A DNA stretch of 64,000 nucleotides, from contig CM059432.1 of assembly GCA_030390025.1 (NCBI GenBank), positions 42,472,001 to 42,536,000 of the forward strand. The letters are read 5' to 3'. This DNA comes from Squalus acanthias. Taxonomy: Eukaryota. How positions within the stretch are numbered: the stretch's first letter is position 1; each line of letters begins with the position of its first letter. This document shows, one piece after another, positions 1-64,000 of this stretch. The position numbers and the translations under genes were made by a program. The notes under the pieces were generated by a model that was not told the DNA's origin, searched no databases, and saw nothing but the letters and a program-made list of their open reading frames with translations.

Positions 1-530
1 GCAAATACATTGGCAGGATAGGTGCACCAACGTCAGTGTTCTTGCTCAGGCCAACATCCCCAGCATCAAAGCTTTGACCACGCTCGATCAGCTCCGATGG
101 ACGGGTCACATTGTCCGCATGCCTGATACGAGACTTCCAAAACAAGCGCTCTACTCGGAGCTCCGGCACGGCAAGAGAGCCCCAGGTGGGCAGAGGAAAT
201 GCTTCAAGAACACCCTCAAAGCCTCCTTGAAAAAGTGTAACATCCCCACTGGCACCTGGGAATCCCTGGCCCAAGACCGCACAAAGTGGAGGAGAAGCAT
301 CCGGGAAGGCACCGAACACCTCGAGTCTCTTCGCCGGCAGCCATGCGCAGGCAGCGCAAGGAGCGCACGTCAACCCAAGCACCCCACCCACCCGTCCCTT
401 CAACCACCGTCTGCCCCACCTGTGTCAGAGACTGTAGGTCCCGCATTGGACTCATCAGTCACCTGCGAACTCATTTTTAATGTGGAAGCAAGTCATCCTC
501 GGTTCCGAGGGACTGCCTAAGAAGAAGAAG
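1..530 (+). mobile_element. RTE-clade LINE, 3' fragment (runs off window start)
   Basis: ORF fragments LRWTGHIVRMPDTRLPKQALYSEL..GKR..GGQRK and C-terminal CPTC..CRSRIGLISHLRTH, typical of RTE ORF C-termini; (AAG)n tail ends at 530; frameshifted; near-identical 3' piece at 42575-42800. Confidence 0.85.
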
Positions 531-680
531 ATCTAACTTGAACTATGATCATAATATTGGAGGGTGGTAAAATAGAGACATTTCAAACAAGGTAGTGTTG
601 CTTGAGGGAAAAATTCGGCCTGGAGAAAAACTTCTTAATTTTCTTCAAATGCTGCCATGGGATCTAAACATCCACCTTAT

Positions 681-1110
681 TCAGAAGGTTGTGGGTTCAA
701 GTCCCACTCCAGAGCCTTAAGCACAAAAATCTAGGCTGACACTCCAGTGCAGTGCTGAGGGTGTGCTGCACTGTCGGAGGTGCTACTTTTCAGATGAGAC
801 GTTAAACCAAGGTCCTGTCTCCTCTCTCAGGTGGATGTAAAAGATCCCATGGCACTATTTCAAAGAAGAGCAGAGGAGTTATCGCCGGTGTCCTGACCAA
901 TATTTATCCCTCAATCAACATAACAAAAAACAGATTATCTGGTCATTATCACACTGCTGTTTTTGGGAGCTTGCTGCATGTAAATTGCTGCCGCGTTTCC
1001 TACATTATAACAGTGACTACACTTCAAAAATACTTCATTGCCGATAAAGTGCTTTGGGATATCTTGAGGTTGTGAAAGGTGCTATATAAACGCAAGTCCT
1101 TCTTTCTTTT
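681..1110 (+). mobile_element. Deu-domain SINE (SacSINE1-like), 5'-truncated
   Basis: B-box-like GGTTCAAGTCCC, Deu-like core (GATGAGACGTTAAACC...AAAGATCCCATGGCACT...CCGGTGTCCTG), L2-type tail GCTTTGGG...GTGCTATATAAA plus TCTT repeats; matches copies at 18505 and 40950. Confidence 0.75.
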
Positions 1111-1666
1111 GAACAGGAGACCGGGTTTTGGCTTAATATCTCATAAAAAGACAACGGGGTAAAAATTCACTTGGTTGCGCCTCCCGTTAGCGCCTTAAGA
1201 GGGCGCTAATGGGGCGTTAAGCCGCTAACGCCCGGGCGCAGCGCTGTTTGCGCCGCTCGAGAACTTAACTTGAGATTGTGCGGCGGCGCTAAAACTTACC
1301 GCTGCGACCACCTGCGCGCGCAGATTGTGACGTCATTCCATGGTGCAACGCCCTTGGGGCGCCCCGGAGCGGAAATTGAGTGGCGCCCCCTGCCTTACTG
1401 CCTGCCGCTTCCAACGACCGGAAGACTGGAACGTTATCAATCGGTGTGGGGCTGGGGGGGGCGCTATTTAAAGGGGGCCTCTTCCTGTCTTTTTCTGTGG
1501 TCGACATTTATGCACCACTCGTTCTGAGAGAGAGAGAGAGATTCGGAGAGAGAGAGAGAGAGACTTCTACATTGACTCAACGCTTTGTGAGGTAGTTTTG
1601 CCTATTCATCCTAATTTTGTTGCTACTTTAGTTGCTGTACCTCATTACTTTTCTGGCAAAGAGAAT

Positions 1667-1898
1667 ATGGGGGCTGCAATGATTGGGGGCGTCGTCCTGC
1701 TCCAGCTGAATCGGAGGATACAGAGACGCAGACAGAGAGTGGCAATGATGGCCAGACGGAGGAGGGCCATCAGGCGCATGCACAGGAGAGCTTACCCTCC
1801 CAGGGTATATCGTGAACAGCTCTCCTACATCCATATGTCCGAGGAGCTGTGTTTGCGGAGGCTGCGATTCAGCAAGGAGGTGGTCACTGAGCTTCTAG
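1667..1898 (+). pseudogene. Harbinger transposase remnant, about 929-bp deletion removes the DDE domain
   Basis: MGAAMIGG...FSKEVVTEL joined via a GCT microhomology to the last bases of the intact gene (TTCTAG). Confidence 0.9.
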
Positions 1899-2191
1899 GG
1901 CCCCTGCCATTGCTACAAACACTAATCAACCCAGCACGCAACCCCTGAGCCGGCCAAGGCACCAATAATTCCAACCACCAACCATGTATATTTTGAATAC
2001 AGAAACTTATTTATTTTACAAACTTTGTGTGTGTCAATTCCTCATGACAAACTCATAGAAATAAACACAAAAAACAGTCAATAACATAACTGGTTCTCAC
2101 AACCTGGAGATAATGTCCAAAACACTAAACAAAAGTTGGACCATGAACCTCGGCCTTTAATAAAAAAATGACCAGCATTTTGTCACACCTC

Positions 2192-3144
2192 CTACTTTTT
2201 GCCCTTCGAGGGTGATCTCCTTCCCTTGCGCACTTCCCCCCTTCTAACCCTACTGCTCCTCCGTAATGGGACCTCAGTGGCTGCAGCAAGGCTGGTGGAA
2301 GGCTGCTGCTCGTCAGACCCTGACACTGCAGATGCCCCTGAAGGACGGCCTCGACCACTTCTGGGCCTGGAGGGCCCGGCTGCAGACTGCACCAACTCTG
2401 CATGGGCGGCAGCAGTCTGTCCTACAGGCGGTGGCAAGTGCAGTGGAGAAGTGACAGTGTTGGCAGCAGGAATGCTGTCATCGTGAGAGAGGCCAGCAAC
2501 TCCCTGCTCGCCCGACACACTGGCACTCCCACGGGGCAGCACTTCAGCATCCGGAGCAATCTGCCGGAGAACAGATTGCTGGCCTGCTGCGGCGCGGTGA
2601 CAGCCCCGGGGACATGTGCACGAACCATCGAGGTTGGCAGCAGTCTGTGCTCGCGTGGCCTCCATCTGAGTCTGTATGAGAGCAGTCAGAGGTGGGATCA
2701 CGGCAGCCAGTGACTGAATTGCCTGTGCTACAGCGAAGTGCTCCACACTCCTTGCCAGTGACTCAATGCATTCGGGCACCCTTCCCACTGCACCCATGAG
2801 CTCAGTGTGCATGCCCACCGCCTGGGTGTTCATTTCTGCAATCAGCCGCTCCTCCTCTGCGTCCATTGCAGTAGGAGTGTCTGGCATACTCTCCCTCTGG
2901 GGAGAAGGCCCCCGTTCTTCCCTACCCCCCCCATGGCGTTGCTGCAGCCCGCTGGGTCCTGGAGCTTCACCATCATCAGCCCCTTCCCCCCTGCTCCCCT
3001 CCGGGGAAGGCGTGTTCCCAGTGTGGGCATGGGCTTCCTCGGGAGAGGGTGGCACTGATGCTCTGGCTTCCTCTTCCTCCTCAGCTGCAGCATCACTCCC
3101 AGTGGCAGCTTCAGGGTCCGTCTCCTCAGCTGGTGAATCACCAT
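2192..3144 (-). pseudogene. Last exon of Harbinger Myb/SANT partner gene (upstream exons missing)
   Basis: ORF 2192-3055 is nearly identical to 33353-34396; same TTTCAG acceptor; lacks the 87-bp duplication and a 27-bp segment. Confidence 0.88.
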
Positions 3145-3349
3145 CTGAAAGCAGGGAGGTACAAGAGTGGCTTTAGCGTGAGGACAGGGTGGCAGTAAGG
3201 GAGGAATAAGTGCAGCGACTCAATACGAGAGTGCTTCAACTGAGACAAGCGGACAGTTTATTGTACTCTTCTCCACGGTAATACTCCTTGTCCTACATTA
3301 CTCTCTGCAATAATAACGTATGTCCTATCTCACTACCTCTAATAATACA

Positions 3350-6300
3350 ATAGAGTTATAGAGAGTCATAGAGTAATACAGCACAGAAAGAGGCCCATCG
3401 TGTCCGCACCGGCCATCAAGCCCTGTCTATTCTAATCCCATTTTCCAGCACTTGGTCCGTAGCCTTGTATGCTATGGCATTTCAAGTGCTCATCCAAATG
3501 CTTCTTGAATGTTGAGGGTTCCGGCCTCTACCACCCTTTCAGGCAGTGAGTTCCAGATTCCAACCACCCTCTGGGTGAAAAAGTTTTTCCTCAAATCCCC
3601 TCTAAACCTCCTGCCCCTTACCTTGAAACTATGCCGCCTGGTTATTGACCCCTCTACTAAGGGGAAAAGTTCCTTTCTATCTACCCTATCTATGCCCCTC
3701 ATAATTTTGTACACCTCAATCAGGTCCCGCCTCAGCCTTCTCTGCTCTAAGGAAAACAACCCCAGACTGTCCAGTCTCTCTTCATAGCTGAAACGCTCCA
3801 GCCCAGGTAACATCCTGGTGAATCTCCTCTGCACCCTCTCCAATGCAATCACATCCTTCCTATAGTGTGGTGACCAGAACTGCACACCGTATTCCAGCTG
3901 TGGCCTAACTAGCGTTTTGTACAGCTCCATCATAACCTCCCTGCTCTTATATTCTATGCCCCGGCTAATGAAGGTAAGTATCCCATATGCCTTCTTAACC
4001 ACCTTATCTACCTGTCCTGCTGCCTTCAGGGATCTATGTACATGCACACCAAGGTCCCTCTGATCCTCTGTCCTTCCTAGGGTCCTACCATTCATTGTGT
4101 ATTCCCTTGCCTTGTTAGTCCTCCCAAAATGCATCACCTCACACTTTTCAGGGTTAAATTCCATTTGCCACTGTTCTGCCCATCTGACCAACCCGTCTAT
4201 ATCGTCCTGTAGCCTGAGGCTTCCCTCCTCGCTATTTACCACTCCACCAATTTTCGTGTCATCTGCGAACTTACTGATCATACCTCCTACATTCATATCT
4301 AAATCATTAATGTACACTACAAACAGCAAGGGACCCAGCACCGATGCCTGCGGTACACCACTGGACACAGGCTTCCAGTCACAAAAACAACCTTCGACCA
4401 TCACCCTCTGCCTCCTGCCACTAAGGCAATTTTGGATCAAATGTGCCAAATTACCCTGGATCCCATGGGCTCTTACCTTCTTGACCAGTCTCCCATGCAG
4501 GACTTTGTCAAAAGCCTTACTAAAGTCCATGTAGACTACATCAACTGCACTACCCTCATCCACACACCTAGTCACCCCCTCGAAAAATTCGATCAAATTG
4601 GTTAGACATGATCTCCCCCTGACAAAGCCATGCTGACTATCCTTGATTAATCCTTGCCTCTCCAAGTGGAGACTAATCCTGTCCCTCAGAATTTTTTCCA
4701 ATACTTTCCCTACCACTGATGTTAGGCTCATTGGCCTGTAATTCCCTGGTTTATCCCTACTACCCTTCTTGAATCATGGTACTACGTTAGCTGTCCTCCA
4801 GACCTCTGGCACTCCCCTGTGGCCAGAGAGGTTCTGAAAATTTGTGTCAGAGCCCCTGCAATCTCCACCCTTGCCTCACACAGCAGCCTGGGATACATCT
4901 CGTCTGGGCCTGGGGATTTATCCACTTTTAAGCCTGTTAAAACTGCTAGTACCTCCTCCCTCTCAATGCTAATTTGTTCAAGTATATCACAATCCCCCTG
5001 CCTGATTTCTATGCCTACATCGTCCTTCTCCATCGTGAACACAGATGCAAAATATTCATTTAAAACCTCACCTACATCTTCCGGCTCTATACACAGGTTG
5101 CCACTTTGGTCCCTAATGGGCCCTACTCTTTCCCTGGTTATCCTCTTACCCTTAATATACTTATAAATCACCTTGGGATTTTCCTTTATTTTGCCCGCCA
5201 GTGTTTTTTCATGCCCCCTCTTCGCTCTCCGAACTTCTTTTTTAAGTACCCCCCTGTACTTCCTATACTCCTCTAGGGCTTCCACTGTTTTTAGTCCTTT
5301 GTATCTGCCAAAAGCCTCCCTTTTTTTCCTAATCCATTCTTGTATATTTCTTGACATCCAGGGTTCCCTGGGCTTGTTGGTCCCACCCTTGACCTTTACG
5401 GGAACATGTTGGCATTGTACTCTCTCTATTTCCTTTCTGAATGACTCCTACTGCTCTGATGTGGATTTTCCTACAAGTAGCTGATCCCAGTCTACTTTGG
5501 CCAGATCCTGCCTTATCATATTAAAATCGGCCTTCCCCCAATTTAGAAGCTTTATTTCCGGTCCATCGTTGTCCTTTTCCATGACTACCTTAAATCTCAC
5601 CGAATTATGCCCACTGTCACCAAAATGCTCTCCTACTGACACTTCTACCACTTGCCCGGCTACATTCCCTAGAATTAGGTCCAGTACCGCCCCCTCTCTT
5701 GTAGGAATGTGCAGGTTAGGTTGATTTGGCTATGATAAATTGACCCTTAGTGTTAGGGGGGGATTAAATATGTGGGGTTATGGGGATAGGATGGGATATG
5801 TTAGGGGGAATTAAATATGTGGGGTTACGGGGGTCGGGTGGGATATGTGTACTGTGGGGATTAAAGCAGGGACAGGGTACTGGATTTGAATGATCAGCCA
5901 TGATCGTATTGAATGGTGGAGCAGGCTCGACGGGCCGAATGGCCTACTCCTGCTCCTAGATTCTATGTTTCTATGTTTCTATGTTAGGACTTTCTACATG
6001 CTGGCTCAAAAAGCTCTCCTGGATGCACTTTAAGAATTCTGCACCCTCTAAGCCTTTCACACTCTGACTATCCCATTTAATATTGGAGAAGTTGAAATCC
6101 CCTACTATTTTTACCCTATTATTTCTACACTTCTCTGAGATTTGCCTACATATCTGTTCCTCTATCTCTCCCTGACTGTTTGGGGGCCTGTAGTACACTC
6201 CCAGCAAAGTGCTTGCCTCCTTTTTGTTTTTAAGTTCTACCCATATGGCTTCATTAGAGGAACCTGCTAAGATATCATCCCTCCTTACAGCAGTAATTGA

Positions 6301-6965
6301 CTCCTTGCTTAATATTGCGACACCCCCTCCACTTTTACACCCCCCTCTGTCTCGCCTGAAGATTCTATACCCCGGAATATTGAGCTGCCAGTCCTGCCCC
6401 TCCCTCAACCATGTCTCTGTGATAGCAACAATATCATACTCCCATGTGTTCATCAACACCTTCAATTCATCTGCCTTACTTGCAAGACTCCTTGCATTAA
6501 AATAAATGCCACCCAGCCTTGCCATACTCCCTTGTGCCGTTACATATTTGCTCTGCCTTCCAGGCTGACTTGTTTTTTCCTTTATATTTGGCTGTGCATC
6601 ACCCCCTACTATAGCTCCACTCCGTATCCCATCCCCCTGCCAAGTTAGTTTAAACCCCCCCCCCAACAGCACTAGCAAACCTCCCCGCAAGGATGTTGGT
6701 CCCATTCCGGTTCAGGTACAACCCGTCCGACTTGTAAAGGTCCCACCTTCCCCAGAAACAGACCCAGTGATCCAGGAAACTAAAGCCCTCCCTCCTGCAC
6801 CAACTCTTTAGCCACGCATTCATCTGCTCTATCCTCCTATTCCTATACTCACTAGCACGTGGCACCGGGAGTAATCCAGAGATTACAACCTTTGAGGTCC
6901 TGCTTTTTAATCTTCTACCTAGCTCCCTAAATTCTTGTTGCAGGACCTCATCCCTCTTTCTACCA
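3350..6965 (-). mobile_element. CR1 LINE, 5'-truncated (end of esterase ORF1 plus disrupted APE-RT ORF2)
   Basis: NARSL, VAITETW, VYYRPP, VGDFN (APE); YMDFSKAFDKV, SKFADDTK (RT); DGLYLN end of ORF1; microsatellite-like tail near 3350; frameshifts and stops. Confidence 0.95.
5707..5984 (+). mobile_element. V-SINE/HE1-like SINE 3' part with CR1-derived tail, inserted in CR1
   Basis: ATGTGCAGGTTAGGT..AAATTGACCCTTAGTG, CR1-type tail and (TTTCTATG)n; TAGGA TSD at 5702-5706 and 5985-5989. Confidence 0.7.
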
Positions 6966-6982
6966 GCGGGAAGCTTGGTTCA

Positions 6983-7167
6983 TTTTGAGGGCTGGTCTTC
7001 ATTCACATATAGCTGCCAATTGTGGGCAGAAAATGAGCACTTTGGGGCAGCCCACTGGCTCCAGGGCACCACTATATCTGGTGCACTGGAGCCAGTGGGC
7101 TGCCCCAAAGTGCTCGTTTTCTGCCCACAATTGGCAGCTATATGTGAATGAAGATCAGCCCTCAAAA
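6983..7167. repeat. Near-perfect palindrome / MITE-like hairpin
   Basis: 89-bp arms (6983-7071, 7079-7167) with 3 mismatches and a 7-nt loop. Confidence 0.92.
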
Positions 7168-7810
7168 AGGAAGGTCCAGTGTGGAGTCCATTCTCAGGAG
7201 AGAGGCGCACTGGTGCAGCAGCAACTCAGGGTGATTTTGTAGATTCCAGAGAATCACTCTGGCTCCTCCAGGCTCCACAAAAATAAATAAAAACTTACCT
7301 TCTGAAAGCTCCTCTTTGGCTGGACCGCCACATGAAACTGTGCAGAGTGTGAATGATTTGCATATTATACCCCTACGTGTGAAGATAGTTTCCGTTGGAA
7401 TTGTGAAGACATTAAAATCTAGCATGCAAGTGCTGGTCATGGAAGGAGTTGACAGTGGGCTGTCTTGTATATCCTTGCACTGAAGAAGGTGGTGCTGGGC
7501 AGGAAAGTGCTGGATCGTGCATAGTGTAGTGTACTGGGAAGGTGCAGAGAAAGTTGAGGAATATGCGGGTAAGAGGGAAGAGATCATTATAGTTTTAGTC
7601 GGTACAGTGCATAAATATGAGCTGATGTTGTGGGATTCAACGTTACCCCTCATGATGCAGCCAGATGTGCTACTGGCATTAATGTTGCTCTTTGTCCCAT
7701 GATCTTAAACTCCCTATGGCATCTCAAGGAAAAATGAGAACTCACCTGTGGCAAGATTTCTGTAGCCTTATCATCAAAGCAGGGGATCTTTCTTCCAGCA
7801 GTGCTGCAAG

Positions 7811-8190
7811 ACCTTGAAACATATAAGATTCTGAAGGGGATTGACAGAGTAGATGCTGAGAGGTTGTTTCCCCTGGATGGAGAGTCTAGAACTAGGGGGC
7901 ATAGTCTCAGGATAAGGGGTTGGCCATTTAAGATTGAGATGAGGAGGAATTTCTCCACTCAGAGGGTTGTGAATCTTTGGAATTTTCTACCCCAGAGGGC
8001 TGTGAATGCTGAGTCTTTGAGTATATTCAAGGCTGAGATAGATAGATTTTTGGACTCCCGGGGAATCAAGGGATATGGAGATCGGGCGGGAAAGTGGAGT
8101 TGAGGTCAAAGGTCAGCCATGATCTTATTGAATGACAGAGCAGGCTCGAGGGGCCATATGACCTACTCCTGCTCCAAATTCTTATGTTCT
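7811..8190 (+). mobile_element. CR1 3' fragment
   Basis: ETYKIL...TRGHSL...QRVVNLWN C-terminus and CR1 3' tail ending TCTTATGTTCTT. Confidence 0.9.
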
Positions 8191-9038
8191 TAAGTTCTAA
8201 GAGTATTCCAGGAACTAGAAATGTTATCATATGTGTAGCGCAGCATTTGGCTAATTACTGTTGTTTTATTTGATTTAAGAATCATTCTGTCACTGTATGC
8301 AAAATTAAGCCTGCTGTACTGCTTTCTTAACCTGTTCCTATTTTCTAATAAATTGATTGAATCGTACTCAACCAAGCCCAACACACTACCTGAGCTTGGC
8401 AACAAGAAGAGTGTCTGCTTCTGCTCTGAGGGAAACAGGCTAGAAGCCGAAGGCACCCTGTACATTTAAGTTAATAGTAGGAAGCATTACAGATACCACT
8501 CATATCTTCGTATTTTCTTTAACAATGGTACAATGTTAGCCAGACACAGTAATACTAGCATCATCTGCTATTTCTGGCAATGCCTCACCAGCTTAGCTAT
8601 TGTGCAATAATGCAATGCACATAATTAAAGAAACTGAAGAAAGCTACCCAGACCATGAGCTATCTAGATCAACTATCTCAATGCTACAGTTCAAGGTAAA
8701 TTCATTATTCCTGTGAACCCTGCAGGGAGTCACACTCGAAGGGAGTGTAGGTTAGAATCAGGGCTACTATTTTGTAGCACTAACTTCTTGACTCACACTT
8801 CCTTTCAGCATGATTCCTCACTTCTAAAAATTGCAAAAATATTTGTTATAAATAACAATAGCCAAGAATTTTCTGGAACTTTTCAGCATAACTACAGAGT
8901 AAGTGCACTATTTTTCCCCAAGGAAATTTGCACATAATTGCTGTCAGTCTCAGTGCACCCAACATTATTTTTGAAATAACAACAGAAAACGCTGGAAAAA
9001 CTCAGCAGGCCAGGCAGCATCCGTGGAGAGAGAAAGAG

Positions 9039-9075
9039 AGTTGACGTTTCAGGTCGATGACCTTTCATCAGAACT
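9039..9075 (-). ncRNA. Minimal type I hammerhead ribozyme
   Basis: Minus strand AGUU-CUGAUGA-A-AGGUC(AUC)GACCU-GAAA-CGUC-AACU: full core, stems I and II, palindromic mini stem III, GUC cleavage triplet. Confidence 0.85.
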
Positions 9076-9315
9076 GGGAAGAGCTGGAAATCAAATAGAT
9101 TTAAGGCCAGGGTAAAGCTGGGAAAAGGGGGAGGGGAAATCCCGTCGAAGAGAAGAGCAGAACTTCTTCAAGGTAGGCATTCCGAGAAGAGAGGTGGCAG
9201 TGAACCAAACACTAATACGATAGCAAAATACTGCAGATGCTGGAAATCCGAAATAACAACAGAAAACGCTGGAAAAACTCAGCAGGCCAGGCAGCATCCG
9301 TGGAGAGAGAAAGAG

Positions 9316-9352
9316 AGTTGACGTTTCAGGTCGATGACCTTTCATCAGAACT
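9316..9352 (-). ncRNA. Minimal type I hammerhead ribozyme (second copy)
   Basis: Identical to 9039-9075, 277 nt upstream on the minus strand. Confidence 0.85.
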
Positions 9353-9654
9353 GGGAAGAGCTGGAAATCAAATAGATTTAAGGCCAGGGTAAAGCTGGGA
9401 AAAGGGGGAGGGGAAATCCCGTCGAAGACCCTCCCGCACCCTGTATGTTAAGAAGGACTAAGCACTGGAATGGCCTTCCCAATGGGCATACCCCTATTGT
9501 GCAATAGTAATGGACGCAGAGCATGAGCAGCAGAGCCAAAAAGCTCTGAAAGTGAGGTGCCAGGGCAGAAGACGGCAGCCCACTCACTATTACTCCTAAT
9601 GGTGGGTCTGCACTTGTATTTGTTTCACACCAGTTTTTTCGTTCCAGTGTAGGC

Positions 9655-11765
9655 AAATGTGGGCCATCAGCAGCAACAGAATTGTATTCCACCACAATCT
9701 GTAACCTCATAGCCCGGCATATCCCTCACTCTGCCATTACCACCAAGCCAGGGGACCAACCCTGGTTCAACAACGAGTGTAGAAGAGCATGCCAGGAGCA
9801 GTACCAGACATACCTAAAAATGAGGTGCCAACCTGGGGAAGCTGCAACACAGGACTACATGCATGCTAAAAAGCGGAAGCAGCATGCTATAGACAGGGCT
9901 AAGCGATCCCACAATCAACGTATCAGATCAAAGCTCTGCAGTCCTGCCACATCCAGTCGTGAATGGTGGTGGACCATTAAACAACTAACGGGAGGAGGAG
10001 GCTCCAAGAATATCCCCATCCTCAATGATGGTGGAGCCCAGCATGTGAGTGCAAAAGACAAGGCTGAAGTGTTTGCAACCAACTTCAGCCAGAAGTGCCG
10101 AGTGGATGATCCATATCGGCCTACTCCTGAGCTCCCCACCATCACAGAAGCCAGTCTTCAGCCAATTCGATTCACTCCACGTGATATCAAGAAATGGCTG
10201 AGCGCACTGGATACAGCAAAGGCTGTGGGCCCCGACAAAATCCCGGCTGTCGTGCTGAAGACTTGTGCTCCAGAACTAGCCCTGCCTCTAGCCAAGCTGT
10301 TCCAGTCGAGCTACAACACTGGCATCTATCCGACAATGTGGAAAACTGTCCAGGTATGTCCTGTCCACAAAAAGCAGGACAAATCCAACCCGACCAATTA
10401 TCGCCCCATCAGTCTACTCTCAATCATCAGCAAAGTGATGGAAGGTGTCATCGACAGTGCTATCAAGCGGCACTTACTCACCAATAACCTGCTCACTGAT
10501 GCCCAGTTTGGGTTCCGCCAAGACCACTCGGCTCCCGACCTCATTACAGCCTTGGTCCAAACATGGACAAAGGAGATGAATTCCAGAGGTGAGGTGAGAG
10601 TGACTGCCCTTGACATCAAGGCAGCATTTGACTGAGTGTGGCATCAAGGAGCCCTAGTAAAACTGAAGTCAATGGGAATCAGGGGGAAAATGCTCTGCTG
10701 GCTGGAGTCATACCTAGCACAAATGAAGATGGTTGTGGTGGTTGAAGGTCAATCTTCGCAGGCCCAGGACATCGCTGCAGGAGTTCCTCGGGGTAGTGTC
10801 CTAGGCCCAACCATCTTCAGCTGCTTCATCAATGACCTTCCCTCCAACATAAGGTCAGAAATGGGGATGTTCGCTGATGACTGCACAGTGTTCAGCGCCA
10901 TTCACAACTCCACAGATAATGAAGCAGTCCATGCCCGCATGCAACAAGACCTGGATGACATTCAGGCTTGGGCTGATAAGTGGCAGGTAACATTCGCGCT
11001 ACAGAGGTGCCAGGCAATGACTATCTCCAACAAGCGAGAGTCTAACCACCTCCCCTTGACATTCAATGGCATTACCATCGCCAAATCCCCCACTACCAAT
11101 ATCCTGGGGGTCACCATTAACCAGAAACTCAACTGGACCAGCCACATAAATACTGTGGCTACAAGAGCAGGTCAGAAGCTAGGTATTCTGTGGCGAGTGT
11201 CTCATCTCCTGACTCCCCAAAGCCTTTCCACCATCTACAAGGCACAAGTAAGGAGTGTGATGGGATACTCTCCACTTGCCTGGATGAGTGCAGCTCCAAC
11301 AACACTCAAGAAGCTCGACACCATCCAGGACAAAGCAGCCCGCTTGATTGGCACCCCATCCACCACCTTAAACATTCACTCCCTCCACCACCAGCGTACC
11401 GTGGCTGCAGTGTGTACCATCTAGAAGATGCACTGCAGCAACTCGCCAAGGCTTCTTCGGCAGCACCTCTCAAACCCGCGACCTCTTCCACCTAGAAGGA
11501 CAAGGGCAGCAGGCGCATGGGAACACCACCACCTCCAAGTTCCCCTCCAAGTCACACACCATCCTGACTTGGAAATATATCGCCGATCCTTCATCGTCGC
11601 TGGGTCAAAATCCTGGAACTCCCTCCCTAACAGCACTTTGGGAGTACCATCACTACACGGACTGCTGCGGTTCAAGAAGGCAGCTCGCCACCACCTTCTC
11701 AAGGGCAACTAGGGATGGGCAATAAATGCTGGCATTGCCAGCGACGCCCTGATCCCATAAATGAT
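9655..11765 (+). mobile_element. CR1/L2-group LINE (distinct family), 5'-truncated RT
   Basis: PWFN, KAVGPDKIP, NYRPISLLS, QFGFR, LDIKAAFD*VWH, GSVLGP, FADD; a single frame broken by two point stops (10633-10635, 11422-11424); AATAAA near the 3' end. Confidence 0.9.
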
Positions 11766-13299
11766 TTTTTTTTTTAAATGAGCTCAGCAAGAAATGTTGC
11801 CGTAGGTTTCCATCATCAAGATCAGAGTAATTGCTGTGTAAGTGTGATCCAGAAAATTCCGGGTCAATATATCAAGAAAGGAAGCGAAGGCAGTAATATA
11901 ATTGAGGGCTTCAGATGACTTTCATACACATCTCTTGTACACACACAATTGAAGGAATAGAAATCGAATAATACACCAGAAGGAATAGAAAAACACATTT
12001 CTGGTATCAACAAGATTAAAATCTCAGCTCTGAGTTACTGTGAATTCACTGAAAGTATAAATAATGTTTCAGTTAACTAAGAAGTCAACCTTTACATAGA
12101 TAGAGATATAGATCTCTTCAGCCAGACTTGATTGAATAAAGTATGTGAACAGAGCTTCTCAAAAGCGTTAGTGAAACCACTTATTCTGCTTGGCGTTTTG
12201 ACAGCAATGACCTTGTGGATAAAAACCAGAGATCCACGTAGTGGGTAAGAATGAAGAGAACTTCCAGAGTTCTCAGTTGTAGATTGGTATATTAGCCTTG
12301 AGCCCCTTAGGTGAAAAAAAGGACTGGTCATCATCATCCTATCAGCTTTGTGTGACACAGGGAGCCACATGTCTCCGATGAAGTAAATACTAAAGAATGA
12401 ATCTGTGGGGGAAGCTTTCAACAGACACTCAGCACACAGTCCACTGGAATAGCCCAATGCATTACTTTATGAAGCAGTCAAATAGCAGCCTGTTATTCAT
12501 TGCTTCCACTCCAGATGCTGTTTCTATTTCAGAAAACAACTTTGATAAAGTACAGAACATGGCCCACAGTTGGGATGCATCTGGAAAAGATATTATGTAC
12601 AAATGATAAGGATCACAGAGTGAGTTCCTGTGTTTAAAAAGATTAAACAATGCAACTAAAACCACGTTACCTGCAAGAGGGTATCATGTTAAAAAAAATG
12701 AGTAATATGGCATCAATAAGGCACAATTATTATAGTGTATTAGCCTTAAAAGGAAGACAAACATCTATTTCATGTAAAAATAAATCTAACCAACAGAACT
12801 GCTTTTGAAAGGTTACAAGGAATTGTGATTTAACTATTTTTTAAAAGGAGAAGATAAGCATCCTGGGGATTGTCAAAAAATTGCTGCAACATCTCTTATC
12901 TCATGGTGAATAATTATATTTCTATTCATGTCAACCCACTCCTGTCAGCTAATGTCAGAGATGAGGCTTTTAAGTGAGCAACTTCACTGAAAATCCTCCA
13001 GATTAGTACCTGTACTGATCCTGGATGCCAATCAGAAGGTGTTGAAGTCAGCAAAATGCAGTGTCACACAGTACTGCTGTGTAGACTTACCTTCGTGTTT
13101 GCCACGAAAGTTGCTGGTGACACCAGCAACTGGAGTTAACGGCCGCTGAAAATGGCCGCAACGCTAAGGAGAATAAATTCGTCTGGGGTGCTGGAGATTG
13201 GTGGTGCAGCACTAACCTTCCGTGCAACGCCCTCCTGGTGGCGTTAGTGGAGGCCTCCGAAGCGAATTTCCCATCCTGAAGTGGCGTTCGAGCTGCGCA

Positions 13300-15239
13300 C
13301 TTCTCTGGGAGTGAGGCTGTGGAGCTCACTTGGAATTGTGGGCAATTAAAAGGGCTATGAATTAAAGGGGCAATGCACTCAGAAATAATAAAAATTAAAA
13401 TGCAGTGAATAAATGAAGTTTTCAGCCCTTACTGCCTTTCAAAAAAAATTAACATTATAAAGAAGTCCCAAATGTGATTATTCAGCTCTTAAAGCTGACT
13501 TCCCTTCTGACCCTCAAAAAATGGGTAAACTGCTTCAGCACTGATACAAATGGCTCAGCAAGCCAGGGAAGGGCCACCCAGGGTCTCGCACGCAGCACTC
13601 CAGCTTTGTGCAGGGGGTCAACACTGCAAGACAGGTCCTCTACCCACAGGGGCCAGGAGGCCCTCCAGAAAGAAGGATGTGGGACCACATCACTGAGGCC
13701 ATTACTGCCAGCAGTATCACCCCCACCACCTGGCTCCAGTGCCCAAAGAAGCTTCATGACCTCAGACCACTGGTCAAGGTCAGTGAATGCATCTTCAAAA
13801 GCCGTCTCCTACTAACTGCACCACTAACCTCACACACTGCTAAATGCACGACCCGCACACCGCACTACCAACAATCTGCACCAATCACGAGGCACATCTC
13901 CCATTCCTAGCCTCACCTCACCCCCTTGGAGGAGATGGTGCAGGCCATTCTTGGCATGACTGAGCCCTTGGCCAGCGGCGGGGCTGAAAGGATAAAAGGT
14001 GTTGGTATCATCATACATTATCCTCCTTCAGGCAAACACCTTTTGCTTTCCCGCCCGCCCGTCACCACAACTCCACCCTTGTGCCTTCCTCATTTCACCC
14101 ACCCAAGAAATGCAGCCTGCCCAGCCAGTGGTTGACCAAGAAGAGGGAGAGGAAAGTGAAGAAGAAGAAGAAGAAGAAGAAGAAGAAGAAACACTGTCAC
14201 TCGATTTCACACTCCCAGCCACCAGCTCCTCAAGGTCGACCAGCAAGGCTATTTGCAGTGTCCCCCACTGAAAGTCAGCAGCCTTCCACCAGCCATGCTG
14301 CAGTCACTGGGGTAGCACTGCGTGACATCAGTAGGATAGGCAAAGGCACACAGAAGACAGTCACTAAGAGAATGCATAAGGGTGATGAGTTGATTTCTTG
14401 ATGGCATATTGAATGGGTAGATGTATAAAGTTGGATTGGAAGGTATGCTTAGTGGTGGTTTTTATTTCAGCATTGTGGCCAAGAATGCACTGTGATGGTC
14501 AGTAACAGAGGGAAGGTAAAGTGTGGGATAAATGTAGAAATGGGAATTGGGGTTGTGGTCACTGGTACCGCAGGTGGATGATTCCATACCAGATATCCCG
14601 GCCAGGAAGGGGCTGTCTGGGTTGCATCCTTCCTTCTGCTTCCTCCTCTTCGGCTTTTTCCTCTTCTATGTCTTCCTCTTCCCTCTCTAAGTGGATGCTG
14701 TAAATCTGAAATGACAGCATAAAATGCTGGAAATACTCAGTTGGTCAGGCAGCATCTCAACCTCCACGGATGTTGCCTGACCTGATGAATATTTGCAGCA
14801 TTTTCTGTCTTCTCAGAGGTCTTCCTTTACCATCTGAAGCCTTGCAAGCATCCAGCAGCACTCCCTGCACACTTAAAAAAAACTTTTAACATCTATTGCA
14901 GCAAGCCACTACTTCAGTAAAATTTAAAAAAAAACAGTCCAAAAGCTTAAATCCAAACTTACCTGAATGATGTTTGTGTCCCTTTAAGAGGTGTTGACAT
15001 TGCCACTGTCAGCCTGCTTGCATGCCAGGTTTACCTGGCATGCTTAGGACCCAGCGCTAGGGTCGAAGTTCGGACGGTGACGTTAAGTCGGCGTTGCCAG
15101 TTACTGGCAGCGCAAAGGGAAGGAGGAAAATGGTGGTGGCCGCGGGACCCGCCACCAGCTGGCGAAAGAGTGATGTCCGCCATTTTTCCACCATTTCATG
15201 GCACTACGGAGTGGCGGTAAGTAGATGAATTTCTAGTCC
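13300..15239. mobile_element. Decayed Harbinger-family element (Myb gene remnants on +, transposase largely deleted)
   Basis: TWLQCPKKLHDLRPLVK|GTCAGT Myb exon-1 motif, acidic (GAA)n exon, terminal GAATTTCTAGTCC matching the TIR consensus; homologous to 48705-59009. Left boundary approximate. Confidence 0.75.
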
Positions 15240-15765
15240 ATGGTTTTCAGCTCCTTGGCGCCTCTAAATTTCTCCAATGAATAACTGAGTCTCAGGTTTC
15301 AGCCCTGGTCTGTATTATGTAATTTCAGCTAAGGAGGTAGTATCAGTGGTACAATTAGCCTCAGCATCCTTGGTTTGAGGACGTGAAAACTAGCCAAGAG
15401 TTCCTGCCTTTGATCGCTATCCAGCAACATTTGCTCAACGTCGCAGGGTGTGGCAAGGTTAGAATCAGGCTAGCTGTAATGCCCTTGTGATCAAATAGCT
15501 TGTTGACCCTTATTGTCAAGCCTCTTTACAGAACAATGGCTACTTGCATGAGTTCACAGAAGGAACTGACATCTGTTGAACTGTTCCCCATGAAGAAGTT
15601 AACGGCTTTAGGAGAGAAGAAAATTTATAGATAAAAAACTGTTTTTTGTGTATTCTTTATGCTCAATAAAAGGATCATGATGCGGAGATGCCGGTGTTGG
15701 ACTGGGGTGGACAAAATTGAGAGGTCGCACAACACCAGGTTATAGTCCAACAGTTTTATTTGAAA

Positions 15766-15803
15766 TCACAAGCTTTCGGAACTATCGCTCCTTCCTCAGG
15801 TGA
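15766..15803 (-). ncRNA. Minimal hammerhead ribozyme in Penelope pLTR
   Basis: UCAC-CUGAGGA-A-GGAGC(GAUA)GUUCC-GAAA-GCUU-GUGA; palindromic AAGCUU stem III. Confidence 0.75.
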
Positions 15804-16142
15804 AGTAAATTGGATACAGAATCGTCAGAGCATATATAGATGGAAAAAAAAGCATGTGTACTTTACAATTGCAGACCAGTAAATTAAATCATCCTGACTA
15901 TCTGCCGAGGTGTGATAAAGTTAATTAAGTCAGCCAGGAAGGTACCACATCAAAAGACATAGCAAGATACAACTGAGACAATGAGGTGAAGTCGCAGGGG
16001 TTCTAACGTGTCAAAAGCTGCCGTCTGTATGTAAAACGAAAAGCTTTAAAAAAAAAAAAAAATTACTTTTTTACTGGGAAAATTTTTACTTTTTTACTGG
16101 GAATCACATCTGTGAACAAGCTAACGACGACTCGAGTCCGGA

Positions 16143-17878
16143 TCACGTCATGTATCGTGACATAAACCCAAGATCCCGATTGAGACCGTCTTCATGAGTG
16201 CAGAACTTGGCTATCAGTTTCTGCTCGATGATTTTGCGTTGTCGTGTGTTTCTAAGGTTGCCTTGGAGAACGCTTACCCGCAGATCCGAGGCTGAATGTC
16301 CTTGACTGCTGAAGTGTTCCCCGACTGGGAGGTAACAATCCTGCCTGGCGATTGTTGCGCGGTGCTCGTTCATACGTTGTCTCAGTGTCTGCATGGTCTC
16401 GCCGATGTACCATGCCGCGGTGCATTCTTTCCTGCAACGTATGAGGTAGACAACGTTGGCCGAGTCACATGAGTATGTACCATGTACCTGGTGGGTAGTG
16501 TCCTCACGTGTGATGGTGGTATCTGTGTTGATGATCTGGCATGTCTTGCAGAGTTTGCCATGGCAGGGTTGTGTGGTGTCGTGGTCGCTGTTATCCTGAA
16601 AGCTGGGTAATTTGCTGCGAACGATGGTACTTCTGAGGTTAGGCGGCTGTTTGAAGGCAAGTAGTGGAGGCGTGGGGATGGCCTTAGCGAGGTGTTTGTC
16701 GTCATCGATGACATGTTGAAGGCTGCGAAGAACATGTCGTAGTTTCTCCGCTCCGGGGAAGTACTGGATGACGTAGGGTACCCTGTTGGTTGTGTCCCGT
16801 GTTTGCCTTCTGAGGAGGTCTATGCGATTTTTCGCTGTGGCCCGTCGGAACTGTCGATCGATGAGTCGAGCGTCATATCCCGTTCTTACGAGGGCGTTTT
16901 TCAGCGTCCGTAGGTGTCCATCGCGTTCCTCCTCGTCTGAGCAGATCCTGTGTATTCGCAGGGCTTGTCCATAGGGGATGGCTTCTTTAACATGGTTAGG
17001 GTGGAAGCTGGAGAAGTGGAGCATCGTGAGGTTGTCCGTGGGCTTGCGGTAGAGTGAAGTGCTGAGGTGTCCGTCTTTGATGGAGATTCGTGTGTCCAGG
17101 AATGAGACCGATTCTGAGGAGTAGTCCATGGTGAGTTTGATGGTGGGATGGAACTTGTTTATGTTATCGTGTAGTCTTTTCAGTGATCCTTCGCCATGGG
17201 TCCAAAGGAAGAAAATGTCGTCGATGTATCTGGTGTACAGCGTTGGCTGGAGGTCCTGTGCAGCGAAGAAGTCTTGCTCGAACTTGTGCATGAAGATGTT
17301 GGCGTATTGGGGTGCGAATTTGGTCCCCATGGCTGTTCCGTGTGTTTGGGTAAAAAAATGGTTGTCGAAGGTGAAGACATTGTGGTCAAGGATGAAGCGG
17401 ATGAGTTGTAGGATGGCGTCTGGAGATTGGCTGTTGTTGATGTTGAGTACTGAGGCTGTTGCAGCGATGCCGTCATCGTGGGGGATACTGGTGTAGAGTG
17501 CCGATACGTCCATCGTGGCAAGGAGTGTTCCTGGTTCAACTGGTCCGTGGGTGCTGAGTTTCTGTAAGAAGTCTGTAGTGTCGCGACAGAAGCTGGGGGT
17601 TCCCTGTACGATGGGTTTCAGAATGCCCTCGACGTATCCAGAGAGGTTCTCACACAGGGTTCCATTGCCTGATACGATAGGACGTCCGGGTGTGTTGGCT
17701 TTGTGTATCTTTGGGAGGCAGTAGAAGTCTCCCACGCGGGGAGTACGTGGGATGAGAGCGCGTAGGATGTTTTGAAGGTCTGGATCGAAGGTCTTGATCA
17801 GTCTATTGAGTTGGCGGGTGTGTTCTTTGGTCGGATCTGCGGGTAGCTGTCTGTAGTGTTCCTGGTTGTCCAGTTGTC
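16143..17878 (-). CDS. Penelope-type reverse transcriptase + GIY-YIG endonuclease (N-terminally truncated, uninterrupted frame)
   Basis: FYCLPKIHK, GRPIVS, MDVSALYTSI, GTAMG, RYIDDIF, FLD, YRKPTD; VVYLIRC..C...WYIGET..LRQRMNEH...GLN; the frame is open upstream of the listed start up to the TSD. Confidence 0.9.
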
Positions 17879-18504
17879 CAATAAAAGGATGTCAGTGCAA
17901 GCCCATGATACTTAAATCACCTGCACCCAGAAATTCACCCCCTCTCGAGAACTGACTCCACCCGACCTACCATCTTACGAGCCTGGAGGCCAGCTGGGCT
18001 GCCAGAGATCCCGGGGAGTTGGAGCCAGCGGGTAACCCAGGCGCTCTCATTTTCCACCCGCAGCCCACTGGTCACACAGCTGGCAAAGATAGGAGACTTT
18101 CAAGTCATTCATTAGGGCTGGACTTATGTCCCAGAGATGAAAATGTAATATTCCAAGCTCCCGTGCCACTCCTGCCTTCTGTTAATCGTTTAGTTATTTA
18201 TTTGTTGAAACAGTGCTGCCGATGACATCAGGCTAGTTGGTTCGCAGGAGGTATTGAGCCTGGCAGTTTAAGGCAGTTAAATTAGCATGCACTGTTAAAG
18301 TGACAGTTGTTGAAATATCCTAGGTTAATGAATGTGTGTGTAATTAGGTTATTTGTGTTTCCAAGTTAATTAACTCCTCCAAACAAGTTAGATTGATATC
18401 ACCAATACTCACTATTTCAAAAACAATAGGGGAAGATTCACTCTGTTCGCTATGTGTGAGCAACACTATAAACATAATGGAAATTTCCTTTGATGTCTAC
18501 TGGT

Positions 18505-18717
18505 GTCAGTCGTGGCTCAGTGGGTAGCACTTTCGCCTCTGAGTCAGAAGGTTGTAGATTTATAGTCCCACTCCAGAGACTTGAGCACAAAAAAATCTAG
18601 GCTGACTGAGGGAGTGTTGACTGTTGAGTGTTGTCTTTCAGATGAGATGTTAACCTTATGTCTGCTCTCTCAGGTGGACATAAAAGATCCCTTGGCACTA
18701 TATCAAAGAAGGGCAGG
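18505..18717 (+). mobile_element. Deu-domain SINE, 5' half (tRNA-derived head)
   Basis: A-box TGGCTCAGTGG, tRNA-like head, Deu core; continues at 20720 after the Penelope insertion (GGAG TSD). Confidence 0.75.
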
Positions 18718-20352
18718 GGAGATCTTCCCCCCACGGCTGCCAACCTCATAGTTCCCCAACCCCGCACAGCCCGCTTCTACCTCCTTCCCAAGATCCACAA
18801 ACAGGACTGCCCTGGTAGACCCATCGTTTCAGCCTGTTCTTGCCCCACGGAACTTATCTCTTCCTATCTTGACTCTATTTTTTCTCCCCTTGTCCAGTTT
18901 CTTCCCACCTACACCCGCGATTCCTCTGACGCTCTCCGCCACTTTAACAGTTTCCAGTTTCCTGGCCCCAACCGCCTCCTTTTCACCATGGACGTACAAT
19001 CCCTCTACACCTCCATCCCCCACCAGGATGGCCTGAGGGCGCTCCGCTTCTTCCTTGAACAGAGGCCCAACCAGTCCCCATCCATCGCCACCCTCCTCCG
19101 CCTGGCTGAACTTGTTCTCACATTGAACAACTTCTCCTTTGACTCCACTCATTTCCTCCAAATCAAAGCTGTTGCTATGGGTACCCGCATGGGTCCTAGC
19201 TATGCCTGCCTTTTTGTGGGATATCTGGAACACTCTTTGTTCCAGTCCTACTCGGGTCCCCTCCCTCACCTCTTTTTCCGGTACATTGATGACTGTATCG
19301 GTGCCGTTTCCTGCTCTCGCCCTGAACTAGACAATTTCATTCACTTTGCCTCCAATTTCCACCATTCCCTCACCTTCACATGGTCCATCTCCGACTCTTC
19401 CCTTCCCTTCCTCGACTTCTCCGTCTCCATCTCTGGGGATAGGTTATTGACCAACATTCACTACAAGCCCACTGACTCCCACAGCTACCTGGACTACACT
19501 TCCTTCCACCCCGCCTCCTGTAAGGACTCTATTCCATTCTCCCAGTTTCTCCGTCTCTGTCACATCTGCTCTGATGATGCCACCTTCCATACCAGTGCTT
19601 CCGACATGTCTTCCTTTTTCCTCAACCAAGGATTCCCCTCTACCGTGGTCGACACGGCCCTCGACCGTGTCCGTTCTATCTCCCGCACTTCTGCCCTCAC
19701 CCCGGCCCCTCCCTCCCGGAACCATGATAGGGTTCCCCTTGTCCTCACCTTTCACCCCACCAGCCTCCACATTCAACGGATCATCCTCCGCCATTTCCGC
19801 CACCTCCAGCGTGATCCCACCACCAAACGTATCTTCCCCTCACCTCCCCTTTCAGCATCACGTAGGGACCGCTCCCTCCGAGGCACCCTAGTCCACTCCT
19901 CTATCACCCCCAGCACCCCTTCCCCCTCGCCCAGCACCTTCCCATGCAAGCGCAGGAGATGCAACACCTGCCCTTATACATTCCCCCTTCCCACTCTCCA
20001 GGGCCCCAAACACCCCTTCCAGGTGAAACAGCGATTTACTTGTACTTCTTGCAATCTAGTATACTGTATTCGCTGCTCACGATGTGGTCTCCTCTACATT
20101 GGGGAGACCAAACGCAGATTGGGTGACCGCTTTGCGGAACACCTCCGTTCAGTCCGTAAGGGTGACCCCGAGCTTCCGGTCGCTTGTCATTTTAATTCAC
20201 CTCTCCACGCCCACTCAGACCTCACCGTCCTCAGCCTCGTGCATTGTTCCACGGAAGCTCAGCGTAAGCTCGAGGAACAGCACCTCATCTTCCGATTAGG
20301 CACTTTACAGCCTTCCGGACTCAATATCGAGTTCAACAATTTCAGATCATAA
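18718..20352 (+). CDS. Penelope-type RT + GIY-YIG endonuclease (N-terminally truncated)
   Basis: FYLLPKIHK, GRPIVS, MDVQSLYTSI, AMGTRMGP, RYIDD, YKPTD, LVYCIRCSRCGLLYIGETKRRL..RFAEH, GLN. The first 20 aa of the listed ORF are SINE-derived. Confidence 0.9.
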   Translation, partial: GDLPPTAANLIVPQPRTARFYLLPKIHKQDCPGRPIVSACSCPTELISSYLDSIFSPLVQFLPTYTRDSSDALRHFNSFQFPGPNRLLFTMDVQSLYTSIPHQDGLRALRFFLEQRPNQSPSIATLLRLAELVLTLNNFSFDSTHFLQIKAVAMGTRMGPSYACLFVGYLEHSLFQSYSGPLPHLFFRYIDDCIGAVSCSRPELDNFIHFASNFHHSLTFTWSISDSSLPFLDFSVSISGDRLLTNIHYKPTDSHSYLDYTSFHPASCKDSIPFSQFLRLCHICSDDATFHTSASDMSSFFLNQGFPSTVVDTALDRVRSISRTSALTPAPPSRNHDRVPLVLTFHPTSLHIQRIILRHFRHLQRDPTTKRIFPSPPLSASRRDRSLRGTLVHSSITPSTPSPSPSTFPCKRRRCNTCPYTFPLPTLQGPKHPFQVKQRFTCTSCNLVYCIRCSRCGLLYIGETKRRLGDRFAEHLRSVRKGDPELPVACHFNSPLHAHSDLTVLSLVHCSTEAQRKLEEQHLIFRLGTLQPSGLNIEFNNFRS

Positions 20353-20628
20353 CCTCGGCCCCTACCACATATCCACCCTTTTGGTTTGTGCCTTTTCCCT
20401 TTTTATTCTCTCTCTCCCCCCACGGCAGCTGTCTCTCATTCTGCCAGCATTTCACACTTCACACTTCTGAGCCACCTTTTGTTTCTTAACCTGTCCTATT
20501 ACCATCTCGTCTTGCCTTGAGCATCTCTTAATGTCTTTACTTACCATACACCACCCCTTTTGTTCTTTTATTCCTCCCCCCAGCCTCCCCCTTGCTTTTT
20601 TATCTGTTTCATTTCCTGCTTTTTTCTC

Positions 20629-20664
20629 AGCTCTGATGAAGGGTTTCGACCTGAAACGTTAACT
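20629..20664 (+). ncRNA. Minimal hammerhead ribozyme (slightly degenerate)
   Basis: CUGAUGA-AGGGUUUCGACCU-GAAACGUU-AACU. Confidence 0.65.
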
Positions 20665-20719
20665 CTGTTTCTCTCTCCACGGATGTTGCCTGGCCTGCTG
20701 AGTTTTTCCAGCGTTTTCT

Positions 20720-20950
20720 GGAGTTATCCCTGGTGTCCTGGCCAATATTTATCCCTCAATCAACCTCTAAAACAGATTATCTGGTCATTATCACATTGCT
20801 ATTTGTGGGAGCTTGCTGTGCACAAATTGGCTGTTGTGTTTCCTACATTACAACAGTGACTACCCTACAAAAGTACTTCATTGGCTGTAAAGCACTTTGG
20901 GATGACCTGAGGTCATGAAAGGCGTTATATAAGCAGAAGTCTTTCTTTCT
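20720..20950 (+). mobile_element. Deu-domain SINE, 3' half
   Basis: GGAGTTATCCCTGGTGTCCTGGCC...GCACTTTGGG...GCGTTATATAA plus TCTT tail. Confidence 0.75.
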
Positions 20951-23207
20951 AGGGAAGTTGTAAATGCATTCTTTTGGAACACTTTTATAATTTTGCTAGA
21001 AATAGTGAACATAGGATATCTCCCTGCTCTGTTTATGATGGTGCTAAGATATATGCTGTGAATTTCTATTGGGGGGGTGGTCATCTCTTGACTGGCCACC
21101 GTAACTTTGGCAGAAGATCAGCGGAAACCTTGGAAACACCGTATAAATGGAATTTCCGCCGATCTTCCACTGAAGTTCCATTGGCCGATTAGGAGACTCA
21201 CCGAGGTAATTCCTGACAGTAGTGACCAGTGAAAAACATAGCTAAAGTATTCAAGAAGAAACAAAAATATTTAAAAATAAATAGAAAGATGTTAAAGTTA
21301 TTCAGAATTCTTTATAACTGTGAGTTTTAGAAGGAGCAATGAGGTCAACTTGTTCCCTTTAATGCTTCATTTATTGCTTCAAATCATCACTTTCACAGGT
21401 TAATTAGACAGTCATATTAGAGTGCTGCTCTCAAACTCTCATTTCTCGAAAGCCGTGGAGGAATTAGTTTGAGACGTAGACCACTTTGAAGTCCTGGCCA
21501 GGGTATTGAGGTTGCACCTTAAGAGTATTAGTCCAGTGTCCCAATCAGCACTGTAATTGGAGTGCTTTCATGAGCTGCCAGGAACCTGAATGTTAGAATT
21601 ACTAAACACAGCATAAGTTATGAAATTTGGAATATATGGAACTCTAGAAAATTTATTCTTAAGGAACCGTTACTACCATTGTCAGGTCCCATTGTTGCAC
21701 TGTTCTAGATAGGTATCAATAGTGGCCTAACCCAATTGAACAACCAAATAGATGAAACAGATAAGTAATTATCGTACCAAATACTTTCTTCTGATAAAAA
21801 TGTTGCTCCCTGTTTATTTTTTTGGAGGTTTTTTCCCCATTCTTCAAGGTCCCAAGGTCCCAAGCGCCATGCACCAACAATCCTTGACCAAGGAGAAGGC
21901 CAGATGGCTGTTCCCATGCCTCTGCTAATATCTCTCTACAACCAACAATTCGAAGGTTCATGAAGGCAGGGTGGGTTGACTCACTTTCCAATTTTTCTGT
22001 CTTTGGAGAGACTTGTTTCCTCTGTTCAGAACCTCCTTTTGTGGATCATTTGAGATTGGGAACTGACTGCATGGCAAAATCACAGTAATGAATCAAAGTT
22101 GTTACTACTTCATAGGTGCTGCGCATTCGTGCATATGCATACTGATTACTCTATGATGTGCAGCTTGCTTCATTTCAAAACTCTTAAATAATCAGGGGTT
22201 ACAAAGAGCCTATATGAGGAAACATTCACCTTCAAGGACTTTTGGGGCAAAAAGCTCAGTTATGAAAGTTCTTTGTTTTCAATATTTGAATTACTTTTAA
22301 GTAACAGAGCAGCTTAATGCTGTAAAATCTCATTTATATAAGTCATATATTCTGTACATCCACTGCTTGCCTCCACTAGACTGAAACGAGTAACGCTGTA
22401 TACGCTGCTGAATAAAGACATAAAATTATGGTAATTTCATTCTTCAGCTGAGGAACCATCAAAGAATCAAGAAGCCTGAAGCACATCTTTCTCCAGCACT
22501 TCACATTTATCAAAGCTTATTCTTTTATGAGTCAAGCAGTGATGGATTGTCAGAGTTACTGATTTGTCTATTTCAGTGTATTAAGCAAGATAAAAATATT
22601 CAGACAGGAAAGTGAAAAATGCTGTCCGTGACATTGTTTTCTTGCAATTTATTCTTGTCTTTTCAAAATGAGATATTTGGCAAGTTGAGCAAAGCGAAAG
22701 CATGTGCTTTGCTTCCATGGTTAATAATCTTCTAATCTACAGCTGTTTTCAGTCCATGAAAGTGAGTGAATCTTAGCTTACTGATGGCTACCCTTCAAAT
22801 ATTCAATTTCCTTTGCTTCACGCAGCATGCAGGCAGGTTCCCTCTACTGTATGTAAAACTGTCATACATTCAGATTAGTTTACAGTAAAAAGCAACAAAG
22901 GTTAGATTGCTAGATATCACATCTGAGATGGCACTATAGGTGTGATCACAGAAGCAATAGAACATTTATTTATTTAACATATTTCACAGTGCCCTGGGTA
23001 GATCAATTTTGCACAGATTAGCTATATACAAAAGATTAGCTATATACTGCTAAATTATAGGGAAAAATAATGTTAAAAAGGCAATCCTACATTATATGAG
23101 CAGAAAATCACTCAGGCAGTAGGACAGCAAATCAGTTCTATTCATGCATTATGAGATTAGTTTCTCATAGAATATTTTCCATATTCTGCAGCAGCCTGAG
23201 AAATCTC

Positions 23208-24095
23208 AGGGTAGAAATTGGTTTAAGCCTGTTTTCAGGCACAGAATCACATGGGCGCAACTAAGGCCCCAAGTTGGTTCACCTGATTAATTTAAGGGTG
23301 GGCTGCCAGTGCTACTCACATTGTTCATTGGCAGCTCACCTAATGTGGGCATCAATATCGTGTGTTGCTGACGCCATTTAAATACAGCCTGCACCTCTTA
23401 AAGTGGAGGTGCACTTTGACTGCAGGCAACTTTGATTGGTCACTTTCAAGTAGCTGTTTCCAGTCCACTTTTGCTAAACCACATCTTAGCTTAGTAAAAT
23501 TGGTCTTTCCCCAATTGAGAACTTTTACTCCTGGAGTCTGTTGGAGTAGTGAAGTAAATGTTTTTGTTTTGGTATACCTGTTGTTCTTCATAATCTTAGT
23601 GATGTAACAGGACTATACATGAAGTGATACTGTTTGAGGGCATTGATATGGTGGGTGTCAGGACTTGGTAAGATGGAAGGAGTAACTCTTGGTGCTCTGG
23701 GGAGGGGAGGGATGGCTCAGGAGAATTTCTCCTCAATAATTTGCTGCCTTACAGATCTGCTATCCTCCAAGGCTTCCTCACTGTTGGTCCCCCCTGCAGT
23801 GCCCAGGCTTGATGGACTATACACTCCATGGTTGACTGCATGGTCTTGATGTACACAAGTTGGAGCTGGACTCCACCATGCGTTCCGACATTGCGCGCAA
23901 GCTTTCTGGCCATGTACGAAAACAGCAGACAAGTTGGAGCTGGAATCCTCCATGATCTCCGACATTGTGTGTAAGCTCTCTGGCAGGCAGCCCAGTGCAC
24001 TTAGAAGGTCCATGTGTATTGTTCTTAATCAGTCATTTTATGTATGATGGTCCGTCGATGTCTTCATCTTTAACCTCTGCAGCACTCGAGTTCGC
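23208..24095. mobile_element. Decayed Harbinger fragments with a short CR1 piece (about 23430-23530, minus strand)
   Basis: AGGGTAGAAATT TIR-like start; LPESLHTMSEIMEDSSSN resembles Myb-gene exon 3 at 28400-28500; LNWGKTNF CR1 motif. Confidence 0.5.
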
Positions 24096-24770
24096 ATGCA
24101 GGTACAGCAAGCAATTAGGAAGGCAAATGGCATGTTGGCTTTTATTGCTAGAGGGTTGGAGTACAAGAGTAAGGAAGTCTTGCTACAATTGTACAGGGCT
24201 CTGGTGAGACCACACCTGGAGTACTGTGCACAGTTTTGGTCTTCTTATTTAAGGAAGGATATACTTGCCTTAGAGGCGGTGCAACGAAGGTTCACTAGAT
24301 TGATTCCTGGGATGAGAGGGTTGTCCTATGAGGAGAGATTGAGTAGATTGGGCCTATACTCTCTGGAGTTTCAAAGAATGAGAGGTGATCTCATTGAAAC
24401 ATATAAGATTCTGAGGGGGATTGACAGGGTAAATGCTGAGAGATGGTTTCCCTTGGCTGGAGAGTCTAGAGCGAAGGGGCATAGTCTCAGGATAAGGGAC
24501 TGGCCTTTTAAGACTGAGATGAGGAGGAATTTCTTCACTCAGAGGGTTGTGAATCTTTGGAATTCTCTGCCCCAAAGTGCTGTGGGTGCTCAGTCGTTGA
24601 GTATATTCAAGGCTGAAATCGATAGATTTTTGGACTCCAGAGGAATCAAGTGATATGGGGATAGGGCAGGGAAGTGGAGTTGAGGTCAAAGATCAGCCAT
24701 GATCTTATTGAATGGTGGAGCAGGCTCGAGGGGCCATATGGCCTACTCCTGTTCTTAATTCTTATGTTCT
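24096..24770 (+). mobile_element. CR1 3' fragment
   Basis: MQVQQAIRKANGML...LVRPHLEYC...QRVVNLWN and CR1 tail. Confidence 0.92.
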
Positions 24771-25348
24771 TACGTTTGTCTATTTTATCCTATTCAAGTT
24801 CTCTATTAGTAGCTTCTTTACTGTGACATTGGTAGCATCCTATTCTTTCGTGAAGAAAGATGCAAAGTACTCATTCAGTACCTCAGCCATGCCATCTGCC
24901 TCCACAAGGAGATCTCCATTTTGGTCCTTAATTGGCCCCACCCTTCCCTTGGCCACCCTTTTACTGTTTATATGTTTATAAAAGACTTTTGGGTTCCCTT
25001 TTATTATCCTCTAATTTATTCTCATACACTCTTTTTGCCCCTCTTATTTCCATTTTTAATTCTCCCCCGTACTTTTTGTACTCAGCTTGACTTATGAACC
25101 CGACATTTATCATGAGCTTCCTTTTTCTGTTTCATTTAAATCTCTATGGTCGTGAAATTCTTCCTCTTAGCACCAGCATTTAAGGCCAGCTTTGGCAGAA
25201 AAATGTCGGCCACTTCCGGCGCGGTCTGCGGTGGTCGCCATTTTGGACAGGTCGGTAGCGCGGTCGTTGGCTGCATTCAGCAGAAGAAAGCTAATGAGGC
25301 AGATCGTGACATCAATCAGCATGCAACGCTGATTTGTCGCATGACCTG

Positions 25349-26108
25349 AATGGCAATAGATTGGGAAAAGGGGAACTGCAACGAGATCTGGGAGTCCTTG
25401 TGCACCAGTCGCTGAAGGTAAGCATGCAGGTGCAGCAGGCGGTTAAGAAGGCAAATGGTATGTTGGCCTTCATAGCGAGAGGATTCGAGTACAGGAGCAA
25501 GGATGTCTTGCTGCAGTTGTACAAGGCCTTGGTGAGACCACACCTTGAGTATTTTGTGAAGTTTTGGTCACCTTATCTGAGGAAGGATGTTCTTGCCATG
25601 GAGGAAGTGCAGCGAAGATTTACCAGATTGATACCTGGGATGGCAGGAATGACGTATGAAGAGAGATTGGGTCGATTAGGCTTATACTCGCTAGAGTTTA
25701 GAAGAATGAGAGGGGATCTCATTGAAACTTATAAAATTCTAACAGGACTAGACAGACTAGATGCAGAAAGGATGTTCCTGATGGCGGAGGAGTCCAGAAC
25801 CAGAGGTCACAGTCTAAGGATAAGGGGTAAGCCATTTAGGACTGAGATGTGGAGGAATTTCTTCACCCAGAGAGTGGTGAACCTGTGGAATTCTCTACCA
25901 CAGAAGGCAGTTGAGGCCAATTCATTAAATATATTCAAGAAGGAGATAGATATATTTCTCAAGGCTAAAGGGATCAAGGGATATGGGGAGAAAGCAGGGA
26001 CAGGGTACTGAATTTGGATGATCAGCCATGATCTCATTAAATGGCGGAGCAGGCTCGAGGGGCCGAATGGCCTACTCCTGCTCCTCTCTTCTATGCTTCT
26101 ATGCTTGT
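25349..26108 (+). mobile_element. CR1 3' fragment nested in Harbinger
   Basis: RT C-terminus plus tail; ATGACCTG duplicated at 25341-25348 and 26109-26116; empty-site homolog at about 59690-59712. Confidence 0.92.
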
Positions 26109-26401
26109 ATGACCTGCTATTTTGGTTGTTGCCGCTCAACTGCACGACCTCTCCAAAGCATGCACAGCTGAACATGCGTTCAGCTGCATGAGCAATGCCC
26201 ACCAGCGATATTTAAAGGGATCATCAACAACTTGCAGGTAACTTGATTTTTGATTTCTACTGGCTCTGTGTAAGTTTGTGCAACTGTTTGGAGCTTTCTA
26301 CAGTTATTTAAAGTTAGTGAGGTGACAGGGAGTGGTACTGCAAGTGGAGAAGGCCTCGCTTCTGAATTTAAGGGATCTGCTCAGATCACTTGCTCCCAGT
26401 C

Positions 26402-27581
26402 ATGGGGGCTCTACTTGCAGTCCCCCTGGCACTGCAGCATGACAAGGAGATGGAGCAGAGGCTGCAAAGAGGAGGACAAGCTGCTCGCAGAGGGAGGAGG
26501 AGGAGAGGCAGGTGGGCCCTCAGCAGGAGGCCTTACCCACCTAGGGTCATCTGAGAGCACTTCTCCGACCTGCACTTAAGCCAGGAGCAGTGTATTCGAA
26601 GGCTCCGCTTCACCAAGCAGTTTGTCACAGAACTCTGCCACCCCTTGGAACGAGACCTATAGCCTCAGAACAGGGGGATGACGGCGCTGCCAGTGGCCCT
26701 CAAGGTGACCGAGGCACTGAATTTTTTTGCCACCGGATCCTTCCAGTCTGGAGCAGGCGACATAGCTAACGTCTCCCAGTTCACCGTCCATCGCTGCATC
26801 CGGGAGGCCATAGAGAGTCTGTACTCCAGGAGAAGGGACTTCATTATCCTCTCTCTGAACAGAGAGATGCAGGAGGAGCGCGCATTTGGCTTTGCCAGGA
26901 TATCAGGCTTCCCCATGGTGCAGGGCGCCATTGACTGCACGCGTGGCCTTTTGGGCACTGCATATCAATCCTGAGATGTACCGCAACCACAAAGGCTACC
27001 AATCACTTAATGTGCATTTGGCGTTTGACCACGGCCTACACATCATGATGGTGAATACCCTATATCCTGGCAGCAGTCGGGATGCCTTCAGTCTGTGCCA
27101 GTCTGATGTGCCAGCAATCTTTCAGCCACCACGTCGAACCCAAGGGTGGCTGCTTGGAGACAAGGACTATCTGCTCTACACCTTGCTGATGACTCCCCTC
27201 CGCAACCCCACCACTCGGGGCCAGCAGTCATTTCACGACAGCCATGCTGTCACAAGGAACTTCATCGAGCAGACCATCGGGGTGCAAAAGCAATGGTTCC
27301 ACTGCCTTGACTGCTCGGGAGGAGCCCTCCAGTACACACCGGAGTGGGTGTCCCATTTCGTGGTGGTCTGCTGCATCCTCCACAACTTGGCCATCATGAG
27401 GCCGCAGCCCTTGTCACCACGGGTTCGGTGACCACGTCAGGAAGAGGAGGAGGAGGAGGAAGAGGAGGAAAAAGAGGAGGAGGAAGAGGAAGAGGAAGAG
27501 GAAGGGAGGAGGCAGGCAGCAAATCCCCGTTCCGGATGGGCTGTCCGTGATCACGTAATCAGACCCTGGTTCCAAAGAATG
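26402..27581 (+). pseudogene. HARBI1-like Harbinger transposase pseudogene
   Basis: VALKVTEALNFFATGSFQ, GFPMVQGAIDCT, GWLLGDKDY, IEQTIG, CCILHNLA; stops and frameshifts. Confidence 0.9.
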
Positions 27582-27751
27582 AAACCCCAGCTCCCTGTTG
27601 CTCAATACTTCCCCACCTTATCATCCCTCTGTCATGGAACATCGCAGCGTCCTCTTGGGCACAATGCTGAAATGAGAGCCACCATATAACAAACATTCCA
27701 AACATAATTTATGAATGATTCAATCCAGTACTACATAACAAATTCAATTAA

Positions 27752-29675
27752 TCACCCTTCTGCATTCCCTTAGTGTCTGCTTTTCATGTTCCTTTGCCTA
27801 TTCTAGTGCTCCTGCGCAGTGCTACCCCAATGGCTGCATTATGGCTGGTGGAAGGCTGCTGAATTTCCATGGATGAGACTGCAGATAGCATTGCAGGATA
27901 ACCTCAAGCAGCTCTGGGCCTAGAAGGCCCGGCTGTAGACTGCATTACCTCGGCATGGGCGGCAGCAGTCTGGGATGGCTGGCTGGTTGCTAGGCAGCAG
28001 CAAGGGCACTGGTGGAGTGGCAGTGGTGGGAGTACGAATGCTGTCATCCTGATAGAGGACAGCAGGTTCTTGCTCCACGGAGCCACTGCCATTCCCCTGG
28101 GGCGGCGCCTCAGCATTTCTAGCCATCTGTTGGAGGACAGATTGCTGGACTGCTGTGAGACCCTGCAAGCCCCTTTCTGTGTTCATAAACCCGGCCACGA
28201 TGGCATCAGTCCGAGCTTGCATGGCACCAAACTGAGCCTGCGTGAGAGCAGTTTGAGCTTCCACTGCAGCCCTCAGACGTTGAGTCGCTTCCACCTGTGC
28301 TGCAATGGAAGCTGCAGCATCACCCATCACACCCAGCATCATGGTTGAGTCCACAAGTGCTCTAACGGAGTTGTCCATCACTTCCATCCTGGAAATCATG
28401 GGCTCCAAGCTCCACGTAAAGCCCCATGCAATGTTGGAGCCGGACTCCTCCATGCTCCTTGACAGTGACTGGAGGCTGCCTGGCAGACCAACCATTGCAC
28501 CAAGCATTTCTGTGTGCATGCCCATTACCCTTCTTCTGAAGGCTGCCCCATCGAATCCTCATCTGAGTCCTGTGCAACAGAACTTGTGTGCGAACTCGCC
28601 CTCCAGGGCACTGGCACCTGAGCTACCCTTTCCCCCTGGCCTGGCTGCAGCCCACTCGTGCCCAGTGACTCACCACGTGCAGATCCCGCCTCTATACTAC
28701 CCTCTAAAGTTCACACAGTGCCATTTTCTGAGCTGGTGCCTGGGAGTGTCAGATCGAGTGATGGTGCCTCTTCTTCCCCATCACTCTCCTCCTTTGGTTG
28801 CTCGGGGACAGGCTGGGCTGCTGGCAGTTCTTGGGTAGCTGAAAGGAGAAAGGCACAAGGGTCGGGTTGTGGTGAGGGGAGGCAGGGAAACAAGATGTGC
28901 ATGCTTACACCATCAGCAGGATGTAAGTGAGAAGAGATTGTGCAATGAGGGGAAAGTGGGATGTGAGAAGAAGGATTAGGTATGAGCATAAAGTCATCAG
29001 CAATGCTTTCAACCTCGCCACTCGCCAGGGCATTAGCAACAGCCCCTCCAATTATCTCCAGCACAGTCTCCTCCAGCGCAGTAAGGTTCTGCAGATGTGC
29101 TTCACCCCTGTTTGTTTGTTGCTGCCCACAGCGGTTGTGAGCCATCTTGGCCTGCAGGAGAAAGGGAAGTGTGTCAGAGAGTGTGGTGCAATGTATTTGG
29201 GTGATGTACCTGTCATGGTTGAATAGCTGACATTGTGTGCAAGGTGTGAAATGTGGGTGTGAGGCTTGCAATAGTGGTAAGTGTGTGAGGGTTAGGTGAA
29301 GCTATGATTGTGAGGTATGAGTCATGATTGCTAGAAATTCTTGGTAGCTGAGTGATGGGGGTGTGGTGCTTCGAACAGTGTGTGAGGCTAGTGGTGCAGA
29401 TGTGGGATATGGCATTTGAAGATGCATTCACTCAACTTGATCACTCGTGTGAGGTTATTAAACTTCTTGCGGCACTGGATCCATGTCCTGGGGGCAACAC
29501 TGCTGGCACTGATGGCTTGGGCTATCTCCTCCCACTGCCTTCTGGTGTTCTGTGTGGAAGGCCTCCTGCCCCTCTGCGGGTACAGGATCTGATGTCTTCT
29601 GTGCACCCCCAGGACCAAGGCCGCCAGTGCCGCATTTGAGAAGCGCTGTGTCCTTCCTCTTCCCTGTTGCGACAT
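27752..29675 (-). pseudogene. Harbinger Myb/SANT partner pseudogene (multi-exon)
   Basis: RFSNAALAALV...WEEIA...RTWIQCRKKFNNLTR; exon 2 AKMAHNR; exon 3 GMHTEMLGAM; homologous to 32271-34396. Confidence 0.85.
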
Positions 29676-31358
29676 GACTGCATCCAGTGACAATGAGGTG
29701 CTTCTGCGACAAAGCATCTCCCCTTTAAGAAGTGCAGAGAGCCTAGGCAAAATTTTATAGCCAGTAGACTGCACCCGATATTGCCCCCCTCTTGCTCACT
29801 GAACCAAACAGCAGCGTATTTAGTGCTGAGCTCAGCACTCCAATCATGTAATGAGCAGGCAGCACGAATTTTGCGTGCTGCCTGCACCGCTTTGAACGGG
29901 CGCGGGCAGATCGCGCTTCTCGATCCCTGCACCTGTTTTTGGGCCGAATCCAATTACACCCCCTATATCTTTAGTCATCCAGAGAGCTCTAGCTTTGGAT
30001 GCCCTTCCTTCCCCCCATCATGGGACTGTGTCTAGTCTGTACCCAACCTCTCTTCTCTTTGAAGGCCTCCCATGACTCATTTATCATATACCTGCCAATC
30101 TTTGATTCCAATCCACCAGGGCCAGATCCCTTTTCAACTCCAGTTGAGTATTTTCACATTGGATTTTTTCTTTTCCTTTTCCATAACTACTCTAAACCTA
30201 ATAATATTGTGATCACTCTTTCCCAAATGATATCCCACTGAAACATGCTCTAGTTGGCCTACTTCATTCCCCAGAACTAGATCCAGCATTGCTTCCTTCC
30301 TCGTTGGGCTGGAAACATACTGATCAAGAAAGTTCTCTTGCACACATTTCAGGAATTCCTCCCCTCTTTGCCCTTACTGCAATAACTGGAGGATCACTTT
30401 ACATAGCGTGAGTGAAGGCTGCTTCTGCCACGATTTACTGGATAGGTTTAGGAAGTGACGTTTTAGGTGCACAAGTACACCAATTTTACAAAAGAGTCCC
30501 GATTCAGGTGCAGGACCCTTATTAACATATTGCTTGAATTTGTTTTAGGTAGCCACATATTATTAGTCAAATTGTTCTGATTTTTTTTACTGTATTCTGA
30601 GAATATTCCTTCCACTGCAGTAGGCTTCTCGAGGGGCAATGCTTCTAATTAGACATTCAAAATAAAACACTTCCTGAAATAAGACTGAGAACAAAGAACA
30701 TTTACCTTTTTCTTAAATTTAGCGGGGGATCATTACGATACAAAATCCAGATGAAGACAGATTCAGACAAATTGCTGAATCAGGGCCCCTGCCTAAATGC
30801 TCACCTGATTTAGTCAAATACAATCTATTCAATAACTGCTTCTGGCCTGTGTAATTTATGACTGTCCTGCACATTTGGAAAGGAGGGGAAGTCATGAATA
30901 GATACCACACAGAGATGGTCATTAACAGTGTTTACATCTAATTGTTCTTTGAGCAAGATTTTAAAAAGTAATCATAGTCCTAAGGGCTTTAGCAATGCAT
31001 CCAGCTTAATTACTATACATAAAGCATTTTTAGTAACCTGGAGTCAAAAATTGTCATTGTATTTAATGTAGCCAGTATATCTATTCAATTTTTACCTTCA
31101 CTGAAATATGTTCTTAAGTTCCATTTCTGCTACAATTAAATCTGATTGACATGCTGAGATAAATGTGTGGTTTTCATTTTAATCCAAACAATTAAATTAT
31201 TTCTTTCAATTGTTTTATTTAGAGGAATGCAAAAACTATTTAAGGTCTTTAGTTATTTAAAAGGGTTATTGGAAAAGTCTTGCTAATATTTTGCAAATAA
31301 TGGTCAGCCTTGACTCAGTGCTCTTACCATTGCATCAGAAGGTTGTGAGTTCAAACTT

Positions 31359-31720
31359 TTGAGAGGGTGCAGAAGAGATTTACGAGAATGGTTCCAGGGA
31401 TGAGGGATTACAATTACATGGATAAACTGGAGATTCTGGGGTTGTTCTCCTTAGAGCAGAGAAGGCTAAGAGGAGATTTGATTGAGGTGTTTAAAATCAT
31501 GTAGGGTTTAGATAGAGTAAATAAAGAGAAACTGTTTCTAATGGCTGAAGGGTCGATAATCAAAGGGCACAGATTTAAGGTGATTGGCAAAAAAAAGAGG
31601 CAACATGAGGAAAAACCTTTTTCGCAATGAGTGGTTTGGATTTGGAATGCACTACCTGATAGGGTGGTGGATACAGATTCAATTATAGCCTTCAAAAGGG
31701 AATTGGATAAATACTTGAAG
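31359..31720 (+). mobile_element. CR1 3' ORF2 fragment
   Basis: LERVQKRFTRMVPG...EQRRLRGDLIEVFKIM; ends where a younger CR1 5' end begins. Confidence 0.85.
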
Positions 31721-32270
31721 GAGTCGAGCAGCGGCAGCAGCGGGAGCGGCGGCAGAATTCGAGAGTGACGTCACAGTACAGAAAGTTACGCCGGCGCAGG
31801 GGAAGAAGCTGATTGGTGAGTAGTGGGTGAGTGCTTTTATTTTTCTTCAATTTTAAGTTTATTTCTTTTAAGGCAGTTCATAGTTAAGGTAGTTCGGGAG
31901 AGTGAGAATCCAAGGGGTAGAAATTAGGTCGCGCCCCATTTGGGGCGCAAATATCGTCCGTGCGCAAATATTAGCGCCTGGCGCTAATTATCGGCACTGA
32001 CAGGAAACTTCACTTTTACCGCCCCGGGAGGTGAGTGGAGCGCTAAATTAGGCGCTGCACACCTCTCTTAAGGCGCAAAGGCCTAGGAGTGAGGCGCTAC
32101 CTCAGCGCACGAGCGCAGCGCAGCTGCTGCCAGTTAGCGAGGGAACACAGACACACTGGCGCCGGACACTTCTTAAAGCGGGGGGGGCCACTTGCTCCCC
32201 AGCCACACCCTGCTCATTGCAGCCTTGAATCTCAGCCTGGAGAGACCTGTAATCCATTTTGCTGCCAAGC

Positions 32271-34396
32271 ATGGAGAGGGTGAGAGAACGCGCTCATCGC
32301 TTCACCGAGCGGGCCTTGGATGCTCTGGTTGACGCAGTGGAGCGCAGACGATGCATGCTGTTCCCGGAGAGTGGCAGGAGGCCTTTGCCACGCGAGTTCA
32401 GAAGAGTGTGGAGGGAGGTGGCTCAGAGCGTCTCCTCCAGGAGCATGGTGCCCAGGACCCATGTCCAGTGCCGCAAAAAGTTCAACGACCTCACTCGGGT
32501 CGTCAGGGTGAGTGGCTTTTTCTCAATACCTCTCCATCCCTCCATCTCAACCTCACTCTATGGCCAGAGGGTCTTAAAACCCCAATGCACAACACTCATG
32601 CAACACCTATGGCCCTTTCATCAAACACACACACACATTCCACACTTTGCATACAGTAAGGGCTATTCACCTATGGGAGGCACATCAGGCAAGACCATGG
32701 CTGCATATTGTAAGGGCTATTCACCTATGGGAGGCACATCAGGCAAGACCATGGCTGCATATTGTAAGGGCTATTCACCTATGGGAGGCACATCAGGCAA
32801 GACCATGGCTGCATATTGTAAGGGCTATTCACCTATGGGAGGCACATCAGGCAAGACCATGGCTGCATATTGTAAGGGCTATTCACCTATGGGAGGCACA
32901 TCAGGCAAGACCATGGCTGCATATTGTAAGGGCTATTCACCTATGGGAGGCACATCAGGCAAGACCATGGCTGTATATTGACTCAGATGCTGTCCTTTTT
33001 CTTGCAGGCTAAGCTGGCTCATAATCGGAGACAGCAGCAACGGACGGGTGGAGGGCGGCTTCAACTGCAACCCCTCAGCGATCTGGAGGAGCGCGTCCAC
33101 AGGATTGTGGCAAGCCGGGTGATCGGTCCCGTCGCCACTGGAGACGCCGACCCCGTTGTGGACAGCAATGGTAAGGTCATCACCTTTTTGTCCTCTGTCC
33201 TTCCACTTGTCCCTCACAATACCAGCCTTTGACACTTTCAATCCAACTTGCTAACTCGCTGCACTTATTCCTCCCTTACTGCCACCCTGTCCTCACGCTA
33301 AAGCCACTCTTGTACCTCCCTGCTTTCAGATGGTGATTCACCAGCTGAGGAGATGGTCCCTGAAGCTGCCACTGGGAGTGATGCTGCAGCTGAGGAGGAA
33401 GAGGAAGCCGGAGCATCAGTGCCACCCTCTCCCGAGGAAGCCCATGGCCACACTGGGAACACGCCTTCCCCGGAGGGGAGCAGGGGGGAAGGGGCTGATG
33501 ATGGTGAAGTTCCAGGACCCAGCGGGCTGCAGCAACGCCATTGGGGGGGGAGGGAAGAACGGGGGAGCAGGGGGGAAGGGGCTGATGATGGTGAAGTTCC
33601 AGGACCCAGCGGGCTGCAGCCACGCCATGGGGGGGGGAGGGAAGAACGGGAGCCTTCTCCCCAGAGGGAGAGTATGCCAGACACTCCTAATGCAATGGAC
33701 GCAGAGGAGGAGCGGCTGATTGCAGAAATGAACAGCCAGGCGGTGGGCATGCACACTGAGCTCATGGGTGCAGTGGGAAGGGTGCCCGAATGCATTGAGG
33801 CACTGGCAAGGAGTGTGGAGCACTTCGCTGTAGCACAGGCGGATGCCACACTAAAGCTTACTGCTGCAATTCAGTCACTGGCTGCCAGGAATCCATCTGA
33901 GACTGCTCTCATGCAGACTCAGATTGAGGCCACGCGAGCACTGACTGCTGCCATCCTCGATGGTTCGTGCACATGTCCCCGGGGCTGTCACCGCGCCGCA
34001 GCAGGCCAGCAATCTGTTCTCCGGCAAATTGCTCCGGATGCTGAAGTGCTGCCCCGTGGGAGTGCCAGTGTGTCGGGCGAGCAGGGAGTTGCTGTCCTCT
34101 CTCACGATGACAGCATTCCTGCTGCCAACACTGTCACTTCTCCACTGCACTTGCCACCGCCTGTAGGACAGACTGCTGCCGCCCATGCAGAGTTGGTGCA
34201 GTCTGCAGCCGGGCCCTCCAGGCCCAGAAGTGGTCGAGGCCGTCCTTCAGGGGCATCTGCAGTGTCAGGGTCTGACAAGCAGCAGCCTTCCACCAGCCTT
34301 GCTGCAGCCACTGAGGTCCCATTACGGAGGAGCAGTAGGGTTAGAAGGGGGGAAGTGCGCAAGGGAAGGAGATCACCCTCGAAGGGCAAAAAGTAG
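32271..34396 (+). CDS. Harbinger Myb/SANT-like (trihelix) DNA-binding protein, 3 exons: 32271-32507, 33008-33170, 33330-34396; 488 aa
   Basis: RFTERALDALV...WREVA...RTHVQCRKKFNDL motif; GT-AG introns (AGG|GTGAGT..TTGCAG|, G|GTAAGG..TTTCAG|) join in frame (237+163+1067 nt); RTGGG motif; basic C-terminus. Confidence 0.88.
32656..32979 (+). repeat. 54-bp minisatellite x6 in Myb-gene intron 1
   Basis: Unit GTAAGGGCTATTCACCTATGGGAGGCACATCAGGCAAGACCATGGCTGCATATT; five identical units, one substitution in the sixth. Confidence 0.97.
33476..33649 (+). repeat. 87-bp in-frame tandem duplication in Myb exon 3
   Basis: GSRGEGADDGEVPGPSGLQxRHxGGREER x2; single copy in the sister element. Confidence 0.93.
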
Positions 34397-34690
34397 GAGG
34401 TGTGCCAAAATGCTGGTCATTTTTTTATTAAAGGCCGAGGTTCATGGCCCAACTTTTGTTTAGTGTTTTGGACATTATCTCCAGGTTGTGAGAACCAGTT
34501 ATGTTATTGACTGTTTTTTTGTGTTTATTTCTATGAGTTTGTCATGAGGAATTGACACACACAGAGTTTGTACAATAAATAAGTTTCTGTATTCAAAATA
34601 TACATGGCTGGTGGTTGGAATTATTGGTGCCTTGGCCGGCTTAGGGGTTGCGTGCTGGGTTGATTCGTGTTTGTAGCACTGGCAGGGGCC

Positions 34691-35851
34691 CTAGAAGCGG
34701 CTTGCTATTAGTCGTTGACGGACGGCCCTTGCAGTTTGACCATTGTGGGCCGCCCTCCTGCCTTGGTGCTGCTGCTGATCATCGTCCTCGGCCTGTTCCT
34801 CCTCTTCCTCCTCCTCCTCTTGTGGTGCTGCAAGGCCTGGTGGCATTGGCTGCGTCCTGAGGATTGCCATGTTGTGCAACATGCAGCACACCACTACGAA
34901 TTTGGAAACTTGCTCAGGCAAGTACTGCAGGGCTCCTCCGGAATGGTCCAGACAGCGGAATCGTTGTTTGAGCACGCCGATTGTGCGCTCAATAATGTTC
35001 CTCGTTGCTTGTTGGCTTTCCTGGTACCGCAGCTCAGCAGGGGTGTTTGGCGCACGGAGCGGTGTCATCAGCCAGGTGCTCAATGCGTACCCCTTGTCCC
35101 CCAGAAGCCAACCAACTGGCTGATGCGGTGCCTCGAAAATTTCTGCCACAGTACTCTGGCGCAGGATGAAAGCATCGTGGCAGCTGGCCGGATAGTGGGC
35201 ATTGACAGCGAGAATCACCTGTCTGTGGTCACAGACCAACTGCACATTCAAGGAATGGAACCCCTTTCTGTTCCGGAACTCCTCTGCATTCTCTCGCGGA
35301 GCACGCAAAGCCACATGCGTGCAGTCAATGGCGCCCTGCACCATGGGGAAGCCCGCTACCCTCGCAAAGCCCATAGCACGGTCATGCTGCTTGTCTGGGG
35401 TCATAGGGAAGGAGATGAAGTCTCGTCTCCTTGTGAAGAGGGCATTGGTGACCTGCCGGATGCAGCGATGCACCGCAAACTGGGAGATATTGGCGAGGTC
35501 CCCAACAGCAGCTTGGAATGAGCCAGTGGCGTAGAAGTTCAAGGCCACTGTGACCTTCACTGCCACCGACAGAGACGTCCTGGACCTCAGCTGAGGCTGC
35601 AGATCTGGCTGCAGCAGGTGGCAGAGCTCAGTGACCACCTCCTTGCTGAATCGCAGCCTTCGCAAACACAGCTCCTCGGACATGTGGATGTAGGAGAGCT
35701 GTTCACGATATACCCTGGGAGGGTAAGCTCTCCTGTACATGCGCCTGTTGGGCCTCCTCCGTCTGGCCATCATTGCCACTCTCTGTCTGCGTCTCACTCT
35801 CCTCCGATTGAGCTGGAGCAGGACGACGCCCCCAATCATTGCAGCCCCCAT
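34691..35851 (-). CDS. HARBI1-like Harbinger DDE transposase, 386 aa
   Basis: Uninterrupted ORF with GAIDCTHV, NRKGFHSLNVQLVCD, HDAFIL, LLGDKGY, IERTIGVLKQRFRCL, CCMLHN. Confidence 0.95.
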   Translation of the reverse strand: MGAAMIGGVVLLQLNRRRVRRRQRVAMMARRRRPNRRMYRRAYPPRVYREQLSYIHMSEELCLRRLRFSKEVVTELCHLLQPDLQPQLRSRTSLSVAVKVTVALNFYATGSFQAAVGDLANISQFAVHRCIRQVTNALFTRRRDFISFPMTPDKQHDRAMGFARVAGFPMVQGAIDCTHVALRAPRENAEEFRNRKGFHSLNVQLVCDHRQVILAVNAHYPASCHDAFILRQSTVAEIFEAPHQPVGWLLGDKGYALSTWLMTPLRAPNTPAELRYQESQQATRNIIERTIGVLKQRFRCLDHSGGALQYLPEQVSKFVVVCCMLHNMAILRTQPMPPGLAAPQEEEEEEEEQAEDDDQQQHQGRRAAHNGQTARAVRQRLIASRF

Positions 35852-36405
35852 CTTCTCTTTGCCAGAAAAGTAATGAGGTACAGCAACGAAAGTAGCAGCA
35901 AAGTTAGGATGAACTAGGCAAAACTACCTCACAAAGCGTTGAGTCAATGTAGAAGTCTCTCTCTCTCTCTCTCCGAATCTCTCTCTCTCTCTCAGAACGA
36001 GTGGTGCATAAATGTCGACCACAGAAAAAGACAGGAAGAGGCCCCCTTTAAATAGCGCCCCCCCCCAGCCCCACACCGATTGATAACGTTCCAGTCTTCC
36101 GGTCGTTGGAAGCGCCAGGCGGTAAGGCAGGGGGCGCCACTCAATTTCCGCTCCGGGGCGCCCCAAGGGCGTTGCACCACGGACTGACGTCACAATCTGC
36201 GCGCGCAGGTGGTCGCAGCGGTAAGTTTTAGCGCCGCCGCACAATCTCAAGTTAAGTTCTCGAGCGGCGCAAACAGCGCTGCGCCCGGGCGTTAGCGCCT
36301 TAACGCCCCATTAGCGCCCATTTAAGGCGCTAACGGGAGGCGCAACCAACTGAATTTTTACCCCCAAGAGTTTAAATTTGAGGTAAGAGTTTTTTAATTA
36401 AAAGT

Positions 36406-37950
36406 ATGGCAGGGGACCTCAGTCCCATGTGTTGCACGGCCTGCAGCATGTGAGAATTCCTAGAAGCAGTCAGGATGACCACATGTGCAGTAAGTGCCAA
36501 CGGTTTGGCCAACTTGAGATCCGGTTTTCGGAGCTCGAGCGTTAGCTGGAGGCACTGTGGTGTATCCGCGAGGCTGAGAGTTACATGGATAGCACGTTTT
36601 TAGACGTGGTCACCCCGCAGCTTAAGGAAGTGCAGTCAGAGAGGGAATGGGAGACCACCAGTCAGAAGAAGGGGGGCAGGCAGGTAGTCAGGAAAGCCCC
36701 AGAGTGCATCTCACTCAACAACCGTTTTTCTGTGTTTGGAAAACAGTGAAAGTGACGGTTCCTCTGGGGATGCAGCCAGAGCCAAGTTCACGGCACTGTG
36801 GGTGGCTCAGCTGCACAAGGGGGGAGGAGTAAGAGTGGAAGGGCAATAGTGGTAGGAGACTCAATAGTGAGGGGTGCAGACAGGCGTTTCTGCGGCCGCA
36901 GACGTAACTCCAGGATGGTATGTTACCTCCTTGGTGCCAGGGTCAAGGATGTCACTGAACGGCTGCAGGGTATTCTGAAGGGGGAGGGCAAACAGTCAGA
37001 GGTCATGGTTCACATTGGTACCAACGACATAGGTAGAAAGAGGGATGAGGTCCTGCAACAAGAATTTAGGGAGCTAGGTAGCAGATTAAAAAGCAGGACC
37101 TCAAAGGTTGTAATCTCTGGATTACTCCCGGTGCCATGTGCTAGTGAGTATAGGAATAGGAGGATAGAGCAGATGAATGCGTGGCTCGAGTTGGTGCAGG
37201 AGGGAGGGCTTTAGTTTCCTGGATCACTGGATCTGTTTCTGGGGAAGGTGGGACCTGTACAAGTCGGGCGGGTTGCACCTGAACTGGAACTTGCTGCAGT
37301 TGTACAGGGCCTTGGTGAGACCACACCTTGAGTATTGTGTGCAGTTTTGGTCGCCTTATCTGAGGAAGGATGTTCTTGGCATGGAGGGAGTGCAGCGAAG
37401 ATTCACCAGACTGATACCTGGGATGGCAGGAATGAAGTATGAAGAGAGATTGGGTCGATTAGGCTTATATTCGCTACAGTTTCGAAGAATGAGAGGGGAT
37501 CTCATTGAAACTTATAAAATTCTAACAGGACTAGACAGACTAGATGCAGGAAGGATGTTCCCGATGGCGGGGGAGTCCAGAACCAGGGGTCACAGTCTAA
37601 GGATAAGGGGTAAGCCATTTAGGACTGAGATGAGGAGGAATTTCTTCACCCAGAGAGTGGTGAACCTGTGGAATTCTCTACCACAGAAGGTAGTTGATGC
37701 CAATTCATTAAATATATTCAAGAAGGAGTTAGATATATTTCTTAAGGCTAAAGGGATCAAGGGATATGGGGAGAAAGCAGGGACAGGGTACTGAATTTGG
37801 ATGATCAGCCATGATCTCATTGAATGGCGGAACAGGCTCGAGGGGCCGAATGGCCTACTCCTGCTCCTATCTTCTATGTTTCTATGTTTCTATGGAACGG
37901 GACCAACATCCTTGCGGGGAGGTTTGCTAGTACTGTTGGGGGGAGGTTAA
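36406..37950 (+). pseudogene. CR1 ORF1 (Cys-rich N-terminus + SGNH esterase-like domain), disrupted
   Basis: MAGDLSPMCCTACSM*, VVGDSIVRG, HIGTND, GLHLN; premature stop, frameshifts and a nested insertion. Confidence 0.85.
37291..37892 (+). mobile_element. CR1 3' fragment nested in CR1 ORF1
   Basis: TGGAAC TSD (37285-37290, 37893-37898); same subfamily as 25349-26108 and 49683-54906. Confidence 0.93.
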
Positions 37951-38059
37951 ACTAACTTGGCAGGGGGATGGGATACGGAGTGGAGCTATAGTAGGGGGTG
38001 ATGCACAGCCAAATATAGAGGAAAAAACAAGTCAGCCTGGAAGGCAGAGCAAATATGTA

Positions 38060-40808
38060 ATGGCACAAGGGAGTCTGGCAAGGCTGGGTGGCATTTATTT
38101 TAATGCAAGGAGTCTTGCAAGTAAGGCAGATGAATTGAAGGTGTTGATGAACACATGGGAGTATGATATTGTTGCTATCACAGAGACATGGTTGAGGGAG
38201 GGGCAGGACTGGCAGCTCAATATTCCGGGGTATAGAATCTTCAAGCGAGACAGAGGGGGGTGTAAAAGTGGAGGGGGTGTCACAATATTAATCAAGGAGT
38301 CAATTACGCCTGTAAGGAGGGATGATATCTTAGCAGATTCCTTTAATGAGGCCATATGGGTAGATCTTAAAAACAAAAAGGGGGCAAGCACTTTGCTGGG
38401 AGTGTACTATAGGCCCCCAAACAGTCAGTGGTAGATAGAGGAACAGATATGTAGGCAAATCTCAGATAAGTGTAGAAATAATAGGGTAATAATAGTAGGG
38501 GATTTCAACTTCCCCAATATTAACCGGGATAGTCAGAGTGTGAAAGGCTTAGAGGGTGCGGAATTCTTAAAGTGCATCCAGGAGAGCTTTTTGAGCCAGC
38601 ATGTAGAAAGTCCTACAAGAGAGGGGGCGGTACTGGACCTAATTCTGGGGAATGTAGCTGGGCAAGTGGTAGAAGTGTCAGTAGGAGAGCATTTTGGTGA
38701 CAGTGGCCATAATTCGGTGAGATTTAAGGTAGTCATGGAAAAGGACAAAGATGGACCAGAAATAAACATTCTAAATTGGGGAAAGGCCGATTTTAAGATG
38801 ATAAGGCAGGATCTGGCCAAAGTGGACTGATTTCAGCTACTTGTAGGAAAATCCACATCAGAGCAGTGGGAGTCATTCAGAAAGTAAATAGAGAGAGTAC
38901 AGCGCCAACATGTTCCCGTAAAGGTCAAGGGTGGGACCAACAAGTCCAGGGAACCCTGGATGTCAAGGGATATACAAGAATGGATTAGGAAAAAAAGGGA
39001 GGCTTTTGGCAGATACAAAGGACTAAAAACAGTGGAAGCCCTAGAGGAGTATAGGAAGTACAGGGGGGTACTTAAAAAAGAAATTAGGAGAGCGAAGAGG
39101 GGGCATGAAAAAACACTGGCGGGCAAAATAAAGGAAAATCCCAAGGTGTTTTATAAGTATATTAAGGACAAGAGGATAACCAGGGAAAGAGTAGGGCCCA
39201 TTAGGGACCAAAGTGGCAATCTGTGTGTAGAGCCGGAAGATGTGGGTGAGGTTTTAAATTAATATTTTGCATCTGTGTTCACTCTGGAGAAGGACGATGT
39301 AGGCATAGAAATCAGGCAGGGGGATTGTGATATACTTGAACAGCATTGAGAGGGAGGAGGTACTAGCAGTTTTAGCGGGCTTAAAAGTGGATAAATCCCC
39401 AGGCCCAGACGAGAGGTAACCCAGGCTGCTGTGTGAGGCAAGGGAGGAGATTGCACGGGTTCTGACACAAATTTTCAGAACCTCTCTGGCCACAGGGGAG
39501 GTGCCAGAGCACTGGAGGACAGCTAACGTGGTACCATTATTCAAGAAGGGTTGTAGGGATAAACCAGGGAATTACAGGCCAGTGAGCCTAACATCAGTGG
39601 TAGAGAAATTATTGGAAAAAATTCTGAGGGACAGAATTAGTCTCCACTTGGAGAGGCAAGGATTAATCAAGAATAGTCAGCATGGCTTTGTCAGGGGGAG
39701 ATCATGTTTAACCAATTTGATTGAATTTTTCGAGGGGGTGACTGGGTGCGTGGATGAGGGTAGTGCTGTTGATGTAGTCTACATGGACTTCAGTAAGGCT
39801 TTTGACAAAGTCCCGCATGGGAGACTGGTCAAGAAGGTAAGAGCCCATGGGATCCAGGGTAATTTGGCACATTGGATCCAAAATTGGCTTAGTGGCAGGA
39901 GGCAGAGGGTGATGGTCGAAGGCTGTTTTTGTGACTGGAAGCCTGTGTCCAGTGGTGTACCGCAGGGATCGGTGCTGGGACCTTTGCTGTTTGTAGTGTA
40001 CATTAATGATTTAGATATGAATGTAGGAGGTATGATCAGTAAGTTCGCAGCTGGAGTGGTAAATAGTGAGGAGGGGAGCCTCAGGCTACAGGACAATATA
40101 GATGGGTTGGTCAGATGGGCAGAACAGTGGCAAATGGAATTTAACCCTGACAAGTGTGAGGTGATGCATTTTGGGAGGACTAACAAGGCAAGGGAATACA
40201 CAATGAATGGTAGGACCCGAGGAAGGACAGAGGATCAGAGGGACCTTGGTGTGCATGTACATAGATCCCTGAAGGCAGCAGGACAGGTAGATAAGATGGT
40301 TAAGAAGACATATGGGATACTTGCCTTCATTAGCCGAGGCATAGAATATAAGAGCAGGGAGGTTATGATGGAGCTGTACAAAACGCTAGTTAGGCCACAG
40401 CTGGAATACTGTGTGCAGTTCTGGTCACCACACTATAGGAGGGATGTGATTGCATTGGAGAGGGTGCAGAGGAGATTCACCAGGATGTTACTTGGGCTGG
40501 AGCGTTTCAGCTGTGAAGAGAGACTGGCCAGGCTGGGGTTGTTTTCCTTAGAGCAGAGAAGGCTGAGGGGGGACCTGAGTGAGGTGTACAAAATTATGAG
40601 GGGCATAGATAGGGTAGATAGAAATGAACTTTTCCCCTTAGTAGAGGGGTTAATAACCAGGGGGCATAGTTTCAAGGTAAGGGGCAGGAGGTTTAGAGGG
40701 GATTTGAGGAAAAACTTTTTCACCCAGAGGGTGGTTGGAATCTGGAACTCACTGCCTGAAAGAATGGTAGAGGCCGGAACCCTCAACATTCAAGAAGCAT
40801 TTAGATGA
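38060..40808 (+). pseudogene. CR1 ORF2 (APE endonuclease + RT), disrupted
   Basis: Several stops; RT FADD motif deleted (SKFAAGVV versus SKFADDTKIGGVV in the sister copy). Confidence 0.92.
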
Positions 40809-41252
40809 GCACTTGAAACGCCATAGCATACAAGGCTACGGACCAAGTGCTGGAAAATGGGATTAGAATAGACAGGGCTTGATGGCCGGCGCAGACGCGA
40901 TGGGCCGAAGGGCCTCTTTCTGTGCTGTATAACTCTATGTTTCTATGATTCAAGCCCCATTCCAGAAGCTTGAGCACATAATCCAGGCTGACACTTCAGT
41001 GCAGTACTGAGGGAGTGCTGCACTGTCGGAGGTGCAGTCTTTTGAAGGAGGCATTTAATCAAGGCCCCGTCTTCCCCCTCAGGTGAATGTAAAATATCCC
41101 ATAGCACTTTTCTAATGCTATCCCTCAACTGACAGCACCTAAAACAGATTTTCTGGCTATTTATCTCATTGCTGTTTGTGGGACCTTACTGTAGCAAATT
41201 CTCTGCCACATTTCCCTACTTTACAACAGTAACTATACTTCAAAAGTACTTA

Positions 41253-42320
41253 TACAAAAACAAAATACTGCGAATGCTGGAAAGCTGAAATAAAAACAGA
41301 AATGCTGGAAATACTCAGCAGGTCAGGCTGCATCTGTGGAGAGAGAAACAGAGTTAATGTTTCAGGTCGATGACCTTTCATCAGAACTGGAAAAAGTTAG
41401 AGATGTAACAGGTTTTTAAGCAAGTGCAGGGGCAGGGAAAGGGGGAGGGGAAGAAAGAAGAAAAGGGAAGGTCTGTGATAGGATGGAAGGCAGGAGAGAT
41501 TAAATAACAAAAGGTATGACTGTACAAAGCAAAAGGAGATGCTAATGGAACAAGTAAAAAAACAAAAGATGAGTCTAGAAGAGGTGTAAATGGGAATGGC
41601 AGAATCAGCAACAGCTGTCATGTGAAAAAATAGGGGCAGAGGTTATGCCCTGAGATTGTTGAACTCGATATTGAGTCCAAAAGGCTGTAACGTGCCTAAT
41701 CGAAAGATGAGGTGCTGTTCCTCGAGCTTCCGTTGAGCTTCGTTGGAACAGTGTCCCCAATGGGGAAACCAAAGGCAGATTGGGTGACTGCTTTGCGGAA
41801 CACCTCCGTTCAGACCGCAAGCTTGACCCCAAGCTTCCAGTCGCCTGTCACTTTAATTCTCCGCTCCACTCCCACACTGACCTTTCGGTCCTCGGCCTCC
41901 TACACTATTCCAACAAAGCTCAACGTAAGCTCCAGGAACAGCACCTCATCTTTCAGACCATAACCTCTCCCCCTATCTTTTCAGATGGCAGCTGTTGATG
42001 ATTCTGCTATTCCCATTTACACCACTTCTAGACTCATCTTTTTGTTTCTTTACTTGTCCCAGTAACATCTCCTTTTGTTTTGTACTATCGTACCTTTTGT
42101 CATTTAATCACTCCTGCCTTCCACCCTATCACAGACCTTCCCTTTTGTTCTTTCCTCCCCTCCCCCCTTTCCCTGCCCCTGCACTTGCTTAAAATCTGTT
42201 ACATCTCTAACTTGTTCCAGTCCTGACAAAAGGTCATCGACCTGAAGCCTTAACTCTGTTTCTCTCTCCACAGATGCTACCTGAGCTGCTGAGTATTCCA
42301 GCATTTTCTGTTTTTATTTC
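41253..42320. mobile_element. Penelope-derived insertion with inverted 3' ends (pLTRs facing outward)
   Basis: Left arm is a minus-strand PLE 3' end (hammerhead 41352-41388); right arm is a plus-strand GIY-YIG end plus degenerate hammerhead (42219-42255); 10-bp TSD. Confidence 0.85.
41352..41388 (-). ncRNA. Minimal hammerhead ribozyme (CG to CA change in stem III)
   Basis: AGUU-CUGAUGA-AAGGUCAUCGACCU-GAAACAUU-AACU. Confidence 0.6.
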
Positions 42321-42574
42321 AAAGTACTTAATTGGCTGTGAAGCGCTTTGGGATGTCCTGTGGTTGTGAAAGGTGCTATATAAATGCAAGTTTGTTCTTT
42401 ATTTTATGTAATTTATTTGCAATATGAAGTTTGGGCATTAGATATGAAGAGTAATGGATATGTTCAAGTGATTACAAGGAGTTCACACCTAAGTGGCTTG
42501 TCACCTATACCTTGAGATTAGATTGTTTTCCTTACAATTACTTTCATCCACTCATTGTTCCTGTAACATATGCG

Positions 42575-42800
42575 CCGAACACCTCGAGTCTCTTCGCTGG
42601 GAGCAAGCGGAAGCCAAGCGCAGGCAGCGCAAGGAGCGCACGTCAACCCAAGCACCCCACCCACCCGTCCCTTCAACCACCGTCTGCCCCACCTGTGACA
42701 GAGACTGTAGGTCCCGCATTGGACTCATCAGTCACCTGCGAACTCATTTTTAATGTGGAAGCAAGTCATCCTCGGTTCCGAGGGACTGCCTAAGAAGAAG
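42575..42800 (+). mobile_element. RTE LINE 3' fragment
   Basis: Nearly identical to 312-530; AAG tail. Confidence 0.85.
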
Positions 42801-45409
42801 TAAGAACATATGCTAATATAACAGTGTTAATATTCAATTGAAATTAAGTTTGGCCAGTTGTTGCTGTGCGCTACTGTTTATGGAAGGTGTTTTATTTCTT
42901 CTGTTGATATCATGGCCAACATCAATGGGCTGGATGCTCAATTCAAGTGATGCCTGATGTATGACACCCTCACTGAGAAATCAAATTTGTGAAGTAATCA
43001 CTGCAAGATTACTGGAATTTGTTCTTTAATTTATGACTAGGAAGTGGCACAGCTGTACATAAGATTTTACTGTTGCGTGAATGAAGCTTTTGAGGGCGAT
43101 AAGTGATGCGGTGGAGATTCACATTAACAAAAAAATTATTGGAAACAATCAGGAGGTCAGGCAGAATCTGTGGAGAGAGAAGCAGAGTTAAAGATTTGTT
43201 GTGGAGCCTGCATCAAATCACATTGGCCCAGATTCTCCTGCAACAACGAGTTCGGCTACTTAGCCTATAAATGTAACTGTCTAACGCGCTGATCTTGGTG
43301 TCGATAAGTTTCCTGCCTTTGTAATTAAAATACGCCACAGTGAGAATGGCAGGCGAATTGGAAGCGGTGTGCCATTATTTCTTTGCAATCCCACGAATAG
43401 CAATTTAAGTTTTGCAAATTGTCTTTTAATGTGAATCCGAAGTATGGCGCCCATCCAACATGCTCCTCCCACCTAGCCTGTTCTCTGCTCGATGGAATCG
43501 GTCAGCCTGCTTCTGTTCAGAGCACGTCATGAATTTGAGTACGGAGATTCCACAGGTGTGCTCAACCTAATCTCTAACTTCAGTCCTGCCCATGTTTAAT
43601 AGTTTGAGCGATTTAAAAAAAAAACTATTAGCTTTAAAACACGTTGCTACCAGGCCACGAACAGCATTATTTTAAAATCTAAGTGGCAGCGCACACAAAA
43701 TGGCGAGAATACAGCAAAATCGCGTTTGCCATTATTTTAACTGGGAGAGCAGAGCTATGAAAATTAGCCTCCAACTGTTTTTCGACAAGGGGTAACAGCG
43801 AAACTGCGCAAACGTCAGAGGAAAATAGGCAGTGCCATAAATCATGGCATAAGTCACTTAGTCCATTATTTCCTCTTTCTTTTATGCCGTTCAAGGATCC
43901 CGGTGATGTAAATGTACCAAAATAATGAAGCAAATCTCCAGGAAGGTGTTGTGTTGAGCGACTAATTTTCAGAATGGCAGTTTCTTTGTTGGGTACCTAA
44001 AAACAATATTGACAGAGACGAAGAAACTGAATTTGTCGAGGGAAAACATGTACTTATATGCACAAAATTTCAGCAGGTCTGACAAGCATTTCAGCATGCT
44101 AAGTGGCAAAGAGAACTGCCACTAAACTGTAATTCATGTCAGTTTAGGAGACACATTATGGTGCCGTAATGCTTTTTTGGAATATTAGCAACTGGTTTTA
44201 TTTTTAAACTATGAAACTGTGCATCTAGACTTAGCTCTTTTTACTAATATTTTTGCAGACAAATTAGGACCCCTTTATACCACAAGTAATAAAGAAAGAA
44301 AAACTTGCAGTTATGTAGTTTTATTGTTGTCGTTCAGAGACATCTGAAAGGATTTCACCTAAAATGAATTAATTTAAAGTGCAGTGACCTGTTTTATAGA
44401 CAAAAACAGCTGCCATTTTGGACACAGCAAAAATCCCACAAAATGCAATGAGATGAATCACCAGTTAATCAATTTTTGGTAGTATTGGTCAAGGGAAAAA
44501 TGTTGGCCAGGAGAATTCCCTCTTCTTCTTCGAGTAATGCTTTGACTGCAAACAATTCTCTGCCTCATTTTAAGTTCCCATCGTTCCTTATAACTGAGAG
44601 GGCAGTTAAATAACCTCTACCCAGCTACCTACCAATGCCACTTCTGAACTGCTCATTAGGAAATGACCAGCACGCCTTCACTTTTCCCCACATGACTCTG
44701 TGGCGGTCCCAGATGGCTTGTCATAAATTGGGAACTCACCTTGCAGGGAAATGCGGCTCGGAGTATGTGGCGGTTTTGATGGTGCACCAGCACCCTGTGC
44801 CACTAGGCTGCTCGGTTACCAAAATCCCTAAGCATTTCACATTATCAAATATTAATGTGGTATTCTTATTTGATTTCTCAGAACCTATTCTGCGCCATTA
44901 GAATGAGTTTGCTTATATTTTAGACTGCAATCTACAGGGTGTTTTAAAATGGTCTATCTTGCACTGCAGTGCAATCACTCATTTTCTAATTTAGTTTAAT
45001 TAGTAAGGTATGAAATTTTATAGTCTGCCAGATTCCCCTAATCACAAGCTATCAGCATTCTGTGCATACCTTTATGGATCATAATTTGTACATATGTGCC
45101 ATAGCAGCCTTTTTCACCTCTGCTGAATTTTTAGTGGTATTTGGCCCATAATTTCAAATAAATTCCTGAGAGTCATTTCCAAATTCTCAATCGGTTACTG
45201 AAAATATGCCTTCCACCTCTGAATTTTTATTTTTCACCACCATAAATGCCTGTGCCAGTTTCCGGCAAAGTTGTTTGTACTGAGTTGCTGTGCTCCAGGA
45301 GCACTAAACATCCATTTGCAGCTGTTGATTCTTTATTGTGGATGATTGCATTGACATCATGGCCTTAATGGAAACTTGGCGCATGGGTGACGAAATACTT
45401 GCTCCTTAT

Positions 45410-45526
45410 TGAATCCTCCTCACCTGACCATACCTTCCATCACCTGCCTGAATCCTCCTCGCCTGACCATACCTTCCATCACCTGCCTGAATCCTCCTCG
45501 CCTGACCATACCTTCCGTCACCTGCC
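45410..45526 (+). repeat. 39-bp tandem repeat x3
   Basis: TGAATCCTCCTCRCCTGACCATACCTTCCRTCACCTGCC x3 within the L2 endonuclease region. Confidence 0.93.
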
Positions 45527-47250
45527 CCTCTCCATCCCTTCTAAACCGCAACGGTCACCAAATCTCACCTTGGTCTGTCCCCCTACTCCTCTGCACCTTC
45601 TTTGAGCACCTCACCTTGTTCCACCCCTCTCTCCTTGCCTTTAAAATCCTCATTGACTACCACCCATCCAAGTTTATAACTGAGATAACCTTATTCCTTT
45701 CCTCCCTCAGCCTCTGACGACTTCTCAACATCGGTGATTTCAATTTCCATCTCAACTCACCCTGTACTCTCGTCTCTGAGTTTGCTGCCCTCCTGTCCTC
45801 CCTTAACCTCTCCCTCCATAAAGCTCCCGTACTCATATTCACAGCTACCCACCACCCCACCCCCCACCTTGCCATCTCACGTGGCTTCTCAATCACATAA
45901 TCACATCCTCTCAATCACAAGGCCATCTCTGATCACCACTCATAATCACCTTTCCCCTTCCACCCCAACTTCCTTCTGTGTCCGCCCCTGTAATAAATTC
46001 TCCACCAAGCTACTTACAAATGTACTTTCAAACTCCCAACTGTCTAGCCTTAGGTTCTCTGTTTGCCACAATACTTCTGCAGCTGTTGATCTGTTCAATC
46101 ACTCCCTCGCCTCCACCTCTGGTGACCTTGTCTCCAGTAAAATTCTTACTCTCTCTCACCCTGATCGTTCCCCTGCTATGGCCCCCATATTCGTTCCCTA
46201 AAGTCTAAGAGGTGCAGATTTGAACATTGCTGGCACACAACTGATTTAGCCTTTCATCGCCAGATTTGGCTAGAGCACATCAAGCACTATCGGGCCCTGC
46301 TCTCCTCTGCCAAAACTGCTCAGAACTCCAGGATCATCCTGGAATGCAAAGAAAGCCCGTGTCTTTTCTCCACTACCAACCACCTTCTTAAACCTTTCTC
46401 CCCTGTCCCCATCACCCTCAACTCCAACAAGTATGAAGAGCTCATTGCCTTCTTTATCACTAAAATTGAGACCATCAGTTTAGCTGCCCCAGCAGCATCC
46501 CACCCTTCCACTTGTCCACCAAGCTAAACTTCCCCCAAAGTTATTCCCGGCTCGAGCCCTGAACCTGTGTAATTCTCTAGTTTCTCTTCTCTATCCCCTC
46601 ATGTCCTTTCTAAGCCATCTTGTCCATGATATCCACTGCCTGTTCTCTCAACCCTATTCCCCCTCAACTGCTGACCACTCATCTTCTCTTGCTGGCCCCT
46701 CTGTGAGCTGACATTATAAACGGTTTCCTCTCCTCAGCAATTGTCACCCTCCCTGTCAAAACTGCCGTCATCACCCACTCCTCAACAAAAACACCCATGC
46801 CCCTCTGTCCTTGCAATCTACTACCTCATCTTCAACCTTCCTTACCACTCCAAAATCCTTGAACATGTTGTCGCATCCCAAATCCGTGCCCATGTTTCCA
46901 GCAACTCCATGTTTGAATCTCTCCAATCAGGTTTCCGCACCACCACTGTCACAAATAATATCCACTATGACTGTGATGCACTATCCCTCCTCATTCTCCC
47001 CCACTTCTCTGGAGCATTTTACATGGTCAATCACACCATCGCCCTCCAATGCCTCTCCTCCATTAACTGGCTCAGTGGGATTGTCTCGTTTGGTTCCACT
47101 CATATATCCAATTGCAACCAGAGAATCTCTAGTAATGGCTTCGCTTCTCACTTCCGTACTATTACCTCTGATTGACCCAAGGAGCTATCCTGGGCCCCCT
47201 CATATTATTCATCTACATCTTGACCCTTAGCGACATCATCTGAAAACATA

Positions 47251-48590
47251 GGCCGAGATTTTACTTACCTTGGCGAGTCTGGTGCGGCCGGGGTTGGTGT
47301 CGGGTCACGACCCCGCTGCTAGCTCCATCCCGCTCTGGAAAATGAATTTCCATTGATAAGGCTTATTAAGCCCACCCAGCGCGCTTCCCGGTCCAATTAA
47401 AGGAAGTGGGTCTGGTGACGTCATTCATGACGCGTCATCAGCCGGTTTCCTTAAAGGGACCATGGCCACCTTACTTTTAACATTTGTGCTGTCAGTGTTC
47501 TACAGCACTGAAGTGCTGCAAACACTGACAAGCACTGCACAGAGGTGCAGGGCTGCACCCAGGCTCTCCCATGACTCCCTCCATATGCTTATGGAGGGAG
47601 TCACAGCACACAAGGAGGTCCTCTTCCCTTCTGATAGGTGGAAGAGACCTTTCCAGGAGACCAAGACAGCCTGGTTGCAGATTGCAGAGGAGGCCACAAG
47701 CATGGATGTCATTGGGAGGACAAGGCTGCAGTGGCGCAAACCTTTCAATGATCTCATTAGATCATGAAATGTTAGTACAAAGCCACACTCACCTTAATCC
47801 TGCTGTGCCTCTCATCACATCCCCATCACTCTGCCTTCTCTACCCTACTCCTGCACATCTATACTCACACCAACTTACCTTGCACCTCACCCATCCCTCT
47901 CTATCTACATTATCACATCCCCATCTCACTAGCCACCCCTCACACTCACCCTCATCCTAGTCCAATCATACCAACTAACAACACACAAGGGTAGCCACTT
48001 GGGTGCTTTATCAAATGTTTATGTAAAGTTTCTGTTAATGTGCTGTCAAACATTGAAACCTTTATTTTCAACACTTTGCGTTCTTGGACAGATTTGTGTG
48101 CACCTTTGGAAGTGGCTTAGCGAGTTGCAGTGAATGGTGAGACATAACCGTACCCCCCGCAATGGTGGTGAGTGGGAAAGGAATGGCTTGGGCATTGTAG
48201 GGATGCTTTATGATGTTGGTGTGGGGTGGTGCCAACTTGGCACATCATGTGGCAGCCAGGGTGTACAGCATCAAGTGAAGTAAATTTGGCCATGGTGAGG
48301 CCATCCCTGGCCTCCCGGGCAGCAATATGCTCGGGTGCTGATGCCCTCTGTCCTGTGCAGCATCAGGTGATTGCGGAGAAGGTTGATGTTGTTGTTGGTG
48401 CTGCTGGTGTGCCTGGTGCTGCTGGTGTTGGGGCTGATTGTGGTCAGATTCTGAGGACCAGGGTGAGACAGTATAAAGGGCACCCATGTTGATGGAATAG
48501 ATGGCAGGTGAGGTAGAGATGACAGAAGCATTCTGTCAATGGTGAGAGAGTTCTTCCAATGAGGTAAGAGTGGATGGTGGGTGGAAAGCC
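47251..48590 (+). mobile_element. Harbinger fragment (left end + Myb exon 1)
   Basis: GGCCGAGATTTT TIR-like start; RLSHDSL...AWLQIAEE...RTRLQWRKPFNDL; no right TIR found. Confidence 0.7.
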
Positions 48591-49682
48591 TGCTGAATCT
48601 CTCAACCCCTCCACTTCTCTGTGTTCTCAGACTGCCTGTCTGATATCCAGTCCTGGATGAGCCGCAATTTCCACCTGTTAAACATTTGGAAGACTAAAGC
48701 CATTGGGGGTGAAATTTGATACCGCTGAAAAACGGATGTGGGCATCGCGATGCGCGATATGCCTGTGCCACGTCAACTTCGTGCTGCCTGCTAATTATAA
48801 TGATTGCAGCGCACAGCCTAGTGCACAGCCTAGTGCTGAACGCTGCTGACAGGCTGTGCGCTCAGCAGGAGACAGAAATTTGGATTGTTCGAGCAAGGCA
48901 AGCTAGCCTCACCTCTTAAAGGCAGTCTGCACCTCTTATAGGTGATCTGCCTTCTGCTAATCAAAAATGTTAAAAGTGCTTCCGCACTAACACAAATTGC
49001 TCAATATGCCAGGGAAAGGGCACCCAGGGTCTCAGAGGCAACACTCAAGCTTTGTGCAGGGAATGAACACTGGAAGAGAAGTCCTCTACCTACAGGGGGC
49101 CAGTAGGCCCTCCTGAAAGAAGGATGTGGGACCAGATCACCGAGGTGGTCACTGTCAGCAGTGTTGCCCCCCCAGGACCTGGCTCCCGAGCCCAAAGAAG
49201 TTTCATGACCTCGGACGAGTGGTCAAGGTCAGTGAATGCATCTTCAAAAGCAGTCTCCTACCAACTGCACCACTAGCCTTACACACTGCTCAATGCATGA
49301 ACTCCCCCCGTCACTCACCTACCAACAATCTCTACCAAACACGAGGCACACCGCACATTCTCAGCTTCACCTCACCCTCTTGGAGAAGACGGTGCTGGCC
49401 ATTGTTTGCTGAGCCCTTTGCCAGCAATGGGGCTGAAAGAATACAAGATGCTGGTATCATCATACATTATCCTCTTTCTCACATCCCACTTAGAAACATA
49501 GGGGGGCGATTTTCCCACTGGAGGCGAGATGGAGGCAGTTTTCAGTTTGGGTGGGTTTGAAACTCGCCTCCACTGATAGGTTTCAAAAATTTGCGATTTT
49601 CCCATGATTGGCCACTTGATTTCAGAGGTGTGGGATGCCCTTGCTCAATTAATGTTTTGGGACTGAAACTCGCCTCTGTTGA

Positions 49683-52600
49683 CATAGAATCATAGAAGAT
49701 AGGAGCAGGAGTAGGCCATTCGGCCCCTCCAGCCTGCTCCGCCATTCAATGCGATCATGGCTGATCATCCAAATTCAGTACCCTGTCCCTGCTTTCTCCC
49801 CATATCCCTTGATCCCTTTAGCCTTAAGAAATATATCCAACTCCTTCTTGAATATATTTAATGAATTGACCTCTACTGCCTTCTGTGGCAGAGAATTCCA
49901 CAGGATCACCACTCTCTGGGTGAAGAAATTCCTCCTCATTTCAGTCCTAAATGGCTGACCCCTTATCCTTAGACTGTGACCCCTGGTTCTGGACTCCCCG
50001 ACCAACGGGAACATCCTTCCTGCATCCAGTTTGTCCTGTCCTGTCAGAATTTTATAAGTTTCAATGAGATCCCCTCTCATTCTTCTAAACTCCAGCGAGT
50101 ATAAGCCCAATCGACCCAATCTTTCTTCATACGTCATTCCTGCCATCCCAGGTATCAGCCTGGTGAATCTTCGCTGAACTCCTTCCATGGCAAGAACATC
50201 CTTCCTCAGATAAGGCGACCAAAACTGCACACAGTACTCAAGGTGTGGTCTCACCAAGGCCCTGTACAACTGCAGCAAGACATCCTTGTTCTTGTACTCA
50301 AACCCTCTCGCTATGAAGGCCAACATACCATTTGCCTTCTTAACCGCCTGCTGCACCTGCATGCTTACCTTCAGCGACTGATGCACAAGGACACCCAGGT
50401 GTCATTGCACTTCCCCTTCTCCCAATCTATTGCCATTCAGATAATAATCTGCCTTTCTGTTTTTGACACCAAAGTGGATAACCTTGCATTTATCCACATT
50501 ATGTTGCATCTGCCACGCTTCTGCCCAATCACCCAACCTGTCCAAATCATACTGGAGTTTCTCGGCATCCTCCTCGCAGCACACACGCCCACCCAGTTTT
50601 GTGTCGTCTGCAAACTTGGAGATATTACATCTAGTTCCCTTGTCTAGATCATTAATATATATATTGTGAATAGCTGGGGTCCAAGGACCGATCCCTGCGG
50701 TACCCCACTAGTCACTGCCTGCCACTTGGAAAAAGACCCATTTATTGCAACTCTTTGCTTTCTGTTTGCCAACCAGTTCTCTATCCAAGTCAATACCTTG
50801 CCCCCAATCCCATGTGCTTTAACTTTACACGCTAATCTCTTATGCGGGACCTTATCAAAAGCCTTTTGGAAGTCCAAATACACCACATCCACTGGTTCTC
50901 CCTTATCTATTTTACCAGTTACATCCTCAAAAAATTCCAATAGATTAGTCAAGCATGATTTACCTTTTATAAATCCATGTTGACTTTGTCCGATCCTGTC
51001 ACTGTTTTTCAAGTGCTCAGCTATTACATCTTTTATAATGGACTCTAGCATTTTCCCCACTACCGATGTCAGGCTTACCGGTCTGTAATTCCCCATTTTC
51101 TCTCTACCACCCTTTTTGAATAGTGGGGTAACATTAGCTACCCTCAAATCCATGGGTACTGTTCCAGATGCCATTGAATGTTGGAAGATGATCAGCAATG
51201 CATCTACTATTTCTAGGGCCACTTCCTTAAGTACCCTAGGATGTAAATTATCAGGCCCTGGGGATTTATCGGCCTTCACTCCCTTCAATTTCCCTAACAC
51301 CATTTCCCTACAAATACTGATTTCTTTCAGTTCCTCACTTTCATCAGACCATATGTTCCCCAACATCTCTGGGAGGTTATTTGTGTCCTCCTTTGTGAAG
51401 ACAGAACCAAAATATGTATTTAATTGGTCTGACATTTCTTTGTTCCCCATTATAAGTTCCCCTGATTCTGACTGCAAGGGACCTATGCTTGATTTCACTA
51501 ATCTTTTTCTCTTCACATATCTATAAAAGCTTTTACAGTCAGTTTTTATGTTCCCTGCAAGCTTACTCTCGTATTCTATTTTCCCCTTCTTAATTAATCC
51601 CTTTGTCCTCCTTTGTTGAATCTTAAACTGCTCCCAATCCACAGGGTTACTGCTTTTTCTGGCCAATTTATATGCCCTCTCCTTGGATCTTATGCTATCC
51701 CTAATTTCCCTTGTTAGCCATGGTTGAGTCACCCTTTTTGTTTTATTCTTATGCCAAACTGGGATGAACAAATTCTGTAGTTCGTCTATGCGGTCTTTGA
51801 ATGTTTGCCATTGCCTCTCCACCGTCAACCCATTGAGTGACATTCCCCAATCAATCCTACCCAACTCGCACCTCATACCATCGTAGTTTCCTTTATTTAA
51901 ATTCAGGACCCTAGTCTCTGAGTCAACTACTTCACTCTCCATCCTAATGGAGAATTCTATCATAATGGCTCAGAAATTAAACATGGATGGTTCCCGCGGG
52001 GGTAAGGATTCCCCGCGATATCGCACTCCGCGCCTACCTTTTTGCTCTGGGCCCACACGAACTATAGTTTCAAAGGCTCTCTCTGTTGACTCTGAGGCGC
52101 AATTAGTTTGTGCGTGCTCTGGGATCACGTGATTTAGTTAGAGCCAATGGCAGCACACCATCTTTCATTCATAGTTTTGACAGGAAGACCTGTCAAAGCT
52201 ATGAATACTACACACCCCCAAAAGAACAGCTAAACCTTAATTAAATTTAAAAAAAAGCCATCACATTAATAAAATAAGTATACTTAAATAAATTAACCAC
52301 TTTAAACAAAAAATTAAATTTTTGAAAAAATTTAAAATCTTTTTAAAAGTTATAAAAATAAACTTACCTTTCTTTAAAGTCTCTAAAAAAGATAAACCTG
52401 TTGAAAATTTTTTAAAATAACACTTAATTTACTACTTACCTTGTTAAAAGGGGGTCCTACGCCTGCTTTCTTTGTGTGTAAAATCTTCACCACTTACCTG
52501 CGCGTTCAAAGCTGGAAAAAAAACTAAGTGCACTGCGTGCGCACAGCCTGTAGCGCGCACGCGGTTCGCTTAGGAACCGCCCCCTTTTCAATTCACGAAG

Positions 52601-54906
52601 TGCCGGTTTCCCGCGCATGCGCAGTGCATGCAGGAAACCGGCAATTCGGGATCTAATACGCGAGAGTACACAATGCGTACTCTCGCGTATTAGGTTTAAT
52701 TTTCGGGCCATTATGATCACTCCGACCCAAGGGGCCTCGCACAACAAGATTGCTAATTAATCCTTTCTCATTGCATAATACCCAGTCTAAGATGGCCTGA
52801 TCTCTAATTGGTTCCTCGACATATTGGTCCAGGAAACCATGCCGTAAACACTCCAGGAATTCCTCCTCCATAGTATTGTTACTAATTTGGTTAGCCCAAT
52901 CTATATGTAGATTAAAGTCACCCATGATGACTGCTGTGCCCTTATTGCACGCTTCTCTAATTTCCCTTTTAATGCCATCCCCAACCTCCGCATTACTGTT
53001 TGGAGGTCTATATATCACTCCCACTAACGTTTTCTGCCCCTTGTTATTTCTCAGTTCAACCCATACAGATTCCACATCATCAGAGCTAATATCCTTCCTT
53101 TCAATTGTGTTAATCCCCTCTTTAACCAGCAATGCTACCCCACCTCCCTTTCCTTTTTGCCTATCTTTCCTAAATATTGAGTACCCCTGGATATTAAGTT
53201 CCCAGCCTTGACAACCTGGAGCCATGTTTCGGTAATCCCAATCAAATCATATTCGTTTACCTCTATTTGTGCAGCTAATTCGTCCACCTTGTTCCGAATG
53301 CTCCTTGCATTAAGACACAAAGCCTTCAGGCTTGTTTTTTTAACGCTCTTAGACCTATTAGAATTATTATTTACTGTGGCCATGTTTGATTTAAACCGTT
53401 GTTTTCTCTGACTGCAACTTTTGTTTTTCTCCTTCCTATCTTTTGCTTTTATCCTTATTTCCCTTTCCTCTGTCTCCCTGCTCAGGTTCCCAACCCCCTG
53501 CCATTTTAGTTTAAACCCTCCCCCAGAGCACTAGCAAACACTCCCCCTAGGACATCAGTCCCGGCCCTGCCCAGGTGTAGACCGTCCGGTTTGTATTGGT
53601 CCCACCTCCCCCAGAACTGGTTCCAATGCCCCAGGAATTTGAATCCCTCTCCCTTGCACCATTCCTCTAGCCATGTATTCATTTGAAATATCCTTCTATT
53701 TCTACTCTGACTAGCACGTGGCACTGGTAGCAATTCTGAGATTACCACCTTTGAGGTCCTATTTTTTAATTTACCTCCTAACTCCCTATATTCTGCTTTT
53801 AGGACCTCATCCCGTTTTTTACCTATATCGTTGGTACCTATATGTACCACGACCAGTGGCTGTTCACCCTCCCCTTCCAAAATGCTCTGTAGCCACTCTG
53901 AGACATCCTTGACCCTTGCACCAGGGAGGCAACATACCATCCTGGAGTCTCATTTGCTGTCGCAGAAACGCCTATCTATTCCCCTTACAATAGAATCCCC
54001 TATCACGATAGCTCTCCCATTCTTTTTCCTCCCATCCTGTGCAGCAGAACCACCTATGGTGCTAGGAAGTTGGCTGCTGCTGTCTTCCCCTGATAAGCCA
54101 TCTCCCTCAACAGTATCCAAAACGGTATATCTGTTTGAGAGGGGGATGGCCACAGGGGACCCGTGCACTACCTGCCTGCACCTATTACTCTGCCTGGTGG
54201 TCACCCATTCCCTTCCTGCCTGTACACCCTTTACCTGCGGTGTGACCAGCTCCCTAAACGTGATATCCACGATGTTCTCAGCATCGCGAATGCTCCAATA
54301 TGCATCCATCCGCAGCTCCAGCGCTGCAATGCGGTCTCACAGTAGCTGCAGCTGGATACATTTCCCACACACATGGTTGTCAGGGACACAGGAAGTGTCC
54401 CTGATTTCCCACATAGCGCAGGAAGAGCATGTCACAGCACCGAGCTGTCCTGCCATGACTTACCCTTTAATTAATTAATTAATTAAATTAAATTAAAATT
54501 AAATGGATCCCACCAATTACACTGGAATTAAGTGATATACTCAAGGGCCCTTACTTAACAGTAGTCCCCACTACACAAAGAGAACGTAGAAGCCACAAAA
54601 TTTAAGTTTAGAAAAATTGAGAAAGAAAACACTCACCAACCAATCACTTACCTGCTTTTTGGTGACGTCACACTACGAATATTTTTTGCTTCCCTCTCCC
54701 GGAACCTAGATTTGTAAGCCGCCTCGGGGCTCACCTTAAGTACCGCCGCTCGCCGCCTCTGCTCCCTCGCAGGTCTGCCTCCTCTGCCGCCTCGCCGCTC
54801 TAGGCCTCGCTGCCGCCTCGGGGCTCACCTTAAGTACCGCCGCTCGCCGCCTCTGTTCCCTCGCAGGTCCGCCTCCTCTGCCGCCTCGCCGCTCGGCACT
54901 TTTCCA
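49683..54906 (-). mobile_element. Full-length CR1 LINE
   Basis: GC-rich 5' UTR with about 94-bp duplicated unit (54718-54894), ORF1 (VIGDSIVRG, HIGTND, DGLHL), ORF2 APE + RT with frameshifts, tail at 49683. Confidence 0.92.
51967..52709. mobile_element. MITE (Harbinger/Tourist-like) inserted in CR1 ORF2
   Basis: Ends GGCTCAGAAATTAAAC and (rc) GGCCCGAAAATTAAAC; AAT/ATT flanks; splits the SDHN|MIEF motif; AT-rich core, no ORF. Confidence 0.82.
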
Positions 54907-56727
54907 GTCTCATTTTATGGCTTCTTGCTCCCTTGGCTCATTCCACAGCATTTCTGCATCTCCTGCACCACCTCCAACATCTTTTGAGAAACCACTATGT
55001 CCAATTCCAAGGCAAGGGCCTACCCGAGGCTCTCGGATGAGGCGCTGCAAATGTTGTTTGAGGGGGTGATAGCTAGCATGGAGGTGCTCTTCCACTCATC
55101 TCGGAGGAAGTGGCCTGCCAAAGAAACCAAGGCTGTGTGGGTACAGCTGGCAAGGGACCTCCAGATCTGTGTGCAGATTGGGAGACTGTTTCTGTGTATT
55201 GATGAAATGCCATCCCTGTTGGAAAGGATTAAAATGATTTGAAGCCAAAATGTTGGCGTTATGCCATCTGTTCTTTTGCATTAGGCAGCTCCACATTGCG
55301 GGCACCGCCACACTTGCGTTGTCTGGTTGGTGGCCTGAGTGAAAGGAGGCCAGAGAGTCATGTCCATTGTCAATGATGCCCTAGGATGGAGCCAAGGACA
55401 TGTGCCAACTTGAGCAACCTATGCAAATCTGGCCATGATAAGTTCATCCCTTGCATCCCAGGCAGCCATGTGCTCGCGTGCTACCGCTGCCGCTGGTCGA
55501 TACACCGGCACTCTGACCTCCTCCTCCTCCTCCTCCAGATCCTCCTACTCCTCCTCCTCATCCTCATCCTCATCTGAGGTCGATGCAGAAAGAAAATGAA
55601 TGGTTTCCATGCCTACTTTGGGGAAGCGCTCATTGCAAGCAGGGAGAGGGTCTTCCAAGGAGATCCCACAGTTGATGGAGTCAAGCTGCAGCACCTCCGA
55701 CCTCGGAAGGCCTTCTAAAAGTGCTCAGAGACCTTTTAAAGCCAAGGTCTGGCACCTGCAAGTAATCCTTGCTGCAATAAACGATGTCTTGTTAGACCTG
55801 CAGCAGTGAGGAGGCCACCCACGAGTCAACCCACCAGGTTTACCTGGCGTGGTTCAGGAGTTGCGTGGAGCACGCCGAAATGCTGGAAAAATCACGAGTG
55901 CCTCTCAAAATAGGCTTAGAGAGGCCCTTAACGAGCATTTAAGGATGTTAAATAGCGTAATGGCCAGCTGGAGGCGGGAGCGTTTCCCGACCTCCAAAAC
56001 CGGCACCGGCAAAATCCCGCGGAGGCGGGTTCCAAACCCGACCTCTTTGAATCTGATTTTCCCGCCTTTCCTGCCTCCAAACCCGCCTCCTCCGACATCA
56101 GAAAATCGCCCCCATAGAATCCTAGAATGGTTACAGCACAGAAGAAGGCCATTCTACCCATCGAGCCCATGCCAGCTCTATGCAAGAGCACCTCAGCTAG
56201 TCCCACTATCCCGCCCTTTCCCCGTAGCCCTATAAATTATTTTCCTTCAGGTACTTATCCAATTCCCTTTTGAAAGCCACGATTGAGTCTGCCTCCACCA
56301 CCCTTTCAGGCAGTACATTCCAGATCCTAGCCACTCGCTGCGTAAAAAAGTTTTTCCCCATGTCACCTTTGGTTCTTCTGCCAATCACCTTAAATCTATG
56401 TCTTACGGTTCTCGACCCTTCCGCCAATGGGAACAGTTTCTTTCTATCTACTCTGTCTAGACCCCTCATGATTTTGAACACCTCTATCAAATCTCCTCTC
56501 AATCTTCTCTGCTCTAAGGAGAACAACCCCAGCTTCTCCAGTCTATCCATGTAACTGAAGTCCCTCATCCCTGGAATCATTCTTGTAAATCTTTTCAGCA
56601 CCCTCTCTAAGGCCTTCATATCCTTCCTAAAATGCGGTGCCCAGAATTGGACACAATGCTCCAGTTGAGATCGGACCAGTGTTTTATAAAGGCTCATCAT
56701 AACTTTCTTGCTTTTGTACTCTATGCC

Positions 56728-57383
56728 TCCGAAAGCTTGTGATTTCAAATAAAACTGTTGGGGGGAAAAATTCAGCTGCTTGCGCCTCCCGTTAGCGCCT
56801 TAAATGGGCGCTAATGGGGCGTAAAGCAGCTAACGCCCGGGCGCAGCGCCGCCCACGCCTCCCGAAAAATTTAGTGGGAGGTTAGCGGCGGCGGCAGCCG
56901 GTAGCGCCCTGTGGCGCTGCGCCGCCGGCGATGACGTCATCGCCGTGCGCAGCGCCCCGCTCGCGCCCCGGCCGTGATCTTCAGTCGCGCCCCCTGATTT
57001 ACCGCCAGACGCTATGTCCGACGGGTTCAGGGGGGCGTACGTGCGGCCGGGGCGGCGATATTTAAAGGGGAGGTGGCAGGCGGCCATTTTTGTTGCTGGC
57101 CGCCTGCCAGCACCTGCCCCCGTGGCTGTCCCCGGCCCCCGTGAAGCCCCCCCAGCGTGAAGTGCCGGCTGCGCTCCAAGAGCCCGGCACTTCTCTTGAG
57201 TGCCGGGCTCTTTTGCCGGCACTCCCGATCCCTGGGAGCCCAGCTGGGCCCCGGTTCGCGCTGCGCAAGGCCCCTCCCCTTTAAGAAGGGGAGGAAGGCC
57301 TGCAATACCGCGGCGCGACGTGCCGCAGCGCGTGGCGCTGCGGCACGTAGCGCTATAACCTGGTGTTGTGCGACCTCTCAATT
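56728..57383 (+). mobile_element. Short Penelope pLTR fragment interrupted by a Harbinger end fragment (56761-57352)
   Basis: 56728-56760 and 57353-57383 match the rc of 15716-15780; the inner segment starts GGGGGAAAAATT and resembles 1156-1255. Confidence 0.8.
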
Positions 57384-59493
57384 CTATTTATGAAGCCCAG
57401 GAGCCCGTATGCTTTTTTAACCACTATCTCAACCTGCCCTGCCACTTGCCTCTCTGTTCCTGCACCCACTTTGGAATTGTACCCTTTAGTTTATTTTGCC
57501 TCTCCTCATTCTTCCTACCAAAATGTATCACTTCGCACTTTTCTAGATTAAATTTCATCTGCCATGTTTCTGCCCATTCCACCAGCCTGTCTATGTCCTC
57601 TTGAAGTCTATCACTGTCTTCCTCGCTGTTTACTATATTTCCAAGTTTTGTGTCATCTGCAAATTTTTAAATTGTGCCCTGTACACCCAAGTCTAAGTCA
57701 TTAATATATTTCAAGAAAAGCAGTGGTCCTAGTACCGACCTCCCCTCATCCCAAAATATCTTCGGATTTACAAGCTGCACATTGCGTAAGCATGCACCTC
57801 TTCCTTTCCCGCCCTCCCCTCACCACAACCCTACCCTTGTGCCTTCTTCATTTCAGACACCCAAGAAATCCAGCCAGCCTAGCCAGTGGTTGACCAGGAA
57901 GAGGGAAAGGAGAGTGAAGAAGAAGAAGCAACACCGTCACTCGATTTCACACTCCCAGCCACCAGCTCTCGAGATCGTTCTGCAAGGCTAGCTGCAGTGT
58001 CCCCCAGTGAAAGTCAGCAGCCTTCCACCAACTATGCTGCAGCCACAAGGTTAGCACTGGGTAAGAGCACTAGGATGGGCAAAGGCACATGCAAGACAGT
58101 CACTCAGGGAATGCACAAGGGTGATTAGTTGATTTTTTGATGTAATATTGGATGCATATATGGATAAAGTTGGATTGGAAAGTTTGCTTTGTGGTGGCTT
58201 TTATTTCAGCATTGTGGCCGCATGATGGTCAGTAACAGAGGGAAGGTAAGGTGTGAGACAAATGTTGAAAGAGGAATTGGGGTTGTGTTCACTGGTACCG
58301 CAGGCGGATGATTTGATCCTGGATATCCCGGCCAGAATAGGGCTGTCTGGGTTGCCTCCTTCCTTCACTTCTTCCTCTTCTGCTTCTTCCTCTACCTCCT
58401 CCTCATTTTTCTCTTCCTCCTCCCTCTGCGAGCAGCTTGTCCCCTTTGCTGCCTCTGCTCCATCTCCATGTCATGCTGCAGCCCAAAGAGACTGCAACTA
58501 TAGCCCCCAGGACTGGAAGCAAGTGATGTTCTCAGAGGCCTTCCTTTAAGAGCCAAAGCCTTGCAAACATCCAGCAGCACTCCCTGCACTCCCTTCACAC
58601 TTTAACAACTTTTTTTAAATGTCTTACACCAAGCCACTACTCCAATAAAATGAAAAGAAACCAGTACAAAAGCAAAAATCTAAACTTGCCTGAAAGTTGC
58701 GTGTGACCCTTTGTGTGGGTCCATCCTACAGCTTCACTCATGTTCTGCTGTGCGTGCTTTGGAGATGGTGTTAAAAGAAGCGGCGACATCCGAAATACCG
58801 GACTGTGTGTCAATTCTGCATGCTGATCGATGTCACGATTTGACCCACTTCCATATCTGGAGTGAGCACAGGTAACGGCAGCGCTGCTGACCTGTCCAAA
58901 ATGGCGGCCATCGCGTTTCACGCTGGCAGTGGTTGGAAGCAAGGCGGCCGCCATTTTTTCATCCAAGCCAGCCTTAACGGCCGGCGCAAACGGACCGAAT
59001 TTCACGGCCATTGTCTTTACCCCCCCACCCCCAACATACTTTGTTCCCTTGCCAATGATTCCATCCCCCTCCACGGCACTCTCTCAGGCTGAACCAGACT
59101 GATCACTACCTCAACATCCTATCTGACCTCGATTTGAGCTTCTGACCCCATATCCTCACCAACACGCCTACTTCCACTTCTGTAACATCGCCCATCTCTG
59201 CCCCTGCGTTAGCCCATGTGTTGCTGAAATCATCATCCATGCATTTGTTGCCTTCAGACTCAATTTTTCCAATGTTCCCCAAGCCAGCCACTTCCCTCCA
59301 TAAACCTGAACTTATCCAAAACTCTGCTGCCTGTATCCTAACCTGTATCTACTCACCCATCACCCCTGACCTACATTGGCTCCCAATCCCCAATGCCTTC
59401 AATTTAAAATTCTTATCCTCGTGATCAAATCCATCATGGCCCCTCCCTATCTCTGTAACCTCCTCCAGCCCGACAAATTTCCAAGAGCTCTAT

Positions 59494-60451
59494 GGCCATG
59501 AAAATGCACTTCTGAGTGCCGGCTGTTAAGGACAGTTTCGGTAAAAAAATGGTGGCACCTCACTTCCGCCTACTTCCAGCGGGTCCCATGGCCGCCATTT
59601 TGGGAAGGTCGGCAGTGTGGCCATTTCCTGCGCTTGCTGGAGAAATGGTAATGAGGCAGATCGTAATGTCAATGAGTGTGCAATGCTGATTTGACGCACG
59701 ATCTGCTATTTTCGATGTTGCTGCTCCATTCAATGCCCTCTCCTAATCACGACCAGCTGAACATGCGTTCAGCAGCAGGAAGGACCCCTCATCAGTGCTA
59801 TTTAAAGGGATCAGCAACAACTTGCAGCTGACTAGCTTTTTATTTGTGCTGGCTCTGTGTAAGTTTGTGCAATTGTTTGGAGCTTTCTACAGTTATTTAA
59901 AGTTGGTGAGGTGACAGAGAGTGTTGCTGCAAGTGGAGAAGGCCTTGCTTCTGATTTAAAAGATTCTGCTCACACCACTAGGACCAATCATGAGGGCTCT
60001 ACTTGCAGACACCCTCGCGTTCAAGTATGACAGGGAGATGGAGCTGAGGCAGTGAAGAAGAGGACAAGCTGCTCGCAGAGGGAGGAGGAGGAGGGGCAGA
60101 AGAGCTCTCAGCAGGTCTTCCGAGAGCACTTCTCCAACCTGTACTTAAGCCAGGAGCAGTGTATTAGGAGGCTCCGCTTCACCAAGACGTGGTCACAGAA
60201 ATTTGCCACCTCTTGGATGAAGACGGGGCTGCCAGTGGCTCTCAAGGTCACCGTGGCCCTCAGTTTTATCACCACCGGTTCTTCCAGTCTGGAGCAGGAG
60301 ACATAGCTAACATCTCCCAGTTCGCCGTCCATCTCTGCATCCAGGAGGTTACAGAGGCTCTGTACTCCAGGAGAAGGGAACAGAGAGAAGCAAGAGGAGT
60401 GTGCATATGGCTTTGCCAGGATTTCAGTCTTCCCCATGGTGCAGGGCACCA
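59494..60451 (+). mobile_element. Harbinger left end with N-terminal transposase pseudogene
   Basis: GGCCATGAAAAT start; EQCIRRLRFTK, LPVALKVTVAL, SQFAVHLCI, PMVQG; homologous to 25148-26930; cut by CR1. Confidence 0.85.
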
Positions 60452-62380
60452 TCATAGAATCATAGAAATTTACAGCACAGAAGGAGGCCATTCGGCCCAT
60501 CTTGTCTGTGCCGGCCGACAAAGAGCTATCCACCCTAATCCCACTTTCCAGCACTTGGTCTGTAGCCTTGTAGATTACGGCACTTAAAGTGCATATCCAA
60601 GTACTTTTTAAATGTGATGAGGGTTTCTGTCTCTACCATCCTTTCAGGCAGTGAGTTCCAGACCCCCACCACCCTCTGGGTGAAAAAAATTCACCTAAAA
60701 AAACTCTAAACCTCCTACCAATTACTTTAAATTTATGTCCCCTGGTTATCGATCTCTCTGCTAGGCCCCTCATAATTTTATACACCTCAATTAGATCTCC
60801 CCTCAGCCTCCTCTGTTCCAAAGAAAACTACCCCAGCCTATCCAATCTTTCCTCATAGCTAAAATTTCTCAGCCCAGGCAACATCCTCGTAAATCTCCTC
60901 TGCACCCTCTCTAGTGCAATCACATCCTTCCTGTAATGTGGTGACTAGAACTGCACGCAGTATTCTATCTGTGGCCTAACTAGTGTTTTATACAGTTTAA
61001 GCATAATTTCCCTGCTCTTATATTCTATGCCTCAGCTAATAAAGGCAAATATCCCATATGCCTTCTTAACCACCTTATCTACCTGTCCTGCTACCTTCAG
61101 GGATCTGTGGACATGCATCCCAAGGGCCCTCTGATTCTTTGCACTTCTCAGTGTCCTACTATTTATTGTGAATTTCCTTGCCTTGTTAGCCCTCCCCAAA
61201 TGCATTACCTCACACTTCTCCGGATTGAATTCCATTTGCCACTGTTCTGCCCACCTGACCAGTCCATTGATATCTTCCTACAGTCTTCAGCTTTCTTCTT
61301 CATTATCAACCACACGGCCAATTTTTGTATCATCTGCAAACTTCTTCATGGTACTTCCTACATTCAAGTCCAAATCATTGATATACACCACAAAAAGCAA
61401 AGGACCCAGTACTGAGCCCTGCGGAACCCCACTGGAAACAGCCCTCCAGTCACAAAAACACCCATCAACCATTACCCTTTGTTTCCTGCCTCTGAACCAA
61501 TTTTGATCCAACTTGCCACTTTGTCTTGTGTCCCATGGGCTTTTACTTTCATGACCAGTCTGCCATGTGGGACCTTATCAAAAGCCTTGCTAAAATCCAT
61601 ATAGACTACATCAAATGCACTACCCTCATCGACCCTCCTTGTTACCTCTTGAAAAAATTCAATCAAGATAGTCAGACACGACCTTCCCTCAACAAATCCA
61701 TGCTGACTGTCCCTGATTAATCCATGTCTTTCTAAATGAAGATTTATCCTGTCCCTCAGAATTTTTTCCAATAGTTTTCCCACCACCGAGGGTAGGCAGA
61801 CTGGCCTGTAATTACTCAGTCTATCCCTTTCTCCCTTTTTAAACAACAATACCATGTTAGCAGTCCTCCAGTCCTCTGGCACCACACCTGTAGCCAGAGA
61901 GGATTGGAAAATGATGGTCAGGGCCTCTGCTATTTCCTTTCTTACTTCTCTTAACAGTCTGGGATACATTTCATCCGGGCCTGGGGATTTATCCACTTTC
62001 AAAGATGCTAAACCCCTTAATACTTCCTCTTTCACTATGTTTATTTCATCTAATATTTCACACTCCTCCTCCCTGATTGCAATGTCTGCATCGCCCCTCT
62101 CTTTTGTAAAAACAGATGCAAAGTATTCATTAAGAATCATACCCAAGTCTTCCGCCTCCACACACAGGTTAACTTTATGGTCCCTAATAGGCCCTACTCT
62201 TACTTTAGTTATCCTCTTGCTCTTAATGTATTTATAAAACATTTTTGGGTTTTCCTTGATTTTACTTGCCAAAATGTTTTCATGCCCTCTCTTTGCTTTC
62301 CGAATTTCCTTTTTAATTTCACCCCTGTACTTTCTATACTCCTCTAGGCTTTCTGCAGTATTGAGCCCTCGGTATCTGTC
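60452..62380 (-). mobile_element. CR1 LINE ORF2 portion with 3' tail
   Basis: KSPGPD, YMDFSKAFDKV, KFADDTK; tail CATAGAAT repeats at 60452. Confidence 0.92.
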
Positions 62381-64000
62381 ATAAGAACATAAGAACATAA
62401 GAAATAGGAGCAGGAGTAGACCAATCGGCCCCTCGAGCCTGCTCCGCCATTCAATGAGATCATGGCTGATCTGATCCAACCTCAACTCTAAAGAACACAA
62501 GAAGTAGGAGCAAGACCAGGCCACTCGGCCCCTGGGCCCGCTCCGCCACCCACAGGGCCTTGACCGATCCGAACTCAAACTCATGTCCAATTTTCAGCCC
62601 GCTCCCCGTAATCCCTTGATTCCCTTTACTTCTAGGAAACGGTCTATTTCTGTTTTAAATTTATATAATGAAGTAGCTTCCACAGCTTCCTGGGGCAGCA
62701 AATTCTACAGACCTACTACCCTCTGAGTGAAGAAGTTTCTCCTCATCTCAGTTTTGAAAGAGCAGCCCATTATTCTAAGATTATGTCCCCTAGTTCTAGT
62801 TTCACCCATCATTGGGAACATCCTCACCGCGTCCACCCGATCAAGCCCCTTCACAATCTTATATGTTTCAATAAGATCGCCTCTCATTCTTCTGAACTCC
62901 AATGAGTAGAGTCCCAATCTACTCAACCTCTCCTTGTATGTCCACCCCCTCATCCCCGGAATTAACCGAGTGAACCTTCTTTGTACTGCCTCGAGAGCAA
63001 GTATGTCTTTTCTTAAGTATGGACACCAAAACTGTATGCAGTACTCCAGGTGCGGTCTCACCAATACCCTATACAACTGCAGCAATACCTCCCTGTTTTT
63101 ATATTCTATCCCCCTAGCAATAAAAGCCAACATTCCATTGGCTTCCTTGATCACCTGCTGCACCTGCATACTAACTTTTTGATTTTCTTGCACCAAGACC
63201 CCCAGATCCCTTTGTACTGCAGTACTTTCCAGTTTCTCGCCATTAAGATAATAACTTGCTCTCTGATTTTTCCTGCCAAAGTGCATAACCTCACATTTTC
63301 CAATATTGTATTGCATCTGCCAAATCTCTGCCCACTCACCCAGCCTGTCTATATCCCCTTGTAGGTTTTTTATGTTCTCCTCACTCTCTACTTTCCCTCC
63401 CATCTTTGTATCATCTGCAAACTTTGATATGTTACACTCGGTCCCCTCCTCCAAATCGTTAATATAGATTGTAAAGAGTTGGGGACCCAGCACCGACCCC
63501 TGCGGAACACCACTGGCCACTGGTTGCCAGTCCGAGAATGAACCATTTATCCCAACTCTCTGCTTCCTGTTAGATAACCAATCCTCCACCCATGCCAGAA
63601 TATTACCCCCAATCCAGTGATTTTTTATCTTGAGTAATAATCTTTTATGTGGCACCTTGTTGAATGCCTTCTGGAAGTCTAAATACACTACATCCGTTTG
63701 TTCCCCTTTATCCACCCTGTACGTTATGTCCTCAAAGAACTCGAGCAAATTTGTCAGACATGACTTCCCCTTCATAAAGCCATGCTGACTTTGTCCTATT
63801 AAATTATGTTTATCTAAATGTTCCGTTACTGTCTCCTTAATAATAGACACCAAAATTTTACCCACCACAGATGTTAGGCTAACTGGTTTATAATTTCCAG
63901 CCTTCTGCCTACAACCCTTTTTAAATAAGGGTGTTACATTAGCAGTTTTCCAATCTGCCGGGACCTTTGCTGAGTTCAGGGAGTTTTGGAAAATTATTAC
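62381..64000 (-). mobile_element. CR1 LINE nested in or adjacent to the previous CR1 (runs off window end)
   Basis: 387-aa RT ORF 62705-63868; tail (ATAAGAAC)n at 62381. Confidence 0.93.

Follow-up and report, generated by a model that had tools for sequence, protein, structure and literature searches.

Non-LTR retrozymes of animals were defined in work that demonstrated their RNA circles and that, in its available text, names Penelope-like elements (PLEs) as the likely helpers (PMC7229834). According to the accessible text of a recent preprint, retrozymes derive from the pLTRs of PLEs, they occur in one chondrichthyan with a mean consensus of 363 bp, local amplification is suggested, and cleavage was obtained in one of nine predicted dimers (bioRxiv 10.64898/2026.07.22.740005). 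That animal retrozymes are Penelope derivatives is already published. As far as the available text of both sources goes, animal retrozymes are non-coding tandem repeats whose units measure 170-400 nt, carry a type I hammerhead and have a GC content below 50%; they have long target duplications and show both co-occurrence and kinship with Penelope pLTRs (PMC7229834; bioRxiv 10.64898/2026.07.22.740005). Retrozymes described in the accessible literature form one-monomer families, often have a canonical hammerhead, and yield abundant, highly paired circles.

PLEs of the Neptune and Nematis type are defined by a CX2-5CxxC linker in the accessible part of PMC8557442. In what is available of three sources, they combine a reverse transcriptase (RT) and, at the C terminus, a GIY-YIG domain with a CX4CxxC linker, and occur as partial tandems with 5' inversions, an optional tail of 30-40 bp and a minimal hammerhead in the pLTR (PMC8557442; PMC11167929; PMC4209133). 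Chlamys MRC1-type PLEs, in the same partly available source, are non-autonomous, carry pLTRs, occur in multiple head-to-tail copies, have a 3' end similar to that of an autonomous family, and constitute stable, named algal families (PMC8557442). The satellite-2-type repeats of newt and axolotl are, in the available account, tandem units of about 330-350 nt with a weak palindromic helix III and dimer-dependent cleavage, with tens of thousands of copies, two monomers, tertiary contacts and proven RNA circles (PMC7229834).

We analysed a 64,000-nt stretch of the Squalus acanthias genome (contig CM059432.1, positions 42,472,001 to 42,536,000; the window), in which an insertion of two hammerhead-bearing repeats had been annotated as a retrozyme-like unit. 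Two questions meet here, namely whether Penelope tandems of more than one unit arise via a sealed circle or a template jump, and how animal retrozymes originate from Penelope. The unit (277 nt, GC 47%) resembles animal retrozymes in its non-coding tandem organisation, size, type I hammerhead and GC content, and its short relatives in the genome, which we call minis, resemble them in their target duplications and in their relation to Penelope pLTRs; the chondrichthyan mean of 363 bp is close to the median mini unit of 345 nt. Minis differ from retrozymes in that nearly every locus has its own monomer, in their minimal hammerhead, which is that of the parent, and in the retained start of the parent ORF. 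They share with the Chlamys elements all the organisational traits listed above, but are mostly single-locus derivatives in an animal. The newt and axolotl repeats are like the unit in tandem size, helix III and its predicted dependence on dimers for cleavage, and differ from it in copy number, monomer types, tertiary contacts and proven circles. The parent family has the listed Neptune/Nematis traits; unlike PLEs, the insertion misses 2.9 kb of a 3.2-kb monomer and encodes nothing.

Layout of the insertion and its predicted hammerheads

The initial annotation reported two 179-bp direct repeats with a period of 277, and these are exact: positions 8973-9151 and 9250-9428 are 100% identical over precisely 179 bp, and the identity stops at both edges. 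Read on the minus strand, the insertion consists of parent positions 99-115, 3038-3199, 1-115 and again 3038-3199 (Table 1). It was rightly seen as one monomer that continues beyond a full turn, with the junction repeated, and as Penelope-derived: relative to the young parent subfamily, the unit has a single private base difference, at 9184. An ORF check of the unit agreed that it is non-coding and found no RT ORF in it. The fusion of pLTR to an ATG stretch, also noted before, is present in both repeats, but the ATG stretch is merely the start of the parent ORF.

Table 1. Segments of the insertion and its older relative, in window coordinates
Feature	Position	Strand	Description
Whole insertion	8973..9428	-	456 bp, 1.65 turns (456/277) of the 277-nt unit; without target-site duplication
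5' stub	9412..9428	-	parent 99-115, inside the ORF start; 17 nt
Upstream-turn 3'UTR/pLTR of parent	9250..9411	-	parent 3038-3199
Minimal type I hammerhead motif 1	9316..9352	-	predicted cut 9320/9319
Parent 1-115	9135..9249	-	5'UTR with 'tail' region, ATG at 9180, first 15 codons
29-codon frame	9091..9180	-	15 parent residues, then into the 3'UTR
Deletion junction	9135..9137	-	3-nt microhomology; second copy at 9412-9414; about 2.9 kb of parent absent
3'-terminal turn	8973..9134	-	parent 3038-3199; end 8973 is the family's main 3' end, inferred RT start
Minimal type I hammerhead motif 2	9039..9075	-	predicted cut 9043/9042
Older sibling	18718..20727	+	RT and GIY-YIG, different 3'UTR, 5'-truncated; hammerhead 20633-20656 with GUU triplet

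The insertion is an internally deleted mini-copy of a young, intact Penelope parent, probably Neptune-type, in which the 3'UTR with the hammerhead is fused to the 5'UTR and 15 codons. The 17-nt stub carries the junction, and the deletion junction has therefore been copied twice. Such a layout, with ORF-start sequence upstream of the first turn, would not result from a chromosomal deletion. In line with the initial annotation, this is not a one-off local tandem duplication of an ordinary pLTR, an origin ruled out by the stub and by the family-wide pattern of similar minis (45 of 95 sampled loci). Taken alone, the locus is a dead-end insertion, and a host function is not indicated.

On the minus strand, each repeat contains CUGAUGA with one additional A, a stem II of 5 bp, GAAA-C-GUC and a stem I of 4 bp (AGUU/AACU). 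Stem III is one base pair closed by a 2-nt palindromic loop, and pair 10.1-11.1 is A-U, not G-C (G-U in an older subfamily). The core boxes, a helix I of 4-5 bp, the extra base after position 9 and the palindromic 15.2-16.2 are all found as in minimal PLE hammerheads, whereas G10.1-C11.1 and a Schistosoma-like helix II of 7-8 bp (here 5 bp) are not. The motif is thus a predicted ribozyme of the minimal Penelope type (PMC4209133), and the predicted cut positions given for it earlier are correct. The description of the hammerheads as canonical does not hold, given stem III, the A-U pair, a stem I of 4 bp against the 6-bp helix I of canonical type I motifs, which also have loop 1-loop 2 contacts, and the lack of an Rfam hammerhead match, with none at E<=1 in a scan of the whole 64-kb window. 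A loose core pattern occurs in the window at chance level (10 matches against 6.6 +/- 2.6 expected) and is uninformative, so the hammerhead call depends on the complete motif and its location within the element.

In folding predictions, the minimum-energy structure of the region is not the ribozyme fold. For stems I and II the energy is -5.9 kcal/mol, beyond the cut-off of -5 used in the preprint, although the value was obtained outside the preprint's pipeline (bioRxiv 10.64898/2026.07.22.740005). For isolated 37-mers, the best alternative structure reaches -23.7 kcal/mol and the double-hammerhead dimer -9.9, so an active dimer gets no support from folding. Folding of the linear unit does not exceed that of shuffled sequences (z -0.04) and the circular form is 51% paired, which falls short of the high self-pairing of retrozymes. 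Across the family, stem I is complete (4/4 pairs) in 137 of 142 matched copies, the core is unmatched in 20 of 162, and CCGA replaces the CUGA of the core in 11 of 162; double compensatory changes were absent from these copies. Core, stem I and stem II are conserved across subfamilies, and the changes fall at tolerated positions.

The parent family and other elements of the window

The parent is represented by locus L036, a 3199-nt monomer whose ATG is at 70 and whose ORF encodes 916 aa; its hammerhead core lies at 3101, with a predicted cut after 3129. Its protein matches the Pfam families RVT_1 (E 2e-5) and GIY-YIG (E 4e-4), both below the curated cut-offs, and has a C-x4-C-x2-C linker at about residues 782-790, between RT and endonuclease. 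It fits a PLE in its single ORF, its RT and C-terminal GIY-YIG with CxxC inside the motif, and its partial tandems, tail and inversions. We regard it as probably Neptune-type, a clade name that depends on the CX2-5CxxC linker motif, which is also found in Nematis. The 916-aa frame is intact in 19 of the 95 sampled loci described below. Searching with the unit listed at least 60 matches, most of 263 nt at 99-100% identity, and many of them run past the ATG into the long frame. Exact matches number 839 for a 33-mer at the ATG and 3045 for one that covers the hammerhead, and the reversed control of either gave none. The family is young (99-100% identity) and combines many open 916-aa ORFs with many independent minis, which makes junctions, ends and target duplications readable.

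The copy at 18718-20719 had been named as a possible helper that shares the pLTR. It is indeed related to the unit and the parent family (84% identity over the pLTR, 95% at the amino-acid level), but it is an older sibling that as it stands lacks its first ~370 codons and does not qualify as the helper. As the source of the unit it is ruled out, since the younger subfamily matches all but one base. Loci L066 and L068 belong to an older subfamily with another 3'UTR and the CCGA core change, yet their 916-aa frames are open. At L063 and L099, pieces of the family are nested in copies of the same family, with parent 1658-1675 duplicated around the inserted piece at L063. Older solo pLTR remnants in the window, 79-85% like the unit, lie at 41248-41452, 42156-42320, 14694-14808 and 43140-43189; at 41360-41384 the core is retained and the palindromic stem III is lost. 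A second, distant Penelope-like family occupies 16143-17891 on the minus strand, with an RT match at E 9e-9 and, by eye, a GIY-YIG-like end and a cysteine linker.

Elsewhere in the window, a two-ORF element is present in two copies that are 96-98% identical and in opposite orientation (1156-3218 and 33256-36364); the ORF at 34691-35923 may encode a transposase of the Harbinger/PIF type. A 54-bp tandem repeat makes about eight turns at 32594-33025. The near-perfect 67-nt hairpin at 7042-7108 scores 48 bits for Rfam mir-3116 against a gathering score of 65, on both strands, and is probably a mere palindrome.

Short derivatives of the parent across the genome

All 95 loci behind the first 100 of the 839 ATG matches (contigs C1-C3) were classified as minis (45), long copies (46) or copies ending early (4). 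Because it requires the ATG region, this sample over-represents minis; in a hammerhead-based sample they hold 5 of 100 copies (of 3045). Scaling from the first sample gives about 380 mini loci genome-wide, of which dozens are certain and hundreds likely. The 45 mini units measure 208-528 nt (median 345), with left breaks at parent 100-420, 43 of them within 100-203, and right breaks at 2933-3095. About 41 different junctions were found among them, including four shared pairs. Five tested junctions occur at 1, 1, 2, 3 and 5 loci genome-wide, the last three having been chosen because they were shared.

The 277 junction gave two matches at <=1 mismatch in the 3.7 Gb searched, both within the insertion itself. 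This rules out a single dispersed 277-nt family; the parasite family of 277-nt monomers that the initial annotation had envisaged is not supported, the lack of further genomic copies being a result that the annotation itself had named as refuting. With a non-coding unit in the range of about 170-450 nt and a predicted hammerhead in each of two turns, the insertion has the tandem organisation of a non-LTR retrozyme; a dispersed family of one monomer was not found. It thus appears to resemble a nascent non-LTR retrozyme, and it falls outside the class on family structure and self-pairing. The 297 junction is likewise confined to one locus, L022 (contig C10, 70923.3-70926.4 kb), where a 297-nt mini makes ten turns and provides 967 stop-free codons of a 99-aa repeat. 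If this unit were circular, its length, divisible by three, would give an endless reading frame from the parent ATG.

At loci with informative SNPs, a shared junction is found on more than one parent subfamily (L067 and L099 versus L137; L107, L109 and L151 versus L150 and L152; L094 versus L104), so these junctions recur independently and do not descend from one mini. Pairs on the same background could be lineages. Strict junction calls were made at both sampled and targeted loci; they required 14 exact bases on each side relative to L036, dropped diverged cases and gave 23 distinct junctions. Microhomology of at least 2 nt (2-4 nt) is present in 16 of the 23, against 24% by chance (p 6e-6). 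The hammerhead is whole in all 45 sampled minis though 27% of the microhomology opportunities lie past the motif (p ~7e-7, with loci treated as independent). One mini outside the sample, at L158/L159, is an exception that lacks the 5' strand of stem I yet was copied twice; it comes from a set of 21 matches (L156-L174) in which the left break repeatedly falls on parent position 172, without microhomology and with many different right ends, in a search whose pattern itself fixed the two letters after the break.

Mini 3' ends are those of the parent, at 3185-3199 or with a tail of +28-48, in 65 of 72 chains (targeted loci included). Flanking repeats of at least 7 bp accompany 24 of the 45 minis and, among the other copies that could be scored, 29 of 50, a comparison that does not include a shuffled control. 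Target duplications also flank entire multi-turn arrays (L002, L004, L040, L089). Marks of retrotransposition are therefore present at the level of the family, and the insertion under study has the parent's 3' end without a duplication. Copying by a Penelope RT, as proposed in the initial annotation, is almost certain from the parent 3' ends and target duplications across minis.

In all seven sampled arrays in which a direct second turn reaches the break (L040, L043, L049, L086, L097, L100, L119), it repeats the junction, and the same holds in eight targeted arrays (L001, L002, L004, L012, L015, L022, L089, L090). Eight inverted second pieces reach the break, of which six repeat the junction, the one in L044 stops there and the one in L100 passes unbroken. 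At L071, a near-full copy is connected to a mini piece, and both L071 and L100 contain mini/non-mini joins across an inversion. Ragged junctions are limited to two arrays, L012 and L100; the four turns of L012 include three different junctions, and one fixed 5' end at 3027 is compatible with each of them. As the second turn repeats the junction while minis are so rare among hammerhead copies, the template itself must have been short; independent rare jumps on full-length RNA would not hit the same spot twice. Of 57 5' ends, three coincide with the predicted cut site at 3130 and four lie at 3162. Non-mini 5' ends number 16 in 2960-3097 and 23 in 2700-2960.

Origin of the short units and RNA-type data

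We lean towards an origin in which the parent RT went 1.65 times round a short leader RNA by way of the 3-base microhomology, hammerhead cleavage being likely unneeded. Minis are accordingly likely to be made anew by the parent's copying enzyme and not to have spread as one parasitic circular RNA. The template would be a short RNA that extends from a 5' end X (parent 2933-3095) across the seam of pLTR and 5'UTR to a 3' end Y. X may correspond to a pLTR start site or to an edge protected by protein, and Y would lie about 30-120 nt into the ORF. The parent protein would bind this RNA, nick the target and begin at an internal position, either 3199 or about +35 in the tail; the RT would then run to X, hop to Y on the same RNA and repeat this until falling off, here at parent 99. 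The insertion at 8973-9428 would likely represent one such event. Arrays of this kind, with their two predicted hammerheads, would be nascent non-LTR retrozymes that could give circles later. We prefer looping because ligation of RNA does not depend on homology, while jumping by a polymerase preferentially uses it, and because founder loci were not found. The three junctions of L012 and the twice-copied mini of L158/L159 that lacks one strand of stem I also speak for it. In vitro, the Penelope RT of an anole starts internally and requires the initial 172 nt of its ORF, but hammerhead cleavage is dispensable (PMC11167929). The two 3'-end classes of parent and minis correspond to features of the anole element, namely its tail and its two internal RT starts; that element is a Poseidon element whereas the parent here is Neptune-type (PMC11167929).

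Other observations speak against looping. Ordinary 5' ends give no independent sign of RNA 5' ends in the X window, where they do not pile up, the mini/non-mini inversion joins of L071 and L100 do not suit it, and ragged junctions are confined to two arrays. Hammerhead retention in every sampled mini is equally expected from selection for ribozyme function, the ten identical junctions of L022 suit a sealed circle at least as well, and the three 5' ends on 3130 are a weak hint of cleavage in vivo.

The latter three points lead to a retrozyme cycle, the mechanism of the initial annotation, as a real though less likely alternative. Here, a single RT jump would have made a founder mini with two hammerheads elsewhere, its transcript would be cut by dimeric hammerheads, a host ligase would close a 277-nt circle, and rolling-circle copying by the parent RT would have deposited it at this locus. 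Conservation of core, stem I and stem II and the junctions common to 2-5 loci are consistent with such a cycle. The units are also in the size range of animal retrozymes, for which circle formation and in vitro sealing by RtcB are described in the available text of PMC7229834, and a circle model for Penelope tandems is presented in the accessible part of PMC4209133. However, founder loci for the 277 and 297 junctions are absent from the assembly, and founders predict one jump followed by an unbroken second turn, which was observed in none of the seven direct second turns. Shared junctions span subfamily backgrounds, and the circle and the linear unit show the weak self-pairing given above. Minimal hammerheads cleave poorly in vitro in the available account of PMC4209133, and eight of nine predicted Xenopus retrozyme dimers failed to cleave in that of the preprint (bioRxiv 10.64898/2026.07.22.740005). 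RNA-type contigs give no evidence of circles, though contigs cannot show circles.

If looping is the origin, a further step may be considered, which we put forward as doubtful: a live Neptune RT looping on its own leader would give birth to retrozymes serially, as hundreds of independent arrays, and a core of about 205 nt (parent 3095-3199-100) would suffice for mobility. The arrays would then amount to a natural deletion scan of the mobility core. If they were also cut and sealed, the animal would hold hundreds of different ribozyme circles, including the endless 297-nt frame. The serial one-off birth of arrays with ORF-start junctions was not found in the literature consulted, which was mostly open-access, and the preprint tables may list the same arrays. 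Deletion junctions are not described in the available text of the preprint, which points to local amplification (bioRxiv 10.64898/2026.07.22.740005). Pipelines that score tandem hammerhead repeats as active retrozymes may count one-off by-products. The family supplies both the enzyme and short templates on which looping and a circle would be distinguishable in vitro.

Microhomologies of 2-4 nt are also consistent with repair by end joining, and the deletion could have arisen at the DNA level, in cDNA or in an inserted copy, to give a small DNA circle or a deleted copy whose turns stem from rolling copying or unequal exchange; an extrachromosomal DNA circle is a possible variant of this. Rotifer Penelope copies with microhomology deletions are described in the accessible part of PMC3846280, and the local tandem expansion proposed in the available preprint text points the same way (bioRxiv 10.64898/2026.07.22.740005). 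We nevertheless judge a DNA-level origin improbable. A chromosomal deletion predicts an upstream turn that continues into the 3'UTR, whereas here the junction and 17 nt of ORF start are found. Breaks are restricted to two narrow windows, and the arrays, 99-100% identical to the youngest parent, begin at arbitrary points of the unit and have single target duplications at their bounds. Aberrant splicing or back-splicing of parent RNA as the source of the short template has very little left in its favour: the 3'UTR ahead of the hammerhead is pyrimidine-rich, the deleted part at the 277 junction can start with GT, and a D. virilis Penelope intron ends at hammerhead helix I in the available text of PMC4209133, but none of the 23 strict junctions fits GT-AG and the different break pairs number in the dozens.

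Family sequence is present in 18 sequencing runs, all represented by Logan contigs that are mostly RNA only by guess and that can show neither ends nor circles. Of the runs aligned to L036, four contain family sequence, and three contain the mini joint 172>3031 at a depth of 106-136; the 277 joint is not among the 15 of 42 joints listed. The 172>3031 joint was considered as an abundant circle and rejected, since it maps to L166 and the host flanks are covered without mismatch at like depth, which indicates read-through. In L166 (positions 1000-2000; contig C10, 131.45 Mb) the mini lies inside a host transcript, with covered flanks in contigs of two organisms. Two further joints on L036 are 3085>5765, in which the 3' end of the element and 23 foreign letters precede parent ~2680 (depth 383 and 153), and 3317>5284, which skips 1966 nt (depth 354 and 392). 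They possibly represent older, stable non-autonomous families.

Follow-up and report, generated by a model that had tools for sequence, protein, structure and literature searches.

A Harbinger transposon of 4451 bp lies at positions 31914-36364 of a 64,000-nucleotide stretch of Squalus acanthias DNA (the window), and it raises the question of whether a natural vertebrate copy with both genes open may still be able to move, as a preliminary description had proposed. The element is bounded by terminal inverted repeats (TIRs) and carries two genes in tail-to-tail orientation (Table 1). It is a natural, full-length vertebrate Harbinger with both open reading frames intact, and belongs to the PIF/Harbinger superfamily in the broad sense. 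We regard it as probable that this Harbinger3_DR-like element represents a young minority lineage of a large elasmobranch family, which is already decaying and is itself probably weakened or silent.

Table 1. Positions of the features in and around the element (window coordinates).
Feature	Position	Strand	Basis or remark
Deleted one-ended relative, same family, 2.6% diverged	1156..3218	-	
Left target-site triplet CAA	31911..31913	+	outside left TIR
Left TIR, 12 bp, starts GGGG	31914..31925	+	11/12 match to right TIR
Left subterminal region, CpG-rich; GGCGCTA x3 at 31972, 31980, 32093; TATA-like 32171	31926..32263	.	
Myb/SANT-like exon 1, DNA-binding domain	32271..32507	+	Myb_DNA-bind_5 PF13873 E=1.3e-9; GT donor
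Intron 1 with 54-bp minisatellite, 6.2 copies at 32648-32980	32508..33007	+	
Exon 2	33008..33170	+	AG/GT ends
Intron 2	33171..33329	+	GT-AG, predicted
Exon 3, in-frame 87-bp tandem duplication at 33475-33650	33330..34396	+	
Shared 3' gap, poly(A)-like signals in either strand	34397..34690	.	
DDE transposase, 386 aa, D176/D226/D252/E288 kept	34691..35851	-	Pfam, alignment, structure model
Codon 311: Leu here, Ser in family	34919..34921	-	
Codon 222: Ala here, Gly in family (P-G-S-x-H-D loop)	35186..35188	-	
Right subterminal and transposase promoter region; GGCGCTA x5; TATA-like 36047	36015..36352	.	
Right TIR	36353..36364	-	TIR match and contig depth drop
Right target triplet CAA and 6-bp flank	36365..36373	+	5/6 vs Harbinger3_DR target flank
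Host CR1 LINE, decayed (esterase ORF1 remnant, endonuclease, RT)	36374..40808	+	

Structure and boundaries of the element

The first 12 nt of the left end match the reverse complement of the last 12 nt of the right end at 11 positions, beyond which the two ends diverge (13/15 over the first 15 nt), and CAA directly flanks both ends as a target-site duplication (TSD) of 3 bp. Given the composition of the window, the chance of a TIR match of at least 11/12 is 2.3e-6 and that of the 3-bp flank match 0.016, both calculated for element boundaries that had been picked post hoc. The right boundary has independent support: homology to the derivative copy stops exactly there, a 74%-identical relic end stops at the same point, and in two DNA runs the summed depth of the contigs drops across it, from about 1.2-1.3 million to 8,000-15,000 one bin further on. 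The left boundary is set by the TIR and TSD only. Among the contig pieces listed for samples S1 and S2, none spans the right junction with 31 letters on each side, and gaps in these contigs carry no weight. We rejected the idea that the element arose as an artefact of assembly, as at least half of its words occur in 16 of 24 runs.

The stop codons of the two genes are separated by 294 bp; within this gap lie one AATAAA (34574) and two TTTATT (34424, 34524). The TIRs, the TSD and the tail-to-tail arrangement around a gap of roughly 295 bp were all described correctly at the outset. The same is true of the very similar derivative copy. Over 2066 aligned bases it differs from the element by 54 substitutions (2.6%); its Myb-side end is missing altogether, about 926 bp of its transposase are deleted, and positions such as 35752 and 35852 show the alleles of the family majority. 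The placement within the 5' UTR of a CR1 holds in part. On the plus strand, 3' of the element, a decayed CR1 follows with a GDSL-esterase ORF1 remnant (likely ATG at 36407), an endonuclease and a reverse transcriptase; an uninterrupted paralogue that would identify the left flank as CR1 5' UTR was not present in the window, nor was an uninterrupted CR1 leader that could serve as an empty site for comparison with the CAA duplication.

These features also bear on whether the locus could be a domesticated HARBI1/NAIF1-like host gene pair and no mobile element. Database relatives do carry the name 'putative nuclease HARBI1', and Harbinger-derived host genes are known in cartilaginous fish, as stated in the available part of PMC9392472. 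Against such an origin stand the TIRs, the TSD, the insertion beside a LINE ORF1 and the 2.6% paralogue in the same window, and the very deep multi-copy cover together with other copies in different flanks effectively refutes it; we consider domestication extremely improbable and rejected it.

Subterminal motifs and target site

Both ends of the element are rich in CpG, with observed/expected ratios of 0.86 and 1.2 vs. 0.42 for the window (about 1.2 over the last 300 bp of the right end). All 15 occurrences of GGCGCTA in the window fall inside Harbinger ends, which make up 2.2% of its length, and 3 of these 15 lie in the 74%-identical relic end, which is independent of the choice of the motif. 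The clustering makes GGCGCTA a likely candidate for the binding site of the Myb-like protein.

In the right flanks of four insertions, 21 of 24 bases agree with the Harbinger3_DR flank G-T-[C/G]-T-T-T (P about 3e-9), the comparison being made with the extended target motif with a CWG core given in the available text of PMC3016246. The target triplets were CAA, CTT, CTT, GTT and, for the relic, CAA, four of the five being read from one side only. None of the five is CWG, the target of NuwaI elements, and none is TWA, the target of PIF/Harbinger in the strict PHIS scheme.

The two genes

The Myb/SANT-like gene is predicted to encode a 488-AA product from three exons separated by two GT-AG introns, and is thus predicted to be spliceable, as had been claimed. 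Its first exon matches PF13873 at E=1.3e-9. The acceptor position of exon 2 recurs in a diverged relic at about 29150, and two database gene models, judged by eye, continue from the Myb domain into the exon 2 peptide; a BLASTP comparison of P0121 with exon 2 gave no significant match (E 0.47). The 87-bp duplication of exon 3 seems to be shared by the nearest other copy, in which the corresponding contig (X6 record 26) has approximately double depth. None of the runs listed as containing the element is recorded as RNA. Run X17, whose RNA origin is a guess, covers the element including intron 2, and none of the 15 joints listed for it skips this intron, which has no bearing on splicing or expression either way.

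The transposase frame (35851-34691, minus strand) is free of stops over 386 AA, matches Pfam DDE_Tnp_4 (PF13359) at E=4e-36 and retains all four acidic residues D176, D226, D252 and E288, in line with the uninterrupted DDE transposase noted initially. By agreement with conserved columns it ranked second of 76 well-covered sequences. Among the best 120 protein relatives, 112 are named as shark or ray, with a top identity of 65%. Searches for near-identical proteins gave a single match at 50% among longer database proteins, and 46 matches among shorter ones, with no close full-domain match among them. In 80 of the best 120 relatives one or more of the four acidic residues are missing or fall outside the part covered, so that most of these proteins resemble decayed copies or host genes.

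Family depth, rare alleles and age

The family is very abundant and very deep in public contigs: in two DNA runs the depth over the element was about 10-50 times that of the CR1 flank, a ratio of summed contig depths that gives no copy number. At four sites, drawn from 40 of 155 variant rows, at least 99% of this depth carries another base than the element (33064, 34920 and 35187 in 4/4 runs, 33892 in 3/4). Two of these rare alleles are silent, and two alter the transposase (G222A and S311L).

The family base at 35187, found in at least 99.9% of the depth in all four runs, restores Gly222. Among close relatives 103 of 119 have this residue and one has Ala, among distant ones 36 of 42 have it and none has Ala; in the 40 relatives with all four acidic residues Gly was found in 37 and Ala in none. 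In the predicted structure (pTM 0.78) the position falls in the loop that follows the strand 213-221 and precedes D226. A sequence search of solved structures gave as best hit an aldolase at E 0.34, a chance match, and Foldseek of the transposase model found no solved structure at E <=0.001, most of the top rows being DDE transposases and integrases, and these searches thus offered no solved Harbinger structure on which to interpret Gly222. G222A and S311L may not be inactivating, and are not established as such: the exchange of Gly for Ala is small, Ala is present in one relative (P0118, the sole one), and Leu311, the second rare change in this copy, occurs in 8 of 102 relatives. The residual depth lacking the family base at 35187 (926 in run X1, 225 in X2) exceeds that of a single-copy contig, and the Ala222 allele may therefore be rare, not private.

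Two further conserved positions are substituted in the helix leading to E288, where Q277 and Q280 replace Asn (103/118) and His (94/118). The nearest copy, in X6, has both glutamines as well, since its piece covering 34834-35348 differs at two sites only, both accounted for. Conserved positions of the transposase are substituted in this copy, G222A being rare in the family and N277Q and H280Q common to the nearest copy. The shared glutamines would suit a minority lineage that was already catalytically weak, or mosaic, and was mobilised in trans by the transposase of the majority family, a process with a reported precedent in PIF/Harbinger elements (PMC13668399, available part). We consider this improbable: both frames were kept open, as suits selection in cis, and if Q277 and Q280 also occur in the majority family they are tolerated family signatures.

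The nearest copies seen were about 99.5% identical (X6 contigs 25-28, 14 of 3007 letters differing, under another organism label) and 97.4% identical (in the same window), with no identical copy among them. A divergence of 0.17-0.21% per branch places the nearest copy seen roughly 2-3 million generations away (2.4-3.0 million at 7e-10 per generation, range 1.2-15 million), an estimate based on 4-5 substitutions, on the published mutation rate of another shark species and on a copy to which closer ones may exist.

We consider it unlikely that this copy retains full competence as a natural autonomous vertebrate Harbinger whose lineage is transposing at present or did so very recently. Open frames, canonical splice sites, the four acidic residues, the second rank for conserved columns, the CpG-rich ends and a relative at about 99.5% all speak for it, and the finding that at most 0.88 of the words of the element are present in any one run would fit an insertion absent from those samples. 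Opposed to it are the four rare alleles, one of them at the near-invariant Gly222, the lack of an identical copy among those seen, and the different organism label of the closest one, which suggests an origin before the species split over a fresh jump. With a derivative at 2.6% and the nearest copy some 2-3 million generations off, the claim of a possibly active element is weakened. Comparison with the family consensus, proposed as a check that could refute it, counts against the claim in part: G222A and S311L do depart from the family, and inactivation is not established.

Proposed explanation and implications

We favor an explanation in which this copy is a member of a young minority lineage within a very large elasmobranch family and was inserted into the leader of an older CR1. 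Interaction of the transposase with the Myb protein was previously reported for the Harbinger superfamily. By analogy with Harbinger3_DR, the Myb-like protein would bind the repeated GGCGCTA near both ends (site binding being inferred), bind the transposase and carry it into the nucleus, and the DDE transposase would cut at the 12-bp TIRs; insertion would occur into a preferred target of about 15 bp, the central 3 bp of which are duplicated. Of these components the anatomy, the target-flank match and the motif clustering are observed in the window, and the roles of the proteins are carried over from Harbinger3_DR. Decay would have begun in the transposase with G222A and S311L, and the persistence of open frames would be due chiefly to the youth of the insertion relative to the slow shark clock. 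The copy is a good template of its family, itself probably weakened or silent, and is no evidence of present activity.

It is doubtful, though conceivable, that two-component elements of the family, be it this copy or its sisters at 99.5%, are still naturally competent, with a Harbinger3_DR-like target of about 15 bp, a relaxed C-W-W core and GGCGCTA as the Myb-binding site. If so, a vertebrate Harbinger would transpose from natural sequence and give a tool for sequence-selective integration, from a lineage in which these elements had been described as absent. Should natural members prove functional in cells, a further two-component system from vertebrates would become available, one whose target preference is extended; the potential as a tool is modest. 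The element also provides a concrete full-length elasmobranch Harbinger model, with its ends, candidate Myb sites, predicted splice structure and target preference, and a caution for sharks, in which open frames and 99.5% identity are compatible with millions of generations.

Comparison with known systems

Searches by title and the start of the abstract, with most subscription papers outside their reach, found no paper on a shark Harbinger family and no assayed natural vertebrate Harbinger. A 2015 survey reported PHIS elements as absent from sharks (PMC4482050, available part), a 2022 paper called for the study of more cartilaginous fish, and in later shark genome papers the presence of the superfamily is noted, each time in a single line. 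The elasmobranch 'putative nuclease HARBI1' proteins (from Pristiophorus, Heptranchias, Mobula, Narcine, Scyliorhinus and others) fall in the same transposase clade at 45-65% identity, none of them near-identical.

Intact natural vertebrate Harbingers are already published, and the kind of element found here is not new. Harbinger-Snek of sea kraits, for which activity was proposed, is likewise a high-copy two-gene vertebrate Harbinger that occurs both as natural intact copies and as deleted derivatives; the available text of PMC8437027 gives 269 fully intact copies in L. colubrina and one in L. laticaudata, both genes of which are covered by RNA reads. The shark copy is natural and full-length with both frames open, as first described, but its rarity is not supported. 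Harbinger-Snek entered snakes by horizontal transfer (PMC8437027, same part), whereas the closest relatives of the shark element are elasmobranch proteins, which fits a long residence in sharks and rays.

With NuwaI of the PHIS group the element shares TIRs starting with GGG (12-61 bp in NuwaI), length (mean about 4462 bp, here 4451), DDE and Myb/SANT frames and animal hosts, as described in the accessible part of PMC4482050, where 11 families with both frames intact are listed as potentially active. NuwaI is defined there by CWG TSDs, which the shark element lacks (0/5), the two being compared by their features. The usual PIF/Harbinger TIRs of 25-50 bp (PMC9179366) are longer than the 12 bp found here.

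In design the element resembles zebrafish Harbinger3_DR/Harbinger3N_DR, with which it shares the DDE and Myb-like genes, the 3-bp TSD and an extended target preference (available parts of PMC3016246 and PMC2836001), a likeness drawn from published descriptions, and with a CWG core vs. the CAA/CTT/GTT triplets in the shark. As stated in the preliminary description, and as the text available from PMC2836001 confirms, Harbinger3_DR was rebuilt from a consensus and requires both proteins for transposition. Its transposition was demonstrated for that rebuilt element, while the shark element is a natural copy known from its sequence.

Structure of the element

The features of the Harbinger element and its surroundings are collected in the table below.

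Positions of the Harbinger element and of neighbouring features in the window
Feature	Position	Strand	Remarks
Harbinger element	31914-36364		position as in the preliminary description
DDE transposase frame	35851-34691	minus	386 aa; Pfam DDE_Tnp_4, E=4e-36
Myb/SANT gene, three exons	32271-32507, 33008-33170, 33330-34396	plus	488 aa; GT-AG introns
Minisatellite, Myb intron 1	32648-32980		54-bp unit, 6.2 copies, 98%; ends about 27 bp upstream of the acceptor
Upstream ORF, five codons	36009-35992	minus	between TATA-like motif (36047) and transposase start
CR1 RT 3'-end fragment	37177-37794		between ORF1 remnant and endonuclease of the host CR1
Derivative, same family	1156-3218		transposase-side end only
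Older full-length-like relic, different family	26519-29660		same tail-to-tail layout; ends not recognised
Transposase-side relic end, 74% identical	56761-57013		TIR, CAA triplet, three GGCGCTA motifs
Transposase fragments	~60112-60453		about 3 kb beyond the 74%-identical end
Further Myb-like fragments and TIR-like start	13545-14347, 47360-47767, 48705, 57964-58095
Penelope-like RT frame	16143-17891	minus	582 aa
Penelope-like RT frame	18646-20352	plus	568 aa; weak GIY-YIG match

The left 12 bases of the element and the reverse complement of its right 12 are identical at 11 positions, and a CAA triplet flanks it on each side, in agreement with the TIRs and 3-bp TSD of the preliminary description. 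The TIRs are short, with no relatedness between the two ends past about 15 bases. The uninterrupted DDE transposase claimed there was recovered, as were the poly(A)-type signals between the two genes (AATAAA at 34574, TTTATT at 34424 and 34524), in a gap of 294 bp. The claim of a spliceable Myb/SANT gene, whose exon 1 is a Pfam Myb_DNA-bind_5 match, stands as a three-exon model; the predicted exons are backed, indirectly, from outside the copy. The diverged older relic has an acceptor and a decayed donor at positions equivalent to the Myb-gene splice sites, and in two database gene models, compared by eye, the Myb domain is followed by the same peptide. Retention of intron 1 would keep the Myb frame open through the minisatellite, to 236 aa. 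On the other gene, the upstream ORF could damp transposase translation.

Terminal motif and target preference

Transposition in this superfamily is reported to require both proteins, as the preliminary description also held, with the Myb-like protein binding the ends and the transposase and allowing transposase nuclear import; precise excision is the norm, and in vertebrates the target preference extends over 15 bp (PMC2836001; PMC9179366). The motif GGCGCTA occurs three times in the left 350 bp and five times in the right 350 bp of the element and is absent from its inner 3.75 kb. All 15 occurrences in the window lie within Harbinger ends, three of them in the 74%-identical relic end, which played no part in motif choice. 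We infer that GGCGCTA is the best candidate for the Myb-binding site.

For Harbinger3_DR, the reconstructed zebrafish two-gene system, the target flank is AAACAC-CWG-GTCTTT (PMC3016246). The six bases past the target triplet match this flank at 5/6 positions in the window copy, 6/6 in the derivative, and 6/6 and 4/6 in insertions from the public sequencing-run contig sets X6 and X17. These two insertions are among the listed loose ends, beyond which 985 further loose ends exist, and their register was set by a convention checked on X6 record 30. The right-flank total is 21/24 (P ~3e-9 against window background), and the left flank of the window copy matches at just 3/6. The target triplets, CAA, GTT, CTT and CTT, with CAA at the relic and four seen on one side only, read as CWG-like, relaxed at the third base.

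Insertion site and neighbouring remains

Remnants of CR1 ORF1 esterase, endonuclease and RT lie to the right of the element, and its left flank is plausibly the CR1 leader; the proposed insertion into a CR1 5' UTR is only partly confirmed. The RT fragment inside the host CR1 indicates a further nested insertion or a rearrangement. The similar derivative noted earlier was confirmed, with 54 differences in 2066 aligned bases; about 926 bp of its transposase is missing.

Harbinger relics are dense across the 64-kb window. The transposase of the older relic (53-62% protein identity) is frameshifted and its Myb exon-1 donor has decayed to TT, and the 74%-identical end and the transposase fragments beyond it are possibly one interrupted relic. 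The two Penelope-like frames, long, open and head to head, are possibly young, because their CpG o/e is 0.91 and 0.63 vs. 0.42 for the window.

Family size, lineage and age

Of 306 protein relatives, the best 120 include 112 with shark or ray names (top identity 65%), which makes the window most probably elasmobranch. The element was present in part in 20 of the 24 listed runs, and 16 contained half or more of the words sampled from it; six organism labels are represented, and the element-bearing rows came from 10 studies. Four runs were aligned to 32981-36900 for depth and variants. In the contig sets X1 and X2, summed contig depth was 88,000-1,430,000 over the element and fell at the right TIR to 8,000-57,000 in the flanking CR1. 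Although summed contig depth is no copy number, it shows that the family is very large. The 20,850 aligned X1 contigs (4012 at least 99% alike, 7157 at 95-99% and 9681 at 90-95%) therefore point to a family of mixed ages.

X1 and X2 mostly (86-100%) carry the derivative's base at positions like 35752 and 35852, and X6, a small set of 184 records from organism B, has the window's base. X6 records 25-28 differ from the window copy at 14 of 3007 letters, and an 87-bp duplication is apparently common to both. This places the window copy in a minority lineage, present also under another organism label. In X17, possibly an RNA set, contigs cover the element with intron 2 included, and among the 15 joints listed none skips that intron, a pattern that bears neither way on expression or splicing; in the listed pieces of the aligned runs, none spans the right junction by 31 letters to each side.

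Within 32981-35348, the window branch has acquired about four differences and the X6 branch five, or 0.17-0.21% apiece. If the mutation rate is that of the epaulette shark, 7e-10 per site and generation (PMC10587355), divergence from the X6 copy gives 2.4-3.0 million generations (1.2-15 million over the rate's confidence interval), a crude estimate from few mutations, a rate of another species and the nearest copy seen only. The estimate nevertheless shows that frames should still be open even in a copy that is not active at present.

Among 117 relatives from the best 120 of 306, 23 have Lys or Arg in place of the catalytic Glu288, and some proteins of one shark have an apparent orthologue in another (P0009/P0012, P0038/P0040); judging by these features, some database relatives may be Harbinger-derived host genes.

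State of the transposase

D176, D226, D252 and E288 are all present in the window copy, which is true of only 40 of the best 120 of 306 relatives. The protein agrees at 132 of 138 columns of at least 70% conservation, ranking second among 76 well-covered sequences, and its predicted fold is confident (mean pLDDT 80.7, pTM 0.78). Among the 40 listed of 155 variant rows, four sites had at least 99% of depth on a non-window base; the rare window bases are at 33064, 34920 and 35187 in all four runs and at 33892 in three. Two are silent and two change the transposase (S311L, G222A). Residue 222 lies in the loop immediately preceding D226. Among close relatives, 103 of 119 have Gly there and one has Ala; among distant relatives the figures are 36 of 42 and none. 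The residual depth at 35187 (926 in X1, 225 in X2) leaves room for a few other carriers. G222A is of the type named beforehand as refuting an intact, possibly active element, yet the change is small and may or may not impair function. Gln also stands at 277 and 280, where Asn and His are conserved, and the X6 copy has both.

The preliminary description of an apparently intact element holds for the open frames, acidic residues and conserved columns, but is weakened by the four rare bases. The window copy is a genuine elasmobranch Harbinger, young and complete in structure, with open frames but early signs of decay. Its suggested activity fared worse: given the rare bases, G222A among them, and an age of millions of generations, we consider it improbable that the copy is competent and was recently active. 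It is a little less doubtful, if still unlikely, that some natural members of the family would prove functional when assayed.

Comparison with known systems

Among the papers listed in literature searches, going by titles and abstract openings, none describes a shark Harbinger family in detail or assays a natural vertebrate Harbinger. Annotations of whale shark and grey reef shark include Harbingers, although a 2015 survey reported PHIS/Harbinger elements as absent from sharks and a 2022 study did not find any in the elephant shark. A natural vertebrate copy with open frames is indeed what the window holds, but the kind is already in print: for Harbinger-Snek, L. colubrina has 269 fully intact copies and L. 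laticaudata a single one, both genes of which are covered by RNA reads (PMC8437027), and NuwaI, a group mostly in bony fish, has 11 potentially active families (PMC4482050). In 2010, Ping and Pong were described as the sole members with natural activity (PMC2836001); an abstract from 2026 describes an active PIF/Harbinger element in a nematode.

The element fits the broad PIF/Harbinger definition and falls outside by the strict TWA target-site test. Its TIR start, TIR length and size agree with the description of NuwaI (PMC4482050), but it is not classed there because CWG occurs in 0/5 triplets. By analogy, it would work in the manner of Harbinger3_DR.
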